Assembly: GCA_964625085.1 (NCBI GenBank) | Contig: CAZVAJ010000001.1 | Location: 37,708 to 101,707, forward strand | DNA length: 64,000 bases | Direction: 5' to 3' | Origin: Candidatus Micrarchaeota archaeon | Lineage (GTDB): Archaea; B1Sed10-29; JAJSAI01 | Shown: in pieces, positions 1 to 64,000 of the stretch | Layout of the letters: every line of letters starts with the position of its first letter | How positions within the stretch are numbered: the stretch's first letter is position 1 | The notes under the pieces: generated by a model | Database searches by the model: none | What the model was told of the DNA's origin: nothing | Seen by the model: only the letters and a program-made list of their open reading frames with translations | Made by a program: the position numbers and the translations under genes

Positions 1-492
1 TATAAACACGAAAAAATGAAAAGAGAAAGAGAAGAACAAATAGACTTCATTAAGCGAATTACAAAAGACTACAACCTCAAGTACGTTGAAGACCCGCTTG
101 AAGAAGAAGACTTTGAAGGACACAAAGAACTAACAAAAAGCATTGGAAAACGAACCTTCATATGTGGGGATGACCTGTACACCACAAACCCAAAAAGAAT
201 AGAAAAAGGACATGACGCGTGCAACACCGTACTAATAAAACCAAACCAAGCAGGCACCCTAACAAGAATGTTCAACGCAATAACAAAAGCCCAAAACAAC
301 GGACAAAATCTTGTGGTATCCCACAGGTCTGCTGAAACGAACGACACTAGCATAGCGCACTACGCCGTGGCGTTCGACGCCAAGATGATAAAAATAGGCA
401 TAGTCGGCGGAGAAAGAACCGCAAAAATAAACGAGCTCATTAAAATAGAAGAAACTATGGAAAAACCAAGAATGATAAAGCTAAAAAAATAA
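1..492 (+). CDS. eno: enolase, C-terminal part (5' end upstream of window)
   Basis: Frame is open from base 1. Translation carries enolase C-terminal signatures (GDDLxxTNPKRI, KPNQxGTLT, SHRSxETxDTxIA). Confidence 0.85.
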   Translation, partial: YKHEKMKREREEQIDFIKRITKDYNLKYVEDPLEEEDFEGHKELTKSIGKRTFICGDDLYTTNPKRIEKGHDACNTVLIKPNQAGTLTRMFNAITKAQNNGQNLVVSHRSAETNDTSIAHYAVAFDAKMIKIGIVGGERTAKINELIKIEETMEKPRMIKLKK

Positions 493-539
493 TTGATTGC
501 CTGCATTATTTTATTGCAGGGATTGGAGGTGCATAAAAT

Positions 540-1151
540 ATGACTGAAACACAACAACTTGCTCCCCTTGAAAAGCTTCTTGAAGCAGGAATACACATAG
601 GAAGCAAGTTCAAAACAGGCGACATGAAAAAATTTGTATACAAACATAGGAACGATGGACTCTGCGTACTGGACGTAAACCAGACCCAAGAGAGGATAGG
701 AATAGCCGCCAAGTTTCTGGCGATGTATGAACCTTCTGACATACTAATAGTGGCAGGAAGGTCATACGCCCAAAAACCAGCCAAGATAATGGCAGAAACC
801 ATACAAGCTAACTACAGGATAGGCAGGTTCATTCCAGGGACCTTGACAAACCCCGCTAACGAGAACTTTATAGAACCAAAAATAGTGCTAATAGCAGACC
901 CTCCTATAGACAGACAAGCAATCCAAGAAGCAAAAAAAGCAAAGATTCCTGTAATAGGAATATGCGACAGCAGTAACCTAACAAAGAATATAGACTTAGT
1001 AATACCCGCGAACAACAAAGGCAAAAAAAGCCTTGCACTAGTGTTCTGGTTGCTCACAAAAGAGTACCTGAAAAACAGAGGGCTGATAAAATCAGATTCA
1101 GAGTTCAAGAAAAGGCCTGAGGACTATGAATCAGGAAGAGAAAGAAGATAG
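540..1151 (+). CDS. rps2: 30S ribosomal protein S2 (uS2)
   Basis: The 203-aa product resembles archaeal S2 (GIHIGSK..., C-terminal acidic tail). It holds the conserved eno-rps2 neighbourhood seen in archaea. Confidence 0.85.
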   Translation: MTETQQLAPLEKLLEAGIHIGSKFKTGDMKKFVYKHRNDGLCVLDVNQTQERIGIAAKFLAMYEPSDILIVAGRSYAQKPAKIMAETIQANYRIGRFIPGTLTNPANENFIEPKIVLIADPPIDRQAIQEAKKAKIPVIGICDSSNLTKNIDLVIPANNKGKKSLALVFWLLTKEYLKNRGLIKSDSEFKKRPEDYESGRERR

Positions 1152-1944
1152 TATCAGGCGCCCTGCTGCAAGTGGAACATTCTACCCAAACGACAAAAAG
1201 AAGCTTGAAAATCTCCTTCAAGCTTTCTTGGAAGGACAAAAAAAAGAAGGAATTGCGGGCCTCATAAGCCCCCACGCAGGGTACGCGTACTCTGGAAGAA
1301 TAGCTGGAAAAGCGTACTCACTTCTTAGAGGAACTCAAAAAAGAACAGTAGTGATAATCGGACCAAACCACACCGGGCTCGGAGCCCCTGTTTCAGTATA
1401 CCCTGGCGGATTCTGGGAAACCCCCCTTGGAAAAGTGAAAGTTGATGAAGAAAAAGCAAGAGAGATAGGAAACGAATTCTGGCTTGAGAAGGAAGCGCAC
1501 GAACTGGAACATTCTATTGAAGTACAAATTCCTTTCATGCAATACACCCTAAAAGATTTCAAGATCGTGCCTGTGTGCATGATGGACCAAAGCATGGAAA
1601 CCGCAAAAGAACTTGGTAAAATACTATCAAAAGCCTTAGACTCGGAAAAAGACCTTGTGATTGCTTCAACTGACTTCTCACACTATGTTCCAGAAGAAAT
1701 TGCAGAAGAGTATGACAAAAAAGCCATCAGGAGCATAACAAACCTTGATCAAGAGGGGTTATATTCTCTGGTATTTTCAGGGTTTAGTATGTGCGGCTAC
1801 GGCCCAGTATGCGCGCTAATCGAGTACACAAAACAGAACAATGGCCGCATCCATGAGGTGGAGTACGGAACAAGCGGGGAAACAACAGGAGACACCTCGC
1901 AAGTAGTTGGGTACGCTTCTCTTTATTCAGAGGTGAAAAAATGA
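1126..1944 (+). CDS. amrB: MEMO1-family protein (AmmeMemoRadiSam system protein B)
   Basis: 272 aa with MEMO1-like ISPHAGYxYSG and His-rich motifs. Sits in the archaeal rps2-memo-mvk-ipk-fni arrangement. Confidence 0.75.
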   Translation: MNQEEKEDSIRRPAASGTFYPNDKKKLENLLQAFLEGQKKEGIAGLISPHAGYAYSGRIAGKAYSLLRGTQKRTVVIIGPNHTGLGAPVSVYPGGFWETPLGKVKVDEEKAREIGNEFWLEKEAHELEHSIEVQIPFMQYTLKDFKIVPVCMMDQSMETAKELGKILSKALDSEKDLVIASTDFSHYVPEEIAEEYDKKAIRSITNLDQEGLYSLVFSGFSMCGYGPVCALIEYTKQNNGRIHEVEYGTSGETTGDTSQVVGYASLYSEVKK

Positions 1945-2948
1945 ATAGGACAGTATCCACTCCTGGAAAGATAACAATACTCGGCGAATACGCTGTAATG
2001 TACGGTAAAACAGGCGTGTCAGCCGCGCTGCAAGAAAGAGTAAAAGTAACTGCAAAAGATCATCAAGGGATAAGAATATCTCTCAATGGAAAGACAGAGG
2101 AGTACTCCAGGGATAAAGCTAAAGAACTCTTCCTGCAAGCAAACAGTATGATAAGAAGAAAAGACGTTGAAGGACTTGACATGTTCCTTGAAAAAAGGTT
2201 CCCTCCCTTAGCAGCCCTTGCATGGAAGTGCATGGAACTAAAAGGGGCAAACGAAGGAGTGGAACTAGACATACTGTATTCCCTACCTGACGCAGCAGGA
2301 TTGGGTGCTTCTTCAGCCATCTCATCAGCAGTATCCGCCGCGATAATAGGGTATAAAACAGAGGTTGAAAAACGAAAAGTGTTTGATGCGAGCATGTTCG
2401 GAGACAGTATAGCACACCTCACTCCCAGTGGCCTGGACTGTGAAACAACAATAAAAGGAGGATTCTTGTCTTACAGAAAAGGGTTCAACCCAAACAGGAT
2501 AGACGTGGACTACGAACTTCCGATAGTAGTAGGAGATACAGGGAAAAGAAGCAAAGCAGTGGACATGGTCAAAAAAGTAGAAGACCTAAGAACAGGAGAC
2601 CCAAGAGCAAACGAGTGGCTGAACGAACTTGATGAGGCTGCCAGAGAGGGGCTGGAAGCAATAAAAAAACAGGACATTCAGGAACTAGCTTTCAACATAA
2701 ACAAATCCCAGGAGCTTTTAAGACACCTGAAGGTCTCAACACCTGAAATAGAAAACCTGATAATAACAAGCTTAAGGGCGGGGGCGATCGCCGCAGAAAT
2801 CACAGGACAAGGAGGCGGTGGAGCGATGTTTGCATTATGCGAAAAACCTGAGGATGTTGAAAAAGTGGCTGAAGCCATAAGAAAAGAAGGGGGCAGCGTA
2901 ATAAAAACAGTAATAGGCGGTCCTGGACTAAAAGTGGATGAGAGATAA
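1941..2948 (+). CDS. mvk: mevalonate kinase (GHMP kinase family)
   Basis: GHMP kinase motifs PGKITILGEY and GLGASSA are present. Its stop overlaps the next gene start by 4 nt. Confidence 0.85.
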   Translation: MNRTVSTPGKITILGEYAVMYGKTGVSAALQERVKVTAKDHQGIRISLNGKTEEYSRDKAKELFLQANSMIRRKDVEGLDMFLEKRFPPLAALAWKCMELKGANEGVELDILYSLPDAAGLGASSAISSAVSAAIIGYKTEVEKRKVFDASMFGDSIAHLTPSGLDCETTIKGGFLSYRKGFNPNRIDVDYELPIVVGDTGKRSKAVDMVKKVEDLRTGDPRANEWLNELDEAAREGLEAIKKQDIQELAFNINKSQELLRHLKVSTPEIENLIITSLRAGAIAAEITGQGGGGAMFALCEKPEDVEKVAEAIRKEGGSVIKTVIGGPGLKVDER

Positions 2949-2971
2949 GAAAAGTTAAGGAGGAAAACAGA

Positions 2972-3766
2972 ATGCAAGAGCTTATGATCGTGAAATTAGG
3001 CGGGTCAGCAATAACCAGAAAAAGCTCTGAAAAGCCAGAAGTCAACCATGATACACTAAATCGCCTGGCGAAAGAAATGGGAAAGTGGTATTCCCCTGAA
3101 AAAAAGGTAATAATAATCCACGGTGCAGGAAGCTACGGGCACGTGATAGTAAAAAAAACAGGGATACACAAAGGCGTGGAGAACCCGGAGCAGAGAAAAG
3201 CGTTTGCGGAAACGCAGAGACTGCAGAACGAGCTTGACACAATAGTGTGCAAAGCTCTAATAAACGAAGGGGTGCCTGCCTTTCCACTGCAAGCAAGCTC
3301 AACAGCAGTTATGGAAAGAGGACGCTTAAAGAAAATGGACTGTGAAGTGATAAAAGGACTCGTGAATAATGGAATCGTGCCCGTGTTATACGGTGTGCCG
3401 GCATATGACACTGTCCAGGTGTGTTCTATTCTCTCAGGAGATGTTATTGCCCCATATCTTGCACTAGAACTAGGGGCAAAGATGGTGATCCACGGCACTA
3501 ATGTCAACGGGGTTTACACAGGAGACCCAAAAAAAGACCCGGATGCAAAACAGATACCTGAAATAAATCAAGAAAACTGGGGCCAGGTTAAAAACGCTCT
3601 CGGCCTTTCCGCAGACACCGACGTAACAGGAGGCATGAAAGGAAAAGTAGAAGAAGCGTATGAACTGGCTAGAAAAGGAGTAAAAAGCAGGATCATTGAT
3701 ATTACTACGCCTGATAACCTTTTCAGAGCACTTAACGGCGAAAGCATCGGCACTTTAATAAGGTGA
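2972..3766 (+). CDS. ipk: isopentenyl phosphate kinase
   Basis: Amino-acid-kinase fold signature KLGGSAIT...IIHGAGSYGH. Lies between mvk and fni as in the archaeal mevalonate pathway. Confidence 0.85.
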   Translation: MQELMIVKLGGSAITRKSSEKPEVNHDTLNRLAKEMGKWYSPEKKVIIIHGAGSYGHVIVKKTGIHKGVENPEQRKAFAETQRLQNELDTIVCKALINEGVPAFPLQASSTAVMERGRLKKMDCEVIKGLVNNGIVPVLYGVPAYDTVQVCSILSGDVIAPYLALELGAKMVIHGTNVNGVYTGDPKKDPDAKQIPEINQENWGQVKNALGLSADTDVTGGMKGKVEEAYELARKGVKSRIIDITTPDNLFRALNGESIGTLIR

Positions 3767-4791
3767 ACAAAATGACCCAAACAGAACAAAGAAAAAATGA
3801 TCATATCGTCATGTGCCTGTCTAAAAAAGTAGAATCAGGAAGCACTTGGCTAGAGCACGTGAAACTCGTGCACTACAGTCTGCCTGAAATAGACTTTAAC
3901 AAAGTGAATCCAGGCACAGAGTTCCTCGGTAAAAAGTTTAAAATGCCAGTCATGATAACTGCAATAACCGGAGGAACAAAGCGTGCGCAGGAGATTAACA
4001 GAAAAATCGCGCGCGTTGCGCAAGAAAAAGGAATCGGAATGGGGGTAGGAAGCCAACGGATTATGATAGAAAAACCTGAAACCAGCGAAACCTTCCAGGT
4101 CAGGGACATAGCCCCAGACGTATTCCTGGCAGGAAACATAGGCGCTTATCAAATAAAACAGTACTCGGCTGAGCAGGTGCTAGAAGCAGCTGACAGAATA
4201 GAAGCTGATGCTCTGTGCGTCCACCTGAACGCTGCCCAAGAAGTATTCCAGCCAGAAGGGGATACTGATTTCTCAGGATGCTTGAACGCATTATCTGACC
4301 TGTGCAAAGCTGCAAAAATCCCAATAATAGCAAAAGAAGTGGGGAATGGAATAAACAAACAGGTGGCAGAAGAGCTCAAACAGGCAGGGGTAAGCGCGAT
4401 AGACACAGAGGGAGTAGGCGGAACGAGCTGGATCCTTGTTGATTCTCTCAGGGGAGGACCTGACCCAACAGAGTTCCTAGACTGGGGACTTCCAACAGCC
4501 ACATCTGTTCTTGAATGCTCAAGAACAGGACTGCCTGTAATCGCTTCAGGAGGCATACGCTCCGGCTTAGACATCGCCAAAGCAATATCCCTTGGAGCAA
4601 GCTTGACTGGATTCGCACTGCCAGCGCTGAAAGCAACAGAAAAAAATGAACTGAACAAACTACTAGACAAAATAGAGTTTGAGCTTAAAACAACCATGTT
4701 CCTAACCCGGTCCAGCGATCTCGAAAGTCTCAAAAAAGCAGACAAGGTTATCTCAGGACCGCTTAAAGAGTGGATAACACAAAGAAAATAA
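3763..4791 (+). CDS. fni: isopentenyl-diphosphate delta-isomerase, type 2 (FMN-dependent)
   Basis: N-terminal RKNDHI signature and TIM-barrel glycine-rich motifs typical of IDI-2. Confidence 0.85.
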   Translation: MNKMTQTEQRKNDHIVMCLSKKVESGSTWLEHVKLVHYSLPEIDFNKVNPGTEFLGKKFKMPVMITAITGGTKRAQEINRKIARVAQEKGIGMGVGSQRIMIEKPETSETFQVRDIAPDVFLAGNIGAYQIKQYSAEQVLEAADRIEADALCVHLNAAQEVFQPEGDTDFSGCLNALSDLCKAAKIPIIAKEVGNGINKQVAEELKQAGVSAIDTEGVGGTSWILVDSLRGGPDPTEFLDWGLPTATSVLECSRTGLPVIASGGIRSGLDIAKAISLGASLTGFALPALKATEKNELNKLLDKIEFELKTTMFLTRSSDLESLKKADKVISGPLKEWITQRK

Positions 4792-4839
4792 ACAAGAACA
4801 CCGTGTGTGTACGCAAAGGAGTAGAAAGAGGAGACGCAG

Positions 4840-6084
4840 GTGACAGACGAGAGAATAAACAGTATAGCAATCAAACATGCTCTCAAAAATGCTGTAGAAC
4901 ACGGTGGAAAAGCAGCAGCAGGGCCCGTAATAAACAAGGTTCTCGGAGACCTTCCTGAAGCAAGGTCTGACATGAAAACGCTGGGCAAGACAGTAACAAA
5001 AACAGTAGCTGAAGTTAATTCACTGAGCGTGGAAGAACAGAAAAAAAGGCTTCTTGAAATATGGCCAGATGCCCTTGAGAAAAAGCCTGAAAAACCCAAA
5101 GAGTTCCCTGAACTGCCGGGGAACACAAGCGGGGTGGTCCTACGGTTTGCCCCAAACCCTAACGGCCCGCCCACAATAGGATCTGCTAGGGGCGCATACG
5201 TCAACTGGTACTACGCAAGAAGGTACGGTGGGAAGTTTGTACTGCGTTTTGATGATACTGATCCAAAAACCAAGCCCCCTATGCCTGAAGCATATGACTG
5301 GTACCTTGAAGACTTCAGATGGTTGTTCGGAGAAGAGCCTGATGAAGTATACTACCTTTCTGACATGCTGCCAGAAGCATATGAGTACTGTGAAAAGCTC
5401 ATAAGAACAGGAAAGGCTTATTCCTGCAAGTGTTCCCAAGAAGAAGGCAGGAAGTACAGAACACAAGGAAAAGCATGCCCACACAGAAACCAGACCCCTG
5501 AAGAGAATATGAAAGAATGGAAGAGAATGCTTTCCGGAGAATACAAGGAAGGAGAGATCACCATCAGGATAAAAACAGACCTTAAAGCAAAGGATCCTGC
5601 GCACAGAGATTTTGTCGCCTTTAAGATAACCTACGCGCCCCACCCGCGCACAGGAACAAAGTATCATGTCTGGCCCGCGCTGGATTTCATAGGCGCAATA
5701 GCGGACAAAATAATAGGCGTAACACACATAATCCGCGGTAAGGACCTGCGTGATTCAACAACTCGGCAAGAGTATGTTTACAAGTATCTTGGGTGGAAAT
5801 ACCCGGTAACGCTTTACTGGGGCAGGCTAAAAGTCCATGGGTTCGGCAAGCTGAGCACAAGCCAGATACGCAAAGGCATAGAAGAGGGCAAGTACTCTGG
5901 ATGGGACGATCCAAAGCTCCCCACCCTCAAAGCACTTAAGAAAAGAGGAATCACGCCTGAAGCACTACGCGAATGGTTCAAGAGCATGGGTTTCACTGAA
6001 AGAGACGTGGCTGCAGACCTGCAGATACTGGAAGCGATAAACAGGAAGCAAAAACATTTAAAAACCCGGAAAGCAGAAGAGTAA
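4840..6084 (+). CDS. gltX: glutamyl-tRNA synthetase-like protein: catalytic core only, HIGH motif degenerate (TIGS), no anticodon-binding domain
   Basis: GTG start. The N-terminal archaeal GluRS-specific domain is followed by the class I core (VLRFAPNPNGPPTIGSARGAY, DDTDPKT, KLSTS). The ORF stops after the catalytic domain and the next gene follows 62 nt later. Confidence 0.7.
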   Translation: MTDERINSIAIKHALKNAVEHGGKAAAGPVINKVLGDLPEARSDMKTLGKTVTKTVAEVNSLSVEEQKKRLLEIWPDALEKKPEKPKEFPELPGNTSGVVLRFAPNPNGPPTIGSARGAYVNWYYARRYGGKFVLRFDDTDPKTKPPMPEAYDWYLEDFRWLFGEEPDEVYYLSDMLPEAYEYCEKLIRTGKAYSCKCSQEEGRKYRTQGKACPHRNQTPEENMKEWKRMLSGEYKEGEITIRIKTDLKAKDPAHRDFVAFKITYAPHPRTGTKYHVWPALDFIGAIADKIIGVTHIIRGKDLRDSTTRQEYVYKYLGWKYPVTLYWGRLKVHGFGKLSTSQIRKGIEEGKYSGWDDPKLPTLKALKKRGITPEALREWFKSMGFTERDVAADLQILEAINRKQKHLKTRKAEE

Positions 6085-6146
6085 CAGTACCAGTGAGAGT
6101 ACAAGGCTTTGTCAAAAAAGCCGATGAGTAAAGGAGGTAAATTATT

Positions 6147-6515
6147 ATGGCAGCACCACATGTCAAGTTTGAAACACCTAAAGAAGTTTCTGACCAAGCG
6201 TATAAGGCAGTACAGATGGCCAGGGACACTGGCAAACTAAGAAAAGGAGTGAACGAGACAACCAAAGCCCTGGAAAGAGGGCAGGCAAAACTGGTTGTCA
6301 TAGCAGAAGACATCACTCCTCCTGAAATAGCAGCCCATTTGCCCATACTGGCAGAAGAGAAGGGAGTGCCATACGTTTACGTTCCGACCAAAAAAGATCT
6401 TGGAACAGCAGCAGGGCTCCCTGTAGGATCAAGCAGCATAGCAATAACAGAAGAGGGAGACGCCAAATCAATAATAGAATCAATAGAAAAAACCGTGAAA
6501 GAACTAAAGAAGTGA
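6147..6515 (+). CDS. rpl7ae: 50S ribosomal protein L7Ae (kink-turn binding)
   Basis: 122 aa with the L7Ae/L30e fold signature ([17 protein letters not shown]). An AGGAGGT Shine-Dalgarno lies upstream. Confidence 0.9.
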
Positions 6516-6516
6516 T

Positions 6517-6726
6517 TTGATGGAAGAAGGATTCCCTGCACAAGTTGTAGAAATAGTAGGAAACACCGGAGTGTACGGTGAGATCACACAAGTAATGGTA
6601 AAAGTACTTGAAGGAAGAGATAAGGGAAGGATACTCAGAAGAAACGTCAAGGGCCCTGTAAAACAGGGAGACATTCTCATACTGCTTGACACAGAAACAG
6701 AAGCAAGAGAGATTAGAGTAAGGTGA
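6517..6726 (+). CDS. rps28e: 30S ribosomal protein S28e
   Basis: 69 aa; [19 protein letters not shown]... matches the S28e consensus. Confidence 0.9.
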
Positions 6727-6905
6727 GCCAAGTGAAATGTTCCTTCTGTAAGCAAACAATACCAAAAGGCAAGGGAAAGATGATCGTGGGAGCTAAAGGA
6801 GACGTCAAGTACTACTGTTCAAGCAAGTGCGAGAAAAACGCTCTGAAGCTCAAGCGCAGGCCGGAAAAAGTCAAGTGGGTTAAGAAAAAGAAAAAACAGG
6901 AATAA
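6723..6905 (+). CDS. rpl24e: 50S ribosomal protein L24e
   Basis: 60 aa with CxFC...C zinc-ribbon pattern. Completes the conserved L7Ae-S28e-L24e order. Confidence 0.85.
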
Positions 6906-7007
6906 TTTTACCCCTTTAATCAAAAAAATCCTCGGGGGCTCTGCCCTTTTAAAACTGAGGAAGGGAACATGCCCTTATTTTCCTCAGTGAAAACGGAGAC
7001 GGATAAA

Positions 7008-8747
7008 ATGGCTCTAAGAAGCCCTATAATATCAGTACTAGGACACGTGGACCACGGCAAAACAACCATCCTAGACAAGATCAGGGGTAGTGGTATTGCC
7101 GCAAAAGAAGCAGGGCTTATCACCCAGCATGTTGGAGCAAGCTTTGTGCCGCTTGAAGCCATAAAAAGAACTTCCGGCCCCTTGCTGGAAAAGTATGGTT
7201 TCAATCTCACGATACCGGGACTATTGTTCGTAGACACCCCTGGACACGAAGCGTTCACAACACTCAGGCAAAGAGGAGGAAGCGCTTCAGACCTCGCAGT
7301 CCTAGTCATAGACATAATGCAGGGAGTACAACCGCAGACAAAAGAATCCATAGAAATACTAAAAGCAAACAAAGTGCCATTCATCGTGGCCGCTAACAAA
7401 ATAGACCTGCTTAACGGCTGGATCCCGCATCCTGGAAAACCATTCTTGGAAACGCTGAAAGAACAGCCTGAACGCACGGTCCAGGAACTTGACACAAAAC
7501 TGTACGAGATCGTGGGACAGCTCGGAGAACTTGGGTTTAACTCAGAAAGGTTTGACAGGGTAGAAGACCTTACCAAAAACGTGCTTATAATCCCGGTATC
7601 CGGAAAAACAGGAGAAGGATTTCCTGAACTCCTGCTCTTCTTAGCAGGCCTCAGCCAAAAGTACATGATGCAGAAACTGAACATAGACACAGAAAAACCA
7701 GGGGTTGGAAGTATTCTGGAAGTCAAAGAAGCGACAGGCCTCGGAATGACCATAGACGTAATACTCCTGGAAGGAAAAATAAAACAATCTGACATGATCG
7801 CAGTGGCAAGCAAAACCGGGCCGAAAATAGTGAAGATAAAGGCCCTTCTACAACCCGCGCCGTTAGAAGAAATAAGAGACGCTAAAAGAAAGTTCAAAAC
7901 AGTAAAAGAAGTTCACGCTGCAGCAGGAGTCAAAATAGCAGCCCCCGGACTGGAAGACGTTATCCCAGGGTCCCCCTTGTTCGTAGTAGAGCCAGGGAAA
8001 GACAAAGAAGCAATGGAAAAAGTGGAAAAAGAAATGTCAAACGTGAACATAAAAACAGAACCTCTCGGGATCATAGTAAAAGCAGACACGCTGGGCTCGC
8101 TTGAAGCAATATGCAAGCTCATAAGCAGGCATGGGATAAAGGTTAGAAAAGCAGAAGTAGGCCCTGTGAACAAAGTTGACCTAACAGAAGCAGACAGCAT
8201 GAGAGGAGAAGACTGGGAATACCGAGCCATATTCTCGTTCAACCAACCTGTACCCTCCGCCATAAAAGAAGAAGCAAAAACAAGAGGGATACAAATATTC
8301 GAATCAAACGTGATATACCGGCTTGAAGAAGAATACCTCGAATGGCACGAGAAAAAGAAGAAAGAAAGAGAACTTGAAAGGCTCAAAAAGTATGTTTACC
8401 CTGCTAAGCTGAAAATACTCGAGGGGTATGTTTTCAGGAAAAGCAAACCCGCGGTCGTCGGTGTGGAAGTGCTTGAAGGAATGCTCAAATCAGACGTGCC
8501 AGTGATGCGATCTGATGGAAAAACAGTGGGGAGAATAAAAGGAATACAAGAAGAAGGAAAATCCAAAGAATTTGCTTCAAAAGGAGAAAAAGTTGCGGTG
8601 TCAATAGAAGACTGCACAGTAGGCAGGCAGGTAAACGAAGGGGATATACTCTATACTGCGGTGCCAAGAGAACAAGCTTACGAAATGATTGACAAAGTGC
8701 CCGAGAAAGGGCTTCTTAAAGAAATAATGCGTATAAAGGGTGACTAA
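7008..8747 (+). CDS. infB: translation initiation factor aIF5B (IF-2 homolog)
   Basis: GTPase motifs GHVDHGKTT, DTPGH and NKID. Product is about 580 aa. The upstream ATG at 6969 is probably not the true start. Confidence 0.85.
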   Translation: MALRSPIISVLGHVDHGKTTILDKIRGSGIAAKEAGLITQHVGASFVPLEAIKRTSGPLLEKYGFNLTIPGLLFVDTPGHEAFTTLRQRGGSASDLAVLVIDIMQGVQPQTKESIEILKANKVPFIVAANKIDLLNGWIPHPGKPFLETLKEQPERTVQELDTKLYEIVGQLGELGFNSERFDRVEDLTKNVLIIPVSGKTGEGFPELLLFLAGLSQKYMMQKLNIDTEKPGVGSILEVKEATGLGMTIDVILLEGKIKQSDMIAVASKTGPKIVKIKALLQPAPLEEIRDAKRKFKTVKEVHAAAGVKIAAPGLEDVIPGSPLFVVEPGKDKEAMEKVEKEMSNVNIKTEPLGIIVKADTLGSLEAICKLISRHGIKVRKAEVGPVNKVDLTEADSMRGEDWEYRAIFSFNQPVPSAIKEEAKTRGIQIFESNVIYRLEEEYLEWHEKKKKERELERLKKYVYPAKLKILEGYVFRKSKPAVVGVEVLEGMLKSDVPVMRSDGKTVGRIKGIQEEGKSKEFASKGEKVAVSIEDCTVGRQVNEGDILYTAVPREQAYEMIDKVPEKGLLKEIMRIKGD

Positions 8748-8748
8748 A

Positions 8749-9150
8749 ATGAAAGTAGTTATAGGAGACCCAAAAACAGGGAAAAGCTACCAAAAGGAGA
8801 TCGAACAAGGCAATCTCCTCTACGGCAAAAAAATAGGGGAACAAGTCGACGGAAGCATCCTGGAATTAACAGGCTACAAGCTGAGGATAACAGGCGGAAC
8901 CGACAAAGACGGTTTCCCGATGAGGCCGGACATCAATGGCACAGACAGGAGGCAGGTGCTGGCAGGAAAATCAATAGGTATAAAAAAGATACCTGAAAAA
9001 GGATACAAAAGAAGAAAAACAGTACGCGGGAACACAATAGCCGAGGACATTGCCCAGGTAAACCTGAAAATAATCAAGTTCGGGGAAAAGAACATAGAAG
9101 AAATTATGGGGAAGAAAGAAAATGCCGAAAAAGAAGGTAATTCAAGCTGA
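8749..9150 (+). CDS. rps6e: 30S ribosomal protein S6e
   Basis: MKVVIGDPKTGKSYQ..., RITGGTDKDGFPM and KRRKTVRGN match S6e. Confidence 0.85.
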   Translation: MKVVIGDPKTGKSYQKEIEQGNLLYGKKIGEQVDGSILELTGYKLRITGGTDKDGFPMRPDINGTDRRQVLAGKSIGIKKIPEKGYKRRKTVRGNTIAEDIAQVNLKIIKFGEKNIEEIMGKKENAEKEGNSS

Positions 9151-10312
9151 AGTGAACATTGGAACAGCCGGACACGTGGACCATGGCAAAACAACCATAG
9201 TCAAAGCCCTTACAGGACAATGGGTGGACAGGCACAGTGAAGAGATCAAAAGAGGCATCACCATCCGACTGGGATACGCTGACGCAGATTTCTACAAGTG
9301 CGGCGAACAATATACAGTAAACCCCGCGGACTGCAAAAAACCAGAATTCCTCAGAAAAGTTTCTTTTGTGGACTCGCCCGGACACGAAGCCCTGATGACC
9401 GTGATGATAAGTGGATCAAGTCTTGTGGACGGAGCGATACTGGTTATTGCAGCAAATGAACCATGCCCTCAGCCGCAAACACAAGAACACCTGGCCGCGC
9501 TGGAAATAAACGGAGTTAAGAACATAGTGATAGTCCAGAACAAAATAGACCTTGTAAGCCCGGAAAAAGCAAAAGAACACCACAATCAGATAATTGAATT
9601 CGTAAAGGGCACAAACGCAGAGGGTGCTCCTATAATCCCCATGGCCGCAAACCACTGCGTAAACCTGGACAAGCTCATAGAAGCCATTGAAGAGAAGATA
9701 CCAACACCAAAAAGGGACACGAAAAAACCGCTTAGGATGGTCGTAGCAAGATCATTTGATGTTAACAAACCAGGAGAAAAAATCAAGAATCTGAAAGGAG
9801 GAGTGCTCGGAGGCTCAATACTCCAAGGAAAAATAAGAGAGGGAGATGAAATAGAAATAGCCCCGGGCTTGGAAATCAAAGGAAAATACGAAACAATCAT
9901 CACAACAGCAAGATCTGTATCAGTAACTGATGGAGTAATAAAAGAAGCAGGCCCAGGAGGCCTTGTGGCAGTGCAGACCGGAATAGATCCTGCCCTAGCA
10001 AAAGGAGACCGCATGTCCGGAAACATAATCTCCAAACCCGGCGAAACTCCTCCTGTAAGAGACAGGATAGGGCTGGAACACACACTGCTTGAAAGAGCAG
10101 TATCCGGAAAACCAGAAAACTTAAAGCAAGGGGAAATGCTGGTGTTAAACGCCCTTACCATGACAACAATCGGTCAAGTGACTAAAGCAGGCCCGGAATA
10201 CTGCGAACTAACGCTAAGAAGACCTCTGTGCATCAGTGAAGGGGACAGAGTAACTATCTCAAGAAAGGTCAGAGGACGATGGAGCCTGATTGGGTACGGC
10301 ATAGTAAAGTGA
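9122..10312 (+). CDS. eif2g: translation initiation factor 2 subunit gamma (aIF2-gamma)
   Basis: GTPase motifs GHVDHGKTT, DSPGH and NKID, the zinc-knuckle Cys pair and a beta-barrel C-terminus. Confidence 0.9.
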   Translation: MPKKKVIQAEVNIGTAGHVDHGKTTIVKALTGQWVDRHSEEIKRGITIRLGYADADFYKCGEQYTVNPADCKKPEFLRKVSFVDSPGHEALMTVMISGSSLVDGAILVIAANEPCPQPQTQEHLAALEINGVKNIVIVQNKIDLVSPEKAKEHHNQIIEFVKGTNAEGAPIIPMAANHCVNLDKLIEAIEEKIPTPKRDTKKPLRMVVARSFDVNKPGEKIKNLKGGVLGGSILQGKIREGDEIEIAPGLEIKGKYETIITTARSVSVTDGVIKEAGPGGLVAVQTGIDPALAKGDRMSGNIISKPGETPPVRDRIGLEHTLLERAVSGKPENLKQGEMLVLNALTMTTIGQVTKAGPEYCELTLRRPLCISEGDRVTISRKVRGRWSLIGYGIVK

Positions 10313-10659
10313 TACTGCTGGACACAAACTTTGTAATGGTGCCAGCACAACTCAAAATAGACGTGTTTGAGGAACTCAGAAAAACCTTTCCGAACAAAGA
10401 ACTGGCAACCATACGCCCTGTAGTAAACGAACTTAAGAAAATACCCAACGGCAGAATAGGGCTTGCGCTAATAAAAGCCCAAGGAATAAGGATAATAGAA
10501 GCAACAGGATATGCTGACAATGCCCTGCTGAAAAAAGCAGAAGAACTGCACGGCATTGTCGCCACAAACGACACCAAACTGAAAATAGAATGTCTTAAAA
10601 AAAACATTCCCGTGATAATAATTAAAGGAATGAAAAGAGTTGAACTGGTGGTGGAATGA
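10306..10659 (+). CDS. PIN-domain protein (conserved aIF2-gamma neighbour)
   Basis: ILLDTNF near the N-terminus and TNDxxL later give the PIN acidic residues. A GTG start overlaps the aIF2g stop. The longer ORF from 10279 is an alternative. Confidence 0.55.
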   Translation, partial: KVILLDTNFVMVPAQLKIDVFEELRKTFPNKELATIRPVVNELKKIPNGRIGLALIKAQGIRIIEATGYADNALLKKAEELHGIVATNDTKLKIECLKKNIPVIIIKGMKRVELVVE

Positions 10660-11189
10660 ACCTTTACAAAGACATAGAAGCAGGAAAAAGACCTCCAAAG
10701 AGCATAAACGTTGTGGTAGAAATACCACAAGGAAGCAGAAACAAGTACGAATACGACCCCAGCGGGTTCTTCAGGCTTGACAGGACTCTCCACTCCCCTG
10801 TGGTGTACGACTTTGAATACGGGTTCATACCAAGAACAAAATCCAGAGACGGAGACTCCCTAGACGTTATACTGCTGATAACAAAACCTACATTCCCAGG
10901 ATGTGTAGTTGAAGCCCGGCCAATAGGTCTTCTGGAAATGCAGGACGAAAAAGGAGTAGATGAAAAAATCCTTGCAGTGCCCAAAAAAGAAGTCGAACCG
11001 AGGTACGTTGAAGTAAAAAACTACTCTGACCTGCCTAAACACGAGCTTGAAGAAATAAAATTGTTCATGGAAGACTATAAAAAACTTGAAACAGGAAAAT
11101 GGGTGAAAACAAAAGGCTGGAGAAACAGAGAAAAAGCCGAAAAGATCATAGTCGATGCGATAAAAAGATACAATAGAGAGGTGAACTGA
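10656..11189 (+). CDS. ppa: inorganic pyrophosphatase (family I)
   Basis: VVEIPxGSxNKYE and DGDxLDV metal-binding signatures. Confidence 0.85.
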   Translation: MNLYKDIEAGKRPPKSINVVVEIPQGSRNKYEYDPSGFFRLDRTLHSPVVYDFEYGFIPRTKSRDGDSLDVILLITKPTFPGCVVEARPIGLLEMQDEKGVDEKILAVPKKEVEPRYVEVKNYSDLPKHELEEIKLFMEDYKKLETGKWVKTKGWRNREKAEKIIVDAIKRYNREVN

Positions 11190-11747
11190 TTGTACAAACT
11201 TGTCACAATACAGGATGTTGTGAGGATCCCTCCCCAAATGTTCTCGGAAGATCTTGAAAAGTCCGTTGCAAAAGTCCTGAGAGAAACGTACGAAGGAAAA
11301 ATAGATCCGGACACGGGAGTGATCATAAGCACGATAAACCCGAGAGACGTGAGTGATGGAAAAATAATCCCCGGGGACAGTGCAACATATCACACAGTCG
11401 TGTTCGATGCGCTGGTGTACAAACCTGAAGTGCAAGAAGTGGTAAGAGGGATAGTGGTTGACATAGCTGAATTCGGTGCTTTCGTGAGGTCCGGGCCTTT
11501 TGATGGTCTTGTGCACGCGAGCCAGGTTACTGACGACTTCATGTCCGTAAACGAAAAAACAGGCGTGTTAACCGGAAAACAGACAAAGCGAACGCTGAAA
11601 AAAGATGACATAGTCTACGCAAGAATCACCTCAATATCCTACAAGGACAATGTCACTGAAACAAAAATAAACATGACCATGAGACAACCCGGGCTCGGGA
11701 AAACAGAATGGTGGAAAAAGAAAAAAACTAGCAAAAAGAAGGGATGA
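11190..11747 (+). CDS. rpoE: DNA-directed RNA polymerase subunit E' (Rpo7, S1 domain)
   Basis: TTG start directly after the ppa stop. DVVRIPP is followed by an S1-like OB domain. Confidence 0.8.
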   Translation: MYKLVTIQDVVRIPPQMFSEDLEKSVAKVLRETYEGKIDPDTGVIISTINPRDVSDGKIIPGDSATYHTVVFDALVYKPEVQEVVRGIVVDIAEFGAFVRSGPFDGLVHASQVTDDFMSVNEKTGVLTGKQTKRTLKKDDIVYARITSISYKDNVTETKINMTMRQPGLGKTEWWKKKKTSKKKG

Positions 11748-11944
11748 AAATGGCTGAAAAGCTAAAAGCATGCAAGACCTGCAGGCGTATTGTGGAAGGA
11801 GACGTATGCCCAGTCTGCAAGGATTCAGAACTGACCCCAAACTGGAAGGGGTTCATAATAGTCATAAACCCAGAAAAATCAAGTATTGCTAAGGCATTAG
11901 AGATAACCATGCCTGGCAAGTACGCTATAAGACTAGGCAAGTAG
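11744..11944 (+). CDS. spt4: transcription elongation factor Spt4 (RpoE'')
   Basis: 66 aa with a CxxC..CPxC zinc ribbon. Conserved rpoE-spt4 gene pair. Confidence 0.8.
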   Translation: MKMAEKLKACKTCRRIVEGDVCPVCKDSELTPNWKGFIIVINPEKSSIAKALEITMPGKYAIRLGK

Positions 11945-11953
11945 GTGATCTAA

Positions 11954-12229
11954 ATGGAACTAAAAAAGATCAAGGAAGAGGAGAATCCTCTTTTGAACAG
12001 AAAAAGAATAGTATACGAATCCTCTGGAAAAACCCCAAAAAGAGAGGACGTGCTTGAAAAGATTTCTGCGCTGACAGGAAAAGAGAAAGACGCAATAAGC
12101 ATTAAAAGCATAACACAAGCCTACGGATCAAGCACATCCGTAATAGAAGCAAACGTGTACGAAAGTGTTGAGGACAGAAAGAAGTACGAGCCTATAAAGG
12201 AGGGAAAGACTGATGAAACTAAAAAATGA
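11954..12229 (+). CDS. rps24e: 30S ribosomal protein S24e
   Basis: 91 aa; NPLLxRKE and an N-terminal S24e-like fold sequence. Confidence 0.8.
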
Positions 12230-12365
12230 AGCGTACAAAGTAGAAGGAGCCAAGCTCGAAAGGGTTAAGACCGCATGCCCAAAGTGCGGGGAAGGCGTTT
12301 TTTTAGCAGACCATAAGGACAGGCAGCACTGCGGAAAATGCGGGTACACCAGGTGGAAGAAGTAG
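12213..12365 (+). CDS. rps27ae: 30S ribosomal protein S27ae (C4 zinc ribbon); missed by the ORF track because under 60 aa
   Basis: My own translation gives [50 protein letters not shown], 50 aa. Conserved S24e-S27ae gene pair, overlapping the S24e stop. Confidence 0.8.
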
Positions 12366-12366
12366 C

Positions 12367-12888
12367 ATGTGGTTTAGCTTTTCTGTTTATACCCTGTTAT
12401 TGCTACTCACGTACTACAGTGTCGGCTCAAAGAATTTTTTGAAAAAAGTAGGATTCAAGAAAATCCGCTTCGTGCAGGACTCTGCACACGCGTTATGCCT
12501 CGCGTTTGCCATGGTGCTCGTGAGCATAGCTATCTCTATTTCTTTTGTTTACATTGGCATGGGAGAAGATACTGCCAAAGTAACACAGACCATAATGTCA
12601 GCCCAGTTATGGCAGGTGCTCATCATCCTGATAATCGGGCCGATTATTGAAGAAATATTCTTCAGAGGATACCTGCAGAAAAAGACAAACCTGATCACGG
12701 CCTCTGCTGCATTCTCCTACTTTCACGTACTGTACGGATCAGTTTCTGAGCTTGCTGGAGCATTTATACTTGGATTAATGCTTGGAAAAGCGTTTGAAAA
12801 CACTAAGAACTTGTACATACCTGTACTATCCCACTACCTGTACAATTTCACTGTACTTGCAATAGCCCTTGCTGCACAGGCCTCATGA
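12367..12888 (+). CDS. CPBP-family intramembrane metalloprotease (CAAX protease / Abi)
   Basis: Polytopic membrane protein with the EExxFRG and FxxxH motifs of CPBP proteases. Confidence 0.65.
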   Translation: MWFSFSVYTLLLLLTYYSVGSKNFLKKVGFKKIRFVQDSAHALCLAFAMVLVSIAISISFVYIGMGEDTAKVTQTIMSAQLWQVLIILIIGPIIEEIFFRGYLQKKTNLITASAAFSYFHVLYGSVSELAGAFILGLMLGKAFENTKNLYIPVLSHYLYNFTVLAIALAAQAS

Positions 12889-13847
12889 TGATCTATCTTG
12901 GCATTGAGTCCACAGCACACACCTTCGGAATAGGGGTCGTGGACGGAGAAAGGATAATTGCCAACGAGAAGGACTCTTACAAACCAGAAAAGGGAGGAAT
13001 AGTCCCAGCAGAAGCGGCAGAGCACCACAGAAAGCATGCTCTGCCAATACTAGAGAGGGCCCTTGAAAAGGCAGGTATTACTGCTAGAGAAATCGATGTT
13101 GTAAGCTATGCTGCTGGACCAGGCCTTCCACCCTGTCTGATTGAAGGCAAAAAACTTGCAGAAAAAGTGGCGGAAAACAAGCCAGTGATAGGAGTAAACC
13201 ACTGCATTGCACACATAGAGATAGGGAAAAAAGACTCAGGATTCAAAGACCCCTTAACCTTGTACGTGTCCGGAGGAAACACTCAGGTCATAGCATTGAA
13301 TGAAGGAAGGTACAGGATATTCGGAGAAACACTGGACATAGGCATAGGCAACGCGTTGGACAAACTCGCTAGAGAGATGGGGCTCAAGATGCCGGGAGGC
13401 CCAAAGATTGAAAAACTGGCAGAAAAGAGCGAAAAGTATATACCCTTACCGTACACTGTCAAAGGAATGGACTTTGCTTTTTCAGGACTTCTCACCGCGG
13501 CCAAGAATAGCCTGAACAATTCCAGAAAGGAAGACATCGCCTTTTCTTTCCAGGAAACTGCTTTTGCAATGCTGGCTGAAGTCAGCGAACGCGCACTGGC
13601 CCATACTCAAAAAAAAGAGGTTATTCTAACAGGAGGAGTTGCGGCCAATAAAAGACTTGCTGAAATAATAAAAGGGATGGCAGAAGAGCATAACGCAGAA
13701 TTCACAGTACCCAGACAAGAATACTGCGGAGATAATGGGGCAATGATCGCATGGCTTGGCAAGATAGTGTATGAATCAAAAACAGAAGCAGCTACTGACG
13801 TAAAACCCAAGTGGAGAACAGACCAGGTTAAGGTTACTTGGGAATGA
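12885..13847 (+). CDS. kae1: tRNA N6-adenosine threonylcarbamoyltransferase Kae1 (stand-alone, not fused to Bud32)
   Basis: Kae1/TsaD signatures GIEsTAHTFGIGVV and HxxxH-type metal site. 320 aa. Confidence 0.85.
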   Translation: MMIYLGIESTAHTFGIGVVDGERIIANEKDSYKPEKGGIVPAEAAEHHRKHALPILERALEKAGITAREIDVVSYAAGPGLPPCLIEGKKLAEKVAENKPVIGVNHCIAHIEIGKKDSGFKDPLTLYVSGGNTQVIALNEGRYRIFGETLDIGIGNALDKLAREMGLKMPGGPKIEKLAEKSEKYIPLPYTVKGMDFAFSGLLTAAKNSLNNSRKEDIAFSFQETAFAMLAEVSERALAHTQKKEVILTGGVAANKRLAEIIKGMAEEHNAEFTVPRQEYCGDNGAMIAWLGKIVYESKTEAATDVKPKWRTDQVKVTWE

Positions 13848-14853
13848 TTTTTGTTGACTGTCCTCTAAATCCTTTGCCTGTTCGTTCTGTCTTGAGAAGG
13901 CCTTTTTCTTCAAGGGCTTTTATCTTCCGTTCAAAAGTCCTCTGACTTTTTTTGCCCCCTAAGGACAAGTACTTCTCGTAAACGCTTCCTGCAAGACCCC
14001 CTTCTTCTGGCACTGCTTTTAGTATGAGTTTCTCGTCCTCGTCCAATGCAGGCGTGCTCGGGCTCAGCAGTCTGGAAGCCGCGTTCTCAACATGCTTTTT
14101 CAGGACCTTAATACTAGCGTCTTTCTCTGCTTCAAGCCCTGCTTCCCTAAGCAGGATAATGCCTGTCCGGACATCCCTATCTTCATACGCTTTCTTGACC
14201 ACAAGCATGAAAGCATCTTCTGACCATGTGCCGTCATAGAACGCGTAGTCTCGTCTCAGTTTCAGAACATCCTGCATCTCCTCAAGAGAGTAAGGTTTAA
14301 ACAGTATTGTTTCGGGAATGATTCTTGACCTTATCCTCGGGTCTACCTGAACAAACCAATCAGGATCATTGGTTATCATCACAAGAACAAGGTTCTTTAC
14401 TTCCTCTGCAAGATAGTACAAGTAATCAGCATCCTGGGACTTGTCCACCTCATCAAGGGCAAGCACAAGGCCCCTGTCGCCAACAATCCTGGATATCTTG
14501 GAAAGCACCTCATCAGTGCCAAGATTGTGTGTGAACTGGTAGCCGAGCTGATGACAAGCTTCTGAAAGGATCTTAAAACTAGAGTTCTTCTTCCAACAGT
14601 TAACGAAAACAACCAGAACATCATGCTCTTCTTTAAGGTCAGCGAGCATTCTTTTCACTGTAGCAGTTTTTCCGATTCCTGCTTTTCCAGTAACAAGAGC
14701 ATGCCTCCCCCGGTAGCCTTCCAGCATTGGTTTTATGCAGGCTGCTATCGCCTCTTGCTGAGCTTCCCTGTGTGGAAGCATTTTGGGAACGAATTCAGGG
14801 TCAAGGGAGTCTATGAAAGAGAAGAGGGACTCCCCCTCCATCAGCAAACGCAT
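13834..14853 (-). CDS. orc1: Orc1/Cdc6 replication initiator, short 339-aa paralog
   Basis: AAA+ Walker A GKAGIGKT, Walker B LALDEVD and a C-terminal winged helix. 3' ends overlap kae1 by 14 nt in convergent orientation. Confidence 0.8.
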   Translation of the reverse strand: MRLLMEGESLFSFIDSLDPEFVPKMLPHREAQQEAIAACIKPMLEGYRGRHALVTGKAGIGKTATVKRMLADLKEEHDVLVVFVNCWKKNSSFKILSEACHQLGYQFTHNLGTDEVLSKISRIVGDRGLVLALDEVDKSQDADYLYYLAEEVKNLVLVMITNDPDWFVQVDPRIRSRIIPETILFKPYSLEEMQDVLKLRRDYAFYDGTWSEDAFMLVVKKAYEDRDVRTGIILLREAGLEAEKDASIKVLKKHVENAASRLLSPSTPALDEDEKLILKAVPEEGGLAGSVYEKYLSLGGKKSQRTFERKIKALEEKGLLKTERTGKGFRGQSTKIIPK

Positions 14854-14904
14854 ACAGTTTATTCCTCAAACAAAGTATTTATTAATGAACTTCCTTATGA
14901 GATC

Positions 14905-15105
14905 ATGACAAAAAAGAAAACCATAATAAAAAAACCCGGCTCTCCTGTGGTAAGCGAGCTTGCGTTGGAAGACAAGCTTCTCCTGAAGAGCACTCTAGAC
15001 ACGAACGAAGACGAAATAGAGGGCATGTTGGAAAAACTGGAAAACGACCTGACCACAAAAAAGCTGAATGAAGAATTGAAAGAAGCTAAAAAGAAACGCG
15101 GCTAG
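14905..15105 (+). CDS. hypothetical small acidic coiled-coil protein (67 aa)
   Basis: ATG-initiated internal portion of ORF 14623..15105. The upstream part of that ORF overlaps orc1 on the other strand. Codon-like composition; no recognisable domain. Confidence 0.3.
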   Translation: MTKKKTIIKKPGSPVVSELALEDKLLLKSTLDTNEDEIEGMLEKLENDLTTKKLNEELKEAKKKRG

Positions 15106-15544
15106 CTGCAGACCATAACACAAAAACAAGGAAAGCGCTTGCCATCCATAGTACAAAGTGTGCTGGAAACCAAGAAGGGCTGATCAAGGTCACGGCCACT
15201 CTGAAAAAGTTCGCTGCGAATAGCACAGGAATCCCGATAGCCATCAGGCTTATTCTTCTTTTTCTGTTAAGATAAGGGTCTGCTACTGCAAGTGCAGAAA
15301 GCAAGCTTATTGAGTCAATGCCAGTGCATGCTGGAATTATTACAGCCTCTGGAAATCCGTTAACGTAAACCACTGCACCCGAACTGCCTGCGTCCACCCC
15401 AAGCAATCCAAGTACTGATGCTGAACCTGACGCAGTAAGTTCCAGAAGCCCTGGAAGTGGAATTGAATGCAGGAGAATAAAAAGAACAACGAAAACTGAA
15501 AAAAAGACTGCTAGCATCTTACCATGGTACACTTTTAAGCCCAA
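15086..15544 (-). CDS. mini exosortase/archaeosortase-family protein (catalytic core only)
   Basis: Membrane protein with PACTGIDS (matches the exosortase/archaeosortase active-site Cys motif xACSGxxS) and ANFFRV (matches the NxxR motif). 152 aa. Confidence 0.45.
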   Translation of the reverse strand: MGLKVYHGKMLAVFFSVFVVLFILLHSIPLPGLLELTASGSASVLGLLGVDAGSSGAVVYVNGFPEAVIIPACTGIDSISLLSALAVADPYLNRKRRISLMAIGIPVLFAANFFRVAVTLISPSWFPAHFVLWMASAFLVFVLWSAASRVSF

Positions 15545-16040
15545 GTAACCACCCTATTAGATTAAGCGAAAGATGTGCTGCGATCGTCAGGAACGTGATG
15601 AACAAGATTTCTGCCAGCCCAGGCAGATAGAACGGAGACAAAAACAAAAGCGCTCCTATAACAAAATCAAGCTGGTCTGCCGGGAACCACATTTCCCCTC
15701 TTTTAAATCCTCTTCTCCTTTTCACAAAACTTTCAACAGCATCCCCTGCCAACGCACCGGTTGCCGCGAGAAATGCCAGGAATAACGGGTATCCTGAGAT
15801 AAACTGTTGTATCCCAAGCCCTGTCAAAACACCTAACAAAACGCCTACTAGAATACCTTCAAATGTTTTACCGTCTCCCAGCACTCTTTCGCCATCGCCA
15901 AGTTTTTTACCCCTGTCAAGAGGATGCCACTTCCACCTGAGAATACCTGAAAAGAATGCGGGAGAGAAGTTAGCAGAGTACGCTGGGAAGATTACCACAA
16001 GTATTATTATCAGGGGGTGTAAGCTCATAAGATCGAGCAT
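15519..16040 (-). CDS. carS: CDP-archaeol synthase (CarS, DUF46)
   Basis: 173-aa polytopic protein with the GDAVESFVKRRRGFKRG signature of CTP:DGGGP cytidylyltransferase. Confidence 0.7.
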   Translation of the reverse strand: MLDLMSLHPLIIILVVIFPAYSANFSPAFFSGILRWKWHPLDRGKKLGDGERVLGDGKTFEGILVGVLLGVLTGLGIQQFISGYPLFLAFLAATGALAGDAVESFVKRRRGFKRGEMWFPADQLDFVIGALLFLSPFYLPGLAEILFITFLTIAAHLSLNLIGWLLGLKSVPW

Positions 16041-16696
16041 AGCATCATCCCCACTACAGCTCCTGAGGTGGTTGCAACAAGGTTTGTTGAACTGTTTCCA
16101 ACAATCCCCCTGTTTTCAACAAGCGCGCCAAAAACGGAGTCTGCAAAGCATCCTGCAAGACCTGCTAACACAATAGGAACCATGCTCACCCCAAAAAACA
16201 TCCAACTCACTCCTGAAAAAACAATAGCAGCAACAGCACCCGAAATAGTTCCAAGCAGGCTTATTCCGCCATTAGTGCCTGGCGGAACCGTTTTAAGGCT
16301 GGTTATCATCACAGGCTCCTTCTTGGACAAAACACCGATTTCTGAAGAAATTGTGTCTGTCACTGCTGCTGAAAGCGCACCCAAAAACCCGTACAATCCT
16401 GCCGGGCCTCCGAGTAAAGCCATGAGGGCTGCAACTCCTCCATTGGCAATAACGTGCTTAGACTTTCTTCTTTTTTGATGTAACTTCTTCAGTGCTTTTA
16501 ACCTGTGCTTGTACTTGGTGGCTGACTCCCCTATTAAAAAGAATAGTAAGAGCATGTAAAACCATTCTATTCCCTGGCTTAGTACCAGAATGTATCCTAA
16601 CAGAACCCCTGAAACAACTCCCTCCGCGCTTAAGGAGCCTCCGGCCATGGCAAGCAGGCCTATGGCAAGAGGGAGTAGGATCGCGGACAATTCCAT
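16025..16696 (-). CDS. DUF92/TMEM19-like integral membrane protein (tentative)
   Basis: 223-aa multi-TM protein with a glycine-rich ANGGVAALMALLGG segment. Overlaps the carS start, so is probably co-transcribed. Confidence 0.4.
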   Translation of the reverse strand: MELSAILLPLAIGLLAMAGGSLSAEGVVSGVLLGYILVLSQGIEWFYMLLLFFLIGESATKYKHRLKALKKLHQKRRKSKHVIANGGVAALMALLGGPAGLYGFLGALSAAVTDTISSEIGVLSKKEPVMITSLKTVPPGTNGGISLLGTISGAVAAIVFSGVSWMFFGVSMVPIVLAGLAGCFADSVFGALVENRGIVGNSSTNLVATTSGAVVGMMLCSIL

Positions 16697-16706
16697 GATA
16701 AACTCC

Positions 16707-17333
16707 TTAAACTTCTACCTTGCTCACTATCGCCATCTTAACAGGGCAGAATACCTTTGCCTTTTTCTTCATTTCCGCGCCCAGTTCTCCGAAAGCTGCT
16801 TTCTTTACGAGGTCAGAGAGGGACACTCCCTTCGCGGTTTCCTCCAGCGTTTCTTCCATCACCTTGCGGATCACGTCTTTTCGCTCGGTGTTTATACGCC
16901 CTAGAGTAAAGAGGTGTGCAGTAACTTGGGCCTTCTTCTTGTCCTTTGTCTTGACATAGTGTATTGCAGTCACCATGCTGCGACCTCTGCGGACATTCCT
17001 TCTAAAGTGTTCTCTGACCATCTCGAACCCGTTGGTTTCTGTGTAAGCGGTGGTGCCTTTTACCTCGTTTACTTTGAAGTGCATTGTTATTGACTGGTGA
17101 GAAATGTTTCCAGTTATCTCCCTAAGAGGTACTTTTATAACACGCCCAATAACAAGCTCTGGCTTTATTGCAGGGGTGTTCCCTACTTCCTTTGACTCAA
17201 AGTCTTTTGGGGAAACAACGGTATACCATGACTTCTTTTTCCAGGTATCAGTAGTCTTTCTCTTCTTTTTCTTTGAAGTTTTCTTAACCGCTGTTTTCTT
17301 AACCTTCTTCTTGCTATCTGCCATGATCATCAC
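16707..17333 (-). CDS. rps3ae: 30S ribosomal protein S3Ae (eS1)
   Basis: Lys-rich N-terminus, WYTVVSPKDF and a GRVIKVPLRE-type sequence. Confidence 0.85.
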   Translation of the reverse strand: MMIMADSKKKVKKTAVKKTSKKKKRKTTDTWKKKSWYTVVSPKDFESKEVGNTPAIKPELVIGRVIKVPLREITGNISHQSITMHFKVNEVKGTTAYTETNGFEMVREHFRRNVRRGRSMVTAIHYVKTKDKKKAQVTAHLFTLGRINTERKDVIRKVMEETLEETAKGVSLSDLVKKAAFGELGAEMKKKAKVFCPVKMAIVSKVEV

Positions 17334-17791
17334 CTTTCCTTAACAATAAGCGCGGCCTTCTCAGGCGTGTACCTCCATCCCTCCGGAAGTACCCCTGTAC
17401 CCCGGTAGTACTTAACGAGCCTTTTTATTTTAGACTCTGTGAGGGTTAATGCGCGCGTGTTATGAATATCCTTCTTATGGACAGTGAGGTGCTTTCTAAG
17501 CCGTACTGCCCTTCTCATTAGGTTCATTAGGTCTTCAGGATACTCTGGCAGGAGCTTGTTCTCGGCAAGAACTTCTTTCACTGATTTCCCGAGAACTGCT
17601 TTTACGCTTGGAACACCGTACTGATCTCTCAGCACTATTCCTATTTCGCTCTGTGTCTTGTCCTGCCGGGCAAGATCGCATATCTTTTTTTCAACATCCT
17701 TTTTAGAGAGCTCTACCCATTTTGGGCTTATTCTAACAGGAGGGTGAACAGATCCACTGCGCCCCTTTTTCCTAGCATGCATCCTAGACAT
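17330..17791 (-). CDS. rps15: 30S ribosomal protein S15 (uS15/S13e)
   Basis: MSRMHARKKGRSGS N-terminus and a C-terminal S15 helical domain. ATGA overlap with rps3ae. Confidence 0.85.
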   Translation of the reverse strand: MSRMHARKKGRSGSVHPPVRISPKWVELSKKDVEKKICDLARQDKTQSEIGIVLRDQYGVPSVKAVLGKSVKEVLAENKLLPEYPEDLMNLMRRAVRLRKHLTVHKKDIHNTRALTLTESKIKRLVKYYRGTGVLPEGWRYTPEKAALIVKER

Positions 17792-17917
17792 ATTCTATCA
17801 CCTTGTCCTGCGTCAGGCTCTCGGGTGTTTGGGCCGAGACCTCAATGCAGGTGTTAATGCTAAAAGAGCATCAAACACTCCACTTATTTTCAAGCAGGTT
17901 GGTTTAAAAATGTTTTG

Positions 17918-18508
17918 TTACACGTACCTGGCCCTTGATTCCACATCTTTAATCTTCTCACTAACTTTTTTGTCCGCGTACCCTCTCAGAACATCCTGCC
18001 AAACTTTCTTGAAAACAGGAGGATGAGTGGAGGAGAGTGTTTTCTTAAAAACAAGAAGGTCAGTGGCCTTGTCCTCATCTTTCTGGCTCTTGAAAGCAAG
18101 TCCAAAGTCAATAAAGTAGATCTTTCTTTTCATAAGGATCATGTTAGAAGTGGTTAAGTCCCCGTGTATTATTCCCAAATCATGCAAGCGCCTTATACTT
18201 CTTCCAATATCCTCCGAAAGTTCAAGGCCCTTATTCTCGTGGAAAAGATCTCTTACCTTCTGCCCCTGAACAAACTCCATCAAAAAAGAACATGAAACGG
18301 GGTCAACTGAAAGAACATGAGGGGTGTGTACCGCCCTTCTTGCTTCCGAAAGCATTAAACATTCTCTTCGCATGCGCGAGTACCTTATTCTTGCGTCAAG
18401 TTCAGGGTGAATGAACCGTTTCGGAAACCGTCTTTTCTTCACAGCACTTATTCCAAGGTACTCTGTTCTTTCTAGTTCTGCTTCAGCGCCCTTGTATAAA
18501 ATGCTCAT
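17918..18508 (-). CDS. bud32: Bud32/PRPK atypical kinase (KEOPS subunit)
   Basis: Small RIO-like kinase. Catalytic loop IIHGDLTTSNMIL and metal-binding IDFGLA. Confidence 0.8.
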   Translation of the reverse strand: MSILYKGAEAELERTEYLGISAVKKRRFPKRFIHPELDARIRYSRMRRECLMLSEARRAVHTPHVLSVDPVSCSFLMEFVQGQKVRDLFHENKGLELSEDIGRSIRRLHDLGIIHGDLTTSNMILMKRKIYFIDFGLAFKSQKDEDKATDLLVFKKTLSSTHPPVFKKVWQDVLRGYADKKVSEKIKDVESRARYV

Positions 18509-18558
18509 AAGAGGATTCGGGCGGAGGAATTATAAAATAGTTTTGAGGAAATAATAAC

Positions 18559-19221
18559 ATGAAGTATAAAGAGTATGTTAGAATATACCGAACAGTGTCA
18601 GAAGAGAATGTTGGAAATGACCCTCTGCTGGCCAACATTCTTGAAAAGAAGGTAGTGCGTGATGTTAAAAGAAGGTATCATGTGCTCTTGAAGAACGGCC
18701 TTGCTAAGGAATGGGTGGAAGGGAGTACTGTTCGAGAACTTGCGGAGAAATACGAGTTCCCACCATTTCTACTTTCAAAAATGATCAAAAAACAGGTCGG
18801 AATAAACAAAAGGCTGCTGCGCGAAATGACCGAAGCAGAAAAACAGGACAGGTTCTATTCAAAGCGTGCAGCGGAACAGGCTGCTGAAAATGGGAAGGAA
18901 GTGGAAAAGGAGGTTGCAAGATGGCTTTCGGAAAGGGGCGCACAGTTTCTCAGAGGAGACTTCATAGAAGGGCCCCTACATCCTGACATACTTTTCCAGC
19001 CACCATTTGAGATAAACGGAAAAAAGATTAACTGGATAGAATGCAAGTACTACTTTGGCTCAAAACAGGATATGGAAAAGCACTGGAAAGGTCAACTAAA
19101 AAAGTACAAGAAGGCATTTGGCCCAGGGGCGATAGTGTACTGGCTTGGTTTTGTCGAAGACAAGGTACCGGACGATGAGCATCTCGTCCTTTCAGCGGAC
19201 CTTTTTACACAGAATAATTGA
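18559..19221 (+). CDS. conserved hypothetical protein; N-terminal HTH-like region plus C-terminal putative PD-(D/E)xK nuclease fold (CDIN1/C15orf41 'TPD'-like, tentative)
   Basis: The C-terminal block HPDILF...INWIECKYYF fits a D...ExK nuclease motif. No other recognisable domain. Divergent from bud32. Confidence 0.35.
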   Translation: MKYKEYVRIYRTVSEENVGNDPLLANILEKKVVRDVKRRYHVLLKNGLAKEWVEGSTVRELAEKYEFPPFLLSKMIKKQVGINKRLLREMTEAEKQDRFYSKRAAEQAAENGKEVEKEVARWLSERGAQFLRGDFIEGPLHPDILFQPPFEINGKKINWIECKYYFGSKQDMEKHWKGQLKKYKKAFGPGAIVYWLGFVEDKVPDDEHLVLSADLFTQNN

Positions 19222-19618
19222 GCACGTTCACCGCAACGTTATACAACACATTCTTTCCAGGTTCTGGGCATATCCCTGTAATGTTTGTGAGTCTGCTGTT
19301 CTGCTGGCCTTTTTCGATCGTCCCAATAACCTCTGTCTTTTTGTTGATAACCTGGCCAGTCGCAGAATCTGCCACAATGAGGGCAACATAGACATCATGA
19401 GCTGTGTCGCCATCATTTGCAATTGTCCACTGGACTCTTAAAGTGCATGCGTCAGGATCATACGCAGGAGGAGGGTTCTGGTCAACCCACGCAGTAATTT
19501 TAGGAGAGGGTTTTGGAGTGATAGATTCCATGATCTGCCCACTGTAGGGGATAATAAGAAAAGCTGCCACGAACAGTACAACAATCAAAGAGATGATGAC
19601 CACAAACCGCATAAGCAT
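19205..19618 (-). CDS. hypothetical secreted or membrane-anchored protein (N-terminal TM/signal anchor)
   Basis: 137 aa with an N-terminal hydrophobic helix followed by a Pro/Asp-rich domain. Lies directly downstream of the KaiC-like ATPase on the same strand. Confidence 0.4.
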   Translation of the reverse strand: MLMRFVVIISLIVVLFVAAFLIIPYSGQIMESITPKPSPKITAWVDQNPPPAYDPDACTLRVQWTIANDGDTAHDVYVALIVADSATGQVINKKTEVIGTIEKGQQNSRLTNITGICPEPGKNVLYNVAVNVLNYSV

Positions 19619-19646
19619 ACTAACTGATTGGGGGTATAAAAATATT

Positions 19647-20360
19647 TCAGAAAGGAGGAATGACCATCATACCATTGCCTGTGATATCAACAGGGAAAGG
19701 TTGCTTGGGAACGTCTGTTGCCACCATCTTTTCAAAATACAGCTGAGTTATCCTTTGTCCTTTTTCTTCTGCTCTTGATAATCTAAGCACTCCGTCAAAT
19801 ACAAAGTCTTCTTCTTCAAAAAAGGAAATCCCATCAGGCCTTGTTTCTGAAATAAAGAGGGTAGTGCAGCCTTTTTCTTTAAGTGATTTTGATAAGGAGT
19901 GTAGCATGTTTCGATACTCTCCTTTTTCGTTGAAGTAGAATCCCAAAGGGGTCACTGAATCAAACGCGATCCTCTTCACGTTCATCTCGTCTATTATCTT
20001 GTACAACTGGAGCACCACTTCTGAATGAAGGTTACGGGCCTCAAACTTGGAAAAGTCCTGAGAAGAGAAAACAGTGAAAATAAGCCTGTTCTGTGCAGAT
20101 ATTGTTGAAAAATCCCAGTTGAATGCCGCTTGGTACCATTCTATGTCACTTGGGTAACCGTGAACCTGCACAAGAAGACCGTTTTCATCATATTCTTCAA
20201 CACCCTTGTACAAATACTGTAGTGCAGCGATCGTTTTCCCAGTACCGCTAGGGCCTTTTAGGAGGATTGAACTGCCTTTTATTATTCCTCCTTCAGTTAT
20301 CTCATCAAACCCAGGTATCCCACTCTTGATCCGATCCAATTTACACAAGCCTCCTGACAA
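19647..20360 (-). CDS. KaiC/RecA-superfamily ATPase (single-domain; RadB/FlaH-like)
   Basis: Walker A GPSGTGKT in a KaiC-like context (GIPGFDEI...GG). 237 aa. Confidence 0.7.
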   Translation of the reverse strand: MSGGLCKLDRIKSGIPGFDEITEGGIIKGSSILLKGPSGTGKTIAALQYLYKGVEEYDENGLLVQVHGYPSDIEWYQAAFNWDFSTISAQNRLIFTVFSSQDFSKFEARNLHSEVVLQLYKIIDEMNVKRIAFDSVTPLGFYFNEKGEYRNMLHSLSKSLKEKGCTTLFISETRPDGISFFEEEDFVFDGVLRLSRAEEKGQRITQLYFEKMVATDVPKQPFPVDITGNGMMVIPPF

Positions 20361-21879
20361 ACTCCGCGTATGCAGGTCTTGCTATGAACACTCCAATAAG
20401 TGACCCGAGTATGGTGGTTAGTGCAAAACCTTTTAACACGCCAAGACCAAGCGTGAACAGCGGGAACATTGCGATTATCGTGGTGAAAGCAGCCATCATT
20501 ATGATGTTCACCGCTTTCTTTATCCTAGAAGCGATTCCTGCTCTCTTTTCTTTTGACGCACCTTTGACTGCTTCGTCTGTTATGATTATCAGGTGGTCCA
20601 CTCCTGTTCCTACTGCTGCTATAATACCGGCCACTGCTGGAAGGTCAAGCTGCCAGCCTATCCAAGCAGCCATTCCAAGAATCATCACAGCCTCTGAAAC
20701 GCTTATCATGAGCATTGGCCCCACTATTTTTGGTTTCTTGTACCTGAAGAATATCACCATGCCCACGGCAAGTATTGCAGCCAGTCCTGCAACTCCTGAG
20801 TAGTACAGGAATTCCTTGCCAAGAGATGCTGAAACTGAGGAAACACCTGAAACCTGCACTGACACAGGAAGCTTTCCTGAATCAAGGATTATTCTCGTCC
20901 GGTCTCTTTCTGCAATTGCCTCCTCTTCATTTGAGGCCCCACCGGTTATCCTGAGATCGTACTGAACTTCTCCTGAGGTTACTGCACTTGTTAGGCGCAC
21001 AATACTCTGCAGGTTTATAGCCCCCGGAATAAAGTAGTTACCTGTTTGCGGTTTTACCTGCACTTCAGATGCGCTTGAGTTGAGAAGTGAGATGTATTCT
21101 TCTAGAGGACTTCCTTCTTTGAGGATGACCGTCTTGTTCTTAACCTGATCTAAGACCTGCTGGTCCACCGTGCCAGTGACTATAAGACCAATATCAGAAT
21201 CCTGCAAGAGCTCTTCAAGAGGAATCTTGCTGTTTGAAGGCGATTCCTGATTAAATTGTTCAGGGATCTCTTTTTCAGCTTCATACTCTGTGGGGGTTAG
21301 TAGGATTACCGCGTTCTGCGGTCTGTCAATGAACATGTATGTTCTTTCCATGCACTGGGAACCGCTAGGATCGGAGGGGTCTAAGGTGCACTTGCCTGCA
21401 ACCATGTTCGCGAACTGTTTGGCTGCTGAAGTGCTCATGGTGAACGGAACGCTCCACATATATCCTGTGCCTGCTCTGCTGACTGTGTATCCCCTAGTAG
21501 GATCAGACACGACACCAATAATTCCATCAGAACCTAGCAGGACCTTGCCCTCAAACATTGCCTCGAACCTGCCCTGTTCCCCGATTATTTTTTGTATAGC
21601 TGCCACTACTTTCGGGTCTGTTTCAGCCACCTCAACCATGATAAAGTCCGGGCCTCCTGGCCGTACTTTCATGTCCTTTAGCCCGAAACTGTTAAGCCTG
21701 TCCTGTAGAACTCTTACAAGAACCTCTTTTTCAGGACCCTCGACTGGTTCGGAGAGTTGTATGTTTATTATTGTTCCACCTGTAAAGTCCATTCCAAACT
21801 GAAGGGGCTTTATCGCGAATGGCAGAAGCCCTATGACTATAAAAGATATCACGTACAACTTTGTTCTGATGTTTTTCAC
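20341..21879 (-). CDS. secD: protein-export membrane protein SecD
   Basis: 512 aa with an N-terminal TM, a large periplasmic-type domain and six C-terminal TM helices. Follows secF as in archaeal secFD operons. Confidence 0.8.
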   Translation of the reverse strand: MKNIRTKLYVISFIVIGLLPFAIKPLQFGMDFTGGTIINIQLSEPVEGPEKEVLVRVLQDRLNSFGLKDMKVRPGGPDFIMVEVAETDPKVVAAIQKIIGEQGRFEAMFEGKVLLGSDGIIGVVSDPTRGYTVSRAGTGYMWSVPFTMSTSAAKQFANMVAGKCTLDPSDPSGSQCMERTYMFIDRPQNAVILLTPTEYEAEKEIPEQFNQESPSNSKIPLEELLQDSDIGLIVTGTVDQQVLDQVKNKTVILKEGSPLEEYISLLNSSASEVQVKPQTGNYFIPGAINLQSIVRLTSAVTSGEVQYDLRITGGASNEEEAIAERDRTRIILDSGKLPVSVQVSGVSSVSASLGKEFLYYSGVAGLAAILAVGMVIFFRYKKPKIVGPMLMISVSEAVMILGMAAWIGWQLDLPAVAGIIAAVGTGVDHLIIITDEAVKGASKEKRAGIASRIKKAVNIIMMAAFTTIIAMFPLFTLGLGVLKGFALTTILGSLIGVFIARPAYAEFVRRLV

Positions 21880-22892
21880 TTCTTACGCCTCCTTGATATC
21901 CAAAGTAGTATTGATGCATTAGTGCACCAGGTTGAAACAAGATCTCCTAGAAGTCCGACGAACAGGATCATTGCAATCATTGCAAGAGTTTCAACACCCC
22001 CAAAAGACGCGGCAGCATAAAGGGCCACCAAAGCAGCGAGTGTTGTTCCAGTCATCGTGAACCCGGTTCTCATCGCAGACTTTATTCTGTTTTCAGGAGA
22101 ACCTTCTTTTCTTGAAAGCACGCGCTCACTCAACATGATGTCCGTGTCAACAGAGTACCCTATAAGCATTAACAAGGGCGCAACAGCAGCCAGACTGAGT
22201 GGTATTTTCATCATGCCGATAAAGCCCAGGCCAACGATCACGTCAAAAACTGCTGCCTGGATAACCGCAAATGACACCAACACTTTCCTGAAAAACACGA
22301 ACACTAAAATGCTCATGAGGATGAACGAGAATATTAGGGCGTTCTGCATCTGAGACAGAAAAACAGCCCCCAAAGACGGTCCAACTTCACGAGAGGAAAT
22401 GTCCTTTGAAGAAACATGATACGTTTCGGTGATGAAAGAAGAAAGCGAGGACTTGAACTCAGTTTTTTTCTCGTTATATACCTTAAACGCAAGTTCTGAT
22501 AGGTTGCCTTCTGCAGGAACAGGCTCGCCCAGCGTGGAAAAAACTGCCTGATAGTCTCCTGACTTATACGCTTCTTCTGCGGCCACAAGGGTTCTCTCGC
22601 CCTTAAATTCTATTATGATTCCTGAAATAGCTCCTGAAGAAGACCTGGCTTTCAGCTCTTCAAGATCAAACCTACTGGAGAGGTCTTCTTTTACCTGCAC
22701 AGGACTAACGTTGGTGGGAAAAGAAATTACAGTTCCTCCTGTAAATTCTATTCCTGGCTCTATCTGGGTAGCAAAAAACAGGAAAATGACAGCAATAATC
22801 ACCGGAGGTATAAACAACATTTTGTAATTCTTCTCAGAGTACATGCTCAAGAACAATCCCCTCTTTTTCCAGCATAGTGTATAAAACAACAC
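21876..22892 (-). CDS. secF: protein-export membrane protein SecF
   Basis: 338 aa with SecDF-type TM topology. ATGA overlap with secD. Confidence 0.8.
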   Translation of the reverse strand: MLFYTLCWKKRGLFLSMYSEKNYKMLFIPPVIIAVIFLFFATQIEPGIEFTGGTVISFPTNVSPVQVKEDLSSRFDLEELKARSSSGAISGIIIEFKGERTLVAAEEAYKSGDYQAVFSTLGEPVPAEGNLSELAFKVYNEKKTEFKSSLSSFITETYHVSSKDISSREVGPSLGAVFLSQMQNALIFSFILMSILVFVFFRKVLVSFAVIQAAVFDVIVGLGFIGMMKIPLSLAAVAPLLMLIGYSVDTDIMLSERVLSRKEGSPENRIKSAMRTGFTMTGTTLAALVALYAAASFGGVETLAMIAMILFVGLLGDLVSTWCTNASILLWISRRRKK

Positions 22893-22923
22893 GGTTAATA
22901 AAGCTTGTGTAGAAAAAAGGGTT

Positions 22924-23649
22924 ATGAGATTCGTGTTGTACGATCAAACAGGACGCAAATACCCTGTCAAAAAAGACGCTGTGAGAACCAAGTTCGGGAA
23001 TGTGAAAGTTGACAAAGAGGGAGTAATAGAACAGGATGGCAAGGTGTTCTTTGCAGCAAGAGCAAACCTGCTGGAAGAAGTTGAAGGGTTCAAGATGGGT
23101 GGAAGGCCCATATACCCCTATGATTCTGGGGTGATACTCGCCCTGCTGGGCGTGAGAAAAGGGACAAAGCTTCTTGAAGCAGGAACCGGGTCAGGTGGCC
23201 TGGCTTACACCGCATGGTGCTGGGGCGCCAATGTTATCTCTTACGAGCGTGAAGAAACTTTTTACCAAAAAGCAAAAGAGAACCTCAGTAACACGGACGT
23301 TGAAATTATCTTAGGGGACGTTAAAGACTGCGTAAAAAAAGGGTACTTTGACGTGGTAATGCTAGACTTATCAGACCCTGAGGAGGTAATTCCAAAGGTT
23401 TCAGAATGTCTTAAGAACGGAGGAATGCTGGGTTATTTTTCTCCGGTGATAACAGAAAACGTGAAAAATGTGATGGAAGATTCTGGTTTTATTGACATCA
23501 GGGGAATAGTGTTAGACCACCGGGTCCTCCGGTTGAAGAAGCACATTGGAATAGAAAAAGAGAGCTTGGGTTATCCTGGCTTCTTCGTGTTCGGGAGAAA
23601 GGCAGAATGCTTCAAGGTCCTAAGAAAACATAAAAAGTTGTTTAGCTAA
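22924..23649 (+). CDS. trmI: tRNA (adenine57/58-N1)-methyltransferase TrmI
   Basis: SAM-binding LEAGTGSGGL and a Gcd14/TrmI-like N-terminal domain. Confidence 0.75.
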   Translation: MRFVLYDQTGRKYPVKKDAVRTKFGNVKVDKEGVIEQDGKVFFAARANLLEEVEGFKMGGRPIYPYDSGVILALLGVRKGTKLLEAGTGSGGLAYTAWCWGANVISYEREETFYQKAKENLSNTDVEIILGDVKDCVKKGYFDVVMLDLSDPEEVIPKVSECLKNGGMLGYFSPVITENVKNVMEDSGFIDIRGIVLDHRVLRLKKHIGIEKESLGYPGFFVFGRKAECFKVLRKHKKLFS

Positions 23650-25342
23650 TATGCCATTTTAGGTCTACAGCAGGCCCCCTACTAAACGAAAGCATTTCTT
23701 TGGCATTCAACAGCGCGGTTCCAGATGCAAGCAGAGCATTTTCAGGGTCCGTGACCAAAACCTGTTGACCAGGCAGGATATTCTTGTCAGCAGAAGAAAC
23801 AAACTTTGCAAAAACAGTACCCCCTTCTCTTGCTGCTTCAATTGCGTTAGGGTCTGCCAGTACAACCCTGTTTTCAGGGGGATTGGTAATTTTGTGAAGC
23901 GCACGCGCCCCTTCATGTAGTATAATGTAAAAGTCACTTGCCCTGAAAGTGGCCAAAAGCCTGCCAGGCTTTGAATACACTGCTCTGATTCGGTTTGTCT
24001 TACGAGAAACATCTACTCGTATCTTGTCAGGAAATATGTCTACCCCCAGCCAGTAAACGCTTGCAGCCCTCACCTTATTCTCCTTCTTAACCTTTTCAGG
24101 ACAGGAAACCTCAAAATCCTTTTGGAACACTGTCTGAGAAAAAGGATAGCAGTCAAGCACTTCAAACGGAACTTTGCCGTACAAGGGGATGTCCATAGTG
24201 CGAGAAGCAAGTTCTTTTTGCACTACCCTGGCGTGTTTTCTCGCCCGCCGGATGTCAGGTCTGAGCTTGGTGAACTCGCTGAGCTCAAGGACTCTTCTTT
24301 TCGGGAACCAGTCAACAGAATCAAGATACTTCTTTTCCTTAAGCAGTTCGGAAAATGCAGGAACCAGCTTTGGGTGCGCCCGAACCCTCTCTTCTATGAG
24401 CTCGAACAATGAGTTGTCCCTTATCGCCTGCCGGACTGTTCTTATTTCCTTGAAGGTAGCGTGCAGGTTGTGTCTTGCAAGCAGCCCTTTGTCTTCTGAA
24501 AGGTCTTTGGGTGCAGAAGCAGAACAAACTGGACAAGAGCACGGAAGTTCAGTTAGCTTGCTCACTTCAAAAGTACCGTGTTCTGTAAGGTACCTTCCGT
24601 CCCTCGCGTACAAGGCATATGCTGCAGAATCAAACAGATCAGCCCCTGCAGCAGCAAGCAGTGCAAAGAACATCGGATGACCTGCGCCAAAAGCATGGAT
24701 CAGGCGGTCAGGCGGCGTGTTTTTCCTAACATTGACAACAGATTGAACAACGGTCCTGAAATCATACTCTATCATTCTCGGGACAATAGACCCAACAGGA
24801 TGTACTGCAAAGTTATACCCTGCCATTGCTTTAGCGCATTTTTTCTGCAGTTCAGGGAAACCCGTACCTTGAACAGGGCCCGCCCACAACACGCCTTCTG
24901 GCAGTACAGCTTCTTCAGCAGCTTGTATTGTTTCAGCAACAGCTGTTTTGACATCCTCCAAGTCCCTGCTGGCAGTGGGATGATCTAGTATAACTCCTAT
25001 GTCAACGCCTATATCGTGCTGGAAATCTATTATGTCCTGGTTGGATACTGATATGTTCCCGTACTCCATGAACTGGTAAGCGCCAGAATCAGTCATTATA
25101 GGACCATGAAAGTCTAGCAGGTTATGAACCCCTTTGGACACAGCCTCCTCAGGAAAGCTCTTCCATATTATGTACGAGTTTGTTATAATCGCCTGCCCGC
25201 CCATACCCTTTATCTCTTCAATTGGAACAGTTACCTTGTTAGGGTTTATCACTGGAAGAACAGCAGGAGTAGTGATAGTGCCATGTTTTGTGCTAAACTT
25301 TCCGACCCTCGCTAGGAGATCCCTTGCTTTTATCTCAAACAT
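23642..25342 (-). CDS. tgtA: archaeosine tRNA-guanine transglycosylase (TgtA) with C-terminal PUA domain
   Basis: 566 aa. N-terminal TGT TIM-barrel (TPAVLPV, zinc-site Cys cluster CSCPVC) plus C-terminal extensions typical of archaeal TgtA. Confidence 0.85.
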   Translation of the reverse strand: MFEIKARDLLARVGKFSTKHGTITTPAVLPVINPNKVTVPIEEIKGMGGQAIITNSYIIWKSFPEEAVSKGVHNLLDFHGPIMTDSGAYQFMEYGNISVSNQDIIDFQHDIGVDIGVILDHPTASRDLEDVKTAVAETIQAAEEAVLPEGVLWAGPVQGTGFPELQKKCAKAMAGYNFAVHPVGSIVPRMIEYDFRTVVQSVVNVRKNTPPDRLIHAFGAGHPMFFALLAAAGADLFDSAAYALYARDGRYLTEHGTFEVSKLTELPCSCPVCSASAPKDLSEDKGLLARHNLHATFKEIRTVRQAIRDNSLFELIEERVRAHPKLVPAFSELLKEKKYLDSVDWFPKRRVLELSEFTKLRPDIRRARKHARVVQKELASRTMDIPLYGKVPFEVLDCYPFSQTVFQKDFEVSCPEKVKKENKVRAASVYWLGVDIFPDKIRVDVSRKTNRIRAVYSKPGRLLATFRASDFYIILHEGARALHKITNPPENRVVLADPNAIEAAREGGTVFAKFVSSADKNILPGQQVLVTDPENALLASGTALLNAKEMLSFSRGPAVDLKWHIS

Positions 25343-25375
25343 GAATTAGAATAAGCTCAAGTCCTAATAAAGGAT

Positions 25376-26113
25376 TCACTTTGAAGCAGCATACTTCTTC
25401 CGCAATTTCTCTTTTGCCCTTTCTTTAGCAGTCTTAGCAGGTTTCTTTTCCTTAACCTTCTTAACCGGCTCTTGAACTTTAGGTTTGCTGACAACAGGAT
25501 GCTTGACTTTAACTGTCTCAGGAGGCGTTCTAGGCATTCTCTTGAACGCAAGAAGCAAGAATAACGCAATAATGGAAATGCTTGCAGCCCCAACAAAGTA
25601 ATATGAAAGATCCGTGTTTTCTGCTTCAGGGCGCACGATATCCTCCCCGCTTAGTTCTTGCTGGGGTGAATTGCCCAAGTTTAGAATAAGCTGTTTTACC
25701 CTGTCAGCATTAGAGTACTCTTTAGCCTGCATGTATTCTATGATAGACAGGTTATAGTATTCCCTGGCAGCCTCAATATTCCCCTGCCCAAGGTACACCT
25801 CTGCTATCTTTTCGTATGCCCTTGCCTTTGTAGGATAATCTCCTTTTTCAGAAAGTTTTGGGAGAGAATTCTTAAAATAGTATAACGCCTTTTCATAGTA
25901 CTGGGAAGGGTCAGCATCGCTTGCCTTAACACAAACTGCAGTAGTAAGATAACTTTCCCCAGCTTCAAAACAGTGGTACACGTTGGGCTTGCCAAGGTCC
26001 AGTTGGTTAAAGTCGCAGACTCCTGCTTTCTCTTGTGCTTCAGCGTAGTAATCTGAGCACTGGCTGAATACGGCTGGTGCTAGTACCAGTAGCATTAGCA
26101 GGGCCTTTTTCAT
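25376..26113 (-). CDS. hypothetical secreted TPR-like protein with C-terminal TM anchor and Lys-rich cytoplasmic tail
   Basis: Signal peptide MKKALLMLLVLAPAVFS, TPR-like helical repeats, one TM near residue 180, then a KPKVQEPVKKVKEKKPAK tail. Confidence 0.45.
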   Translation of the reverse strand: MKKALLMLLVLAPAVFSQCSDYYAEAQEKAGVCDFNQLDLGKPNVYHCFEAGESYLTTAVCVKASDADPSQYYEKALYYFKNSLPKLSEKGDYPTKARAYEKIAEVYLGQGNIEAAREYYNLSIIEYMQAKEYSNADRVKQLILNLGNSPQQELSGEDIVRPEAENTDLSYYFVGAASISIIALFLLLAFKRMPRTPPETVKVKHPVVSKPKVQEPVKKVKEKKPAKTAKERAKEKLRKKYAASK

Positions 26114-26172
26114 ACTCTAAGAAAGGAAAAAGGAGTATTTATTACTTGCCTGATGAATAAGTAGGAAGAAAA

Positions 26173-27081
26173 ATGGACCACAAAGAACTGCTTGAAAAAG
26201 CGATGAAAAAGGCAAGGCAAGAAGCGGGAAGAAAGAAAGATAAAAAGGACGCAGACGTGGCTAGGATCGACACGTTTACTGCAGTGGTGCTTAGCAAGCT
26301 GGAGCTCCTGTTGAAAAAAAGCAGGAAACCCCTGAACGCGTTCGAGAAAGAAATCATGTCCACAATGGTTGACCTGCCAAAGCTAAAGCAGGACAGGGCC
26401 AGGACAAAAGAATCAATAAAAATAATTCGAAGACTACACGACGAGTATAAGATGAAAGTAAAGTATTCCAGAAACTTCAGAGAATCAGGAGAATACAGAA
26501 AAGAATACTACGGAAGGATCAAAAGCATTTTGAAAAAAATTGACTTTAACGAAATGGAAAAGTTCAACGCCCTGCTCAAAAAGATACCTCGCGTAAAAGA
26601 CAGGCCCACAATAATAATCTGCGGCCCCCCTAACGTTGGCAAATCAGAATTCTTGAAAAGTCTTTCGGGAAAAGAGGTTGAAGTACAACCATACCCTTTC
26701 ACAACAAAAAACCTGCTAATCGCCAACTATGAAAAAGACCACATAAAGTACCAGTGGATAGATACCCCTGGCCTGCTTGACAGGCCTGCAAAAAAACGTA
26801 ACAAGATAGAAAAAAGAGCAGTTGCCGCGATAGCTCACCTGTCTAAAAAACTATTGTTCTTATTGGATCCAAGCGAATACTGTGGAACCAAGCTCGAAAA
26901 CCAGCTTCAGCTGGCTGAGAGTATAAGGGAAGAACTAAAGCCAGAAAAAATGATCCTGGTTGCCACTCACGCGGACGTGACAAAGAAAAAAGTGAAAGGC
27001 GTGATCGCCCACGTGAACGCAAAAAAACCAGAACAAGTGCGGGAAGTAGCAGACAAGGTAATCAAAGAACTGTTCAAGTAA
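26173..27081 (+). CDS. nog1: Nog1-family GTPase
   Basis: NOG1 N-terminal helical region followed by G-domain motifs GPPNVGKS, DTPG and THAD. Confidence 0.75.
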   Translation: MDHKELLEKAMKKARQEAGRKKDKKDADVARIDTFTAVVLSKLELLLKKSRKPLNAFEKEIMSTMVDLPKLKQDRARTKESIKIIRRLHDEYKMKVKYSRNFRESGEYRKEYYGRIKSILKKIDFNEMEKFNALLKKIPRVKDRPTIIICGPPNVGKSEFLKSLSGKEVEVQPYPFTTKNLLIANYEKDHIKYQWIDTPGLLDRPAKKRNKIEKRAVAAIAHLSKKLLFLLDPSEYCGTKLENQLQLAESIREELKPEKMILVATHADVTKKKVKGVIAHVNAKKPEQVREVADKVIKELFK

Positions 27082-27148
27082 GGCTTTTAAACGTGACCAT
27101 CCTAAGGTAAAAAGCCGGGCAGCTTATTCTTGCCGGAGGTGAAAGACC

Positions 27149-27430
27149 ATGACAGACCTGAAAGAAAAAATAAACCAAATAATCCTCCTGATGGACCCGA
27201 TAATAGAGGATAATGGAGTTCCAAGAAACATCAAAAGAATCATTAGCGAGAGTAAAGAAAACCTGCTGTCAGCATCTGACAAAGGAACCGAAGAGATGGA
27301 AATGAAAATCGCAGGAGCAGTTTACTCCCTTGAAGAAATCTCTAACGACATAAACATGCCATTTCACATAAGAACAGAAATCTGGAACCTGATCTCAGAA
27401 CTTGAAAAACTGAAAGAAGAACTGAAATAA
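27149..27430 (+). CDS. UPF0147-family small archaeal protein (tentative)
   Basis: 93-aa helical protein carrying VPRNIKRII, a motif I associate with the UPF0147 family. Confidence 0.4.
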   Translation: MTDLKEKINQIILLMDPIIEDNGVPRNIKRIISESKENLLSASDKGTEEMEMKIAGAVYSLEEISNDINMPFHIRTEIWNLISELEKLKEELK

Positions 27431-27540
27431 CAACCTTTTTTTACGGGGAAACGTCTAGATTACCTTGGTGTAAAAAAAATGAGTGGGCGCCGTTATATGC
27501 AAACCGGACACGCGCGTAATACTCAGAAACATTTTCGAGC

Positions 27541-28683
27541 GTGATGAAGATGGACACTGAACATAAAATTGAACTGATAACAAGGAACACTGAAGAAGTG
27601 CTCACTGAAAATGACCTGCAATCCTTGATAGAAACTGGAACGCCTCTAAAGCACTACATTGGGTTTGAGATCTCTGGAATGATCCATCTCGGAACAGGGA
27701 TAATGAGCATGAACAAGGTAAGAGACTTTCAAGAAGCAGGGGTAGAATGTTCTGTGTTTCTTGCTGACTGGCATAGTTGGATCAACCATAAACTGGGGGG
27801 AGACCTTGAAGTCATACAAAAAGTTGCAGGAGGATACTTCAAAGAGGGCATGAAAGCATGCCTGAAAGCAGTAGGCGGAGACCCTGACAAGGTGAAATTC
27901 GTACTCGGAAGCGAATTATACCATAACAATGATGACTACTGGAAGACGGTCATAGACGTAAGCAAGAATACTACTCTTGGCAGAATGCAGAGAAGCATAA
28001 CAATCCTCGGAAGAAAAGAAGGAGAAGCCGTTGACTTTGCAAAATTAATCTACCCTGCAATGCAGGTCGCTGACATATTCATACAAGGAATAAACCTGGC
28101 GCATTCAGGGGCCGATCAGCGGAAAGCACACGTAGTAGCAAGAGAAGTTGGACTAAAACTGGAGTTCAACCCCTTGAAGAACGCGAAGGGCGAGAAAATA
28201 AAACCAGTAGCAGTACACCATCCGCTCATACTAGGGCTTGGGAAACCTCCAACATGGCCCGTTAACCCCGAAAACCTGAAAGAGGTATTATCAGCAATGA
28301 AAATGAGCAAAAGCAAGCCCGACACAGCAGTGTTCGTGCATGACACTCCTGAAGACATAAAAAGAAAGATCAACAAGGCGTTCTGTCTTGCAGGAGAGAC
28401 AACATTCAATCCTGTGTTGAACTGGACAGAAAAAATTCTGTTCCAGCAAGAAAACTTCACCCTGGAAGTAGAGCGGCCTGAAAAATTCGGGGGAAACATT
28501 TCATTCAGTTCTTTCCAAGAACTTGAAAACTCGTTTGCAAAGAAAGAACTTCACCCCATGGACCTGAAAAACGCGGTCGCAAGAGAAATAACAAAAATCT
28601 TAGAACCTGTTAGAGAACACTTCGAAAAGCCGGGGCCCAGAAGGATGCTGGAAGAACTTAGAGAAATCAAGACCACAAGATAG
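27541..28683 (+). CDS. tyrS: tyrosyl-tRNA synthetase (archaeal type; variant HIGH motif HLGT)
   Basis: Strong resemblance to Methanocaldococcus-type TyrRS (IGFEISGMIHLG, KMSKS, C-terminal RPEKFGG...ELHPMDLKNAVA). About 70 residues longer than the archaeal minimum. Confidence 0.85.
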   Translation: MMKMDTEHKIELITRNTEEVLTENDLQSLIETGTPLKHYIGFEISGMIHLGTGIMSMNKVRDFQEAGVECSVFLADWHSWINHKLGGDLEVIQKVAGGYFKEGMKACLKAVGGDPDKVKFVLGSELYHNNDDYWKTVIDVSKNTTLGRMQRSITILGRKEGEAVDFAKLIYPAMQVADIFIQGINLAHSGADQRKAHVVAREVGLKLEFNPLKNAKGEKIKPVAVHHPLILGLGKPPTWPVNPENLKEVLSAMKMSKSKPDTAVFVHDTPEDIKRKINKAFCLAGETTFNPVLNWTEKILFQQENFTLEVERPEKFGGNISFSSFQELENSFAKKELHPMDLKNAVAREITKILEPVREHFEKPGPRRMLEELREIKTTR

Positions 28684-28735
28684 ACCTAACGCGACATTTT
28701 TCCAGACACATGGGAAAGGTTTAATAAAGCCTTGG

Positions 28736-28804
28736 GTGTAATCTCTTCTGAGGTTACACTCAGTTCAGCTTCTTTTGGGCTTTGGGGGCTCCTCTCCCCC
28801 CAAA
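28736..28804 (+). terminator. two tandem stable hairpins with a T-tract between tyrS and the PolD operon (putative terminator or attenuator)
   Basis: GTGTAATCTC-ttct-GAGGTTACAC at 28736..28759, and TTTGGGGG-ctcctct-CCCCCAAA at 28781..28804. CTTCTTTT lies between them. Confidence 0.3.
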
Positions 28805-28836
28805 GTCCTGCCAAAAACAGTGGACAGTGTATAGTA

Positions 28837-30311
28837 TGAATGGAAGTGAGGCAGTAAACATCCTTCAGGAAAAAGGGTTTCTCCTCGCTCCAAAAACTAT
28901 CGAACTCGTTCTGTCAGCCGAGAACCCTGAAGAGATAGTAAACTTAGTTCTGGAAAAGTGTTCTGGAAAAACATTCATCCTTCCAGAAGACCTAGAAGAA
29001 AAAACAAAAACCAAGATCTCTCCTGAGAAAAAAGAGCAGCCAGTTATCGTAGAAAAAGCAAAAACATTCAAACCACTTGCAGAGGAGATAGAAGCAAGAG
29101 TAGAAAAAATGTGTGACTCCGAAATCCTAAGCAGGGGCAATGTCAAAGAATTCGTGGAATACTTCCAAGACCGTTACAATAAACTTGTCTCAGTCCTCAG
29201 GAGAAGAGGCAGCATAACAAAAGTCAAGGACATCCGGAAAAAAACCGAAAGAGAACTTAGAATTGCAGGTCTGGTCTACGAAAAGCGAAGAACAAAAAAC
29301 GGGCATCTGATGATCACAATAGAGGATGACACAGGCATGATAAACCTGCTGGTCCCGAAAAGCGATGCACAACTCATGGCCACCGCAGAAAACACTCTGC
29401 TCGACAGCGTGATTGCAGTGGACATAAGAAAAACGAACGGAAGCCTGCTAATCGCTAAAAAGATAATAGAGCCGGGAGTTATGAGGCAAGACACACCCTC
29501 TGCAGGAGAAGAAGTCATGGCGGCGGTGCTTTCTGACCCTCACGTAGGAAGCAAGCTGTTCATGAAAGAAAACTTTGAGAAGATGATCGCCTGGCTTCAA
29601 GGAAAAACAAGTCACGAGAAATATCTGAGGATAGCTGAAAAAGTAAAGTACATTGTTGTAACAGGAGACCTGGTTGACGGTATTGGAGTTTACCCAGGGC
29701 AAGAAAACGAACTGGAGTACACAGACATTTTTGAACAGTATCAAAAATTCTCAGAATACCTGCTCGAGATACCTGAATACATCCACATCGTGATAATCCC
29801 AGGCAACCACGATGCTGTACGAACCGCTGACCCGCAGCCAGCAATACCCTTAGAACTATTACCTGAACTAAAGAATACCGGCAACATCCATCTTGGAACA
29901 AGCCCCAGCACATGGAACATTCACGGTATAAAAACACTCGTGTACCATGGGACAAGCTTTGATGACATTGTTGCCAACATAAACAGTGCAACATACAATG
30001 AGCCTGAAACCATACTAGAAAAAGTGCTCATGACAAGACACCTACATCCATACTACGGCGGAAAACCAATAATCCCAACAGAACACGATTCGCTTGCAAT
30101 AAACGAACTTCCAAACCTCATGTTAACAGGACACATTCACAAGAATGCGTATCTGCAGAAAAACGGGTTGCTGGCAGTAAACGGAGGGACATGGCAACAG
30201 ATAACACCATATCAACAAAAGCAGGGGCACAAACCAACACCCTGCCAACTGCCCGTTATAGACCTTAACAGGATGAACATAAAAGTAGTTCACTTTGACA
30301 GGGGAGCATGA
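28837..30311 (+). CDS. polB: DNA polymerase D small subunit DP1 (Mre11-like 3'-5' exonuclease)
   Basis: Calcineurin-like phosphoesterase motifs GDLVDGIG and GNHD with a DP1-type N-terminal domain. The TTG at 28782 inside the hairpin is unlikely to be the start. Confidence 0.8.
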
Positions 30312-33300
30312 TGAACACATTGCTTGAAAGAACAGAGTGGTACTGGCAACACATGCAAGATAAAACAGAAGAAGCCTACAAGATAGCGGGAGCAGCAAGA
30401 GCAACTGGAAAAGACGTATCAACCAAAGTAGAGATCCCTCCTGCAGCAGATCTTGCAGCAAGAGTAGAAGGACTAGTCGGACCCAAAGGAGTAGCAGAAA
30501 AGATCAGAGAACTGCTGAAAGAAAACGATAGAGACACAATGACCCTAAGGATCATAGACCTGATAGTAAAAGGGACATTTGGGAAGTATGAAACAGAGGA
30601 GCAACTGGCAGAACAGTGCATTCGAACAGGGCTCGCAATAATAACAGAAGCAGTACCTGCCGCAGCCACAGAAGGAATCTCCCACACCAAAATCCTAGAC
30701 AACCCTGACGGCACAAGATGCCTTTCCGTGTACTACGCCGGACCAATAAGGTCAGCAGGAGGAACTGCTGCCGCTCTTTCAGTGGCTCTCGCAGACTACA
30801 CCAGAAGAAAAATGGGCCTGCAGGAATACAGACCCTCAAAAGAGGAAGTTGAAAGGTATGTTGAAGAAATAGGATTATACCATAACCTTGTTTCTAGGCT
30901 CCAGTACAATCCCCCTGAAGATGACATCAGACACATTGTCTCAAACTGCCCTGTTTGTGTAAGTGGAACACCCACCTCCGAACTTGAAGTAAGCGTTTAC
31001 AAGAACCTTCAGAGAATGGAAACAAACAGAATAAGGGGGGGAATGGCCTTAGTAATAGCAGAAGGAATAGCCCAAAAAGCAGCTAAGCTGCTGAAGTACT
31101 CCAAAAAATTTGAGCTCGGGTGGGACTGGATAGAAGCGATAGTCAAGGTAACAAAAAAAACAGGGGAAAAGAGAGAGATAAAACCAGTAACAAAATATCT
31201 CTCAGACATTGTGGGAGGCAGGCCCATATTCGCGTACCCCAGTCAAACAGGAGGACTCAGAATAAGGTACGGGAGAAGCAGGAACACAGGCCTTAACGCA
31301 AAAGGAGTGAACCCTGCCACGATGTACCTGACGAACGAGTTCATGGCCATAGGAACCCAACTGAAGCTCGAGCGGCCGGGCAAAGGGTGTGTCACGGTCC
31401 CTGTGAGTACTGTAGAAGGGCCCACGATCCTTCTCGACAATGGAGATGTAGTAAAAGTAAACACAGCCTCTAAAGCAATGGAAGTAAAAGACCGCGTTGC
31501 AGAGATTCTCTTCCTAGGAGACATCCTAATAAGCCACGGAGACTTTCTCAAATCCAACCACCCTCTTGTAAAACCAGGCATATGCGAAGAATGGTGGCAG
31601 CAGATATGTAAAGAGAGGGGTATAGGCGTTAATGACGCGTGGAACGTCAGTTCTGAAAAAGCAGTGGAACTGGCAAGGCAAGGTGCCCCAATGCACCCGA
31701 AGTACACATATTTTTACAATGCAGTGTCTTCAGACGATTTGCTTGAAATGGCAAGATGGCTCTCGAATGGCAGGATAACAAAAATGCACGGGATTGCAGG
31801 AGAACAAAGCAGGGTACTGGAAGTAGAAGTGTCAGAAGAAAAAAGGACTCTTGAAAGAATAGGTGTACCCCACAAGCTCAGAGGAGGAAAAGTGATAATA
31901 GAAGAAGCAGGCCCTCTGATAGAAACACTCTGCCTCACGCACATCAATGATCTATCTCTTCAAGAAGAAAACGTCCTTGAGTCTTTATCAAAAGCGAGCG
32001 GCATGGAGATAATGGAAAAAGAAGGCACATTCATCGGAGCCAGGATGGGCAGGCCTGAAAAAGCAAAACCAAGAAAAATGAACCCGCCCCCGAACCTGCT
32101 ATTCCCAATAGGAAAAAACGGTGGGAAGACAAGAACACTGCTAAAAGCAGCTGAGAAAGGAGTGATCTCAGTAGAAGCGGTCAGGTTGAAATGCCCTAAG
32201 TGCGGCAGGGAAACCATGAGCTATTACTGTCATGATTGCGGAGTGAGGACCGAAAGAGTATTCACCTGCACAAAGTGCGGCAAAAAAGGAAAATCAGAAA
32301 AATGCCCTTACTGCGGAGAACACGCAATACCCTACGCCTTCTTGCCATATGACCTGAAAAAAGCTGTGAAAGACGCTGAAAACAGGTTAGGAGAAAGGAC
32401 TCCTGAAAAAACAAAAGCAGTAGAAGGCTTGATAAACGGAGAAAAGATATTCGAGCCCATAGAAAAGGGAATACTGCGCGCAAAACACAATGTAGTAGTA
32501 TTCAGGGATGGAACAATAAGATTTGACGCAACAAACCTTCCCCTCACGCACTTCAAACCAAGGGAGATAGGAATAAGCGTAGAAAAGGCCAGAGAAATTG
32601 GGTACACGCATGACAAAGACGGTAAGCCCCTTGAAGACCCTGACCAAGTATGCGAGATGTTCGTGCAGGACATGATAATACCTGCAGAATCTGCTGAATA
32701 CATCCTCTCAGCAGCACAGTTCGTTGACGACCTGCTTGAAAAGTTCTATGGACTCCCAAGATACTATAACGCAGAGAAACCCTCTGACTTGGTAGGCCAT
32801 CTTGTGATAGCTCTAGCGCCCCACATCTCGGTCGGCGTTCTTGGAAGAATAATCGGGTTCAGCAGGGCCAGAGGAACCTACGCTCATCCGTACATGCACG
32901 CCGCATGCAGAAGAGACTGCTTTTCTCCGGAGGAAACCCTCCCGGTCTACGACGGGAAAGAGTGGAAAATAGTACAGATAGGCCCGTTCGTCGAGTCCCT
33001 GCTCTGCAGAAGAGAACCTAGAAAGACAGAGTTCGGAGACTGGGTGCTCCCGGTCGAAGGATACTATACTCTCGCCCTGAACCCCAAAACAAGAGAGTAC
33101 GAGCTCAAAAGGATCACTGCTTTCTCGAAACACGTTCCCCAGGACCACATGGTGGAAATAGTCCTCTCTGACAACAGGAAAATAAGGACCACAGGAACCC
33201 ACAAGTTCCCTGACCCTTCCTTTGGCAGGGTAAGAGCGCACGAGCTCGAGGAAGCATTGGTTCCGATGAAATTCAACATTCCTGAAAAAGATCCTGAAAG

Positions 33301-35107
33301 CATAGACTTGATGAACGCAAGAATAGAAGGGCTCATGGTCAGAGGAGCTGCGGGAATCCTTAGAAAATGGGTTCAGGAAAACGGAGGGTTCACCAAAGCC
33401 TCTGAAAAAATAGGCATCCCAAGATCCACTCTCTCAGATTACTGTTACAGGGACTCAGTCCCAGCAGAACTTCTGAAAACGCTTGGCTTGAAGGCGCCTG
33501 AAAACACAAGGGTTGGAGTGAAAAAAGATCATGTCACGCTTCCCAGGATCATCAGAGTAGACGAGCACTTGGCCAGGCTTCTCGGCTTCTACGCTGCAGA
33601 GGGCTACGCGCGGCACAGGGACAGAGAATACCAGACCGTCTTCTGCAACAAGAAACTAAAAGAAGGGGTCAAAAAAGAGCTGGAAAAGGCGCTTGGGATC
33701 CAGAAAACGTGGGAGAACGAATACGAGCTCGTGGTATCAAGCAGGATAATGTACGAGCTGTTCACGCGGGTCCTGGGCGCTGGAAAAAACGCCTACGAGA
33801 AGAGGGTTCCAAGCGTGCTTCTTGGGGCTAGAAAAGAGCTTGTCAAAGAGTTCCTCAGGGCCTACTTTGCTGGAGACGGGTGCATCTCCCGCGCAGGCAA
33901 CAGATCGCCTGAAGTATCCTGCACCAGCGTCTCCAAGATGTTGCTGAGGGATATCGAATTTCTACTAGCGCGCTTCAGCATAGCCACAAGCTGGTACGGG
34001 GCAGAACGGACTTCAAAAGGAAACGGGGTTGTGGCGTCCTGGTACTCAGAAAGGGGAAGGATCCTAACGACAAAAGAGTACAAGCTGAGGATGTACTCTG
34101 AAAACGCCAAGAAGTTCGTGGAAGAAGTAGGATTCTGGGATCCTGACAAGAACGCTAAAGCGAGAAAAATCCTGAGCGAGGCCAGGATCAAGGGCTCGAA
34201 AGCGAGGGTGGTGGGAGAGTCTAAAATCGTGCGGGCGAAGGAGATTAGAATAACCGAGAACAAAGAACTTGCACCCTCGTACAACCTTACTGTTGAAGAC
34301 CATCATAATGTAATAACTTCAGGAATCACAACCTTCCAATGTGACGGTGACGAAGACGCGTTCATGCTGTTACTTGACGCTCTCCTGAACTTCAGCAGAA
34401 GATACCTGCCAAGCTCAAGAGGCGGCACGATGGACGCGGCCATCGTGCTGACAACAAAAATAGACCCTGGAGAGGTGGACGATCAGGTTCACGAAATGGA
34501 CATAGTTTCAGAGTATCCTCTTGACTACTACCAAGCAGCGTGCAACAACCTAAACCCTTCTGACGTGAACGTGGAGCTAGTCAAAGACAGGCTGGGAACA
34601 AAAGAACAGTACTATGGAATGAAGTACACCCATGATACTGATAGGGTTGATGAGGGTCCTGTAGAATCAGCGTACACGACCCTAAAAACAATGGCTGAAA
34701 AAGTTGAGAAGCAGCTTGAGCTAGGGGAAAAGATCTTGGCAGTTGATGAAAGGGACCTTGCCAGCAGGGTGATTAACTTTCACTTCATGCGTGACATGAT
34801 GGGAAACCTAAGAGCATTTGGCCAGCAGGCCGTTAGGTGTGTTGATTGTAACAAAGTGTACAGGAGAACACCTCTTGCAGGAAAGTGCGTAAAATGCGGA
34901 GGGAGACTGGTACTGACAGTGAGCAAGGGAGGCATAGTAAAGTATCTTGAAGTCTCCAAAAACATTGCCAAAAAATACCACCTGTCCGACTACCTGAAAC
35001 AAAGGCTCATACTAATAGAAAATGATGTGAAAAGTTTCTTCGAGCTTGAAGAAATGGAAAAACGCGCAGAAGCAAAGAAACAGAAAAGCCTGGCTGAATT
35101 CGTGTAA
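30308..35107 (+). CDS. polC: DNA polymerase D large subunit DP2, interrupted in-frame by an intein
   Basis: 1599 aa. DP2 conserved blocks including HPYMHAA-RRD | CDGDEDAFMLLLDALLNFSRRYL and C-terminal zinc fingers CVDCNKVYRR...CVKCGG. A 474-aa insertion sits at the RRN/CDGDEDA site. Confidence 0.85.
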   Translation: MMNTLLERTEWYWQHMQDKTEEAYKIAGAARATGKDVSTKVEIPPAADLAARVEGLVGPKGVAEKIRELLKENDRDTMTLRIIDLIVKGTFGKYETEEQLAEQCIRTGLAIITEAVPAAATEGISHTKILDNPDGTRCLSVYYAGPIRSAGGTAAALSVALADYTRRKMGLQEYRPSKEEVERYVEEIGLYHNLVSRLQYNPPEDDIRHIVSNCPVCVSGTPTSELEVSVYKNLQRMETNRIRGGMALVIAEGIAQKAAKLLKYSKKFELGWDWIEAIVKVTKKTGEKREIKPVTKYLSDIVGGRPIFAYPSQTGGLRIRYGRSRNTGLNAKGVNPATMYLTNEFMAIGTQLKLERPGKGCVTVPVSTVEGPTILLDNGDVVKVNTASKAMEVKDRVAEILFLGDILISHGDFLKSNHPLVKPGICEEWWQQICKERGIGVNDAWNVSSEKAVELARQGAPMHPKYTYFYNAVSSDDLLEMARWLSNGRITKMHGIAGEQSRVLEVEVSEEKRTLERIGVPHKLRGGKVIIEEAGPLIETLCLTHINDLSLQEENVLESLSKASGMEIMEKEGTFIGARMGRPEKAKPRKMNPPPNLLFPIGKNGGKTRTLLKAAEKGVISVEAVRLKCPKCGRETMSYYCHDCGVRTERVFTCTKCGKKGKSEKCPYCGEHAIPYAFLPYDLKKAVKDAENRLGERTPEKTKAVEGLINGEKIFEPIEKGILRAKHNVVVFRDGTIRFDATNLPLTHFKPREIGISVEKAREIGYTHDKDGKPLEDPDQVCEMFVQDMIIPAESAEYILSAAQFVDDLLEKFYGLPRYYNAEKPSDLVGHLVIALAPHISVGVLGRIIGFSRARGTYAHPYMHAACRRDCFSPEETLPVYDGKEWKIVQIGPFVESLLCRREPRKTEFGDWVLPVEGYYTLALNPKTREYELKRITAFSKHVPQDHMVEIVLSDNRKIRTTGTHKFPDPSFGRVRAHELEEALVPMKFNIPEKDPESIDLMNARIEGLMVRGAAGILRKWVQENGGFTKASEKIGIPRSTLSDYCYRDSVPAELLKTLGLKAPENTRVGVKKDHVTLPRIIRVDEHLARLLGFYAAEGYARHRDREYQTVFCNKKLKEGVKKELEKALGIQKTWENEYELVVSSRIMYELFTRVLGAGKNAYEKRVPSVLLGARKELVKEFLRAYFAGDGCISRAGNRSPEVSCTSVSKMLLRDIEFLLARFSIATSWYGAERTSKGNGVVASWYSERGRILTTKEYKLRMYSENAKKFVEEVGFWDPDKNAKARKILSEARIKGSKARVVGESKIVRAKEIRITENKELAPSYNLTVEDHHNVITSGITTFQCDGDEDAFMLLLDALLNFSRRYLPSSRGGTMDAAIVLTTKIDPGEVDDQVHEMDIVSEYPLDYYQAACNNLNPSDVNVELVKDRLGTKEQYYGMKYTHDTDRVDEGPVESAYTTLKTMAEKVEKQLELGEKILAVDERDLASRVINFHFMRDMMGNLRAFGQQAVRCVDCNKVYRRTPLAGKCVKCGGRLVLTVSKGGIVKYLEVSKNIAKKYHLSDYLKQRLILIENDVKSFFELEEMEKRAEAKKQKSLAEFV
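32918..34339 (+). mobile_element. intein in DP2 with LAGLIDADG homing endonuclease; Cys1, TxxH block B, C-terminal ...TTFQ (Gln, no penultimate His), +1 Cys
   Basis: Begins CFSPEE directly after extein RRD. Block B is TGTHKF. The two LAGLIDADG motifs are LLGFYAAEGYA and FLRAYFAGDGCIS. Block G is YNLTVEDHHNVITSGITTFQ, followed by extein CDGDEDA. Confidence 0.75.
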
Positions 35108-35118
35108 CAGCTAATAAA

Positions 35119-35877
35119 CTAGAATCCTCCGCCGAGAAGCAGGTATATCAAAACAGCGAGCATTAAAAATATCATGGCCCACCTGAACCATGGCTTTGAA
35201 AGAATGCCTTTACCTTCTCCTTTTTTGGAGGCGGTCTTGCCAAGCACGCTGAACGTTTTCTTCAAAAGAACTGCCCAGCCCTTGGGGCTCTTCATCAGGT
35301 CAACGGTCTCTTTTAGCATGTCCTTCCATGTCTTCTCCTTGATGGGAATCTCTGACTCGTTCAGGATAACCCCGCTGAACCCGTCAACGTCAAGCTTGTA
35401 GAATCCTGCAGGCATGGAAACGAAAACTCTCCAAACTGGCCAGTAGATTATCCTGAACCCGCTTGTCTTAACGCTTTCTTCACCAACTCCGAACTTGCCT
35501 GCAAGCCTTCTTGCAGCAGTCTCCTTTGCTTCGTCTGCTTTTATGGCTGGAGGAACTGCAATAAACTTTAAATCATGTGAAACTTTCTTCTCAAAAGAAA
35601 CAGGCTGCCGGTCAAGAAGTTCTGTTATCATAGGCTGTAGTTTTCCTGAAGACGCATCCATAGCCATGGTTCCCGAAAACCCTTGGGAAAACGTTTGGCC
35701 TTGAAGCTCTTGCTCTACAAGAACATCATAATTGAAAACATAAAAAGGAAGATAATACAGCTTAAGGCTGCTTATCTCAAAGTCTGTCCACCTCTTGCTC
35801 CTCAGGCTCTTGTCAACGGTTTCCACAACATCGTCAACAAGGTACCTGAGGACAAGGGCTGGCTTGTCAAGGATCAA
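35119..35877 (-). CDS. hypothetical protein with C-terminal tail-anchor TM helix, co-oriented directly downstream of sepF
   Basis: 252 aa, soluble-looking apart from the final WAMIFLMLAVLIYLLLGGGF helix. Starts 7 nt after the sepF stop. Confidence 0.4.
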   Translation of the reverse strand: MILDKPALVLRYLVDDVVETVDKSLRSKRWTDFEISSLKLYYLPFYVFNYDVLVEQELQGQTFSQGFSGTMAMDASSGKLQPMITELLDRQPVSFEKKVSHDLKFIAVPPAIKADEAKETAARRLAGKFGVGEESVKTSGFRIIYWPVWRVFVSMPAGFYKLDVDGFSGVILNESEIPIKEKTWKDMLKETVDLMKSPKGWAVLLKKTFSVLGKTASKKGEGKGILSKPWFRWAMIFLMLAVLIYLLLGGGF

Positions 35878-35883
35878 GCCCTA

Positions 35884-36234
35884 TCACTTTTTGGATATTT
35901 TTATCCTGCTCGGGGTCAAAAGGACCTTCTCTTCAGTTATCCTTGCTATATCCCCGTCCATTTCTAAAACTGCTCCTTTAAGCTCTGAGATCGCTTGCTT
36001 TAGCTTTACTGTGTTCTTTTTGTACAATGGGCTGATGTTAAGAAGGATTATATTTCCTCTCCTGAGCTCGGATGTAATATCCTCAACATCACCTACAGAT
36101 TCCAGAGTCAGGGGCTTTACCCACATATCAGCATGCTCTTCAAGAAGATCCTCTTCTTCAAGCGCAAGATTGTCCAAATAGTCTTCTATGTCAACACTTT
36201 TGTTTGATTTTAGCTTACCCAACAGTGCAGGCAT
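35884..36234 (-). CDS. sepF: cell division protein SepF (DUF552)
   Basis: 116 aa with LRRGNIILLNISPL and GAVLEMDGDIARITEEKVLLTP, matching SepF core motifs. Confidence 0.7.
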   Translation of the reverse strand: MPALLGKLKSNKSVDIEDYLDNLALEEEDLLEEHADMWVKPLTLESVGDVEDITSELRRGNIILLNISPLYKKNTVKLKQAISELKGAVLEMDGDIARITEEKVLLTPSRIKISKK

Positions 36235-36357
36235 TGCATTACCTCCAGCTATTTTATTAGTTATTTTTTAGTCACAGTAGTTTAAAACACTTACCATAAA
36301 AAACGTTTTTATACTAGTAGTCTTATAATTCCTGTAACCTTTTTTTGGTGGGGGAAA

Positions 36358-37569
36358 ATGGATATAGAGGACCTGTTTGAAAAAGAAATGCAGAAAGACA
36401 CCGTCTTTCTGGACCGGAACGTTCTAAGCCCCCATTTTGTTCCAGAAACGCTTCCCCACAGAGACAAACAAATACAAGAGCTCATGCAAAAGCTGGCTCC
36501 CTCGCTTTCGGGAAAAACAATAAGCAACATTTTCTTGTACGGAAAAACAGGCACTGGAAAAACAGTGTCCACAAAGCATGTTATCGACAAGCTAATGGCC
36601 GTGAAAAAAAAGTACGGTGCCAGCGTAGAATGCGTTTACACCAACTGCAGAATCCTTAACACAAAATACCAGGTGATGCTTAAGGTAGCAGAATACTGCC
36701 ATCCTGATGAATCGTTTCTCGGGTTCCCTTTCTCGCACCTGTTCCAAAAAATAGTGGACTACGTGCAGTCTAACTCTTTGGGCCTTATACTGGTGCTTGA
36801 TGAAGTTGACAAAGTAAAAAACCTGGATGACTTGGTTTACACAATAACCCGGGCCAATGACGAGCTTGCGGCCGGCGGGATAAGCATGATAGGCATTTCT
36901 AACAACATAGCGTTCAAGGAATCGCTTGACCCGCGGAGTAAAAGCGCTCTTTCAGAAGACGAGATAGTCTTCCCGCCGTACAACGCAGAAGAGCTAAAAG
37001 ATATTTTGGAACAGAGGGTAAAACTTGGTTTCAAGCAGGGAACGATTGACGAGTCAAGCATAAACTATGCCAGCGCGCTCGCGGCCAATGAATCAGGAGA
37101 CGCCAGGTATGCCCTCAGGCTATTGTTCAAAGCCGGTGAAATAGCAGACCTGGAAGGAGCAAAAAAAGTGACTGACAAACACGTTGAACTCGCAAGAAAA
37201 GGGGTTGAGAACGAGATAGTGTACAGTGTTGTGAAAACACTTCCAGAACACCAAAAAATCCTTCTTCATGCAATAGCCCAACTTTCTAAAGAAGGAGGAC
37301 ACTACGCGAGGCTTGATGGCACAACAGCAGAAAACGTGCTGTTCACAGGAGAAGTATACGACAGGTACAACAAGATCTGCAGGGTTCTTGGAAAAGAGCC
37401 CAGGACCGCGAGATGGTGCAAAGAGTACATGAACGAGCTTGAAATGCTTGGGCTCATTACCACCACCATTTCAGGAAAGGGAGTTAGAGGCAACACAACC
37501 TTGATACGGTTAGCTTATCCTGCACAGAACATCATAGACCTAATGAAAAAACAGTTTGGAGGAGAATAG
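36358..37569 (+). CDS. orc1: Orc1/Cdc6 replication initiator (403 aa, canonical length)
   Basis: Walker A GKTGTGKT, Walker B LVLDEVD, sensor motifs and a C-terminal winged helix. An AT-rich TATA-like upstream region lies at 36235..36357. Confidence 0.85.
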   Translation: MDIEDLFEKEMQKDTVFLDRNVLSPHFVPETLPHRDKQIQELMQKLAPSLSGKTISNIFLYGKTGTGKTVSTKHVIDKLMAVKKKYGASVECVYTNCRILNTKYQVMLKVAEYCHPDESFLGFPFSHLFQKIVDYVQSNSLGLILVLDEVDKVKNLDDLVYTITRANDELAAGGISMIGISNNIAFKESLDPRSKSALSEDEIVFPPYNAEELKDILEQRVKLGFKQGTIDESSINYASALAANESGDARYALRLLFKAGEIADLEGAKKVTDKHVELARKGVENEIVYSVVKTLPEHQKILLHAIAQLSKEGGHYARLDGTTAENVLFTGEVYDRYNKICRVLGKEPRTARWCKEYMNELEMLGLITTTISGKGVRGNTTLIRLAYPAQNIIDLMKKQFGGE

Positions 37570-37570
37570 A

Positions 37571-38578
37571 ATGAACATACGGGACGAAGTGTACGGGGAA
37601 CAAACTATACAAGACAAGACATTGATAAGGCTTATAACTTCGCCCCCAATACAGCGCCTCAAGGGAATAAACCAGCACGGGATTCCTGAACAATACTTTT
37701 CGTGCAGAAGAGTTACACGGTACGATCACTCTGTGGGCGTAATGCTCTTGTTAAGAAAGCTTGGGGCAAGCAATGAAGCGCAGATTGCAGGTTTGCTACA
37801 CGATGTGTCGCACACAGCGTTCTCTCATATCACAGACTACGTGTTCGGGAGGAACAGAAAAGAAGACTTTCACGAAAAAATCAAGGAACACATGTTTGAG
37901 CAGCTTGGCCTGAACGAAATAATTGAACAAGAAGGCATAACAAAAAAAGTGCTTGAACCAGAACAGTATCCTCTCCTAGACAGTCCTGCGCCAAAACTCT
38001 GTGCAGACAGGGTTGACTATGCGCTGCGGGATCACGGAAAATTCAGGAATGACGGGAGCCCGCAGAGGCTGGTTAGAGAGCTCTTTGCAGAAGACGGAGA
38101 GATCGTTTTCAAAAGCGCTTCATCAGCAATGGAGTTTGCAATGAACTACCACGAATGTCAGGTTGGCTTATGGGCGCACCATGATACAGCGTACAAGTAC
38201 TACCTGTTCTCGCGGGCCATCAAGCTCATGCTTCTCGAAGGCGAGCTTGAAAAAGAAGAGCTACTGCTCGGAAAAGATGAAAACGTGCTCGCGAAAATGG
38301 AGAAAACAGAGAACTCGGACGTGAAAATAATAATGTCCGCGCTTAACACGCTAGAGTACACTCGCAACACCGACAGCCCGCACGTAGTATTCAAGAAAAA
38401 GTTCAGATGGGTAGACCCCGCATACAAAGACCGCGGCAGACTCAGGAGGGTGACTGAAGAATTCCCAGAATACGCAGAAATGCTGGACCAAGCGAGAAAA
38501 GATAACCAAACAAAGATAGAGCTCACGAACACAAACGTTGTAAGAATTCTTGAAGAGAACGGCATACTGCCCCTGTGA
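37571..38578 (+). CDS. HD-domain dNTP triphosphohydrolase-like protein (dGTPase/SAMHD1 family, short form)
   Basis: Three motifs match dNTPase signatures: RYDHSVGV (RxxHSxxV), LLHDVSHTAFSH (HDxGHxPFSH) and CADRVDYALRDH (DADRLDYLLRD). Confidence 0.6.
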   Translation: MNIRDEVYGEQTIQDKTLIRLITSPPIQRLKGINQHGIPEQYFSCRRVTRYDHSVGVMLLLRKLGASNEAQIAGLLHDVSHTAFSHITDYVFGRNRKEDFHEKIKEHMFEQLGLNEIIEQEGITKKVLEPEQYPLLDSPAPKLCADRVDYALRDHGKFRNDGSPQRLVRELFAEDGEIVFKSASSAMEFAMNYHECQVGLWAHHDTAYKYYLFSRAIKLMLLEGELEKEELLLGKDENVLAKMEKTENSDVKIIMSALNTLEYTRNTDSPHVVFKKKFRWVDPAYKDRGRLRRVTEEFPEYAEMLDQARKDNQTKIELTNTNVVRILEENGILPL

Positions 38579-38581
38579 AGA

Positions 38582-40642
38582 TCATTTAACCTGTTCAATG
38601 ACTTTTTCAGCAGTCTTTTTCCCGAGCAGTCTTTCCAGTTCTGGTGCTGGAATCTTTTTCAGGTCAGAAAGTTTTCTGGCTCCCGCATTCCACAGGATTC
38701 TTGCCCTAACCCTTCCAACGTGCTTGAGCATTACCAGTGGCACCAGTTCTTTTCTTATTCCGTGCTTTACTCTTTTTCTAAGGATTGATATCTCTTTGTT
38801 CCGGTCCGTCCTGTCTATTATTCGGGCCAGTTCTGCTGCAGAGTACAGAATCCAGTCCGCGTTAGACAGGAAAGAGTACAGCACTCCTGGAGGAATATTG
38901 TAGTCGTTCATTATGGTCTGCTCTGACTTTTCTTCAATCCAGTCACGCAGCATGCTCGCGAGCTTAAACTTGTTCAGGTAAAAGTAATCGAAATGGAACC
39001 CGTCCACGGTCTTGAAAAGCCCTTGTTCTGATGCCGCGCGCTCGAAGAGAGCGATCTCATCTTTTCTGGAAACAGACAGCCAAGGACGCATTTCTGTCGT
39101 GTCAGCAGCCATTAACAAGTAGCCCAGATCGCTTGCACGTTTTTCAGAGGATATGCAGTCCAGCATGTTCTTTGCAGACTTAGGATCAAGATAAAGCTCA
39201 TTGACCCTCATGCCCAGCCTTGTCGGGACGTATCTGCCTGATTCATTTTTCACAAAACCGTCTGACTCCAGCTCGCCTAAAACACTCTGAATAACAGGGT
39301 CCAAGGACTCTGCTCCTGCAAGATACGCGTAAAAGGTTTTGGAAAAGTACTCTTTTATCTCGCGAACACTGGTTATCAGGCTGCACGTGCACGCGAGCAC
39401 GTGCGTTCGGAGCACTGCAAGGTCACCCATCCTGGAATCCACTCTTTCAGGCACGCCCTGAACATACCTCTCGATTATCATGTTTTTTTCCGCGCTTGAC
39501 CTTGCTATTGTCACTGCTTCCCCAAGGGTGTCATATTTTATTCGGCCTGCCCGGCCAACTTTTTGCTTGTATTCTCTGACTGTCATCAGGCTAGGGCCGT
39601 CGCGGTATACGTGCACAGAAGGGATTATAACATAGTGGGCTGGAAGGTTCACTCCTGCTGCAACAGTGGGAGTAGAACACATTACCCTTATGAGCCCGCG
39701 CCTGAACGCCTCTTCCACAAGCTTCCTCTGTTTCTGAACAAGCCCTGCATGATGAAAAGCCACCCCCCTCCTGACCGCTTCTGCAAGTTTCCTGCACTGT
39801 TCTGTAGGAGATTCAAGAACATTCCCCACTTTTTCAGAAACCTCTGCCAGTTCAGGAGAATCTGCCTGAACCAGTAACGAAATCTTTTTGGCCAATGATT
39901 CCGCGTTACGGCGTGTGTTCGCGAAAACAAGGGCCTGCTGACCCTTGCTGAGAGAATGCTTCACAAGCGATAGGACAGAGTCAGGCGCTTTTTCGCGAAC
40001 TTCTTCCTTTTCTGTTATATAGTCTATCACAGAATCGTGGTACACTCCTTCCTTGAGCGGGACAGCCCGGTAATCTGAAAGCACTAGAGGGGCTGATAGC
40101 CAGTCCGCGAGCTCGAACGCGTTAGGTATCGTAGCACTCAATGCTATCACCCTTGCCCCTGGCAAGGAATGCAAAAAACGTGTAATCACTGCTTCAAGCG
40201 TGGGCCCGCGGTCAGAGTCTATTTCGTGAACCTCGTCCACAATAAGCAGTCCTATGTCAGGCACCCATGGGCTTCTGTGCCTGAGAAGAGAATCAAACTT
40301 TTCATAAGAACAGCTGATTACATCATAATTTTTCAGGTAAGTGTCCTGGCTATCGTAATCACCTATGCTAAGCGCGGTATTCTCGTGCACCTTTCTAAAG
40401 GTCTCGTAGTGCTCGGTTGCAAGGGCTTTTAAGGGTGAGATTATCACAACCTTTTTTCCTGCAGAAACAGTATGCAAAGCAGCCATCTCAGCACACAATG
40501 TCTTGCCAGAACCAGTGGGCGCGGATATCACAAGATTCGTTTGCCTGAAAAGCCCTTTTGTTATCGCTTCTTCCTGAACAGGGTTCAGCCGGCTTATTGA
40601 ATGCGTTTGCAGGACCCTGCGCACTATACCTTCATTGTCCAT
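38582..40642 (-). CDS. hel308: Ski2-like helicase Hel308/Hjm
   Basis: Superfamily-2 motifs APTGSGKT and DEVH, plus Hel308 winged-helix and ratchet C-terminal domains. Start set at MDNEG; the ORF extends upstream to 40783. Confidence 0.8.
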   Translation of the reverse strand: MDNEGIVRRVLQTHSISRLNPVQEEAITKGLFRQTNLVISAPTGSGKTLCAEMAALHTVSAGKKVVIISPLKALATEHYETFRKVHENTALSIGDYDSQDTYLKNYDVISCSYEKFDSLLRHRSPWVPDIGLLIVDEVHEIDSDRGPTLEAVITRFLHSLPGARVIALSATIPNAFELADWLSAPLVLSDYRAVPLKEGVYHDSVIDYITEKEEVREKAPDSVLSLVKHSLSKGQQALVFANTRRNAESLAKKISLLVQADSPELAEVSEKVGNVLESPTEQCRKLAEAVRRGVAFHHAGLVQKQRKLVEEAFRRGLIRVMCSTPTVAAGVNLPAHYVIIPSVHVYRDGPSLMTVREYKQKVGRAGRIKYDTLGEAVTIARSSAEKNMIIERYVQGVPERVDSRMGDLAVLRTHVLACTCSLITSVREIKEYFSKTFYAYLAGAESLDPVIQSVLGELESDGFVKNESGRYVPTRLGMRVNELYLDPKSAKNMLDCISSEKRASDLGYLLMAADTTEMRPWLSVSRKDEIALFERAASEQGLFKTVDGFHFDYFYLNKFKLASMLRDWIEEKSEQTIMNDYNIPPGVLYSFLSNADWILYSAAELARIIDRTDRNKEISILRKRVKHGIRKELVPLVMLKHVGRVRARILWNAGARKLSDLKKIPAPELERLLGKKTAEKVIEQVK

Positions 40643-40697
40643 CCCTTGTTTTTCAGACCTGGAAACTAATAAAAACAACTGATTTGTTTTAGTTAAC

Positions 40698-40886
40698 ATG
40701 ATACTCTGGATCGTGAGCTGGCTTATCAGCATGGTACTCCTTACAGTGCTCGTGGGAATAGCAGATGAACTGCATGAAGACATGATAGAAAAAAGTCAAG
40801 CTAGAGGGGCCTTCGTGGTATTTGTCTTGCCAACACTGCTTGAAATAACAGCATACCTTGCAAAAGGATCACCCCTCTGGTTCTAG
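40698..40886 (+). CDS. putative small two-TM membrane protein (62 aa)
   Basis: Stands alone in the intergenic space if hel308 starts at 40642. Two hydrophobic helices; no homology recognised. Confidence 0.2.
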   Translation: MILWIVSWLISMVLLTVLVGIADELHEDMIEKSQARGAFVVFVLPTLLEITAYLAKGSPLWF

Positions 40887-40895
40887 GCTCACTTT

Positions 40896-41522
40896 TCACA
40901 CAATCCTGCTGGAAAAATGCAGTAGTCTGCTCAGGACTTTTTCCTGTTGTTCTGCCTGAGCCCTCTCTTTTTTGAGTTTTGAGATCCGGGTTACTATGAC
41001 ATCATTCCTAAACCTGCTGTTCTTTTCAACTGTCTCACGTATTGATCCTCTGGACCTGCCGATCAGGGATGTTCTTGCTTCAACAAGCCTCTCCCGATAC
41101 TCTGGATTGTTAACAAACATTTCAACCATGCGGCGGTGCTTTGCGTCAGAAGCAGCTTCTATGGGCATTTCAACGGTCTCGTAAGCCTTGCGGTATTCTG
41201 AGTCTGAAACAAGTTTTATCCTGTGCTTCCAGTACACTGGGTCCAACAGCACCTTTACCTTCTTCGCTGCATTACCCTCTTTTTTCCTGCTAAGGCTGCG
41301 GATCTCCGAGTCCAGTTTCTTTTTCCTGTTCCTCGCTTCCTCAAGCTGCTGCTTGAGTCTTGCTTTACTAGGGTAAACTATCTTCAAAGGGTTAACGCTC
41401 TCAAGCTTGATCACACCCCCGTTGGAAACATACGCTTCTATAGCATCAAGAGTCTCCTGGTCAAGCGAAGCATTCTTGAACACTCTTTCGTACTCCCTTT
41501 TACTGCCGATTACTATCATCAC
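40896..41522 (-). CDS. hypothetical basic coiled-coil protein (208 aa)
   Basis: Lys/Arg-rich helical sequence with no recognisable motif. Consistent coding composition. Confidence 0.4.
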   Translation of the reverse strand: MMIVIGSKREYERVFKNASLDQETLDAIEAYVSNGGVIKLESVNPLKIVYPSKARLKQQLEEARNRKKKLDSEIRSLSRKKEGNAAKKVKVLLDPVYWKHRIKLVSDSEYRKAYETVEMPIEAASDAKHRRMVEMFVNNPEYRERLVEARTSLIGRSRGSIRETVEKNSRFRNDVIVTRISKLKKERAQAEQQEKVLSRLLHFSSRIV

Positions 41523-41592
41523 TTTTGAAAGGCAATAGCAGGTTAAAAACCTAACGACACTGTTTTAAAAGAATGGCGCGTGAAAATGAATC

Positions 41593-41922
41593 ATGATGGG
41601 AATGAACCCTAAGATGATGGAACGGATGATGCGGCAGATGGGAATAAAACAGACTGCCGTGCCCGCTGAAGAGGTCATAATACGGGCTGGAGAAAAACAG
41701 ATCAGGATACTGGACCCGCAGGTCATTCTTGTAGAAGCACAGGGACAAAAAACCTGGCAGGTATCAGGAAAAGCAGTAGAGGAGACAGTAAAAGAACAGA
41801 CTTTTTCAGAAGAAGACGTGAAGATGGTCATGGAAAAAACAGGCAAATCAATGGAAGAAGCTGAAAAAGCTCTGGAAGAGTCTGGCGGAGACATCGCAGA
41901 CGCAATACTCAAGCTCAGCTGA
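41593..41922 (+). CDS. nac: nascent polypeptide-associated complex protein (NAC alpha homolog)
   Basis: NAC domain with a C-terminal UBA-like segment EEDVKMVMEKTGKSMEEAEKALEESGGDIADAIL. Confidence 0.8.
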   Translation: MMGMNPKMMERMMRQMGIKQTAVPAEEVIIRAGEKQIRILDPQVILVEAQGQKTWQVSGKAVEETVKEQTFSEEDVKMVMEKTGKSMEEAEKALEESGGDIADAILKLS

Positions 41923-41942
41923 GGATGGGACAAAAACCCTGT

Positions 41943-43043
41943 CTACTGAGCAAGCTTTATTTGAATTATCTCGTTGTACAGTGTGCTAAAAGCAATGTTC
42001 CGGGTGACATTGCTTCCTACTGGAAGTAGTTCAGGGACCCAGTCCTCGAAAAACCTGTTCATCACCCTGTACTCTTTTCCATCCAAAACAATCTTTTCTC
42101 CGGGTAGCATGAAACGGGTCTTCCAGTCAAGGCGCACTAGGCTTGCTGGAATGGCCTGAAGCGAACTGTTCAAGCGGTCCAGCTGGTCATCAGACAATGG
42201 TGCGAGAACTGCTGAGAAAGAAGTGTTATGCACATCAAGGGACTTTATTGTTGTCCAGTTAAGCGCGCTCCTTACCTGTTCTTCAGTAACATTTGACGAC
42301 AAAGAGGCCAACATGCCTGTCTCCACGTGCACTGCAGGGAGGATTGTCTCGTTCTTGTAGTGCACCTGAGCCTGGAACAGGTCAGATGCTGGCAGGCCAA
42401 GGAAAGGATCATCGTTTCTTATTTCAGCGTCAACACAGGACTGGAATGACCTTATCTTACCTGCGGCCATAACAACCTTGCACGAAAGGCGCACAGTGTC
42501 ATTCTTTTGCCGTGAATACAATACTGCCACTCCAGGAATAATCCTCTCAGAAACAGTGCCATTATCAGAGGAATTAAACACCACTGTAACCCTCGCAAGA
42601 GAGAGGGGAGTGTACGCTGGTTCGGAGAAAAGCGAACTCATCCGGTAGAACGTCCTAAACCCTATTTCTTTCATCTGGCTAAGATTAAACCCTGAAAACG
42701 CAACATGGTACTCGTAGCCGTTTCCGTAAGGGTTTAACGTGACATCAACAGAGTAAGAATCATCAGACAGATTGTAGTCCTGTGCCACCTCAGAAAGAAG
42801 AATCTTGGCAGCATCAAGGTCCTCTGCCTTTGAAACACCCTTAAAAGAAAATGCGGGAGTCAAGTCATCTATTCTTGCCGTGACATTAACCTGTTCCACT
42901 GAAAGCAGGCCCTGCTGCTGTTCTTCTGCCACAGGCGGCTGGGGCAGTTCTTTCACAACAGGAGAACTGAAAAACCACACGATGGGACCTGCGGAAAACA
43001 GCAGGATTACTGCGATTATTAGAACCTTGATCTCTTTGTTCAT
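41943..43043 (-). CDS. hypothetical extracellular protein with N-terminal signal anchor (366 aa)
   Basis: N-terminal TM MNKEIKVLIIAVILLFSAGPIVWFF followed by a beta-rich domain with several N-x-S/T sequons. Confidence 0.4.
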   Translation of the reverse strand: MNKEIKVLIIAVILLFSAGPIVWFFSSPVVKELPQPPVAEEQQQGLLSVEQVNVTARIDDLTPAFSFKGVSKAEDLDAAKILLSEVAQDYNLSDDSYSVDVTLNPYGNGYEYHVAFSGFNLSQMKEIGFRTFYRMSSLFSEPAYTPLSLARVTVVFNSSDNGTVSERIIPGVAVLYSRQKNDTVRLSCKVVMAAGKIRSFQSCVDAEIRNDDPFLGLPASDLFQAQVHYKNETILPAVHVETGMLASLSSNVTEEQVRSALNWTTIKSLDVHNTSFSAVLAPLSDDQLDRLNSSLQAIPASLVRLDWKTRFMLPGEKIVLDGKEYRVMNRFFEDWVPELLPVGSNVTRNIAFSTLYNEIIQIKLAQ

Positions 43044-43102
43044 TCAACAACACCTTTTTTAAACGACAGAATAAGAAGATAATACCGCTGTTTAGTATTA
43101 AT

Positions 43103-43771
43103 TTGTTTCGGAGGATGAAAAAGATGGCTGAATTTGTTAAGATAGACTTCACTGCAAAAGCAGATGGAAAGGTATTTGACACCACCCTAAAGGATGTTGC
43201 ACAGAAAGAGAACATTTACTCGGACAAGGTAAAGTACTCCCCTCTTCCTGTAATCGTGGGCGATGGCCAGGTTATACCCGGGCTTGAAGACGCACTGCGT
43301 AGCATGAAAAAAGGAGAGGAAAAGACTGTCAAGATCCCTCCTGAAAAGGCTTTTGGCAAAAGGGATCCAAAGCTTGTCAGCGTCATCCCTGAAAGCGTGT
43401 TCAAAAACAACAAGATAACCCCTGTTCCGGGAATGCCCATACAGGTTGAAGGCAAAACAGCAAGAGTGCTGAGCGTTTCAAGCGGAAGGGTGCAGATAGA
43501 CTTCAATCACGAGCTTGCTGGAAAAGAGGTTGAGTACTGGGTAAAGGTCGTGAGCAAGGCTGAAACAGAGGAAGAAAAACTTGAGATATTATCTTCGCTC
43601 GCGTTCCCTGACATAAAAACACAGATCAAAACAAAAGAGAAAACAGTAGAGTTAATCCTGCCTACAGAAGCAAGAAAACTTAACAGCCTCGAGCTCAGAA
43701 AAACAATGTTCGCAGAGCTTGTTAAAAAACACTTGGGCAAGGAAAAGGTCAGGATAACTGAAGAATACTGA
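43103..43771 (+). CDS. fkbB: FKBP-type peptidyl-prolyl cis-trans isomerase (long archaeal SlyD-like type)
   Basis: FKBP fold (VKIDFTAKADGKVFDTT...GDGQVIPGLEDAL) with an IF insert and a C-terminal domain. Confidence 0.75.
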   Translation: MFRRMKKMAEFVKIDFTAKADGKVFDTTLKDVAQKENIYSDKVKYSPLPVIVGDGQVIPGLEDALRSMKKGEEKTVKIPPEKAFGKRDPKLVSVIPESVFKNNKITPVPGMPIQVEGKTARVLSVSSGRVQIDFNHELAGKEVEYWVKVVSKAETEEEKLEILSSLAFPDIKTQIKTKEKTVELILPTEARKLNSLELRKTMFAELVKKHLGKEKVRITEEY

Positions 43772-43875
43772 AATCCGGAAAACATAAACCTTTAAATACC
43801 TCTCCAAAAGAGAAAGAGTAGGCGCTCACCCAAGAGCCTACTAACTAGAACCTTTACAAGTTCTGAGGTGATTTT

Positions 43876-44496
43876 ATGGAAGAAACTATAAAGACTGGTA
43901 CTACTACAGTCGGCATACTCTGCAAGGATGGTGTTGTTCTTGCAGCAGACATGAGAGCAACAATGGGAACATTGATTGCTAACAAGAGCACTGAAAAGAT
44001 ACTGCCAGTGCAACCGCATATCGCGATCACAACAGCAGGAATGGTTGGAGACAACCAAGCTCTTGCCAGGATGATGAAAGTCAACTGTTCCTTATATGAA
44101 AAACAAAGGAAAAAGAGAATATCCGTGGAAGCAGCATCAACCCTGCTCGCAAACATACTGCAGGAAACAAAGTACTTCCCGTACTGGGTTGAAATAATCA
44201 TGGGAGGGTATGATGACAAAGGCCCTGCACTGTATGAAATAGATGCGGGCGGAGGAAAACTAAAAGAGAATTTCATAAGCACAGGCTCAGGATCTCCAGT
44301 GGCCTACGGTGTTCTAGAAGAGGCCCTAAGAAACAAAAAAGAGATACTCCTAAAAGATGCGCTGCCAGTGGCAGCCAAGGCGGTTTGGGCTGCAATGCAA
44401 AGGGATTCTGCTTCAGGAGAAAGAGTCAACATCGCGGTAATAGACAAAGACGGATTTAGGAAACTCAGCAAACATGAAGTAGAAAAGCTTTTTTGA
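43876..44496 (+). CDS. psmB: proteasome subunit beta
   Basis: Short propeptide then the catalytic Thr in TTTVGI, followed by LAADMRAT. Confidence 0.85.
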   Translation: MEETIKTGTTTVGILCKDGVVLAADMRATMGTLIANKSTEKILPVQPHIAITTAGMVGDNQALARMMKVNCSLYEKQRKKRISVEAASTLLANILQETKYFPYWVEIIMGGYDDKGPALYEIDAGGGKLKENFISTGSGSPVAYGVLEEALRNKKEILLKDALPVAAKAVWAAMQRDSASGERVNIAVIDKDGFRKLSKHEVEKLF

Positions 44497-44505
44497 GGAG
44501 ATTAA

Positions 44506-46398
44506 GTGACCTTCGCGAAAGAAATTGAGAAACAGGTAAAAGAAATTCTGCCAGAAAGAGGGCTTGTTGACAAAGTGGAAGTAGAAGGCCCTGAAATAGT
44601 GTTGTACACGAGCCAGATAGACCGGTTCATGGAAGATGACAGCATCATCAGAGGGCTGGCCAGCAAGCTCAGGAAACACTTCATACTCAGAGCAACATCA
44701 GAAAAACTAATGGACCCAGAACAAGCTGAAAAAGAGATAAAAGAGATAATCCCCCCTGAAGCAGAAGTAGAGAAAATAAGGTTCAGACCAGATTTCCATG
44801 AGGTCATGATAGAAGCAAAGAAGCTTGGCCTGGTCATAGGACCAAGAGGAAGCACGCTCAAAGAAATAACAAAAAGAACTGGCTGGAGCCCGCGGCTTTG
44901 GAGAATTCCCACAACAAAATCAGAAATGATGGAAGGGATAAGAGGAACTCTCGTAAAAGACAGCAGGGATGTAAAGAAGTTCTTGAAACAAGTCGGAAAA
45001 AACATATACCGTGAAGGAAAGAAAACCGATTGGATCAGGCTCACTGCTCTAGGAGCAGCCAGAGAAGTTGGAAGAAGCTGTTTTCTTCTGGAAACTCCTG
45101 AAAGCAAGGTGCTCCTAGACTGCGGGGTCAACGTGGCGACAAACGATCCTAAAAAAGCATTCCCCTACATGAGCTCGGTGGACTTTTCCTTAGACGAGCT
45201 TGATGCAGTCATCATCTCCCACGGGCACCTTGACCACTCCGGATTCCTGCCGTACCTGTTCCAGTACGGGTACAAAGGCCCTGTGTATTGCACTCCGGCA
45301 ACCAGAGACGTGATGGCACTACTGCAGCGCGATTATGTTAACATAGCGCACAGGAACGCTGAAGATGCTCCCTACTCCCAGAAGAACATAAAACAGGAAA
45401 TAAAACACTGCATACCGAGAGAGTACGGGGAAGTAACAGACATCGCTCCAGACATAAGACTAACCCTACATAACGCTGGCCACATACTAGGTTCAAGCAT
45501 AACCCATCTGCACATAGGAGAAGGAGCGCATAACCTGGTTTACACAGGGGACATGAAATTCGGGTACACTGAACTGCTTGATCCAGCAGACACCAACTAC
45601 CCAAGGATAGAAACGCTGATAATAGAGTCAACGTACGGCGGAGGAAACAGGGACGTTCACCCACCCAGGTACGTGGCAGAAAAGAAGATGCTTGACCTGA
45701 TAAAAGAAACCATAGAAAAGAACGGTATCGTGCTCGTGCCAAGCTTTGCCGTAGAAAGAGCACAAGAAATCATGCTCATAATAGAAAAAGCCTCACGGGA
45801 AAATGACTGGGACATTCCAGTGTACCTTGACGGCATGATAAAAGAAGCTAGCGCAATACACTCCGCATACCCTGAATACCTCAAAAAGAACATTAAAAGA
45901 AGAATACTCCACGATGACTCTCCATTCGATTCACCCGTGTTCCAGAACGTTGACCCAAGAAAAAGAGACGACATAATCAACGAAGGCAGGTCAATCATCC
46001 TGTCTCCTGCAGGAATGATGTCAGGCGGGCCTGTTCTCGAGTACTTTAAACACCTCTCGGAAGATGAGAGGAATACTCTGCTTTTCGTGGGATACCAGGC
46101 TGAAGGAAGTCTTGGAAGAAAAATCCAGAGAGGCGCAAAAGAAGTCGCGCTAGAAGAAAACGGGAAATTAAAACAGTACAAGGTAAACCTAAAGACAGAA
46201 ACGATAGACGGCCTCTCAGGTCACGCGGACTACAACCAGCTGCTGGGATTCTACAAGAAGCTCACGCCAAAACCTGAGAGGGTTCTGACAGTCCACGGCG
46301 AAGAATCAAAGTGCTTGAACCTTGCGAGAAGCATTGGTTACAAGTTCAGGGTAGAAACCATGAGCCCAAGAAACCTTGACAGCATCAGGTTAAAGTGA
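44506..46398 (+). CDS. aCPSF1/FttA: KH-domain plus metallo-beta-lactamase beta-CASP ribonuclease
   Basis: 630 aa. Two N-terminal KH domains, the HGHLDHSG motif, and beta-CASP motifs. GTG start. Confidence 0.85.
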   Translation: MTFAKEIEKQVKEILPERGLVDKVEVEGPEIVLYTSQIDRFMEDDSIIRGLASKLRKHFILRATSEKLMDPEQAEKEIKEIIPPEAEVEKIRFRPDFHEVMIEAKKLGLVIGPRGSTLKEITKRTGWSPRLWRIPTTKSEMMEGIRGTLVKDSRDVKKFLKQVGKNIYREGKKTDWIRLTALGAAREVGRSCFLLETPESKVLLDCGVNVATNDPKKAFPYMSSVDFSLDELDAVIISHGHLDHSGFLPYLFQYGYKGPVYCTPATRDVMALLQRDYVNIAHRNAEDAPYSQKNIKQEIKHCIPREYGEVTDIAPDIRLTLHNAGHILGSSITHLHIGEGAHNLVYTGDMKFGYTELLDPADTNYPRIETLIIESTYGGGNRDVHPPRYVAEKKMLDLIKETIEKNGIVLVPSFAVERAQEIMLIIEKASRENDWDIPVYLDGMIKEASAIHSAYPEYLKKNIKRRILHDDSPFDSPVFQNVDPRKRDDIINEGRSIILSPAGMMSGGPVLEYFKHLSEDERNTLLFVGYQAEGSLGRKIQRGAKEVALEENGKLKQYKVNLKTETIDGLSGHADYNQLLGFYKKLTPKPERVLTVHGEESKCLNLARSIGYKFRVETMSPRNLDSIRLK

Positions 46399-46488
46399 AA
46401 GAACATCATGGAAACCGGGCGTATCCTGCCACTGTTAACGTGGAACTGAGCATGGTGAATCATTTTTTAATAGAGAACGGGTGTATAA

Positions 46489-47775
46489 ATGAGCATGGAA
46501 TTTTCCAGTGTTCAAGAGGCGCTTGAAAAAAAAGAAGGCAAGTTCAGACTAAGAGGATGGGTTTACAGACACAGGGTTACCAAAAATGCTGTTTTCATGC
46601 TCCTGCGTGATGCTACAGGAGTGATACAATGCGTTTTCAAGCCAGACAACCCTGATTTTGAAAAAGCGTCAGAACTGTACATAGAATCTAGCGTGATAAT
46701 AGAAGGAGAAGTCAAGCCTGATGAAAGGGCCCCGGGAGGGGCAGAAATGAAAGCAGGCTCGCTTCAGGTCATAAGCAGGGGAGAACCGTTTCCCATAACA
46801 AAGGATCAATCAACAGAATTTCTCATGGACATAAGACACCTGAGCATTAGGTCGCAGCGTATAACAAAAGCCATGCTCGCAAGAGAAAAGATGATGAAGT
46901 ACTTCCGCGAGTTCTTTGAACAAGAAGGAGTGCACGAGGTTTTTCCCCCTGTGTTCACGGTCGCGGGCGCTGAGGGAGGTGCAGAGCTTTTCGAAGTCCC
47001 TTACTTCGGGAAAAAGGTATACCTCTCGCAAAGCGCGCAGTTGTACCTGGAAGCGCTCATATTCTCGCTAGAAAAAGTGTACTCCCTAACCCCAAGCTTC
47101 AGGGCTGAAAAAAGCCATACTTCAAAGCACCTGACAGAATACTGGCATCTTGAAGCAGAGATGGCGTTCTGGGACCAGGAAAAGAACATGGAATTCCAGG
47201 AGTGTATGGTGTCCTACGTGTGCCAGAAGATGGCTGAGAATGACAAAGCACTGTTAGAGTACTTTGGAAGGAAACCCTCTGACCTGAAGAAAGTAGAGCC
47301 CCCGTTCCACAGGATGTCATATGATGAAGCAGTAGCAGAACTGCAGAAAAAAGGGCTGGAAATAGAGTACGGTGAAGATCCTGGAGCGCCTCATGAAGAA
47401 GCGTTAACTAAAGGGCTTGATAAACCCTTGTTCTTGCACTCGTTCCCAGAGGACATGAAAGCGTTTTACATGCAGCCAGATGAAAACAATCCAGGCAAAG
47501 TAAAAGCAGCAGACATGCTTGCTCCAGAAGGCCACGGGGAAATAATAGGTGGAAGCGAAAGAATCTGGAAGAAGGACCTGCTTGAAGAAAAGATCAGGAA
47601 ATTCGGGCTCAACCCAAATGACTATAAGTGGTACGTGGACCTGCGGGAGTACGGGTCCGTGCCACACTCAGGATTTGGCTTGGGAACAGAAAGAATGCTG
47701 AAATGGGTCCTGAACTTGCCCCACATAAGAGACGTGGTCCCGTTCCCAAGAACAGTCAACAGGTACTACCCCTAA
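46489..47775 (+). CDS. asnS: class IIb aminoacyl-tRNA synthetase, probably asparaginyl- (possibly aspartyl-) tRNA synthetase
   Basis: N-terminal OB anticodon-binding domain and class II motifs 1 to 3 (...FRAE..., GFGLGTERM). The C-terminal FPRTVNRYYP resembles AsnRS more than archaeal AspRS. Confidence 0.6.
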   Translation: MSMEFSSVQEALEKKEGKFRLRGWVYRHRVTKNAVFMLLRDATGVIQCVFKPDNPDFEKASELYIESSVIIEGEVKPDERAPGGAEMKAGSLQVISRGEPFPITKDQSTEFLMDIRHLSIRSQRITKAMLAREKMMKYFREFFEQEGVHEVFPPVFTVAGAEGGAELFEVPYFGKKVYLSQSAQLYLEALIFSLEKVYSLTPSFRAEKSHTSKHLTEYWHLEAEMAFWDQEKNMEFQECMVSYVCQKMAENDKALLEYFGRKPSDLKKVEPPFHRMSYDEAVAELQKKGLEIEYGEDPGAPHEEALTKGLDKPLFLHSFPEDMKAFYMQPDENNPGKVKAADMLAPEGHGEIIGGSERIWKKDLLEEKIRKFGLNPNDYKWYVDLREYGSVPHSGFGLGTERMLKWVLNLPHIRDVVPFPRTVNRYYP

Positions 47776-47812
47776 ACCAACTTTTATTAACCTGGTTCTT
47801 GTTTTACTATTC

Positions 47813-48679
47813 ATGTTCTGGGCACTGCTTACCGGGATAGTAACCGCGGCCAACCTCATGCTCGTGGAAAAGAAGGAAGATGCATTGATCTTGGTGCTTT
47901 CAGCAGCAGCGGCATTAATTCTGATGAACTCTCCTCTTGGAGTGCTTGGGATCGGTGTAGCGGTCCTGTCCCCAAGAATAAAGAAGTACGCGTTATTCTC
48001 TCAGGCGAACCTTCTTTCTGCTGTGCTGGTTTCAAGTTCCCTGTTGTGGTACTACGAGCACGGGCTGCTTCCTGGAACAAGACAGACCGCGGTCATATTT
48101 GCACTAGCAGTAGCAGCAGTTGCCATCTACGGGATCCTGGAACCTAAGCTGTACCGGTTCCTTGCGCTGAGTAACCTGGCGCAACTGGGTTTTGTTGCAC
48201 TGGACCTGAGCGTGGCTTTCGCGCTAGGAAATCCCGGCATACTCAAGACAGTGCAGGTGTTCAACTATGCGATTGCAGGCTCTTTGCTGTTCCTGGGAAT
48301 AGGGATGGTGGCAAGAAAAAAGGAGTATGTCAGCGACCTGACAGGAAGCTGGTTCGTGAGCAAGTGGGCTGACCTGTTCGCGGTGATCGCCTGCCTTTCT
48401 CTGGCAGGGCTGCCTGGGTTTAACATGTTTGTATCAGAGTGGGCTCTTTTCACAAAAGGATTTGAACTAAGCCCTTCAATAACTCTTCTTGGCATCTTCC
48501 TTGCAATGATCCTGTTCATAATGTACTACAAGATAGCGTACTACCTGCTGGTGGGCCCGGGAAGAAAGAAAAAAAGCGACCGGCTTAGGCTTGCTTTTGC
48601 AGGAACGCTCGCCGTGATAGTGATCTTGCTGGGAATTGTCCCAGGAATCCAAGAGACTGTGTTGGGGTGGCTGGTGTGA
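47813..48679 (+). CDS. group-4 hydrogenase membrane subunit, truncated NuoL/M/N (MnhD)-like antiporter module
   Basis: 288-aa polytopic protein with LALSNLAQLGF and GLPGFNMFVSEW, matching antiporter-subunit motifs. First gene of the hydrogenase cluster. Confidence 0.6.
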   Translation: MFWALLTGIVTAANLMLVEKKEDALILVLSAAAALILMNSPLGVLGIGVAVLSPRIKKYALFSQANLLSAVLVSSSLLWYYEHGLLPGTRQTAVIFALAVAAVAIYGILEPKLYRFLALSNLAQLGFVALDLSVAFALGNPGILKTVQVFNYAIAGSLLFLGIGMVARKKEYVSDLTGSWFVSKWADLFAVIACLSLAGLPGFNMFVSEWALFTKGFELSPSITLLGIFLAMILFIMYYKIAYYLLVGPGRKKKSDRLRLAFAGTLAVIVILLGIVPGIQETVLGWLV

Positions 48680-48831
48680 GCAGAAGAGAAAGTGTAGCAG
48701 TATACCTGGGCGGAGAAAAGAGCGTGGGAAAAACACTTCCGGACAAGTACGAAGCGTTCTTTGAATCATGGGAACTTGCAGCCGTACTTGCTTCCCTTGC
48801 CCTACTATCATTACTGGTGATGGTAATATGA
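48676..48831 (+). CDS. putative small hydrogenase-associated membrane protein (51 aa, unannotated)
   Basis: GTG start overlaps the upstream stop; ATGA overlap with the downstream small subunit. One C-terminal TM (AAVLASLALLSLLVMVI). Confidence 0.3.
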   Translation: MSRRESVAVYLGGEKSVGKTLPDKYEAFFESWELAAVLASLALLSLLVMVI

Positions 48832-49253
48832 TATTCAAAAGATCCCCGTGGGTGTTCGTTTTTCATGGAGCTGGCTGTAACGGATGCAATCTGGAGGTGT
48901 TTGCAACAGTCACCCCTCGGTATGATGTTGAAAGGCTTGGGATACTGATCAAACACAGCCCGCGTAACGCAGACATTCTTCTTGTGGAGGGAATGGTAAA
49001 CAAAAAGAACGCCAGCAGAATAAAAACAGTGTACGAGCAGATGGCAAGCCCGAAAGCGGTTGTGGCAGTAGGATCATGCGCGATATCCGGAGGAGTATTC
49101 GCTGACTCGTACAATCACGCAGGACCCCTTGACAAGATAGTTCCTGTTGACGTTTACGTGCCAGGATGCCCGCCAAGGCCAGAAGCAATCATAGACGGAA
49201 TACTAAAAGGAGTTGAGATACTTGAAAATAGAAGAAAAGGTAAAAAAGGATAG
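48828..49253 (+). CDS. [NiFe] hydrogenase small subunit (NuoB/HycG/EchC-like)
   Basis: Four-Cys proximal cluster pattern GCNGC...GSCA...GCPP. Confidence 0.8.
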   Translation: MIFKRSPWVFVFHGAGCNGCNLEVFATVTPRYDVERLGILIKHSPRNADILLVEGMVNKKNASRIKTVYEQMASPKAVVAVGSCAISGGVFADSYNHAGPLDKIVPVDVYVPGCPPRPEAIIDGILKGVEILENRRKGKKG

Positions 49254-49536
49254 GCTTATCGCGATAGTGTGCGATGATCTTGGGAAAAGATTCCGCCTTA
49301 GATACTTTTTTGATGAGCGTGGAAAAGGAGTGACGTTCACGGACGTGAACGTTGAAAAAAACAATCCTGTCGTGAAAAGCGTGTCAGAACTATTTCCTCC
49401 AGCAGACTTTTATGAGCGTGAGATACATGACTTTTACGGTGTGGAGTTTCAGGGAAACAAGAACCTTCATCTTAAGCTCTTCCTGCCTGAAGACTGGGAT
49501 CAAAAACCACCCATGAGGAGGGAAAAGAATGCATGA
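49213..49536 (+). CDS. hydrogenase NuoC/EchD-like subunit
   Basis: Contains FPPADFYEREIHDFYGVEF, a NuoC-family motif. TTG start overlaps the small-subunit 3' end; exact start uncertain. Confidence 0.6.
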   Translation: MRYLKIEEKVKKDRLIAIVCDDLGKRFRLRYFFDERGKGVTFTDVNVEKNNPVVKSVSELFPPADFYEREIHDFYGVEFQGNKNLHLKLFLPEDWDQKPPMRREKNA

Positions 49537-50680
49537 TTTTGTTATGCCCATCGGACCACAAAGCCCTGCAGTAAAAGAGCCTATCCTGTTAAAGCTTGCG
49601 CTTGAAGGGGAAGAAGTGCGCAAAGTACGAATGGTAACAGGATACACTCACAGAGGAGTAGAGTACCTTCTTGAAGGAAAAAACCCTGACCAGGCCTTGT
49701 ACGTTGCCTCAAGAATCTGCGGGATATGCAGCATAAGCCACGAGAGAGCATACGTGAGGACTGTGGAAAACATTCTTGGCTACGACGCGCCTGAAAGGGT
49801 AAAGGCCCTGAGAACAGTTCTCTTCGAGCTTGAGAGAATGCAGAGTCACCTGCTGTGGGCAGGGATGATGATGCACGAGATCGGGCTCGAGACTCTTTTC
49901 GACTACTTTTGGAGGGAAAGGGAAAAGGTCCTTGACTGCTTCGAAAAAATAACAGGAGGAAGAGTGCATCATAACATAAACAAGATACGCACGCTCCGGT
50001 ATGATATGGAAAAAGAAGATCCTGACTTCATACTACAAAGAATAAAGGAAGTAAAGAAAAAAGCAAGGGAGTACTATGATGACTGTGTGAAAGAAGAGGT
50101 TGTGATCTCAAGACTCAAGAATGTTGGAATAATACCTAAAAACATGGCTGAATCATGGGGGCTTACCGGGCCCATAGCAAGAGCATCAGGCATTGACGTG
50201 GACACCCGGAAGAATGACCCGTACGACTGGTACAACAAGGTGAAGTTTAAGACTGTTGTCGGAAAAGAAGGAGACTCTTTTGAAAGGTTCAAGGTTAGGA
50301 TGAAGGAAGTGCTTGAGTCAGCAAGCATAGTAGAACAAGTCTTGTCAAACCTTCCTGAAGAAAAGATACCAGTAGCATCCTTGTCACGGGTGGATGGTGA
50401 AGGATACGGGAGGGTTGAAGCTCCAAGAGGAGAACTTTTCTACTACCTTCGTTTTAAGAATAATCTGATAGAAAGAGCAAAAGTTAGGACGCCCAGTTTT
50501 TCATACATGAAGCTCGCGGAAGAACTGTTGCAGGGAGTGGTTGTTGGAGACGTTCCAGTTATACTTGCTTCACTCGATCCCTGCTTCTCCTGCTTGGAAA
50601 GGATCCTTGTTGAAAAAAACGGGAAAGTGTCTGAACTGAAGGAAAACGAATTCAGGAGGAGATATGCTTGCAGTCAGTAA
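49529..50680 (+). CDS. [NiFe] hydrogenase large subunit, group 4 (EchE/MbhL/HycE-like)
   Basis: N-terminal Ni-Fe ligands RICGICSISHE and C-terminal DPCFSCLER. 383 aa. Confidence 0.85.
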   Translation: MHDFVMPIGPQSPAVKEPILLKLALEGEEVRKVRMVTGYTHRGVEYLLEGKNPDQALYVASRICGICSISHERAYVRTVENILGYDAPERVKALRTVLFELERMQSHLLWAGMMMHEIGLETLFDYFWREREKVLDCFEKITGGRVHHNINKIRTLRYDMEKEDPDFILQRIKEVKKKAREYYDDCVKEEVVISRLKNVGIIPKNMAESWGLTGPIARASGIDVDTRKNDPYDWYNKVKFKTVVGKEGDSFERFKVRMKEVLESASIVEQVLSNLPEEKIPVASLSRVDGEGYGRVEAPRGELFYYLRFKNNLIERAKVRTPSFSYMKLAEELLQGVVVGDVPVILASLDPCFSCLERILVEKNGKVSELKENEFRRRYACSQ

Positions 50681-51525
50681 TGCTATTTCTTTGGGTATTA
50701 TCGCCGGCCGCTGCTGTTCTGTTGGAGGGTTTTTACCGAAAGACCATCGCAAGAATGCAGAGTAGGAAAGGGCCGCCGGTAGTCCAGCCTTTTTATGACC
50801 TGCGTAAACTCTGGAACAAAAGACGCGTAAAAACAAAGAATGACTGGTTCTTTCTGATCTCTCCTTTCTTTTACACCGTGACGGTACTCATCGGGCTTTT
50901 GATAGTGCCATTTCATATCCTGTCGTTCGAGTACGATTTTATTTTCCTCTTGTACATCACAGTTCTCTCGAGCGCGTTCTACGTGCTTGCAGGAATAAGC
51001 TCGGACTCTCCTTACGGCATGCTTGCCAGCATGAGAGAGATGAGGTTGATGGTGATATACGAGACTGCTCTGGCAGCTGCTTTGTTGTCTTTTGTAGTGT
51101 ATTCAGGGACACTAACTATTTCTGGAGTAAAGCCCTTGAGCGTGATCTACCTTTTGCCGTCCGCGGTTGCATTAATAGCAGTCATCTTTGTTGAGAACAA
51201 GGTAACACAGTTTGACACAGGGGCTGCTGAAAGCGAGATACTTCCAGGAGTAAGCACAGAGTACTCTGGGAAAGCACTGTTTTTCCTTGATCTTGGGGAG
51301 ATGATGAAAAGGTTTCTTTTCCTGAGCCTGGTTTCAGCACTTTTCGCAGGAGACAACATGCTCTTTTTTGCAGTAAGCTTTGTGATACTGTTCATGGCGA
51401 TGGCGTATTCTGATGCCACTACCCCGCGTTTCACTTTGCACGTTACCACATGGTATGTCCTTGCCGCGCTCATACTGGCGGTTATTGACCTGTTAAGAGT
51501 AATATGGGTGAGCGGATGGGCTTGA
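50668..51525 (+). CDS. hydrogenase membrane subunit NuoH/HycD/EchB-like
   Basis: 285-aa polytopic protein with the conserved N-terminal RKxxARMQxRxGP motif. Confidence 0.75.
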   Translation: MQSVMLFLWVLSPAAAVLLEGFYRKTIARMQSRKGPPVVQPFYDLRKLWNKRRVKTKNDWFFLISPFFYTVTVLIGLLIVPFHILSFEYDFIFLLYITVLSSAFYVLAGISSDSPYGMLASMREMRLMVIYETALAAALLSFVVYSGTLTISGVKPLSVIYLLPSAVALIAVIFVENKVTQFDTGAAESEILPGVSTEYSGKALFFLDLGEMMKRFLFLSLVSALFAGDNMLFFAVSFVILFMAMAYSDATTPRFTLHVTTWYVLAALILAVIDLLRVIWVSGWA

Positions 51526-51848
51526 AAATAGAAGCACTAAGATGGCTTTTCAGAAGGCCGGTCACTGAAAACTACCCGAAGCAGAAAAAAGAACCATATC
51601 CTTTGTTCAGAGGCAGGATAGTGTACCATCCTAAGACGTGCATAGGGTGCAGGCTCTGCGAAAGAAACTGTCCCACAAAAGCGATCACTTTCCACGAGAA
51701 GGGAAAGATAGAATTTGACATGGGAAAATGCATCCTGTGCGGCCTATGCAGGGACGTCTGTCCAACAAAACCCAAGTCCATCTCTTTTTCCAGAGAGTTT
51801 GAATACGCCAGCACAAGAAAAGAGAACCTCAAAAACAGGATTTCATAA
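51504..51848 (+). CDS. hydrogenase 2x[4Fe-4S] ferredoxin subunit (NuoI/EchF-like)
   Basis: Two CxxCxxCxxxCP motifs: CIGCRLCERNCP and CILCGLCRDVCP. Confidence 0.8.
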   Translation: MGERMGLKIEALRWLFRRPVTENYPKQKKEPYPLFRGRIVYHPKTCIGCRLCERNCPTKAITFHEKGKIEFDMGKCILCGLCRDVCPTKPKSISFSREFEYASTRKENLKNRIS

Positions 51849-52275
51849 CCTCTTTTACGTTCAACAGTATCATAGGATACTTGTCGCGCAAACTGTCTGA
51901 AAGAGAATCCCTGTACCCTCTGTTCTTCACGACTATTCCTATAATGTAAACCTGTATCCCTGCAAGCGCTTTTTTCACGAAGGGCACTGAAACAGAATGC
52001 GTTGAAAGCCCGGCTGCTGACACGTCCCCTGGGCTGAAGACTTTAACAGTGCCCTCGGGGCTGGGAGAAAGAACAGAGTCCAGTATAAAAACCAAGTCAT
52101 AGGACATCAGCTTTCCCAGATAGTTCAACGGCTCTCCATAGTAGTAGTCTGCGTTAAGAAACCTTTCTTTTTCAAGATCCCTAGCAATCTTTTCAGGCAC
52201 ACCGTCATCTTCTCTGAGAGGATTGCCAAAGGACACAATCGCTACTTTAGCCTCTTCCGAGTTATTCAAGAACAT
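51829..52275 (-). CDS. hycI: hydrogenase maturation endopeptidase (HycI/HyaD family)
   Basis: VAIVSFGNPLREDDGVPEKIARDL matches the GNxxxxDDGxG protease signature. Convergent on the hydrogenase operon. Confidence 0.7.
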   Translation of the reverse strand: MFLNNSEEAKVAIVSFGNPLREDDGVPEKIARDLEKERFLNADYYYGEPLNYLGKLMSYDLVFILDSVLSPSPEGTVKVFSPGDVSAAGLSTHSVSVPFVKKALAGIQVYIIGIVVKNRGYRDSLSDSLRDKYPMILLNVKEVMKSCF

Positions 52276-52732
52276 GACACACTACCTTATTGTGGACTAG
52301 TACACGGTCATTAAGGTTTATCCGTGTAGTCATCCCAGGAGCAATTCTCGTTACAGCGTACACTGTCTTACCTGAATCAAGCACGACTCTCGCGGTCAGA
52401 CTGTTCTCTTTTCCTTTCCTCTCTGCCCTGAATCCTACTACTTTTCCTGCTTCTACTTTGCACGGCTGCTCCTTGTTATGGTACTCTAGGAAGTATTTTA
52501 CGATAAGATCAGGCCTGGGCTTTATGGAAAACCTGCTCTTCTCCAGGATAACCGTTGACATAATCCTGTCGTAGTCTTCAGGAAATGCCTCCCTAAGCAG
52601 GTTATCAGGCGTCTTCTTCTTATTCATAGCGTAGAGTAGTCTGCCTTTAACGTCTTCTGGAAGGGAATATGCTGGCATGCATATCCTTGCGAAAAGCTCT
52701 TTCTCAGGTTCTGACATGCTCCTCTTGAACAA
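52262..52732 (-). CDS. hypothetical protein with C-terminal TOBE/Mop-like OB domain (tentative)
   Basis: C-terminal approx. 65 aa (GKVVGF...LTARVVLDSGKTVYAVTRIA...RINLNDRVLVHNKV) resembles molybdate-binding TOBE folds. N-terminus may be HTH-like. Confidence 0.3.
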   Translation of the reverse strand: MFKRSMSEPEKELFARICMPAYSLPEDVKGRLLYAMNKKKTPDNLLREAFPEDYDRIMSTVILEKSRFSIKPRPDLIVKYFLEYHNKEQPCKVEAGKVVGFRAERKGKENSLTARVVLDSGKTVYAVTRIAPGMTTRINLNDRVLVHNKVVCHVLE

Positions 52733-52817
52733 AAAAACGCCTCCAGATATGTTCTCTTGGCACTGTTTTTAAGGCTTTCGCCCGATTTTATATAAGCAGG
52801 ATTCAGAAGAATGAATC

Positions 52818-53555
52818 ATGCTTTCAGAAAAGAGGGAAATAGAGAAGAGCCTGCAAGCAAAGAAAACAATAATCATCGTGGGAAATTGCAGGGTTCTTTA
52901 TTCTGGAAGGGCTGTTTCAGAACTGGGCACGGGTGAAAGAATAGTGCTAATAAAACCGGATGGAACGTTCCTTGTTCATCAGCCATCTAAGACACCTCCT
53001 GTGAACTACCAGAAGACAGGGACCAAATTCAAAGTAGAGTACGATGGAAACGAGCTGATAATAACCGGGAAAAATGGTGAAGATACTCTTTCAGTATTCT
53101 TTAACAGGATAATCCTGCTGCGCGCCCTAAACTTGCATGATAACAGCAGGTCTGTTGTCAGGGGCATTGAAACCCACATATCAGACGCGCTTTCACAAGA
53201 CCTTGAAGTAATAGAAACGGGAATGAAGGCTGTCAAAAGAGAGGGGTTCTTGCCAAAAGGAATGGTCGACATCTGGGCTGAAGACAAGCAGGGCAACATC
53301 GTGCTAATAGAAGTGAAAAGAAGAAAAGCAGGGCTTAATGCGGTTTCACAACTAAAAAGGTACGTGGAAGAAGTGCAGAAAAGAAAGGGGCAGAACGTGC
53401 GAGGGATCTTGTGCGCTCCTGAAATAACAGAGCACGCCAGAAAGTTTCTTGAAAAAGAAGGGCTGGAGTTCAAGAGAATCAGTTACAAGATATCAGAAAC
53501 AACACAGATAGATGGCTCTAACCAAAAGCAAGCCAAGTTGGAGAAGTATGTTTAA
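52818..53555 (+). CDS. nucS: endonuclease NucS/EndoMS (mismatch-specific), with C-terminal PIP-like motif
   Basis: An N-terminal dimerisation and DNA-binding domain plus a C-terminal RecB-like nuclease (DIWAEDKQGNIVLIEVKRR, QLKRY). C-terminus is QAKLEKYV. Confidence 0.8.
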   Translation: MLSEKREIEKSLQAKKTIIIVGNCRVLYSGRAVSELGTGERIVLIKPDGTFLVHQPSKTPPVNYQKTGTKFKVEYDGNELIITGKNGEDTLSVFFNRIILLRALNLHDNSRSVVRGIETHISDALSQDLEVIETGMKAVKREGFLPKGMVDIWAEDKQGNIVLIEVKRRKAGLNAVSQLKRYVEEVQKRKGQNVRGILCAPEITEHARKFLEKEGLEFKRISYKISETTQIDGSNQKQAKLEKYV

Positions 53556-53770
53556 AAAAACATGTGATTTTTGGACAAATGTCAAATAATATGCTTGATT
53601 GGTTTATAAACCACCAGGGATTTGGATGTTTAATAGTAATATTTTTATATTACCTGCGCATAATGATAAATGCTAAAGAGGATGGCTCACCTAAACCGAG
53701 GGGATCATAAAGATCCTCTCAAACCCTTTTCCTGATGACTTATTTATAGGATTAGGGAGTATGTTTTCTG

Positions 53771-54301
53771 ATGGTTCTGAGGCTTGTTATAACCGGCGTT
53801 CCTGGAACAGGAAAGACAACTGTTGCCAGGGCACTTGGGAAAAAGCTGGGAATGCCTGTAATCAGCCTGACAGATTACATGAAAAAGAAAAAACTCTACT
53901 CAGGAGAGATTGAAGGAGAACTGGTCGCAGACCTAAACAAGCTGAAAAAAGCGCTGTCAAAAGAAGAGAACGTGATAATAGAAGGGCATCTTGCGTGCGA
54001 GGTAAAGGTGCCTGACTCCCTTGTTATAGTGCTTAGAACAAGGCCAGATGTTATAAAAGAAAGGCTCTCAGACAGAGGTTATTCTGACAAAAAACTAAGG
54101 GATAACATGGAAGCAGAAGCCCTTGACTACTGCACAATCCGGGCAGAAGAAGAATACGGGCAAAAAAGAGTGTACGAGGTGGACACCACAGGAAAGACGG
54201 TCGAACAGGTAGTAGAAGAATGCTTGAGAATAGCAAAAGGGCGTGCAGGAAAACAGAAGAGAATAGACTTTTCAGACTATTTTCTCAGCAGGGGAAACTG
54301 A
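53771..54301 (+). CDS. Fap7/AK6-type adenylate kinase-like NTPase
   Basis: Walker A GVPGTGKTT and an overall 176-aa layout like archaeal putative adenylate kinases (hCINAP family). Confidence 0.6.
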   Translation: MVLRLVITGVPGTGKTTVARALGKKLGMPVISLTDYMKKKKLYSGEIEGELVADLNKLKKALSKEENVIIEGHLACEVKVPDSLVIVLRTRPDVIKERLSDRGYSDKKLRDNMEAEALDYCTIRAEEEYGQKRVYEVDTTGKTVEQVVEECLRIAKGRAGKQKRIDFSDYFLSRGN

Positions 54302-54653
54302 CCGACTGATACCCTGTTTGGCTTATTGTGTACTCTCTGCTGCCAGGAAGTGACGCGTTCATGTCAAAGTATGATGTCTCGCCCACATCAAGTTCAGACA
54401 CGTAGAACCAAGCCACTTCCCCTCCAGTAGAATTGTACACCGTGAAGTTAGTGTTCCGGATAACAAGCGCGCCCCCGTTCTTAACCTGTATAACGTTCCC
54501 TTCACATGACTGGACTATCAGAGACCGGTAGACCGTGTCAGGAAGAACAGGTTTTTCAGCGTACGGAAGCACCCAGTAGTACACTGAAATGCCTGCAATC
54601 ACGGTTATTGCAATAAACAGTACCATCGCTATGATTGGAGAAAGTCCTTTCAT
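54285..54653 (-). CDS. archaeal type IV pilin-like protein with class III signal peptide (DUF361-like)
   Basis: N-terminus MKGLSPIIAMVLFIAITVIAG matches the KG-SP-IA prepilin peptidase (PibD/FlaK) motif plus a hydrophobic stretch. Confidence 0.65.
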   Translation of the reverse strand: MKGLSPIIAMVLFIAITVIAGISVYYWVLPYAEKPVLPDTVYRSLIVQSCEGNVIQVKNGGALVIRNTNFTVYNSTGGEVAWFYVSELDVGETSYFDMNASLPGSREYTISQTGYQSVSFPC

Positions 54654-54713
54654 GTTTTCTTGAACTCAGTCAAGTAATTTAATTGTTTCACAATCCTTAC
54701 TCTCACAGGAGGA

Positions 54714-54932
54714 TCAAGACACCTGATCCTGCTGTTGCTGATCATGTCTATCACAAGATAAAACTTCACTAACAAGCCCCCACGGAATTGTGTCTCTCAC
54801 CTTCATCTTAAGTTCTTTTATGCTCTTGCACGTGATTTCTTTCCTGTTTAACGTGATCCTGTACTCCCCGCTGGCGTTCTCGTGCTCTATTATCAGCCGG
54901 CAGTCTCCTTGGAATATTATTAAGGTATTCAT
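54714..54932 (-). CDS. hypothetical small protein (72 aa) between the large surface protein and the pilin
   Basis: ATGA-coupled to the upstream 819-aa ORF. No recognisable motif. Confidence 0.3.
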   Translation of the reverse strand: MNTLIIFQGDCRLIIEHENASGEYRITLNRKEITCKSIKELKMKVRDTIPWGLVSEVLSCDRHDQQQQDQVS

Positions 54933-57388
54933 AGTGTTCTCCTTACAAGCTTTTTCTTGTTCTGTTTCTTCAGCATGAAAAACGAGAACGCTGCAAAGCC
55001 CAATGGAACCGCGTAGTAGGAGTAGTTATTGGATTCTGTTTTTTCCTGAGAAGTTTTATCCTCTTCTTTTTCAGAGCCCTCAGAGAGCTTTAGGGCAGAC
55101 TCTTCTGCTTGCTGTTCTTCAATTACTGGTTCTTCTATTATTGGTTTTACTTCAGGCCGGGTGATAGGAGCTGGTGTGTCAGGAGCGGGCTTAAGAAGAG
55201 ACTGCACGGCAAAATCAGTGTACTCAGGCTGGCTGGTAAACGAATACTCTGGTTTATCGGCAGGTGGCTGGTCCCCGTTGATTATTGTGGGCGTGTATTC
55301 TGTTGTGGTGGTTTCAGCAGGAGCTGAAAGAACCGCTGCCAGTGTTTTGACCTCTCCCTGATTCAAAGAAGATATTAGGAACAGGATTCTGCCATCGTGT
55401 TGTATGCATGAATTGCATGACTCAACATCTGCTTCTACTGGATACGATAACAAGATGTTCTTCAGACTGGCTCCTGGGTTGATTACCCTTATCCTGAACA
55501 CCTGATCTGTTCTTGAAGACTGTGAAATAAGCCAGCATGGCTTGGTGTACAAAACCGTTGCCTTGCTAACAGCAGTTTCTCCTTCAGGAAGTATCACGGG
55601 CAGAGGAGACGTTATCTGGTACTCTTTCTCGTAGTACACTTTTTCGTTGTCTGCCTTTACTTGCTCGTTCCTGATCACCTTGCATTCTGGGCGCGCGAGT
55701 AGGCTGATGTTAACCGCTTTCTCTGCACTTGAGAAATGTTTTTCCTGAGAGTTGTCAGGAAAGAACAGACCTGGAGGAAGCTTGATGTTTGCTTGGTACG
55801 CTGTGGTTTTTGGGCCTGTGAACATGATTGTTGCGTTGATGTATGTTTCGGCACTGCAGGGGAGGGGATTTGTCGGAAGCAGCAGTGAATACCCTGAACT
55901 GATAGTGGCCAGCTGTTTATCCAGGTCCAGCAGGATGTCCTGGTATTCTTTGATGATGTTTCCTATATTATCATCAAGGTCGGACTGGTCTGCTTTCAAA
56001 AGCCGGTAGTGTATTCTGTCAAGGAACTCTTCGCTTGCACCTGCTGTTTTAAGTGTGTAGTACTTTTCCCATGCCTTGGCTGAAAGTTGTCTTGCTATCT
56101 CCTTGTATTCTTCCAGTTTTTCTTGCATCCCTCTCAAGCGGTTTTTGAGTATTCCCCTGGAGTCAGGGCTTGAGTCATCAGGCCAATCTGGCTTGCATTC
56201 GATGCCCACAGACCTGAGGGAAGCGCATAGTTTCTCAGCAAGCTTTTTCTCCTGGTCTGGTGTGGAGTGTGTTTTTTCTGAAAAGGTTATGCATTTTTTC
56301 AGCAGGTTTATTCGCTCTCCCAGCTTTCTGCTCGTACTTGAGCAAACCTGTTTTGCAAGTGGGTATAATGCGCTTTCCGGGTTTGCTTGAGAAAACTTTT
56401 GCCTGGCTTGCGCGCGCAGGACCGGCTCTGTTTCAACCGCTTGCTGCAGCGCGCCCTCCAAAGAAAGCAGGATGCTGGAAGCATTAGTGTTGTAACCATG
56501 CAGAAGGATTATTGCCTTTGCTTTCCTCCCGTTCGCGTACATCACTGAGAATTTTTTCATTCTTCCGTCATGCGCTGCTAACCAGGATGTTGCAATGTAG
56601 TATGCTTGTTTAACGCTCATGTTTCCTGATGATGATATCTCACGCTGTTCTAAGGGCAGCGAGTCCCACACCACCATGTCAAGGGCATTACTCTCGTACT
56701 CTTTTACCCTGTAACTGAGTCTTGTGCTGAGTTCTTCTGAAGTCTGCTTTTCTTGCTTGTACTCTGCTTCTATTTCTTGCAAGGCATGGAGAAACCTTTT
56801 ATGCTGCGAGAACATCAGTGTGAACAAAGAATCAGGGTATCCTACAAGAGTATTGTACACGTTGCCTCCTGCCGAAGCGAGGTTAAGGTCCTTCCTAACT
56901 TTTTCAGCGTTTTCTCCGAGCATCATCTTGTTGGAGCCTGCTTCTTTCACTGCTTTTACTGTTTCCTTTAGATCAAGGTAAACTGGTTTGGCCTTGCCCG
57001 AATACTCTTGGTCTGCTACCCCCATTTCTTCAAGCACTTCAGCATCTTTTTCGATCAACACGGCCATGCCGCTGAACGCCTGGGAAGCATCATAATACAC
57101 TTGTTCTAACTTTGCTTTGCAGTAGCTTGACAAGAACAGGCTGCTTTCAGCTTCTTTCAGGTACAAGGCCAGCATGTCCCTGGTCTCGTTCTTCGCGTTT
57201 TCTGCATCATACCATGCTTTTGACAGGCTTTGCAGGTAGTACTCTTTTCCAGGAGCGTCGTACGCCTGCAGGCTTGCGGGAATGTTGGGCGGTGTGTTGA
57301 GTTCTGTTATTCTTGACTGATAGTCTGAAACTGAAAGAAGGCCATTCAACGCCAAGCCGATTAGTATGGCCTGTATTACAGGAGCCAT
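54929..57388 (-). CDS. large secreted surface protein (819 aa) with Thr/Pro/Glu-rich linker and C-terminal PGF-CTERM-like sorting signal
   Basis: Sec signal peptide and a helical ectodomain. The C-terminus is a TTTEYTPT...PAPDTPAPITRPEVKP linker followed by VPLGFAAFSFFMLKKQNKKKLVRRTL (motif, TM, basic cluster). Confidence 0.6.
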   Translation of the reverse strand: MAPVIQAILIGLALNGLLSVSDYQSRITELNTPPNIPASLQAYDAPGKEYYLQSLSKAWYDAENAKNETRDMLALYLKEAESSLFLSSYCKAKLEQVYYDASQAFSGMAVLIEKDAEVLEEMGVADQEYSGKAKPVYLDLKETVKAVKEAGSNKMMLGENAEKVRKDLNLASAGGNVYNTLVGYPDSLFTLMFSQHKRFLHALQEIEAEYKQEKQTSEELSTRLSYRVKEYESNALDMVVWDSLPLEQREISSSGNMSVKQAYYIATSWLAAHDGRMKKFSVMYANGRKAKAIILLHGYNTNASSILLSLEGALQQAVETEPVLRAQARQKFSQANPESALYPLAKQVCSSTSRKLGERINLLKKCITFSEKTHSTPDQEKKLAEKLCASLRSVGIECKPDWPDDSSPDSRGILKNRLRGMQEKLEEYKEIARQLSAKAWEKYYTLKTAGASEEFLDRIHYRLLKADQSDLDDNIGNIIKEYQDILLDLDKQLATISSGYSLLLPTNPLPCSAETYINATIMFTGPKTTAYQANIKLPPGLFFPDNSQEKHFSSAEKAVNISLLARPECKVIRNEQVKADNEKVYYEKEYQITSPLPVILPEGETAVSKATVLYTKPCWLISQSSRTDQVFRIRVINPGASLKNILLSYPVEADVESCNSCIQHDGRILFLISSLNQGEVKTLAAVLSAPAETTTTEYTPTIINGDQPPADKPEYSFTSQPEYTDFAVQSLLKPAPDTPAPITRPEVKPIIEEPVIEEQQAEESALKLSEGSEKEEDKTSQEKTESNNYSYYAVPLGFAAFSFFMLKKQNKKKLVRRTL

Positions 57389-57484
57389 GGAAAAGAGTGA
57401 GGGTCAAAACATGATTAAACGCCTGCAAAAACCCTGCAGTTTACTCCAGTTAAACCTTAAAAACGAGCGTAAAGTATCATTAAC

Positions 57485-58054
57485 ATGCTTTCGCTGGAAC
57501 AGGGAACAGAACTTGTTAAAATAGCCAGAGAGGCAATAATGTCTGAAGAAAAAGAGCATCCTAGAAACTGGCTTAACGAAAAAAGAGGGATATTTGTCAC
57601 AGTAAACACTTATCCAGATCATGTTCTAAGAGGGTGTATAGGATTTCCTTACCCTGAAAGGCCCTTGATAGAAACGGTAAAAGAAGCTGCCAGAGCAGCT
57701 GCTTTCGGTGACCCGAGGTTCTTACCTGTTGACCTGGAGAAAGAGGAGATAGTCATAGAAGTAAGCGTGCTCTCAGAACCAGAGCGGCTTGACTGCAAGC
57801 CAGAAGAAAGGCCAGAGCACATTGTTGTGGGAAAGCATGGCATTATAGTGAAAAAGGGGATGAATTCGGGGCTGCTGCTTCCTCAGGTTGCAGTAGAGTA
57901 CGGCATGACTCCTGAAGAGTTCTTGTCAGAAACTTGTCTGAAAGCAGGTTTGGAAGCGAACGCGTGGATAGAACATGATACACGGGTATACGTTTTTAGC
58001 GCGCAGGTTTTTGCAGAGAAAACGCCAGAAGGAAAAGTGGAGGAGATAATGTGA
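57485..58054 (+). CDS. amrA: AMMECR1-domain protein (AmmeMemoRadiSam system protein A)
   Basis: LRGCIGFPYPERPL with the conserved Cys, and overall AMMECR1 length of 189 aa. Confidence 0.8.
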   Translation: MLSLEQGTELVKIAREAIMSEEKEHPRNWLNEKRGIFVTVNTYPDHVLRGCIGFPYPERPLIETVKEAARAAAFGDPRFLPVDLEKEEIVIEVSVLSEPERLDCKPEERPEHIVVGKHGIIVKKGMNSGLLLPQVAVEYGMTPEEFLSETCLKAGLEANAWIEHDTRVYVFSAQVFAEKTPEGKVEEIM

Positions 58055-59283
58055 GCATACTAATAAAGGACGTTATGCTACCTTGGGGACGGAAAGCAAG
58101 CGTCAGCATTTTAGGAAACAGAATCGTGGAAGTGGGAAAGAACATTAAAGGAGAGCATGAACACGTGCTGGACGGGAAAGGATGCCTTCTTGTTCCAGGG
58201 CTAGTGAATGCCCATACCCATATTGCCATGACCGGATTCAGAGGAATTGCGGATGATCTTCCCTTGCAGGAGTGGTTAGAAGAACACATCTGGCCTGCGG
58301 AGAAAGAGAAAGTGAACCCTGATTTCGTGTACTGGAATTCCCTGCTGGGGATTATTGAAATGCTCAAAAGCGGAACCACTGGTTTTGTGGACATGTACTT
58401 CCATGAGAACAAGACAGCTGAGGCTGTAGAAAAAGCAGGGATAAGAGCCTGGCTAGGAGAGGGTGTTGCAGACACATTCGAACCTGTTGAAAAAACGCTT
58501 GCCAAAGTAGAACAGTTGATGAAAACAAGAACGGACTACGTGAACGTGATTGTTTCTCCTCATGCAGTCTACACGTGTTCTGAAGAAACTCTTGCAAAGA
58601 CTGCTGAATTCGCTGAAGAGCATGACCTGTTGTTGCAGGTTCACGCAGCAGAGAACAAGAAAGAGGTCAAGGATTCTCTTGAGCAGACTGGCATGCGGCC
58701 TGTTGAATATCTTAATGAAGTAGGCGTTCTCAGCCCAAGAACATTAATCGCTCACGGGGTCTGGGTTACTGACCAGGAAATTCAGATGATTTCAGAGTCA
58801 GGAACAAGTGTTGCGTATAATCCTGAGAGTAACGCAAAACTGGGCAGCGGGGTCGCGCCAGTACGCGAGTACATCGGCAAAGGCGTGAACGTGGTCCTGG
58901 GAACAGATGGGTGCGCGAGCAACAATAATCTTGACATGGTGCAGGAGATGAGAACAGGGCTTTTCATGCAGAAGGTTGTACACCATGACCCTACTGCACT
59001 GCGGGCAGAAGAAGCATTGGCCCTAGCAACGCATAATGCGTATAACTTTCTTTCTCTTGACGTGGGCTTAGAAGAGGGGAAACTATCTGACCTTGCGCTT
59101 ATTAGTATGAAAAAGCCACACATGCAGCCAGTGCATGATGCTGTTTCAAACCTTGTGTACTCCGGTTCCGGGCCTGACGTTATTGCAACAATTGTTAACG
59201 GTAGGCTTGTGTATGATGGGAAAGAAGTGCTTGGCGTGGACGAGCAGGAAGTAATAGAAAAGGTTAATGGTTTTTGGAAGTGA
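58051..59283 (+). CDS. mtaD: amidohydrolase of the MTA/SAH (5'-deoxyadenosine) deaminase family (MtaD/DadD)
   Basis: Metal-binding NAHTHIAM, HAAE and a TDG...N pattern. 410 aa. Confidence 0.75.
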   Translation: MSILIKDVMLPWGRKASVSILGNRIVEVGKNIKGEHEHVLDGKGCLLVPGLVNAHTHIAMTGFRGIADDLPLQEWLEEHIWPAEKEKVNPDFVYWNSLLGIIEMLKSGTTGFVDMYFHENKTAEAVEKAGIRAWLGEGVADTFEPVEKTLAKVEQLMKTRTDYVNVIVSPHAVYTCSEETLAKTAEFAEEHDLLLQVHAAENKKEVKDSLEQTGMRPVEYLNEVGVLSPRTLIAHGVWVTDQEIQMISESGTSVAYNPESNAKLGSGVAPVREYIGKGVNVVLGTDGCASNNNLDMVQEMRTGLFMQKVVHHDPTALRAEEALALATHNAYNFLSLDVGLEEGKLSDLALISMKKPHMQPVHDAVSNLVYSGSGPDVIATIVNGRLVYDGKEVLGVDEQEVIEKVNGFWK

Positions 59284-59296
59284 GCAGCTGTCAGGA

Positions 59297-59452
59297 TTAG
59301 TTCAGTCTGCCTGCTGCTCTCGCTTTCTCAAGACAGTCTGAGTGCCAATAACTTCCAAGGTACTCTTTGTCTGCTCCGCTTCTTCCGCAGAACTTGCACA
59401 CTCTGTTATTCTGCTGTTCATATCTTTTTTGGACATCTTCAACTATTCCCAT
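59297..59452 (-). CDS. putative small zinc-ribbon protein (51 aa, unannotated) downstream of glyA
   Basis: My own translation gives MGIVEDVQKRYEQQNNRVCKFCGRSGADKEYLGSYWHSDCLEKARAAGRLN, with a CxxC...HxxC pattern. Starts 18 nt after the glyA stop. Confidence 0.35.
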   Translation of the reverse strand: MGIVEDVQKRYEQQNNRVCKFCGRSGADKEYLGSYWHSDCLEKARAAGRLN

Positions 59453-59469
59453 TCTTTTTACCTCCTTTG

Positions 59470-60711
59470 CTAGTATGATAAACCAGGATAAAGGGGATAC
59501 CTTGAAAGCAGTTCTTTGACCTCTGAAGCCACCTTTTTTATCACTTCCATGTTGTCAATGTTCTCCAGTACTCTTATCATAAGTTCTGCAACATGACGCG
59601 CATTTTCTTCTTTCATACCCCTTGTGGTTATGGCAGGAGTTCCTATCCTAATACCGCTGGGGTCAACCGGCTTTCTTTTGTCAAACGGGATCATGTTCTT
59701 GTTGACTGTTATTCCTGCTTGTTCAAGAGCGTCCTGCGCTTGTTTTCCGCTCAATCCTTTTTCTGCAACATCGATTAGGAACAGGTGATTGTCAGTACCC
59801 CCTGTCACCAGCCTGTAACCATAATCAAGAAAAACATCTGCCATTGCCTTTGCGTTTTTAACGACCTGTGCTTGGTACATCTTGAAATCCGGCTGCATAG
59901 CAAGCTTGAAGCACAAGGCTTTTGCTGCTATCGTGTGCTCATGAGGCCCTCCTTGCAGAACTGGGAAAACAGCCTTGTCTATTTTCTTGGCGTGCTCCTG
60001 CTTGCACAGGATAAGTCCGCTTCGCGGGCCTCTTAGTGTTTTGTGAGTGGTTGTTGTGACAGCGTCACAGTATGGGACCGGGCTTGGGTGCAGTCCTGCA
60101 GCAACCAGTCCTGCAATATGCGCGATGTCTGCCACGCAGTATGCCCCTACCTCGTCTGCTATCTCCTTGAATGCTTTGAAGTTTATTATCCTCGGGTAGG
60201 CGCTTGCTCCGCACACGATCATTTCAGGCTTTTCCTGTCTGGCCTGCCCCAGTATCTTATCATAGTCGAGCATTTCTGTTTCAGGATCAACATCATAGGA
60301 GAGCCCTTGGTAGTATTTTCCTGAAACGCTCATTTTGTAGCCGTGACTCAGGTGACCACCTGAGGCCAGACTCATGCCAAGTATCTTGTCCCCTGGCTTG
60401 AGCAGGGCAAGGTAAACCGCGAGATTGGCAGGACAGCCTGACAATGGCTGCACGTTAGCGTGCTCTGCTCCAAATAACTGCTTGGCCCGGTTTATAGCCA
60501 GCTGTTCTATCCTGTCAATATGCTGATTGCCGCCATAGTACCGTTTTCCAGGGTACCCTTCTGCGTACTTGTTTGTGGGAACAGAGCCCATCGCCTCAAG
60601 CACTTCCCCTGGAACAAAGTTTTCTGATGCTATCAGTTCTATCGTGTTCCTCTGTCTCTCAAGCTCTTTTTCCAGAATTCCCGCAAGCTCAGGGTCAGTA
60701 TCACGGATCAT
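59470..60711 (-). CDS. glyA: serine hydroxymethyltransferase
   Basis: PLP-lysine motif [11 protein letters not shown] and overall SHMT conservation. 413 aa. Confidence 0.9.
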
Positions 60712-61298
60712 TTTTCCACCTTTGAGAGTATCTCTTTGTGTATGTCTTCAGGTGACCTGAGCGCGTTATTCTTAACGCAGTCAATCACTTTCCACCCTTG
60801 TTTTTCCGCGATCTCCAGGTACTTGAGCCGGACAGTTTTTTGGTAGGGCATGTCAAGCTCGTGCAGATCTTTTTCTTTTTCTCTCATCAGCATTTCAGAA
60901 ACCTCTGCAGGCATGTTCATCAAAAAAACAGCGTCAGGGTTAGGAAGCCTGCTGGCACAGCTGGTTATCCAGTCTTCTAAAAGTTCTCCTCCTGGCCTTG
61001 CTGTTTGGTACGCGAGGTTTGAGTACCAGTACCTGTCGCACACGAGCACCCCTTCTTGCGAGATTTTTTCCACGCTCTTTTTTTTCGCGTACATGTCAAG
61101 CAGGTAAAGCAGGATCGCTTCTTCTGGAGGATGTTTTCCTGTTGTCAGGTAATTTTTTATGAATGCGCCGTACTCGGAACCGTAGTCAGGAAACGTTAGG
61201 TACTCTGCTTTAAGCCCTTGTTTCTTGAAAGCTGAAACAAGCATTTTCGCTTGAGTTTCTTTACCAGTCGCGTCTGCTCCTTCAATTACTATGAACAT
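60708..61298 (-). CDS. tmk: thymidylate kinase
   Basis: P-loop [13 protein letters not shown] and DRY motif. ATGA overlap with glyA. Confidence 0.85.
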
Positions 61299-62653
61299 TA
61301 TACCACCTTAGGATCTTTTTCCAACGGCCCATGCCATCTGTCCAGTTCATTCCGTTCTCTCAAGGTTCTTTCGCAGTAGCCGCAAGGGTTGCGTTCAGGG
61401 CAGTATCCGTACACTACTCCTTGCGGTTCTGCCCATTTTCCCAGCGCAGGATTACGTTCCTTTATTTTGCAGGCGATCTGTTTTGCTATTTCTCTTATTT
61501 CCCACTGTGCTTCAAAACAGGTTCTTTTTCCTATAGAGTGTATTGCATTCCAGCCGTTCACGTGAATCAAGTCATACAGTTTAAGGGCGTGGGGAACCAA
61601 CCCTATTGCATTGTTCCTGCCAATATTTTCTTTTTCTTCCTTGTAGGCTGATAAAAGCTGGCCTGCTAGATCCTTAAACTCTTTCCCAAAACCTCTTGAC
61701 TCGACCGTGACAGGCAGGACCAGTTCCTCTCTTTCTGCTGCTGAAAAGATTGATTCTACGGCATGGTCCCAAGTTCTTTGCCTGATAGCCTGGTGGAATG
61801 CTGCAAGAGACATTCCTGCAAGAAACCCTTGCAGGTGGCAGCCGTTGTGAGAATGTTTCAGAAGAGACAGCAGTGCTTCATCGCGTTCAGCTACTGCTTT
61901 TTGTATAATCCCTTCAGGTATAGGGTGTTCCACGAGCTTCACTTCATTACTTTTGTTAGCCTGAACTATTTCATCCATTAGCGGATTGTCAGAGTACAAC
62001 TGTGATGATGGATACCACGCGAGCACTTCATAGTTGTATCCCCAGTTCCTGAAAAGGCCTGGTGCGGTTTCTTCCGCCTTCTCGCGCATGCTTTTCACAA
62101 CTTCTTTTACTTCTGAAGGGGCGTCAGAGTGTTCTGTCATCCAGAACAGGTGGGAGAGTTCCCTTGCGTTTCCCGCGGTCTGGATGTTTGTTTTAGTGTA
62201 CAATGGCAGGATGTACCTGGCGTCTTCTCCTGGAACTCCTGCTTTTTTCATTTCCTCGTACAGTTTGAAAGCGTCTGACATGAGTTCTGCTGATTCCTTT
62301 CCCATTCCTTCTGGAACGTGAAATCCTCTGTCAGCACTGGCCCTCCGAAGGGACTGCTGCAAGTGCATCAGATATTGGGGCAGGCATAACTGCAGGGTCG
62401 CTGCCCTTGAAAGATCCCTGATGCTGAAGATGAATATGTTCTGATCCTGCACTGATCCGTGGCCTCTTCCTGCAGAATTTTTTAACACACCTCTTACCTT
62501 TTTCTTGTCCTGCTTGTAGTCCTCGTACAAGGACAAAGAATCAAGCTGTTCAAAACAACCTAAAGCTCCGAAGGCAGAGGTTTCTTCTGGGCTGGGGCCT
62601 TCCCGCCCGTTTACAGAAAACAAACTAACCGTTGGCATGGAAGTAATAAGCAC
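61298..62653 (-). CDS. thyX: tandem-domain ThyX-like flavin-dependent thymidylate synthase (N-domain degenerate; C-domain RQR-x7-S instead of RHR-x7-S; extra C-terminal Cys cluster)
   Basis: The C-terminal half has AAFHQAIRQRTWDHAVES, aligning with the ThyX FVARQWFRHRIASYNELS motif. The N-terminal half keeps a ThyX-like HGSVQDQNIFIFSIRDLSRAA block but has no RHR. Ends CPERNPCGYCER. Co-oriented with tmk and glyA. Confidence 0.5.
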   Translation of the reverse strand: MLITSMPTVSLFSVNGREGPSPEETSAFGALGCFEQLDSLSLYEDYKQDKKKVRGVLKNSAGRGHGSVQDQNIFIFSIRDLSRAATLQLCLPQYLMHLQQSLRRASADRGFHVPEGMGKESAELMSDAFKLYEEMKKAGVPGEDARYILPLYTKTNIQTAGNARELSHLFWMTEHSDAPSEVKEVVKSMREKAEETAPGLFRNWGYNYEVLAWYPSSQLYSDNPLMDEIVQANKSNEVKLVEHPIPEGIIQKAVAERDEALLSLLKHSHNGCHLQGFLAGMSLAAFHQAIRQRTWDHAVESIFSAAEREELVLPVTVESRGFGKEFKDLAGQLLSAYKEEKENIGRNNAIGLVPHALKLYDLIHVNGWNAIHSIGKRTCFEAQWEIREIAKQIACKIKERNPALGKWAEPQGVVYGYCPERNPCGYCERTLRERNELDRWHGPLEKDPKVV

Positions 62654-62707
62654 AAAAAGTATATAATGATTAGTCCATGTAAAAACAGGTTCTGCGGATG
62701 CTGCTTT

Positions 62708-63199
62708 TTACTCTGATTTTTTAAGCCTTTCGTTCAGCACTTTGTGCATGTGTTCTCTCAGTTCTCCTTTTCCTCTGCGCACCAGTGAACGTGAGGTGAA
62801 CAGTTCATGGTACTCTTTTGGCCCAAGCTTATTCTTCAGACTTTTTGTCACCTTATAAAAATCAGTCTTACTGCCTAACATCTCTGATAAAACAGCGGGA
62901 TCTACTTTTTGTCCTGTTCCTTTTTTGTACTCCTGAGCAAACATTAGCGCAGCGTATTCGTTTGCTGAAAGGTCAACTGTCTTCCTTGTTTTCACATTAC
63001 CTATTACCGCGGGAATTTTTCCTTCTTTAACAAGCTTTCTGAACTTTTGGACTGCTGTGGGTTTAGACAAGCCTGTTAACTTGAGAATCTGCTCAAGCGA
63101 AGGAGGATGCCTGTATTTGTTAAAGTAGTCAAAGTATGCTTCTTCAAAATTTTTCTTTTTAGGCCTTCTTCTTGCTGTTGGCATAGTAGAATAAGGCAC
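62708..63199 (-). CDS. hypothetical basic protein with HTH-like segment (163 aa)
   Basis: LEQILKLTGLSKPTAVQKF resembles a helix-turn-helix. No confident family assignment. Confidence 0.3.
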   Translation of the reverse strand: MPYSTMPTARRRPKKKNFEEAYFDYFNKYRHPPSLEQILKLTGLSKPTAVQKFRKLVKEGKIPAVIGNVKTRKTVDLSANEYAALMFAQEYKKGTGQKVDPAVLSEMLGSKTDFYKVTKSLKNKLGPKEYHELFTSRSLVRRGKGELREHMHKVLNERLKKSE

Positions 63200-63217
63200 G
63201 AAGGAAGTATTAAAAGG

Positions 63218-64000
63218 TTAGTGTATTTTTAGACTTTTGCTTCCCCTGGAGTAAACAACCACCCTGCTTGGGGGCTGTTCTCCGCCGTACTCCCAACCAA
63301 GATTCTTGTTTATCTCTTCTGCAAATTTTTTAACATATTCATGAGAGGGCATGTTCTCTAGCGAGAGCCTTTGCCTGCTTCCTCCTACAAACATGTATGC
63401 TTTCACCTCAAGAAAGTCGGCTCCTGACTTTTCCACAAGCTTGGCGTAACCTGCTGGATCTTTATCATTCCAGCCTTTGACCACTGTTATTCTGATTACT
63501 CTTCTAACGTCTGGCATGCCGCTCATTAGCTCAAGGCTTCTGTTAAGCCTTTTCCAGGAATCTGCAAGCATGGGCACGTTTACTTTTTTGTGGGTTTTCT
63601 CGTCTGGAGCATCAAGAGAAAAGTACAATTGGGTGGGTTTTTCAGTCATGTCCTCAAGTCTTTCTGGAAGCATTGCATTGGATACCAAGAAAGTAGTGAA
63701 ATCTCTCCTCTTGTACTCGTGCACTAAGTCCCAGATCATAGGGTATAAGGTGGGTTCTCCGGCAAGAGAGATTGCGACTTGGTTTGGGTTAAGCGCTTCT
63801 TCATACTTTTTTCTGTCCAGGTTCTTTAGTCCGCCGTAACCTGACAGCAGCGTTCTCTGTGCTCTGATAGATTCTTCAACTATCTCTTTTGGATCGTCCC
63901 ATTTCTTGGGCTGGAAGGCTGCTGGCGCGTACTCCCAAGACCTCCAGCAGAACACACACCTCTGGTTGCAGTAGAGATTAGGGGTCATCTGCAAGCACCT
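63218..64000 (-). CDS. taw1: tRNA 4-demethylwyosine synthase Taw1/TYW1 (radical SAM), 5'-truncated by window end
   Basis: CNQRCVFCWR radical-SAM cluster motif. VAISLAGEPTLYP, FTTFLVSN, PTQLYFSLDA and FLEVKAYMFVGGS closely match Methanocaldococcus Taw1. The auxiliary-cluster N-terminus is missing. Confidence 0.75.
   Translation of the reverse strand, partial: RCLQMTPNLYCNQRCVFCWRSWEYAPAAFQPKKWDDPKEIVEESIRAQRTLLSGYGGLKNLDRKKYEEALNPNQVAISLAGEPTLYPMIWDLVHEYKRRDFTTFLVSNAMLPERLEDMTEKPTQLYFSLDAPDEKTHKKVNVPMLADSWKRLNRSLELMSGMPDVRRVIRITVVKGWNDKDPAGYAKLVEKSGADFLEVKAYMFVGGSRQRLSLENMPSHEYVKKFAEEINKNLGWEYGGEQPPSRVVVYSRGSKSLKIH

What the first reader, a model, noticed from the sequence alone, without database searches (positions are those of the whole stretch)
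4840..6084. GluRS-like gene with degenerate HIGH motif (TIGS) and no anticodon-binding domain
The ORF has the archaeal GluRS N-terminal domain and a class I catalytic core. The canonical P-x-H-I-G-H-A-R sequence instead reads PPTIGSARG, so both His residues of HIGH are replaced.

The protein stops right after the catalytic domain. Canonical archaeal GluRS runs about 550 aa, whereas this is 414 aa. rpl7ae begins 62 nt downstream, so there is no room for the roughly 150-aa anticodon-binding domain.

This could be a minimalised GluRS, a catalytically altered paralog (compare bacterial Glu-Q-RS/YadB, which also lacks the anticodon-binding domain), or a split gene with the anticodon-binding domain encoded elsewhere.
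Basis: partly seen in the sequence, partly recalled or inferred. Interest (0 to 1): 0.6.

Follow-up and report, generated by a model that had tools for sequence, protein, structure and literature searches.

The report
Archaeal GluRS lacking its anticodon-binding domain
This gene is a real, conserved glutamyl-tRNA synthetase of a tiny DPANN (Micrarchaeota-type) archaeon that has naturally lost the whole domain that normally reads the tRNA anticodon, whereas its "degenerate" HIGH motif (TIGS) is the ordinary form in this enzyme subfamily.

Summary
The ORF at 4840-6084 (+), 414 aa, exists as described. It is an archaeal-type GluRS and scores above NCBI's equivalog cut-off even though it covers only profile positions 3-405 of 567. 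[quoted passage not shown]

The TIGS motif is not a defect. About 105 of the closest full-length archaeal GluRSs, including those of cultured Archaeoglobus and Ferroglobus, carry T[LIM]G[SN] at that position.

The truncation is not an assembly error:
- A clan of 11 clusters, plus GTDB and metagenome loci, ends at the same point.
- An 84-85 % identical ortholog shows pN 0.10 against pS 0.76.
- The gene sits in the slot fni-gltX-rpl7ae-rps28e-rpl24e-aIF5B, where Iainarchaeum (annotated Diapherotrites) relatives carry the full-length gltX.

At least two further groups are truncated at the same boundary. One has about 24 clusters, and its Micrarchaeota sisters are full-length or about 525 aa with a partly deleted ABD.

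A sensitive ABD profile found no separate ABD gene in the window or within 10 kb of eight other truncated loci. Whole genomes could not be searched, so a trans-encoded ABD or a second gltX is not excluded.

Best reading: a housekeeping GluRS that has lost anticodon recognition through reductive evolution. This is a new variant of a known kind.

The parts
4840..6084 (+). gltX: archaeal-type glutamyl-tRNA synthetase, 414 aa, naturally lacking the C-terminal beta-barrel anticodon-binding domains
   Evidence: ORF. PF00749 only. NCBIfam PRK04156 scores 560 bits against a cut-off of 516, covering profile positions 3-405 of 567. 3aii E 1.5e-101. AF2 pLDDT 92.6 and Foldseek best hit 3aii, rmsd 1.7 A over 315 columns.
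4840..5094 (+). N-terminal helical YqeY-like domain (aa 1 to about 85), followed by a linker to aa 98
   Evidence: Aligns to residues 6-85 of 3aii, which PMC2978374 calls the N-terminal YQEY domain. The model has four helices between residues 3 and 74, pLDDT about 90. In this truncated clan it is 51 % identical, against 35 % in full-length pairs of equal core divergence.
5173..5184 (+). TIGS, at the position of the class I HIGH signature (T112-S115)
   Evidence: Read from the sequence. Aligned with HIGH of 3aii. T[LIM]G[SN] is present in about 105 of the closest full-length archaeal GluRSs.
5425..5484 (+). Cys-x-Cys...Cys-x-His cluster (C196, C198, C213, H215) in the connective-polypeptide insertion; probable zinc site
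   Evidence: C196, C198 and C213 are invariant in alignments A1 and A2. The M. thermautotrophicus GluRS structure binds one zinc ion (PMC2978374). Assigning these residues as the ligands is my inference.
5848..5862 (+). KLSTS, the KMSKS-equivalent loop (K337-S341)
   Evidence: Read from the sequence. K337 and S339 are invariant. Aligned with ALSTS of 3aii.
5875..6045 (+). Stem-contact fold (aa 346-402), the last domain retained
   Evidence: Aligns to 3aii up to residue 394. Domain limits of 354-399 come from PMC2978374.
6046..6084 (+). Short variable basic tail (RKQKHLKTRKAEE) and TAA stop, at the point where full-length enzymes continue with ...NRYFFV... of the proximal beta-barrel
   Evidence: Alignment A1. 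The 84-85 % identical ortholog L006 ends 7 residues earlier.
6085..6146 (.). 62-nt spacer between gltX and rpl7ae; no room for another domain
6147..6905 (+). rpl7ae-rps28e-rpl24e, the conserved downstream neighbours of gltX
   Evidence: Pfam PF01248, PF01200 and PF01246. rpl7ae and rps28e follow both truncated gltX (L001, L002, L022, L024) and full-length gltX (L003); rpl24e follows in L001, L002, L003 and L025.
2972..4791 (+). Isopentenyl-phosphate kinase and type-2 IPP isomerase (fni), the conserved upstream neighbours of gltX
   Evidence: Pfam PF00696 and PF01070. An FMN_dh gene sits directly upstream of gltX in L002, L003 and L005, and one gene further upstream in L004.

Best explanation
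The ORF is the organism's housekeeping archaeal-type glutamyl-tRNA synthetase, presumably non-discriminating as in other archaea. It is the positional ortholog of canonical gltX.

It belongs to a lineage of DPANN (Micrarchaeota-labelled) archaea in which both C-terminal beta-barrel anticodon-binding domains have been deleted by reductive evolution. It keeps the N-terminal YqeY-like helical domain, the Rossmann fold, the Zn-containing CP insertion, the KMSKS-type loop and the stem-contact fold.

TIGS is the normal HIGH-position signature of this GluRS subfamily, so ATP binding and glutamate activation should proceed as usual.

Inferred, not shown: tRNA(Glu) and tRNA(Gln) are selected without reading the anticodon. 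Selection would use acceptor-stem and D-arm contacts of the catalytic, CP and stem-contact domains. The YqeY-like domain may help, and for tRNA(Gln) so may the GatDE amidotransferase.
For: Identity:
- PRK04156 scores 560 bits (cut-off 516) and TIGR00463 scores 478 bits (cut-off 402).
- 3aii gives E 1.5e-101 over residues 6-394.
- The AF2 model has pLDDT 92.6 and superposes on 3aii at 1.7 A.

Catalytic residues: the Glu-binding Arg (R102), KLSTS and the Cys cluster are invariant.

TIGS is normal: about 105 of the closest full-length homologs carry T[LIM]G[SN], including complete genomes of Ferroglobus and Archaeoglobus.

The truncation is real:
- Eleven 90 %-identity clusters of 398-414 aa end at the same column and form one clan.
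- GTDB MAGs L006 (84-85 % identical), L007, L008 and L009, and metagenome locus L028, are also truncated.
- Window against L006 gives pN 0.10 and pS 0.76.

Positional orthology: enolase-S2-Memo-(mevalonate genes)-gltX-L7Ae-S28e-L24e-aIF5B is shared by L001 and L002. The Iainarchaeum locus L003 has a full-length gltX flanked by fni and L7Ae-S28e-L24e-aIF5B.

Loss rather than split:
- An HMM built from 106 ABDs detects Nanoarchaeia ABDs at E 1e-13 to 1e-28.
- The same HMM finds nothing in the 64 kb window or within 10 kb of eight other truncated loci.
- A second truncated clade (P0307 group, about 24 clusters) has Micrarchaeota sisters that are full-length or about 525 aa with an internally deleted ABD. 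This is a degeneration series.

Precedent: an engineered C-truncated E. coli GluRS remains tRNA(Glu)-specific. This rests on the title of Dubois et al. 2009, cited in PMC3927822.

In the window's clan the N-terminal domain is unusually conserved: 51 % against 35 % at equal core divergence.
Against: - Only 64 kb of this genome, and at most 21 kb around each other locus, could be searched. A free-standing ABD or a second full-length gltX elsewhere in the genome is not excluded.
- No tRNA genes lie in the window, so a shift of identity elements could not be examined.
- The extra conservation of the N-terminal domain is not reproduced in the second truncated clade compared with its full-length sisters. 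The compensation idea therefore rests on one clade.
- No activity data exist.
- In archaeal ND-GluRS the beta-barrels contact the first two anticodon bases (PMC2978374), so their loss should cost affinity or specificity.
Confidence: 0.65

Rival explanations
1. Split gene. The anticodon-binding beta-barrels are encoded by a separate gene elsewhere in the genome and associate with the 414-aa core in trans, as in the split genes of Nanoarchaeum equitans.
For: - Split informational genes, including tRNA synthetases, are reported for Nanoarchaeota and Micrarchaeota (PMC6349945).
- The cut is exactly at a domain boundary.
- A free distal domain stimulates a C-truncated E. coli GluRS. This rests on the title of Dubois et al. 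2009.
- Free-standing SepRS anticodon-domain homologs exist in some Micrarchaeota (PMC8762117).
Against: - A sensitive ABD profile found no ABD in the window or in the flanks of eight other truncated loci, about 200 kb in all.
- The ABD profile search of 5.8 billion proteins listed 120 short proteins, none labelled Micrarchaeota.
- The four short proteins checked on contigs of 5.6-860 kb all lie next to their catalytic part. Three are demonstrably broken genes: an in-frame stop, a frameshift, and a fragmented long-read contig.
- The related Micrarchaeota clade shows partly deleted ABDs still fused to the core, which is the pattern of decay rather than fission.
Confidence: 0.17
2. Paralog with a new function. 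The truncated protein is not the translational GluRS but a Glu-Q-RS-like tRNA-modifying or other glutamyl-transfer enzyme, and a canonical full-length gltX lies elsewhere.
For: - Bacterial Glu-Q-RS (YadB) is a GluRS core without an ABD.
- Full-length GluRSs labelled Micrarchaeota exist in the database.
Against: - The gene occupies the canonical gltX slot among ribosomal-protein and initiation-factor genes, where relatives carry the full-length enzyme.
- It passes the archaeal gltX equivalog cut-offs and fails all Glu-Q-RS models, at 87 bits or less against cut-offs of at least 250.
- Its closest homologs are archaeal GluRSs, not the bacterial type, and it keeps the N-terminal YqeY-like domain.
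- The full-length Micrarchaeota proteins form separate sister clades rather than co-occurring pairs in the loci seen.
Confidence: 0.12
3. Artefact or pseudogene. A frameshift, premature stop or misassembly near 6080 removed the C-terminal domain.
For: Broken gltX genes of this kind do occur in public assemblies (L019, L020, L021, L026).
Against: - No ABD-coding sequence follows in any frame. rpl7ae starts 62 nt downstream.
- More than 35 independent 90 %-identity clusters from many assemblies end at the same boundary.
- Purifying selection is strong: pN 0.10, pS 0.76.
Confidence: 0.02

Closest known systems
Archaeal non-discriminating GluRS (M. thermautotrophicus, PDB 3aii; NCBIfam PRK04156 / TIGR00463)
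   Same: Same N-terminal YqeY-like domain, Rossmann fold, CP insertion with Cys cluster, KMSKS-type loop and stem-contact fold. Foldseek reports 45 % identity and rmsd 1.7 A over 315 aligned columns, and the sequence alignment spans about 390 residues. The genomic position matches that of full-length gltX in related archaea.
   Different: Both beta-barrel anticodon-binding domains are absent (residues 400-552 of 3aii). The signature is TIGS rather than HIGH, a variant shared with most euryarchaeal GluRSs.
Glu-Q-RS / YadB (bacterial tRNA glutamyl-Q34 synthetase)
   Same: A GluRS catalytic core that lacks an anticodon-binding domain.
   Different: YadB is a bacterial-type paralog that coexists with a canonical GluRS and glutamylates queuosine of tRNA(Asp). 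The window protein is archaeal-type, scores far below all Glu-Q-RS cut-offs, keeps an N-terminal YqeY-like domain and sits in the gltX locus.
Engineered C-truncated E. coli GluRS (Dubois et al. 2009, Biochemistry 48:6012; cited in PMC3927822)
   Same: A GluRS without its distal anticodon-binding part that, according to the paper's title, remains specific for tRNA(Glu).
   Different: It is a laboratory construct of the bacterial enzyme with an alpha-helical ABD. Here the deletion is natural, conserved and recurrent, and removes a beta-barrel ABD.
Split aminoacyl-tRNA synthetase genes of Nanoarchaeum equitans (e.g. split AlaRS)
   Same: A DPANN archaeon with an aaRS gene ending at a domain boundary.
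   Different: In N. equitans the complementary half is encoded elsewhere. No complementary half was found here.
DeltaN PylRS (PylRS lacking the N-terminal tRNA-binding domain; PMC9499178)
   Same: Natural, lineage-specific loss of a tRNA-binding domain from an archaeal aaRS, with no separate gene for the lost part.
   Different: It is a class II enzyme, a different domain is lost, and PylRS does not read the anticodon anyway.

Membership tests
Archaeal/eukaryotic-type GluRS (EC 6.1.1.17; PRK04156, TIGR00463) | Class I catalytic domain of the Glu/Gln type (PF00749) | tested here: met
   PF00749 E 1.3e-71, residues 99-403.
Archaeal/eukaryotic-type GluRS (EC 6.1.1.17; PRK04156, TIGR00463) | Score above the curated equivalog cut-off | tested here: met
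   PRK04156 scores 560.4 bits against 516. TIGR00463 scores 478.1 bits against 401.75. Both pass despite covering only about 70 % of the profile.
Archaeal/eukaryotic-type GluRS (EC 6.1.1.17; PRK04156, TIGR00463) | HIGH-position signature motif | tested here: met
   The literal HIGH is absent (TIGS). However, T[LIM]G[SN] is the form found in about 105 of the closest full-length archaeal GluRSs, including cultured Archaeoglobales. It is the subfamily's normal signature.
Archaeal/eukaryotic-type GluRS (EC 6.1.1.17; PRK04156, TIGR00463) | KMSKS-type loop and glutamate-binding arginine | tested here: met
   KLSTS (337-341) and R102 are invariant in alignments A1 and A2. R102 aligns with Arg100 of 3aii.
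Archaeal/eukaryotic-type GluRS (EC 6.1.1.17; PRK04156, TIGR00463) | C-terminal beta-barrel anticodon-binding domains (PF03950, PF20974) | tested here: not met
   There is no Pfam hit and the protein ends at the equivalent of 3aii residue 394. The ABD HMM finds nothing in six frames of the window.
Archaeal/eukaryotic-type GluRS (EC 6.1.1.17; PRK04156, TIGR00463) | Glutamylation of tRNA(Glu) and tRNA(Gln) | not testable with these tools
   Needs an enzyme assay.
Glu-Q-RS (YadB; TIGR03838, PRK05710) | Score above the family cut-off; bacterial-type core | tested here: not met
   TIGR03838 scores 87 bits against 276.7. The PRK05710 models score 50-88 bits against cut-offs of 250-453.
Glu-Q-RS (YadB; TIGR03838, PRK05710) | Coexists with a canonical full-length GluRS in the same genome | not testable with these tools
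   Only 64 kb of the genome is available, and no second PF00749 gene lies in it. The gene occupies the canonical gltX locus.
Split aaRS gene (Nanoarchaeum type) | The complementary half is encoded as a separate gene | tested here: inconclusive
   It was not found in the window or within 10 kb of eight other truncated loci. It was also not found among the listed ABD-only database proteins. Whole genomes were not searchable.

The most novel reading that the evidence does not exclude
In several DPANN (Micrarchaeota-labelled) lineages the only GluRS has lost anticodon recognition altogether, independently at least two or three times. tRNA(Glu) and tRNA(Gln) identity would then rest on the acceptor stem and D-arm, read by the core plus the YqeY-like domain. 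This would be a natural minimal class I synthetase serving translation.
Probability: 0.5. Interest if true: 0.7.

Novelty: new variant of a known kind. Interest (0 to 1): 0.55.

Why it matters
GluRS and GlnRS are textbook cases of anticodon-dependent tRNA recognition. The only natural GluRS-type core without an anticodon-binding domain listed in the aaRS review I consulted (PMC9437257) is bacterial YadB, which is not a translational synthetase.

A conserved ABD-less enzyme that arose more than once and sits in the housekeeping gltX locus would show three things:
- Anticodon reading by GluRS is dispensable in some cells.
- There is a natural system for asking how tRNA(Glu) and tRNA(Gln) identity is kept without it.
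- There is a compact scaffold of about 400 aa for synthetase engineering.

It also warns annotators on two points. These proteins are labelled plain 'glutamate--tRNA ligase'. And a missing HIGH histidine pair is normal in a large part of archaeal GluRS.

Tried and rejected
1. tblastn of 106 ABDs against the window gave only chance-level hits. The recurring weak ones fall in the enolase, CarS and NAC genes.
2. The ABD HMM on six-frame translations of the window and of all fetched loci found no separate ABD near any truncated gene.
3. The ABD profile search of the 5.8-billion-protein set returned many ABD-only proteins. The four checked on contigs of 5.6-860 kb all lie next to their catalytic part:
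   - L019: an in-frame stop replacing a conserved Glu codon.
   - L020: a frameshift.
   - L021: an error-rich long-read contig.
   - L026: adjacent ORFs at a contig end (junction not examined).
   All four were rejected as evidence for a trans ABD.
4. I asked whether the N-terminal domain compensates for the lost ABD. It is hyper-conserved in the window's clan but not in the second truncated clade, so this stays a hypothesis.
5. I looked for a free SepRS-type anticodon domain or another tRNA-binding protein. Pfam scans of 55 window ORFs found none.
6. Literature searches found no description of an ABD-less archaeal GluRS. Baker et al. 2010, the cited source for split genes in Micrarchaeota, is not held.
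7. The exact-sequence contig look-up for the window protein found nothing on record.
8. ARAGORN found no tRNA genes in the window.

Full report
**Observation**

The ORF at 4840-6084 (+) starts with GTG and encodes 414 aa. Pfam finds only the class I Glu/Gln catalytic domain PF00749, at residues 99-403.

NCBIfam places the protein in the archaeal gltX equivalogs:
- PRK04156 scores 560 bits against a cut-off of 516.
- TIGR00463 scores 478 bits against a cut-off of 402.
- The match covers only profile positions 3-405 of 567.

The best solved relative is the M. thermautotrophicus non-discriminating GluRS, 3aii (E 1.5e-101). It aligns over its residues 6-394 of 553.

The motif at the HIGH position reads T112-I113-G114-S115 (nt 5173-5184). 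The KMSKS-equivalent loop reads KLSTS (nt 5848-5862). The stop codon lies at 6082-6084, and rpl7ae (PF01248) starts at 6147, 62 nt downstream.

**Where the protein ends**

The 3aii paper (PMC2978374) defines these domains:
[quoted passage not shown] - Proximal and distal beta-barrels, residues 400-552, which form the anticodon-binding module.

The window protein keeps everything up to the stem-contact fold and stops where the barrels would begin. An AlphaFold2 model is confident (mean pLDDT 92.6, N-terminal helical domain about 90). Its best PDB match is 3aii, at rmsd 1.7 A over 315 columns.

**TIGS is not a degenerate motif**

Almost all full-length proteins among the 120 best homologs carry TLGS (88), TIGS (9), TMGS (3) or close variants. 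These include proteins from complete genomes of Ferroglobus placidus and Archaeoglobus species. HIGH occurs in this set only in a subgroup of the truncated proteins.

The premise that P-x-HIGHAR is canonical for archaeal GluRS holds for Methanothermobacter and Thermococcales-type enzymes, not for this subfamily. From my own knowledge, TrpRS also uses TIGN at this position, so Thr in place of the first His is compatible with class I catalysis.

The Glu-binding Arg (R102), K337 and S339 of KLSTS, and the Cys196/198/213 cluster are invariant.

**The truncation is real, conserved and selected**

- Eleven 90 %-identity clusters of 398-414 aa (P0001-8, P0010, P0011, P0014) end at the same alignment column, with short variable tails.
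- They form one clan in a neighbour-joining tree.
- A scan of GTDB genomes found truncated genes in MAGs labelled Micrarchaeota or unclassified DPANN. One of them, L006, is 84-85 % identical and ends 7 residues earlier.
- A metagenome scan added another truncated locus on a 568-kb contig.
- Between the window gene and L006, pN is 0.10 while pS is 0.76 and saturated, which indicates strong purifying selection.

A frameshift or assembly error is therefore excluded.

**Positional orthology**

The window order is enolase, rpS2, Memo, mevalonate-type kinase, isopentenyl-phosphate kinase, fni, gltX, rpL7Ae, rpS28e, rpL24e, aIF5B, rpS6e, aIF2-gamma.

The same neighbourhood surrounds the truncated gene in L001 and L002. 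In a Candidatus Iainarchaeum MAG (locus L003/L018, protein annotated Diapherotrites) the full-length gltX lies between fni and rpL7Ae-rpS28e-rpL24e. In L004 and L005 a full-length gltX also follows the isopentenyl-phosphate kinase and fni genes. The truncated gene therefore sits where the canonical housekeeping gltX sits.

**Lost or split?**

I built an HMM from the C-terminal domains of 106 full-length homologs. It detects even the divergent Nanoarchaeia domains, whose catalytic cores are 36-39 % identical to the window protein, at E 1e-13 to 1e-28.

The HMM finds nothing significant in six frames of:
- the 64 kb window;
- up to 10 kb on each side of eight other truncated loci: L001, L002, L006, L008, L009, L022, L024 and L028.

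A profile search for the domain in the 5.8-billion-protein set listed 120 short proteins, and none is labelled Micrarchaeota. The four that I checked on contigs of 5.6-860 kb all lie next to their catalytic part, and three are demonstrably broken genes: an in-frame stop, a frameshift and a fragmented long-read contig.

**More truncated groups, and intermediates**

A profile search of 1.84 billion cluster representatives, followed by a search seeded with P0307, revealed further truncated groups.
- The P0307 group has about 24 clusters of 396-413 aa, labelled Micrarchaeota, Micrarchaeaceae or Marsarchaeota. Their motifs are HIGH, HMGH or TIGH.
- P0313, P0364 and P0324 are also truncated.
- Both groups whose context I could inspect sit directly upstream of rpl7ae.

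In a neighbour-joining tree these groups are separated from the window's clan by full-length sequences. This suggests at least two or three independent truncations at the same boundary.

The sisters of the P0307 group are Micrarchaeota proteins in two states. Some have an intact anticodon-binding domain (535-561 aa). Others are about 525 aa, with a domain that has an internal deletion and scores only E 1e-15 to 1e-20. That series (intact, eroded, absent) is what reductive loss predicts, and is not what gene fission predicts.

**How it probably works**

Shown: an intact, selected GluRS core with all catalytic signatures, located in the housekeeping locus.

[quoted passage not shown] It would rely on the acceptor-stem and D-arm contacts of the core and stem-contact fold.

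Two helpers are plausible.
- The first is the N-terminal YqeY-like domain. By its abstract, the paper on D. radiodurans GlnRS describes a YqeY paralog appended to that enzyme and related to the GatB tail (PMC1865053). That this module binds tRNA is my recollection.
- In the window's clan this domain plus its linker is 51 % identical, against 35 % (sd 4-6 %) in full-length pairs of equal core divergence.
- This excess is not seen in the second truncated clade, so I rate the idea as tentative.
- The second helper is GatDE, which recognises the D-loop and A1-U72 of tRNA(Gln) and complexes with ND-GluRS (PMC9499178).

A precedent exists for the bacterial enzyme. By its title, a C-truncated E. coli GluRS stays specific for tRNA(Glu) (Dubois et al. 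2009, cited in PMC3927822).

**Comparison with known systems**

The protein is a member of archaeal GluRS by every sequence criterion except the anticodon-binding domain.

It is not a Glu-Q-RS. Those models score 50-88 bits against cut-offs of at least 250. It also carries the archaeal N-terminal domain and occupies the gltX locus.

An aaRS review lists YadB as the only GluRS-derived core of this kind (PMC9437257). My literature searches found no description of an ABD-less archaeal GluRS. A DPANN review mentions split tRNA synthetase genes in Micrarchaeota, citing Baker et al. 2010, which I could not read. Public annotation calls these proteins simply 'glutamate--tRNA ligase'.

**Limits**

- Whole genomes could not be searched, so a distant free-standing domain or a second gltX remains possible.
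- My trees are distance-based.
- No tRNA genes are in the window.
- Function is inferred from sequence only.

**Verdict**

The 'degenerate HIGH' interpretation is wrong. The 'minimalised GluRS' interpretation is the best supported (confidence about 0.65). The alternatives are a split gene (about 0.17), a neofunctionalised paralog (about 0.12) and an artefact (about 0.02).

It is a new variant of a known kind. It is of moderate to good interest for the synthetase and DPANN fields because the domain loss is conserved, has arisen more than once and sits in the housekeeping locus.

Noticed in passing
Homologs P0021, P0044, P0076 and about 100 others: Most euryarchaeal-type full-length GluRSs (Archaeoglobales, Methanosarcinales, Methanocellales, Iainarchaeum/Diapherotrites) carry T[LIM]G[SN] instead of HIGH. 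Both histidines of the class I signature are therefore dispensable in a large natural GluRS subfamily.
   Followed up: partly
P0307 group, P0313, P0364, P0324; loci L022, L024, L025: At least two further groups of GluRS are truncated at the same domain boundary, and both whose context was inspected lie upstream of rpl7ae. In a neighbour-joining tree full-length sequences separate them from the window's clan, which suggests recurrent loss.
   Followed up: partly
P0411, P0415, P0416, P0417, P0427 (about 525 aa, labelled Micrarchaeota): These are 'intermediate' GluRSs. Their C-terminal domain has an internal deletion (HMM positions about 36-60 are missing) and altered motifs (FEKIGFA in place of QFERFGF). 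Pfam no longer recognises the domain.
   Followed up: partly
L019 7037-7111; L020 about 7900-8052; L021; L026: Other lineages hold gltX genes broken into core and ABD ORFs. L019 has an in-frame stop replacing the conserved Glu of RGIxPEA. L020 has a frameshift. L021 is a long-read contig with many fragmented genes. L026 has adjacent core and ABD ORFs at a contig end (junction not examined). These look like errors or pseudogenes, not true splits.
   Followed up: yes
window 30308-35107 (+): The DNA polymerase D large subunit (DP2), 1599 aa, is interrupted by an intein with a LAGLIDADG homing-endonuclease domain.
   Followed up: no
window 61298-62653 (-): A 451-aa ThyX with two Thy1 stretches, about twice the usual length. 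It looks like a tandem-fused flavin-dependent thymidylate synthase.
   Followed up: no
window 54929-57388 (-) and 41943-43043 (-): Large ORFs of 819 aa and 366 aa have no Pfam match at E <= 1e-5.
   Followed up: no
window 1-64000: ARAGORN finds no tRNA gene in 64 kb. The window does encode two other synthetases with normal architecture: a class II Asp/Asn-type enzyme with an OB anticodon domain at 46489-47775, and a Trp/Tyr-type enzyme at 27541-28683.
   Followed up: no
window 13834-14853 (-) and 36358-37569 (+): Two Orc1/Cdc6 paralogs lie in the window. The second lies about 1.2 kb downstream of the PolD genes, with a 252-aa minus-strand ORF between them, and may mark a replication origin region.
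   Followed up: no
PMC8762117: Mukai and colleagues report free-standing homologs of the SepRS anticodon-binding domain in Micrarchaeota (pISA35 group). They suggest these support other aminoacylation systems. A link to the ABD-less GluRS is conceivable but untested, and no such ORF was seen in this window.
   Followed up: partly

Follow-up and report, generated by a model that had tools for sequence, protein, structure and literature searches.

In the 64-kb stretch of DNA analyzed here (the window), the gene for CDP-archaeol synthase (CarS) is directly followed by a gene for a small protein of the exosortase/archaeosortase family, and the two constitute a conserved carS-sortase cassette in divergent archaea. 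No statement of CarS (formerly DUF46) as a neighbor of archaeosortases was found in the open-access text, a coverage outside which the original archaeosortase paper lies, and the gene pairing is a new point that connects a sortase group without a name of its own to the synthesis of archaeal lipids. With modest confidence, the small protein is proposed to be an active minimal archaeosortase-type cysteine transpeptidase of an unnamed, CarS-tied subfamily, which would anchor proteins to lipid by means of a CDP-archaeol-derived lipid.

The genes under discussion are listed in Table 1. The first-pass annotation had described three co-oriented genes with overlapping ends, and these are indeed present on the minus strand at the positions it gave; the limit it set to the array was too narrow, as the genes for the ribosomal proteins S15 and S3Ae extend the array upstream. 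The DUF92 and carS genes overlap by 16 nt, and carS and the sortase gene overlap by 26 nt, counted from a TTG start codon of the latter. An alternative ATG start lies at 15517, 1 nt past the TAA stop codon of carS, but the TTG start is preferred because the homologs also possess a basic N-terminus ahead of the first transmembrane segment (TM1). The junction from S15 to S3Ae is -4 nt and that from S3Ae to DUF92 is +10 nt; S3Ae is probably in one transcription unit with DUF92, and the array probably starts with S15. The five-gene array in the window is the carS-sortase cassette joined to an S15-S3Ae-DUF92 cluster. Genes for SecD/SecF are found no more than about 5 kb away in the window and at loci L001, L003, L008, and L009, and Rfam and tRNA scans of the 64-kb window gave no matches.

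Table 1. Genes of the array and the formerly proposed substrate, with product assignments predicted from profile matches.
Predicted product	Position	Strand	Remarks
Small exosortase/archaeosortase-family protein	15086..15544	minus	152 aa; unnamed, CarS-linked subfamily; TIGR04178, PF09721
CDP-archaeol synthase (CarS)	15519..16040	minus	173 aa; NF003114, PF01864, PDB 5GUF match
DUF92 / COG1836 / arCOG02245 membrane protein	16025..16696	minus	223 aa; PF01940
Ribosomal protein S3Ae	16707..17333	minus	PF01015, E = 2.5e-52
Ribosomal protein S15 (S13/S15 type)	17330..17791	minus	PF08069 and PF00312 matches
819-aa protein, earlier proposed substrate	54929..57388	minus	no homolog found other than itself, no sorting-domain HMM match

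The placement of the third gene product in the exosortase/archaeosortase core, made in the first-pass annotation from the motifs PACTGIDS and ANFFRV, was borne out by profile searches, in which the protein scored 40.4 bits against TIGR04178 (cut-off 23) and 45.2 bits against PF09721 (cut-off 25.7). The two motifs contain Cys73 and the pair Asn112 and Arg115, respectively, and His129 is also present. These four putative catalytic residues do not vary among 35 aligned small relatives or in an alignment with six full-length members of 263-332 aa, so that the Cys and Arg occupy the positions expected of the active site, and the small protein matches the C-terminal half of the full-length exosortases. 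A scan of species-representative genomes with the single protein returned no relative and with a five-sequence alignment returned L001 alone, and a word-indexed protein search yielded only an identical JGI protein, to which a profile added little; an exhaustive search found 115 relatives, nearly all of which are 140-190 aa in length. L001 is a syntenic MAG contig that carries an ortholog with 48-50% identity, and this syntenic ortholog and the 115 relatives indicate that the 152-aa open reading frame is a genuine gene. A truncated remnant of an eight-TM gene was also considered and was ruled out by the relatives of the same length, by the complete predicted fold, and by the position of carS, which fills the upstream space. 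The earlier description of the protein as half the usual length is apt in comparison with the eight-TM exosortases and ArtA but not with the small archaeosortase classes, whose profiles are 150-168 positions long; a size of this order is ordinary, as several of the named classes consist of proteins of 150-170 aa.

In contrast to the superfamily models, the models of the named small classes all gave scores far below their cut-offs for the sortase and for 11 other CarS-linked relatives tested. The scores of the sortase (with cut-offs) were 38.8 (150) for ArtB TIGR04144, 14.1 (125) for ArtD TIGR04175, 25.9 (95) for ArtE TIGR04124, 21.9 (150) for ArtF TIGR04293, 23 (80) for pacearchaeosortase NF033505, and 34.3 (130) for heimdallarchaeosortase NF045528, and those for XrtH, XrtX, and XrtY were 26.1 (86), 32.6 (170), and 22.5 (160), respectively. 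With the ArtA model TIGR04125, the score was 37.9 bits (cut-off 75), and the match was confined to profile positions 105-212 of 271. The subfamily falls outside every named class, and the current curated models contain no class for the CarS-linked group.

An AlphaFold2 model of the sortase (pLDDT 94.7, pTM 0.87) contains helices at residues 2-27, 31-47, 76-88, 94-121, and 125-148, and its predicted architecture consists of four membrane spans, one outward-facing helix, and a β-sheet. The model is that of a complete compact fold and not of a fragment. The N-terminus, the 89-98 loop, and the C-terminal tail possess 2.8-3.2 Lys and Arg residues each, and segments 28-72 and 122-128 are acidic or neutral. 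This distribution of charge supports the predicted topology, that of a polytopic protein whose catalytic residues lie close to the outer face of the membrane.

The product of the gene overlapping the sortase gene is assigned as CDP-archaeol synthase by its score against the equivalog model NF003114 (162.1 bits, cut-off 148), by its match to PF01864 (E = 3.9e-34), and by its homology to the CDP-archaeol synthase of PDB 5GUF over residues 12-173 (E = 1.6e-23). Conserved GD..SF.KRR and DQ motifs are seen in an alignment of the sortase-linked CarS proteins. In all ten readable contexts, namely the window and nine distinct relatives among L001-L011, carS lies directly upstream of the sortase gene, although these contexts are not fully independent because carS is a housekeeping gene present in single copy and some of the neighborhood is itself syntenic. 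The sortases of the CarS-paired relatives share 28-50% identity, and the junctions range from -32 to +10 nt. The flanking genes vary and encode Orc1, a methyltransferase, a cupin, a KH-domain protein, an acetyltransferase, or SecDF; the genes for S15, S3Ae, SecDF, a KaiC-like ATPase, and NOG1 are syntenic among some of the loci, and the linked carS loci fall into few clades in a crude CarS tree. The pair was also recovered independently starting from CarS, at L028, L029, and L087, with GTGA start/stop overlaps, and the cassette is probably translationally coupled. Among the 63 evaluable carS loci, which were picked by CarS similarity, only three carry the sortase gene, and relatives of the sortase labeled ArtB or exosortase H (cluster P0017), together with those of cluster P0040, show no CarS linkage. 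The linkage is not an accident of the window genome, and most carS genes have no sortase neighbor. Only three of the relatives bear taxon names, which belong to Micrarchaeia and Iainarchaeota, both of DPANN (kingdom Nanobdellati), and the pairing spans at least two DPANN archaeal phyla. MAGs with the pair include GCA_036004805.1, GCA_016939415.1, GCA_037444945.1, GCA_053987655.1, and the JAJSAI01 assembly. Of the gene order put forward at first, the carS-sortase part is conserved in all readable relatives with tight junctions, whereas DUF92 stands outside the conserved core.

[quoted passage not shown] The active site of the sortase would be placed at the outer membrane face, where the C-terminal membrane-anchor signal of Sec-exported surface proteins may be cleaved via a thioacyl intermediate at Cys73. 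This intermediate could then be resolved onto a polar archaeol lipid built from CDP-archaeol, the product of CarS, and the processed surface protein would be left lipid-anchored. [quoted passage not shown] The physical link to CarS, from which a coupled lipid-activation and lipidation module had been suggested earlier, is conserved, but direct coupling of the two reactions is unlikely because the predicted sortase site faces outward and CarS works on the cytoplasmic face. With the two sites on opposite faces, CDP-archaeol cannot be handed over directly, and any coupling must involve a lipid that bears a head group and is flipped to the other side. Small archaeosortases are not known from experiments to act on lipid. 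For ArtA of Haloferax volcanii, on the other hand, processing and lipidation require PssA and PssD, which convert CDP-archaeol to archaetidylethanolamine in Haloferax, and artA-pssA-pssD synteny occurs in Methanosarcina (PMC7157517). Neither PssA, PssD, nor another CDP-alcohol transferase was found among about 47 of the open reading frames of the window or in the Pfam calls for the neighbors at L002-L011; L001 and L012-L091 were checked solely for CarS, the sortase, and DUF92.

The 819-aa protein, which had been put forward as a substrate with a PGF-CTERM-like tail, was not supported in this role. From its N-terminus on, it comprises a hydrophobic segment, an acidic linker rich in Pro and Glu, a brief hydrophobic stretch near the C-terminus (YYAVPLGFAAFSFFML), and a tail of Lys and Arg, and no other protein in the window has a single C-terminal hydrophobic segment followed by a basic tail. 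The P-L-G-F sequence is situated midway in the hydrophobic stretch of 16 residues and is followed by only 8 hydrophobic residues. A word-indexed protein search for homologs returned only the protein itself, and the NCBIfam sorting-domain models, PGF-CTERM included, matched neither the protein nor its isolated tail even at E <= 10. Moreover, the sortase falls outside ArtA by its score of 37.9 bits (cut-off 75), and its substrates are therefore not expected to carry a PGF signal. A scan for C-terminal signals over 64 kb of the genome and 1-12 kb at each of 95 related loci (about 375 kb in total) gave one orphan candidate and no shared motif. Proteins encoded next to the sortase at other loci, namely those of 125-130 aa at L006 and L009 and a tail-anchored one of 174 aa at L003, have no motif in common and were rejected as substrates.

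The role of the DUF92 protein bears on a broader model, advanced in the first-pass annotation, in which DUF92 joins CarS and the sortase in a dedicated three-enzyme module of lipid activation and lipidation that acts on the 819-aa protein as a PGF-CTERM-like substrate. The protein belongs to the DUF92 family but not to the narrow equivalog because it scores 172.5 bits against PF01940 (cut-off 27.5) and falls short of the hypothetical equivalog TIGR00297 (167.1 bits, cut-off 205.85). The family is a remote member of the cytidylyltransferase family with a predicted isoprenoid-phosphate kinase function (PMC5898192), and VTE6, its plant member, is a phytyl-phosphate kinase (PMC9782597). Overlaps between all three genes are seen in the window and L001, the order DUF92-CarS-sortase is also found in L003/4, L008, and L028/29, and the 819-aa protein does have a basic tail behind a linker and a hydrophobic stretch. 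However, DUF92 is missing beside the pair in L006/7, L009, and L011 and lies apart on the opposite strand in L010, and DUF92-CarS occurs without the sortase at L013, L033, L048, and L062. Since, in addition, the 819-aa protein is an orphan that matches no PGF-CTERM or other sorting domain and the sortase fails the ArtA model, the full model is highly improbable. The S15-S3Ae-DUF92 order is kept in L001, L003/4, and L010, and DUF92 belongs to the S15-S3Ae cluster and not to the sortase; it is a neighbor in isoprenoid-phosphate metabolism and no core partner.

Two further explanations concern the pair itself. The sortase may be an ordinary protein-sorting archaeosortase whose chemistry is unrelated to CarS, with the two genes kept together by operon inertia as constitutive membrane-biogenesis genes in a housekeeping block. 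Such a block is suggested by the ribosomal genes that head the array and by the recurrence of SecDF, the KaiC-like ATPase, and NOG1 in several loci, which shows that part of the region is inherited as a unit, as well as by the few clades of linked carS genes. Inertia alone nevertheless seems unlikely, as the pair is kept where its surroundings have all changed (L006/7, L009, L010, and L011 compared with the window, L001, and L003), every junction overlaps or spans at most 10 nt, the adjacency is complete even where sortase identity drops to 28-37%, other small sortases lack the CarS linkage, and in the tested precedent an archaeosortase is linked to the steps that follow CarS in this lipid pathway (PMC7157517). 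Alternatively, the sortase-like Cys/His/Arg site could act on lipid, for example in head-group exchange or remodeling of outer-leaflet archaeol, or the protein could be an obligate partner that stabilizes or regulates CarS; DPANN archaea would then possess a compact two-gene unit that builds or re-tailors membrane lipids. The strict, often translational coupling to CarS is consistent with this explanation, as are the lack of a cognate sorting signal or adjacent substrate at any locus and the failure of the subfamily to fit a class with a defined sorting signal. The lack of a substrate is not evidence, however, because the search covered the window and the locus surroundings rather than the whole genome. 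Furthermore, all characterized or predicted family members process protein C-termini and the catalytic constellation is unchanged, the predicted sortase site lies across the membrane from that of CarS, and no CarS-sortase fusion protein occurs among the 115 relatives, and an enzyme or partner of this kind is decidedly unlikely.

To our knowledge, ArtA of one haloarchaeon is the only archaeosortase for which experiments have demonstrated lipid anchoring. The link of ArtA to lipid synthesis was first suggested by gene-neighborhood evidence of the same kind as that for the CarS-linked sortase. If protein anchoring through a CDP-archaeol-derived lipid is correct, a second, independent sortase subfamily located behind carS would suggest that dependence on archaeol lipids is general in the family and not a peculiarity of ArtA, and it would give a clue to the attachment of surface proteins in Micrarchaeia, Iainarchaeota, and related small-celled archaea. 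The carS-sortase cassette is a compact two-gene unit of about 330 codons that can be expressed and tested.

Among known systems, the bacterial exosortases (EpsH/XrtA, with PEP-CTERM substrates) agree with the window sortase in the order and spacing of their Cys, Asn-x-x-Arg, and His motifs. They are 263-332 aa in length owing to an extra N-terminal half of approximately 110-170 residues, which is absent from the window sortase, and they are linked to exopolysaccharide loci, whereas the window sortase is linked to CarS. ArtB (VPXXXP-CTERM), ArtD, ArtE, ArtF, and pacearchaeosortase (profiles of 150-167 positions) equal the window sortase in size and core, with alignments over nearly the full profile, but the window sortase and the 11 CarS-linked relatives score 14-39 bits against class cut-offs of 80-150. 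In the one context read for a relative labeled ArtB/XrtH, the flanking genes encode GlmS and Ig-like surface proteins and not CarS. ArtE of Methanococcus maripaludis is needed for natural transformation (PMC10133366). Rhombosortase is a non-homologous, bacterial serine protease of the rhomboid type, unrelated to the family of the window sortase; C-terminal processing of its GlyGly-CTERM substrates adds a glycerophosphoethanolamine-containing moiety, which provides a chemical precedent for the resolution of an acyl-enzyme by a lipid amine (PMC7157517). ArtA, which operates with PssA/PssD in Haloferax volcanii and Methanosarcina, has the superfamily and the Cys/Arg-type catalytic motifs in common with the window sortase. 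ArtA is approximately 270-300 aa in length, has about twice as many membrane spans, and recognizes PGF-CTERM, in contrast to the 152-aa window sortase without the N-terminal half. In both systems, the sortase gene lies beside a lipid gene of the CDP-archaeol branch (artA-pssA-pssD in Methanosarcina, carS-sortase here), although the linked gene here stands one step earlier, as CarS makes the CDP-archaeol that PssA/PssD consume, and the proposed outcome is the same, namely surface proteins that are C-terminally cleaved and lipid-anchored (PMC7157517).

The small sortase-like gene of the window is the last of three head-to-tail minus-strand ORFs, behind DUF92 and the gene for CDP-archaeol synthase (CarS), and the overlapping ends described in the first-pass annotation are borne out, with overlaps of 16 nt (DUF92/CarS) and 26 nt (CarS/sortase, counted from the TTG start of the sortase). 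An alternative in-frame ATG is located one base past the TAA stop of CarS; the TTG is preferred as the probable start because the homologs, too, have a short basic N-terminus ahead of the first membrane helix. CarS matches the solved Aeropyrum pernix enzyme (PDB 5GUF) over its full length (E = 1.6e-23). The array exceeds the three genes originally described, and since S15 and S3Ae precede DUF92 with junctions of -4 nt (S15/S3Ae) and +10 nt (S3Ae/DUF92), the whole is probably a single five-gene transcription unit; T-rich runs are located 3' of the sortase stop. A 66-aa ORF, which has no Pfam match, is convergent with the sortase gene, overlaps its final 20 nt, and appears to be a real small gene inside the seeming sortase-Orc1 intergenic region. 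Two Orc1/Cdc6 paralogs are encoded within 64 kb, and no origin-type repeats were seen in window 14600-15300.

Features of the window and of related loci (L numbers)
Feature	Position	Strand	Remarks
S15	window 17330-17791		upstream of S3Ae
S3Ae	window 16707-17333		upstream of DUF92
DUF92	window 16025-16696	minus	223 aa; PF01940, 172.5 bits (cut-off 27.5)
CarS	window 15519-16040	minus	173 aa; NCBIfam equivalog NF003114, 162.1 bits (cut-off 148)
Small sortase-like protein	window 15086-15544	minus	152 aa; TIGR04178, 40.4 bits (cut-off 23); PF09721, 45.2 (cut-off 25.7)
66-aa ORF	window 14905-15105	plus	Lys/Glu-rich, MTKKKTIIKKPGSP...
Ortholog of 66-aa ORF	L001 6452-6643	minus	64% identical, same position
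Orc1/Cdc6	window 13834-14853	minus	directly 3' of sortase array; no C-terminal winged-helix model match
Orc1/Cdc6	window 36358-37569	plus	C-terminal winged-helix model match
Rce1-like protease	window 12367-12888	plus	CPBP / type II CAAX prenyl endopeptidase family
ORF in the Rce1-like position	L001 8688-9203	minus	similar size; family by eye only
Putative isoprenoid genes	window 1941-4791	plus	Pfam-level matches
Hydrogenase-like cluster	window 47813-51848	plus	
HycI-like maturation protease	window 51829-52275		weak match
819-aa protein	window 54929-57388	minus	
122-aa ORF	window 54285-54653	minus	directly 3' of 819-aa gene; start MKGLSPIIAMVLFIAITVIAG
SecD/SecF	window 20341-22892	minus	
SecD/SecF	L001 217-1218		
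SecD/SecF	L003 7702-10147		
SecD/SecF	L008 1418-4106		
SecD/SecF	L009 963-3732		
Multi-pass membrane protein	L011 8593-9285	minus	230 aa
Second sortase-family paralog	L011 7986-8558	minus	190 aa; TIGR04178, 32.3 bits
Protein 3' of sortase	L009 5598-5975	plus	125 aa; start MKSKILLVLLLAALFAGC

On sequence grounds, the small protein can be assigned to the exosortase/archaeosortase family. TIGR04178 and PF09721 both match above cut-off, and Cys73, Asn112, Arg115, and His129 are invariant in an alignment with 34 relatives as well as against six exosortase-type relatives of 263-332 aa; because of these matches and invariant catalytic-type residues, neither the lack of a significant family hit nor a misplaced Cys or Arg, which had been named as grounds for rejection, was encountered. 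Searched exhaustively and without a profile, 1.84 billion representative proteins gave 115 relatives (E < 1e-3) with a median length of 172 aa; no solved structure related by sequence or fold was found. The AlphaFold2 model, built from a 35-sequence alignment (mean pLDDT 94.7, pTM 0.87), is a complete fold with helices at 2-27, 31-47, 76-88, 94-121, and 125-148 and a small beta-sheet at 52-68. Across the alignment, Lys and Arg peak at the N-terminus (3.2 on average), in the 89-98 loop (2.8), and in the C-tail (3.2), with an acidic or neutral composition in regions 28-72 and 122-128. Under the positive-inside rule, such a distribution predicts cytoplasmic termini and a position near the outer leaflet for Cys73, Arg115, and His129, in keeping with the family.

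The description of this protein as a "mini" archaeosortase holds beside the 263-332-aa relatives, of which it has about half the length, spanning only their C-terminal half without the first 110-170 residues, but its size is ordinary beside the archaeosortase/exosortase classes with NCBIfam profiles of 150-168 positions (ArtB, ArtD, ArtE, ArtF, pacearchaeosortase, XrtH, XrtX, and XrtY), to which it is alignable along nearly the entire length. It scores below the cut-off of every small class (e.g., ArtB, 38.8 against 150; ArtE, 25.9 against 95; pacearchaeosortase, 23 against 80) and of ArtA (37.9 against 75). Because all 11 other CarS-linked relatives tested likewise miss every named-class cut-off, the CarS-linked sortases constitute an unnamed subfamily.

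The physical linkage of sortase and CarS proved to be conserved. The sole relative in the species-representative genome set, from 'archaeon isolate Dive96_bin4.413' (L001), is 48% identical and fully syntenic, with the order Bud32, S15, S3Ae, DUF92, CarS, sortase, Orc1/Cdc6, Kae1. In all eight further contexts read, those of the 28-40% identical relatives P0003, P0004, P0006, P0007, P0009, P0010, P0011, and P0018, the end of CarS falls anywhere from 32 nt within the sortase gene to 10 nt short of its start, as confirmed by tblastn. In the reverse direction, JGI metagenomes surveyed with a CarS alignment gave 80 loci whose CarS is 36-50% identical to that of the window; 63 of them have 450 nt or more of downstream sequence, and only 3 of these (L028, L029, and L087) carry a sortase-family ORF, in each case directly 3' of CarS with start and stop codons overlapping as GTGA. 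Dependence thus runs one way: every sortase of this group that was examined adjoins CarS, whereas the majority of CarS genes lack a sortase neighbour. When the small relatives were clustered, the CarS-linked sortases spread over five clusters; P0017, in a separate cluster with mates named exosortase H or archaeosortase B by their sources, in an ANME-1 archaeon, is flanked by GlmS and by Ig-like surface proteins, and P0040, a control from a further cluster, has no CarS beside it. The taxon-named relatives belong to Candidatus Norongarragalinales, Micrarchaeota (class Micrarchaeia), and Candidatus Diapherotrites (phylum Iainarchaeota), Micrarchaeia and Iainarchaeota both being within the DPANN kingdom Nanobdellati. 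L011, a Micrarchaeia-like contig with a CarS-linked sortase, encodes a second sortase-family paralog away from CarS, after a multi-pass membrane protein, with the Cys, Asn-x-x-Arg, and His all present. Just 3' of the sortase in the Norongarragalinales contig L009, a protein with a lipobox-like signal would be a candidate AliA-type archaeal lipoprotein (PMC12462473) rather than a sortase substrate.

DUF92, proposed as part of the module, does not rank among the sortase's core partners. It accompanies S15-S3Ae in L001, L003/4, and L010 (in L010 about 1.3 kb from the pair on the opposite strand), is missing from the flank of the pair in L006/7, L009, and L011, and adjoins CarS without a sortase in L013, L033, L048, and L062. 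It is plausible as a pathway neighbour of CarS, since Makarova and colleagues placed arCOG02245/COG1836 (DUF92) as a remote member of the cytidylyltransferase/dolichol-kinase superfamily and predicted a kinase step of isoprenoid metabolism (PMC5898192), and in plants the family member VTE6 is a phytyl-phosphate kinase (PMC9782597). Elsewhere in the window, three consecutive genes match the GHMP kinase, amino-acid-kinase, and FMN-dependent dehydrogenase families, in the order usual for the archaeal genes of mevalonate kinase, isopentenyl phosphate kinase, and type 2 IPP isomerase; the organism is probably able to make isoprenoids itself and not wholly host-dependent for lipids. Kae1, Orc1, and the 66-aa ORF separate the sortase gene from that of the Rce1-like intramembrane protease, another C-terminus-processing membrane enzyme, which is encoded about 2.2 kb away. 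A further cluster resembles a group 4 membrane-bound [NiFe] hydrogenase, a noteworthy find should this be a DPANN archaeon: it has matches to an Mrp/NuoL-type antiporter subunit and to two complex I subunits, of 20 kDa and 49 kDa, the 49-kDa one also hitting the large-subunit model of NiFe-hydrogenase, and it includes a seven-TM protein that looks NuoH-like by eye. No tRNA genes (ARAGORN) or Rfam families at gathering threshold were found in window 1-64000.

The 819-aa protein, put forward as substrate for its PGF-CTERM-like tail, is not supported in that role. It has an N-terminal hydrophobic segment, a Pro/Glu-rich linker, the stretch YYAVPLGFAAFSFFML, and the tail KKQNKKKLVRRTL, and no other window protein pairs a lone hydrophobic segment at the C-terminus with a basic tail, a type of anchor common among archaeal surface proteins. 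Neither the whole protein nor its isolated tail matches NCBIfam sorting-domain models even at E <= 10, its PLGF is in the middle of the hydrophobic stretch with only eight hydrophobic residues following, and no homologs besides itself were found; moreover, a PGF signal is not expected for this sortase because it is not an ArtA. The neighbouring 122-aa ORF, without a Pfam match at E <= 1e-4, resembles by eye an archaeal class III (type IV pilin-like) signal peptide at its start; if so, the 819-aa protein may be part of a pilus or surface-structure locus.

The carS-sortase cassette is conserved and tightly joined, and its sortase combines a complete, compact fold with intact catalytic-type residues. 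The explanation favoured, with moderate confidence, is a CarS-tied sortase that cleaves anchor signals and transfers proteins to a lipid derived from CDP-archaeol. The sortase would cut the C-terminal signal off exported proteins through a Cys73 acyl-enzyme, which may be resolved onto an archaeol polar lipid. The suggested coupling of lipid activation and lipidation retains the CarS linkage but not a direct hand-over of CDP-archaeol, which could not occur on the predicted topology because the sortase site faces outward and CarS works on the cytoplasmic face; coupling would have to operate through co-expression, co-localisation, or a complex also including head-group attachment and lipid flipping. 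In five of the loci with enough flank, SecD/SecF genes come within about 5 kb of the pair, which fits a protein-export role and equally may reflect inherited synteny; some loci share further genes, for a KaiC-like ATPase, a GCD14-type methyltransferase, and a NOG1 GTPase.

Operon inertia, by which carS and the sortase would be neighbours with no shared chemistry, is unlikely. Linked loci fall into a few clades of a crude neighbour-joining CarS tree, with unlinked ones interspersed, so that the ten contexts do not amount to ten separate events; the genes around the pair vary by locus, both downstream (Orc1, methyltransferase, cupin, KH-domain protein, or acetyltransferase) and upstream (some have DUF92, others an NfeD/MJ0538 pair that is divergent). 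A role without protein sorting, either as an enzyme acting on lipid or as an accessory subunit of CarS, would also fit the adjacency to CarS, and is rather improbable for a protein with the residues of the sortase family. Lower still stands the complete three-enzyme module with the 819-aa substrate, of which the CarS linkage is supported and the DUF92 and substrate parts are not.

The superfamily of the window sortase and small archaeosortases as such are already known; the unnamed subfamily defined by obligatory carS adjacency in DPANN lineages appears to be new, and so does a second, independent case of an archaeosortase tied by its genomic position to the CDP-archaeol pathway. No mention of the pairing was found in the open-access literature, and earlier notice is possible. 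The known system is a direct precedent for the mechanism favoured here: Haft and colleagues pointed out that artA and pssA adjoin in Methanosarcina, and pssD is in the same region; deletion of the PssA or PssD homolog in Haloferax leaves ArtA substrates neither cleaved nor lipidated, and the proposed nucleophile is archaetidylethanolamine, made from CDP-archaeol (PMC7157517). The window cassette shares this lipid pathway with the ArtA-PssA/PssD system, but it involves a different sortase subfamily and an enzyme one step upstream.

Follow-up and report, generated by a model that had tools for sequence, protein, structure and literature searches.

The two subunits of the archaeal DNA polymerase PolD are encoded next to each other in the window (i.e., the whole 64,000-nucleotide stretch of DNA analysed here), where the end of the small-subunit gene (DP1) and the start of the large-subunit gene (DP2) overlap by 4 nt; the same DP1-DP2 order was found at the orthologous locus L003. 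The DP2 gene is interrupted in frame by an intein, and the parts of the locus are as follows.

28782..30311, + strand: gene for the PolD small subunit DP1 (Pfam DNA_pol_E_B and Metallophos), adjoining DP2 upstream
30308..35107, + strand: gene for the precursor of the PolD large subunit DP2, whose 1599 aa include the intein (ORF list, Pfam and NCBIfam DP2 equivalog models)
30308..32917, + strand: N-extein, aa 1-870, in gapless alignment with the orthologue P0154 and with solved PolD chains, all intein-free
32918..34339, + strand: intein of 474 aa, Cys1 to Gln474 (aa 871-1344 of DP2), delimited by the MAFFT gap in P0154, the break in the blastn alignment and the AlphaFold model
34340..34357, + strand: Cys+1 and the ensuing DGDED of the PolD catalytic loop, whose D-G-D Asp pair corresponds to P. 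abyssi D956 and D958
34340..35107, + strand: C-extein, 255 aa plus stop codon, aligned end to end with P0154 and carrying the C-terminal zinc finger (Pfam zf-DPOE)

All three PolD DP2 Pfam domains (PolC_DP2_N, PolC_DP2_central, and PolC_DP2_cat) matched the flanks with E values of 1e-105 to 1e-129, the match to the catalytic domain being broken into two by the insertion, and the NCBIfam model of intein-containing DP2 (NF011303) scored 1538 bits with the whole 1599-aa protein and 195 bits with the intein alone. In P. abyssi PolD, D956 and D958 serve as catalytic residues, and inteins are known to occupy this loop (PMC4996933). A genome-collection scan with the extein alignment placed the host DP2 nearest to Micrarchaeota-type (DPANN) sequences. 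Elsewhere in the window, an Rfam scan over its whole length found no rRNA or tRNA, and a search of the SepF-Cdc6 intergenic region for repeats as a possible replication origin returned weak two-copy matches only.

The earlier note on this DNA had placed a 474-aa insertion at the RR(N/D)-CDGDEDA site of DP2, and the alignments bear this out to the codon. On the plus strand, 32918-34339 translates into 474 stop-free codons (CFSPEE...GITTFQ), while stops abound on the minus strand, and the insertion point lies between RRD and CDGDED. The closest orthologue, P0154 ('MAG: archaeon isolate Dive96_bin4.413', JAJSAI010000019.1), is intein-free, has exteins 80% identical to those of the window, and shares the gene order aaRS, DP1, DP2, hypothetical, SepF, and Cdc6; its gap in the MAFFT alignment covers exactly aa 871-1344, and the blastn alignment is interrupted at nucleotides 2612 and 4033 of the gene. 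Solved intein-free PolD chains likewise run from RRN into CDGDED without interruption, such that in-frame removal of the 474 residues restores the conserved host sequence. An identical 1599-aa protein was called on four contigs, including a 112-kb contig of an ENA metagenome assembly and a Logan assembly from a different run. The same protein thus came out of independent assemblies and the insertion is therefore not a chimera; although the segment is higher in GC and GC3 than its flanks, a misassembled fragment of another genome is extremely improbable for an insertion that keeps the reading frame to the codon and lies where dozens of other DP2 genes have homologous inteins.

The splicing domain of the intein is made up of four recognizable blocks, for which the column counts below come from an alignment of 58 non-redundant inteins recovered at the DP2 site.

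32918..32956, + strand: block A (CFSPEETLPVYDG) with the nucleophile Cys1 (Cys in 58/58; TIGR01445 intein_Nterm above cut-off)
33173..33208, + strand: block B (NRKIRTTGTHKF) with Thr92 (Thr in 47/58) and His95 (His in 57/58)
34274..34321, + strand: block F (PSYNLTVEDHHNVITS) with Asn456 (position F:4) and the block-F His, His463; contains HHN
34322..34339, + strand: block G (GITTFQ) with penultimate Phe473 and terminal Gln474

Cys1 corresponds to Cys871 of the DP2 precursor, and the block B motif TTGTHKF contains the T-x-x-H signature as T92-G-T-H95. In block F, Tyr455 falls in a column with Tyr in 57/58 inteins and His463 in one with His in 29/58. The C-terminal context reads ...SYNLTVEDHHNVITSGITTFQ followed by CDGDEDA, in which Cys+1 is Cys1345 of the precursor (codon TGT at 34340-34342; Cys in 56/58). 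The string that the earlier note took for block G does precede Cys+1, as claimed, although it consists of block F followed by block G. The Pfam Intein_splicing match reached 35.9 bits (cut-off 35.8), and both TIGR models, intein_Nterm and intein_Cterm, exceeded their cut-offs. The canonical C-terminus of an intein is His-Asn. Here, the terminal residue is Gln, with Phe473 in place of the penultimate His (G:6), a feature that is typical of class-1 inteins and not defining for them; Cys1, the T-x-x-H of block B, Cys+1, the in-frame insertion, and the predicted HINT fold are all those of a class-1 intein, and Gln474 is an accepted variant of a C-terminal residue able to cyclise (PMC4031507). By eye, the upstream HHN resembles a canonical His-Asn ending, and the earlier note had itself raised it as an alternative C-terminus; the alignments refute this, as Asn464 is followed by Val, which is incapable of being a nucleophile at +1, a splice at this point would retain VITSGITTFQ within a catalytic loop where P0154 and all solved PolD chains pass directly from RR(D/N) to CDGDED, and the H-N pair belongs to block F, 10-11 residues from the end, in the alignment of 58 inteins, so we give this terminus virtually no credence.

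Between the two halves of the splicing domain lies a homing endonuclease domain with the following parts.

33344..33487, + strand: small helical, HTH-like insert separating the splicing half from the endonuclease core (model helices 145-154, 157-165, 169-178, and 183-189)
33569..33610, + strand: LAGLIDADG motif 1 (LARLLGFYAAEGYA) with catalytic Glu228 (Glu/Asp in 54/58), aligned with LLGYYVSEGYA of PI-PkoII
33788..33814, + strand: endonuclease segment NAYEKRVPS with Lys295, aligned with KRIPEFV of PI-PkoII
33842..33889, + strand: LAGLIDADG motif 2 (VKEFLRAYFAGDGCIS) with catalytic Asp320 (Asp/Glu in 55/58; Pfam LAGLIDADG_3)

The core of motif 1 is LLGFYAAEGYA, the string carrying Asp320 in motif 2 is FLRAYFAGDGCIS, and the Pfam LAGLIDADG_3 match had an E value of 7e-19; between the two motifs, Lys295 and Pro298 lie in columns where these residues occur in 56/58 and 54/58 inteins, respectively. 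The Cys1 start, block B, and both LAGLIDADG motifs that the earlier note had listed are thus all present, and the acidic catalytic residues, which it had suggested checking, are kept. The AlphaFold model of the intein (pLDDT 91.2, pTM 0.90) predicts a HINT fold, with rmsd values of 1.8-3 Å over about 120 columns to mini-intein structures, and matches full intein endonucleases too: Foldseek searches with this model retrieved PI-PkoII (E 4e-30, TM 0.69), TliVMA (E 2e-21), PI-PfuI (E 4e-18), and PI-SceI, as well as the P. abyssi (Pab) PolII intein 2LCJ (E 1.5e-5, rmsd 2.5 Å over 123 columns). The endonuclease is modelled as a two-lobed alpha-beta-beta-alpha-beta-beta-alpha fold, for which Foldseek matched I-DmoI, I-Tsp061I, the I-OnuI family, and intein endonucleases. 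The helical insert gave weak Pfam matches to HTH_psq and the CI-repressor HTH (E 0.004-0.009, below cut-off) and may be an accessory DNA-binding region.

An exhaustive HMMER search with the intein sequence gave 1986 matches and replaced a less sensitive word-indexed protein search (3 matches). The best HMMER matches with extein sequence (E 3e-76 and weaker) were DP2 inteins at the same junction, the nearest relatives being 36-49% identical and nothing recovered exceeding 49%; a scan of GTDB species representatives with the intein alone found no relative. The pol-IIa allele, to which this junction belongs, has been reported from 75 halobacterial and 16 other euryarchaeal genomes, with 80 archaeal DP2 inteins overall (PMC4071816, PMC4760082). 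Among the 58 inteins aligned at the site, Gln was the commonest terminal residue (27, followed by Asn with 19, Arg with 7, and Asp with 4), and the terminal residue co-varied with position 4 of block F. The penultimate residue was His in 11 and Phe in 4, with 47 lacking His, and it varied (H, F, G, K, S, and others) even inside the clade of the window intein; 20 of the 27 Gln-ending inteins have no penultimate His, and the Phe-Gln ending recurs. The earlier note was thus right that the terminal Gln is preceded by Phe instead of His, while the rarity that it implied for this ending does not hold at this site. Given the known site and the common Gln ending without penultimate His, the intein is therefore a member of a known family and not a new kind of element. 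In a neighbour-joining tree, it groups with DPANN inteins and not with the Thermococcales clade, and it is mainly through the endonuclease region and the fold that homology to the Thermococcales sub-clade is seen; it is a divergent member (at most 49% identity) of the family, probably of DPANN lineage. We consider it very likely, as a full explanation, that this is a bifunctional class-1 intein of the pol-IIa family in the archaeal PolD DP2 catalytic loop at RR(N/D)-CDGDED, with splicing and mobility as proposed below.

By analogy with its studied relatives, the intein would splice autocatalytically. The dp2 gene would be translated as a 1599-aa precursor that is presumably incompetent for polymerisation, because the intein sits one residue ahead of the catalytic Asp-Gly-Asp. 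An N-to-S acyl shift at Cys1, aided by Thr92 and His95 of block B, would come first, and attack of the resulting thioester by Cys+1 would give a branched intermediate. Gln474 would then cyclise to a glutarimide and free the intein, with His463 of block F as the most likely helper at this step because Phe replaces the usual penultimate His, and a final S-to-N shift would rejoin the exteins into a 1125-aa DP2. Cyclisation of Gln would not be new chemistry, having a precedent in Pab PolII.

Once free, the 474-aa protein would act as a monomeric LAGLIDADG endonuclease with two motifs and an additional small helical domain, cutting dp2 alleles that lack the intein at a target spanning the insertion point (empty site ...TGCAGAAGAGAC joined to TGTGACGGTGAC...), and repair of the cut would copy the intein into the empty allele (i.e., homing). 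Both LAGLIDADG acidic residues, Lys295, and the two-lobed fold are intact, without internal deletions relative to homologues, which is consistent with a homing endonuclease that is active. The GC3 of the intein is 0.599, compared to 0.478 +/- 0.041 for 41 window genes (z = 4.2 against coding windows of equal length), and this deviation of about 4 SD suggests that the intein arrived fairly recently and that amelioration is incomplete. Empty sites are also at hand, as in P0154 and, by a strict motif test, in 80 of the 119 nearest DP2 homologues. A different outcome would be that the intein splices while its endonuclease is dead or decaying, making it a vertically inherited passenger on the way to a mini-intein (cf. 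Pab, P. horikoshii [Pho], and most haloarchaeal pol-IIa inteins). Mini-inteins are indeed frequent at this site, e.g., P0169 (187 aa), Pab, and Pho, many halobacterial pol-IIa inteins are mini-inteins (PMC4071816), and our scans of JGI metagenomes with an exact 24-mer and a degenerate empty-site pattern found no intein-minus allele of the same population, such that intein-plus/minus polymorphism was not detected. Weighed against the intact catalytic residues and fold, the GC3 that is 4 SD off the host, and the empty closest orthologue, we regard a decaying endonuclease as unlikely, though it is the best placed of the alternatives, and favour a bifunctional intein with an endonuclease that is probably still active.

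The Phe-Gln ending leaves room for two further readings, both of them less probable. Changing Gln to Asn in Pab PolII made C-terminal cleavage 20-fold faster, and the penultimate His is absent in about 5% of functional inteins (PMC4031507); with Gln for Asn plus a lost penultimate His, the third step may be slow in the window intein. It could be supposed that Gln-ending DP2 inteins without penultimate His use an uncharacterised cyclisation arrangement (with the block-F His alone, or with no His in about half of them), that their slow or condition-gated splicing limits active PolD, and that the window intein is a natural full-length, possibly homing, DPANN-like representative of them; we see this as a long shot. 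Slightly more doubtful still is that the ending itself is an adaptation, i.e., that slow or conditional splicing (redox, temperature) tunes how much active PolD is available. Splicing of the Pab and M. marisnigri PolII inteins is controlled by the redox state of Cys1/Cys+1 or of internal disulfides (PMC3922620), Pho PolII has been proposed to regulate PolD production (PMC8229266), and Gln prevails at the site. However, the penultimate residue varies freely even within the clade of the window intein, which looks like relaxed constraint and not like a tuned switch, and most close DP2 relatives are intein-free. We thus retain the reading of an ordinary pol-IIa intein that would splice by Gln cyclisation, perhaps slowly.

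For biology at large, little changes, as earlier work has already documented PolD catalytic-loop inteins, a C-terminal Gln, and a missing penultimate His. What the locus provides is a clean case of an occupied site beside an empty orthologous one in an uncultured DPANN-related archaeon, and the survey adds that a terminal Gln lacking the penultimate His is the rule and not the exception at this site. The endings HQ, FQ, GQ, KQ, and others form a natural series that biochemists could use to test what aids Gln cyclisation, and the endonuclease is one further candidate rare-cutting enzyme.

Among known systems, the nearest relatives are DP2 inteins of other DPANN archaea, i.e., P0005 (Micrarchaeota, MBN2477957.1), P0012 (Aenigmarchaeota), P0027 (Woesearchaeota), and the metagenomic P0001, P0004, and P0010, which occupy the same site and have their domains, helical insert included, in the same order, at 36-49% identity. 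Their endings are FQ (P0001, P0010), GQ (P0004, P0012), HQ (P0005), and KQ (P0027), and none is close enough to belong to the same species-level intein lineage. The proteins that carry them are annotated merely as 'DNA polymerase II large subunit', and none has been studied. The pol-IIa allele of Halobacteria and other Euryarchaeota is of the same DP2 catalytic-loop family, from which the window intein differs in its Micrarchaeota-type host DP2 and its identity of at most 49%.

The studied inteins most like it in position are the PolII mini-inteins of Pab and Pho (2LCJ, 5BKH, 7OEC), which are inserted after ...HAAKRN and before CDGDED and have His-Gln endings (PMC8175363, PMC8229266), in agreement with the 2LCJ sequence; what the earlier note said of Pab PolII was accurate, and the intein in the window is indeed full-length, with a LAGLIDADG domain, and occupies the DP2 site of Pab. 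They share with the window intein the host protein, the RRN-CDGDED junction, Cys1, Cys+1, the C-terminal Gln, the T-x-x-H of block B, the block-F His followed by Asn, and the HINT fold. They differ in having 185 and 166 residues, a linker replacing the endonuclease, and in ending in His-Gln, whereas the window intein has 474 residues and ends in Phe-Gln; sequence similarity between Pho PolII (5BKH) and the window splicing domain is marginal (E 0.013). The Methanoculleus marisnigri PolII intein also has a C-terminal Gln and splices, as do those of Pab and Pho (PMC4031507, PMC8175363). The suggestion of the earlier note that the window intein could be a relative or ancestor of the Pab class that bears an endonuclease is not supported: versions of the Pab mini-intein with an inserted endonuclease are already present in databases, such as P0042, which is far closer to 2LCJ (E 7e-52) than the window intein, and the tree places the latter with DPANN. 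For the whole protein, the closest solved structures are PI-PkoII, the PolB intein endonuclease of Thermococcus kodakarensis (2CW7; phmmer E 5e-17), PI-PfuI, TliVMA, PhoVMA, and PI-SceI, each with a HINT domain split by a two-motif LAGLIDADG endonuclease. These five end in His-Asn, and they differ from the window intein in their host proteins and insertion sites, at about 19% identity, and in their accessory domains.

The insertion in PolD DP2 is a genuine, intact-looking homing intein, residues 871-1344 of the precursor, numbered here Cys1 to Gln474 with Cys+1 as the first C-extein residue. The gene and its surroundings in the window are organized as follows:

28782-30311: DP1 gene, directly upstream of DP2
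30308-35107: PolD DP2 precursor ORF, a single 1599-aa frame enclosing the intein
32918-34339, + strand: intein, an unbroken 474-codon frame (CFSPEE...GITTFQ)
35119-35877, - strand: 252-aa ORF with no Pfam match
35884-36234, - strand: SepF homologue
36358-37569, + strand: Cdc6/Orc1 gene

On the strand opposite the intein, translation gave stops throughout. Downstream of dp2, near 36000-36500, GC drops as low as 0.39. Archaea would be expected to have a replication origin beside Cdc6, but a repeat scan of this region found no convincing origin-recognition-box repeats.

The exteins, 1125 aa in total, matched the Pfam N-terminal, central, and catalytic DP2 domains (E 1e-105 to 1e-129), with the catalytic-domain match broken in two by this insertion, the only intein in the protein. 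The intein itself matched LAGLIDADG_3 (E 7e-19), Intein_splicing, and TIGR intein_Nterm and intein_Cterm, and scored 195 bits against NF011303, the curated NCBIfam model of intein-containing DP2. Each motif listed in the earlier note was found at its position, except that its block G string proved to consist of block F (PSYNLTVEDHHNVITS) and then block G (GITTFQ).

Judged by sequence comparison, the intein boundaries are exact. Intein-free PolD chains of solved structures (6HMS, 5IJL, 6T8H, and 6KNB) run uninterrupted across the junction, as does the closest database DP2, P0154, an intein-free orthologue from “MAG: archaeon isolate Dive96_bin4.413” (GCA_024274695.1) with 80% identical exteins and the same gene order (aminoacyl-tRNA synthetase, DP1, DP2, hypothetical, SepF, and Cdc6). 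The MAFFT gap in P0154 corresponds exactly to residues 871-1344, and by blastn gene nucleotides 19-2612 and 4033-4800 align to contiguous positions of its locus, the sole ambiguity being 2 nt because both Cys codons share TG. An assembly chimera is ruled out, as four contigs encode the identical 1599-aa product, among them contigs of an ENA assembly and of a Logan assembly from another run. An intein C-terminus at the upstream HHN is likewise ruled out, since the next residue is Val, which is no nucleophile, and the motif falls in block F when 58 homologous inteins are aligned; the terminus lies at Gln474. Separately, DP2 at the orthologous locus (L003:2221-5601, JAJSAI010000019.1) is called as two ORFs because of an in-frame TAG at the codon aligned with Glu252 of the window DP2 precursor (VIA*GIAQ vs VIAEGIAQ), which may reflect sequencing error, pseudogene formation, or recoding.

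An exhaustive HMMER scan covering 1.84 billion representatives returned 1986 matches to the intein, the best just 39-45% identical (49% for P0010, a C-terminal fragment, over the part covered), and nearly all of the strongest matches with flanking sequence were DP2 with an intein at the identical junction. All that is new about the window intein is its divergence and its origin in a lineage with little sampling. Its AlphaFold model, built with six relatives (pLDDT 91.2, pTM 0.90), best matched bifunctional intein endonucleases in the PDB (PI-PkoII, E 4e-30, TM 0.69; TliVMA, PI-PfuI, PhoVMA, and PI-SceI), followed by mini-inteins, including that of Pyrococcus abyssi PolII (Pab; 2LCJ, E 1.5e-5), and free-standing LAGLIDADG enzymes. 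The endonuclease keeps its catalytic acidic residues, Glu228 and Asp320, a point that the earlier note proposed to check.

Residues kept in the window intein, with counts in an alignment of 58 non-redundant inteins at the DP2 junction
Cys1, first nucleophile: 58/58
Thr92, block B: 47/58
His95, block B: 57/58
Glu228, LAGLIDADG motif 1, catalytic: acidic in 54/58
Lys295, endonuclease: 56/58
Asp320, LAGLIDADG motif 2, catalytic: acidic in 55/58
Tyr455, block F: 57/58
His463, block-F His: 29/58
Cys+1, second nucleophile: 56/58

Between the N-terminal splicing half and the endonuclease core lies a short helical stretch (residues about 143-190), which gave weak, sub-threshold HTH matches and is a putative accessory DNA-binding element.

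In P. abyssi DP2, D956 and D958 of the catalytic loop are essential, and this loop is a recognised intein site (PMC4996933). With the loop written as N954-C-D956-G-D958 (numbering matching 6HMS), the window intein is placed one residue ahead of the equivalent D-G-D, and the precursor must therefore splice for active polymerase. We infer both splicing and endonuclease activities: by the standard class-1 pathway, an acyl shift at Cys1, helped by Thr92 and His95, would be followed by trans-thioesterification by Cys+1, cyclisation of Gln474 (with precedent in the Pab, P. horikoshii (Pho), and M. marisnigri PolII inteins), and an S-to-N shift, and the excised intein would target empty alleles as a LAGLIDADG homing endonuclease. 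These three Gln-ended inteins splice, slowly, and in Pab a Gln-to-Asn change gives 20-fold faster C-terminal cleavage (PMC4031507, PMC8175363); the Pho structure shows a distance of 3.4 A between the terminal Gln and the block-F His, the proposed activator of that Gln (PMC8229266). Because the window intein retains that His, His463 likely assists Gln474 cyclisation where a penultimate His is missing.

The Phe-Gln ending, implied by the earlier note to be unusual, is not so at this junction, where the 58 inteins end in Gln (27), Asn (19), Arg (7), or Asp (4). A penultimate His, absent in about 5% of functional inteins (PMC4031507), occurs in just 11/58 and is missing in 20 of the 27 Gln-enders, 9 of which keep the block-F His, as does the window intein, and 11 of which have neither. 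Phe-Gln also ends P0001, P0010, and P0077. The window intein forms a pair with P0004 (Gly-Gln) in a neighbour-joining tree, with P0005 (His-Gln, Micrarchaeota), P0001, and P0017 (His-Gln) as sisters, so the penultimate residue flips inside its own clade.

Across the same alignment, the last residue of the intein and block-F position 4 vary together: position 4 is Ser, Cys, or Asn in 26/27 Gln-enders (Asn456 with Gln474 in the window intein), Asp in 12/19 Asn-enders and in all four Asp-enders (P0076, P0104, P0138, and P0148, ending Y/I-D), and Cys in all seven Arg-enders, six of which have Lys at the usual block-F His place. The full Arg-ended set comprises eight representatives at or below 50% identity (P0049, P0068, P0071, P0078, P0086, P0089, P0101, and P0169, the last a 187-aa mini-intein) at the junction RR(N/D)|CD(G/S)DE, with the consensus ...SYC(L/F)D(I/V)...K(N)VLW(G)NQL(L)x(I)R|C. 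They form a single clade, joined by the Asn-terminated P0107, and recur across many independent assemblies, where one member lies on a contig of 1.37 Mb, with named hosts among Pacearchaeota, Woesearchaeota, “DPANN group archaeon”, and Thermoplasmatota. No other junction restores the RRN-CDGDED catalytic loop. The C-terminal residues that reviews list for inteins are limited to Asn, Gln, Asp, and Glu, and no Arg-terminated intein turned up in a full-text literature search; we speculate that cleavage might proceed via Arg delta-lactam formation.

After P0154, the next closest DP2 exteins share 51-54% identity with those of the window, and their named carriers are Micrarchaeota, other DPANN, or unclassified archaea, which places the window in an uncultured archaeon near the Micrarchaeota/DPANN group. 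By a strict motif test, the site is continuous in 80 of the 119 nearest DP2 homologues. Intein GC3 is 0.599 vs a mean of 0.478 +/- 0.041 for 41 window genes (z = 4.2 against equal-length coding windows) and 0.469 for the flanking exteins, and C-ending codons are favoured relative to these exteins (ATC 0.50/0.26, TTC 0.78/0.56, TAC 0.94/0.73). The codon shift fits a donor with higher GC than the present host, and the deviant GC3 together with the empty orthologous site fits arrival by homing from a donor that differed in composition. JGI metagenome scans found no empty allele of the window lineage. Among the 39 homologues failing the RR[ND]CDGD motif, three were examined: P0169 and P0006 fail because each carries an intein, and P0155 reads RRN-SDGDED, with Ser replacing the Cys used as +1 nucleophile. 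Substitution at this position could make DP2 more or less prone to invasion by Cys+1-dependent inteins, or affect how these splice.

The site of the window intein is the “pol-IIa” allele, known from 75 halobacterial and 16 other euryarchaeal genomes, in the second most intein-rich archaeal protein (80 inteins; PMC4071816, PMC4760082). A second large DP2 insertion downstream of the pol-IIa intein, in P0011 (2181 aa), P0014 (2154 aa), P0062 (2156 aa), P0060, and P0093, probably corresponds to the allele that PMC4071816 calls pol-IIb. The statement in the earlier note that Pab shares this host site and ends in Gln was borne out, for Pho as well, although both mini-inteins have a penultimate His where the window intein has Phe. 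The suggestion that the window intein could be the endonuclease-bearing counterpart of the Pab class did not hold: its splicing domain matches Pho (5BKH) at E 0.013 only, and that role is instead fitted by P0042, which matches 2LCJ at E 7e-52 with a LAGLIDADG domain separating its halves exactly at the Pab linker position, and to which P0041, P0063, P0081, and P0095 are similar.
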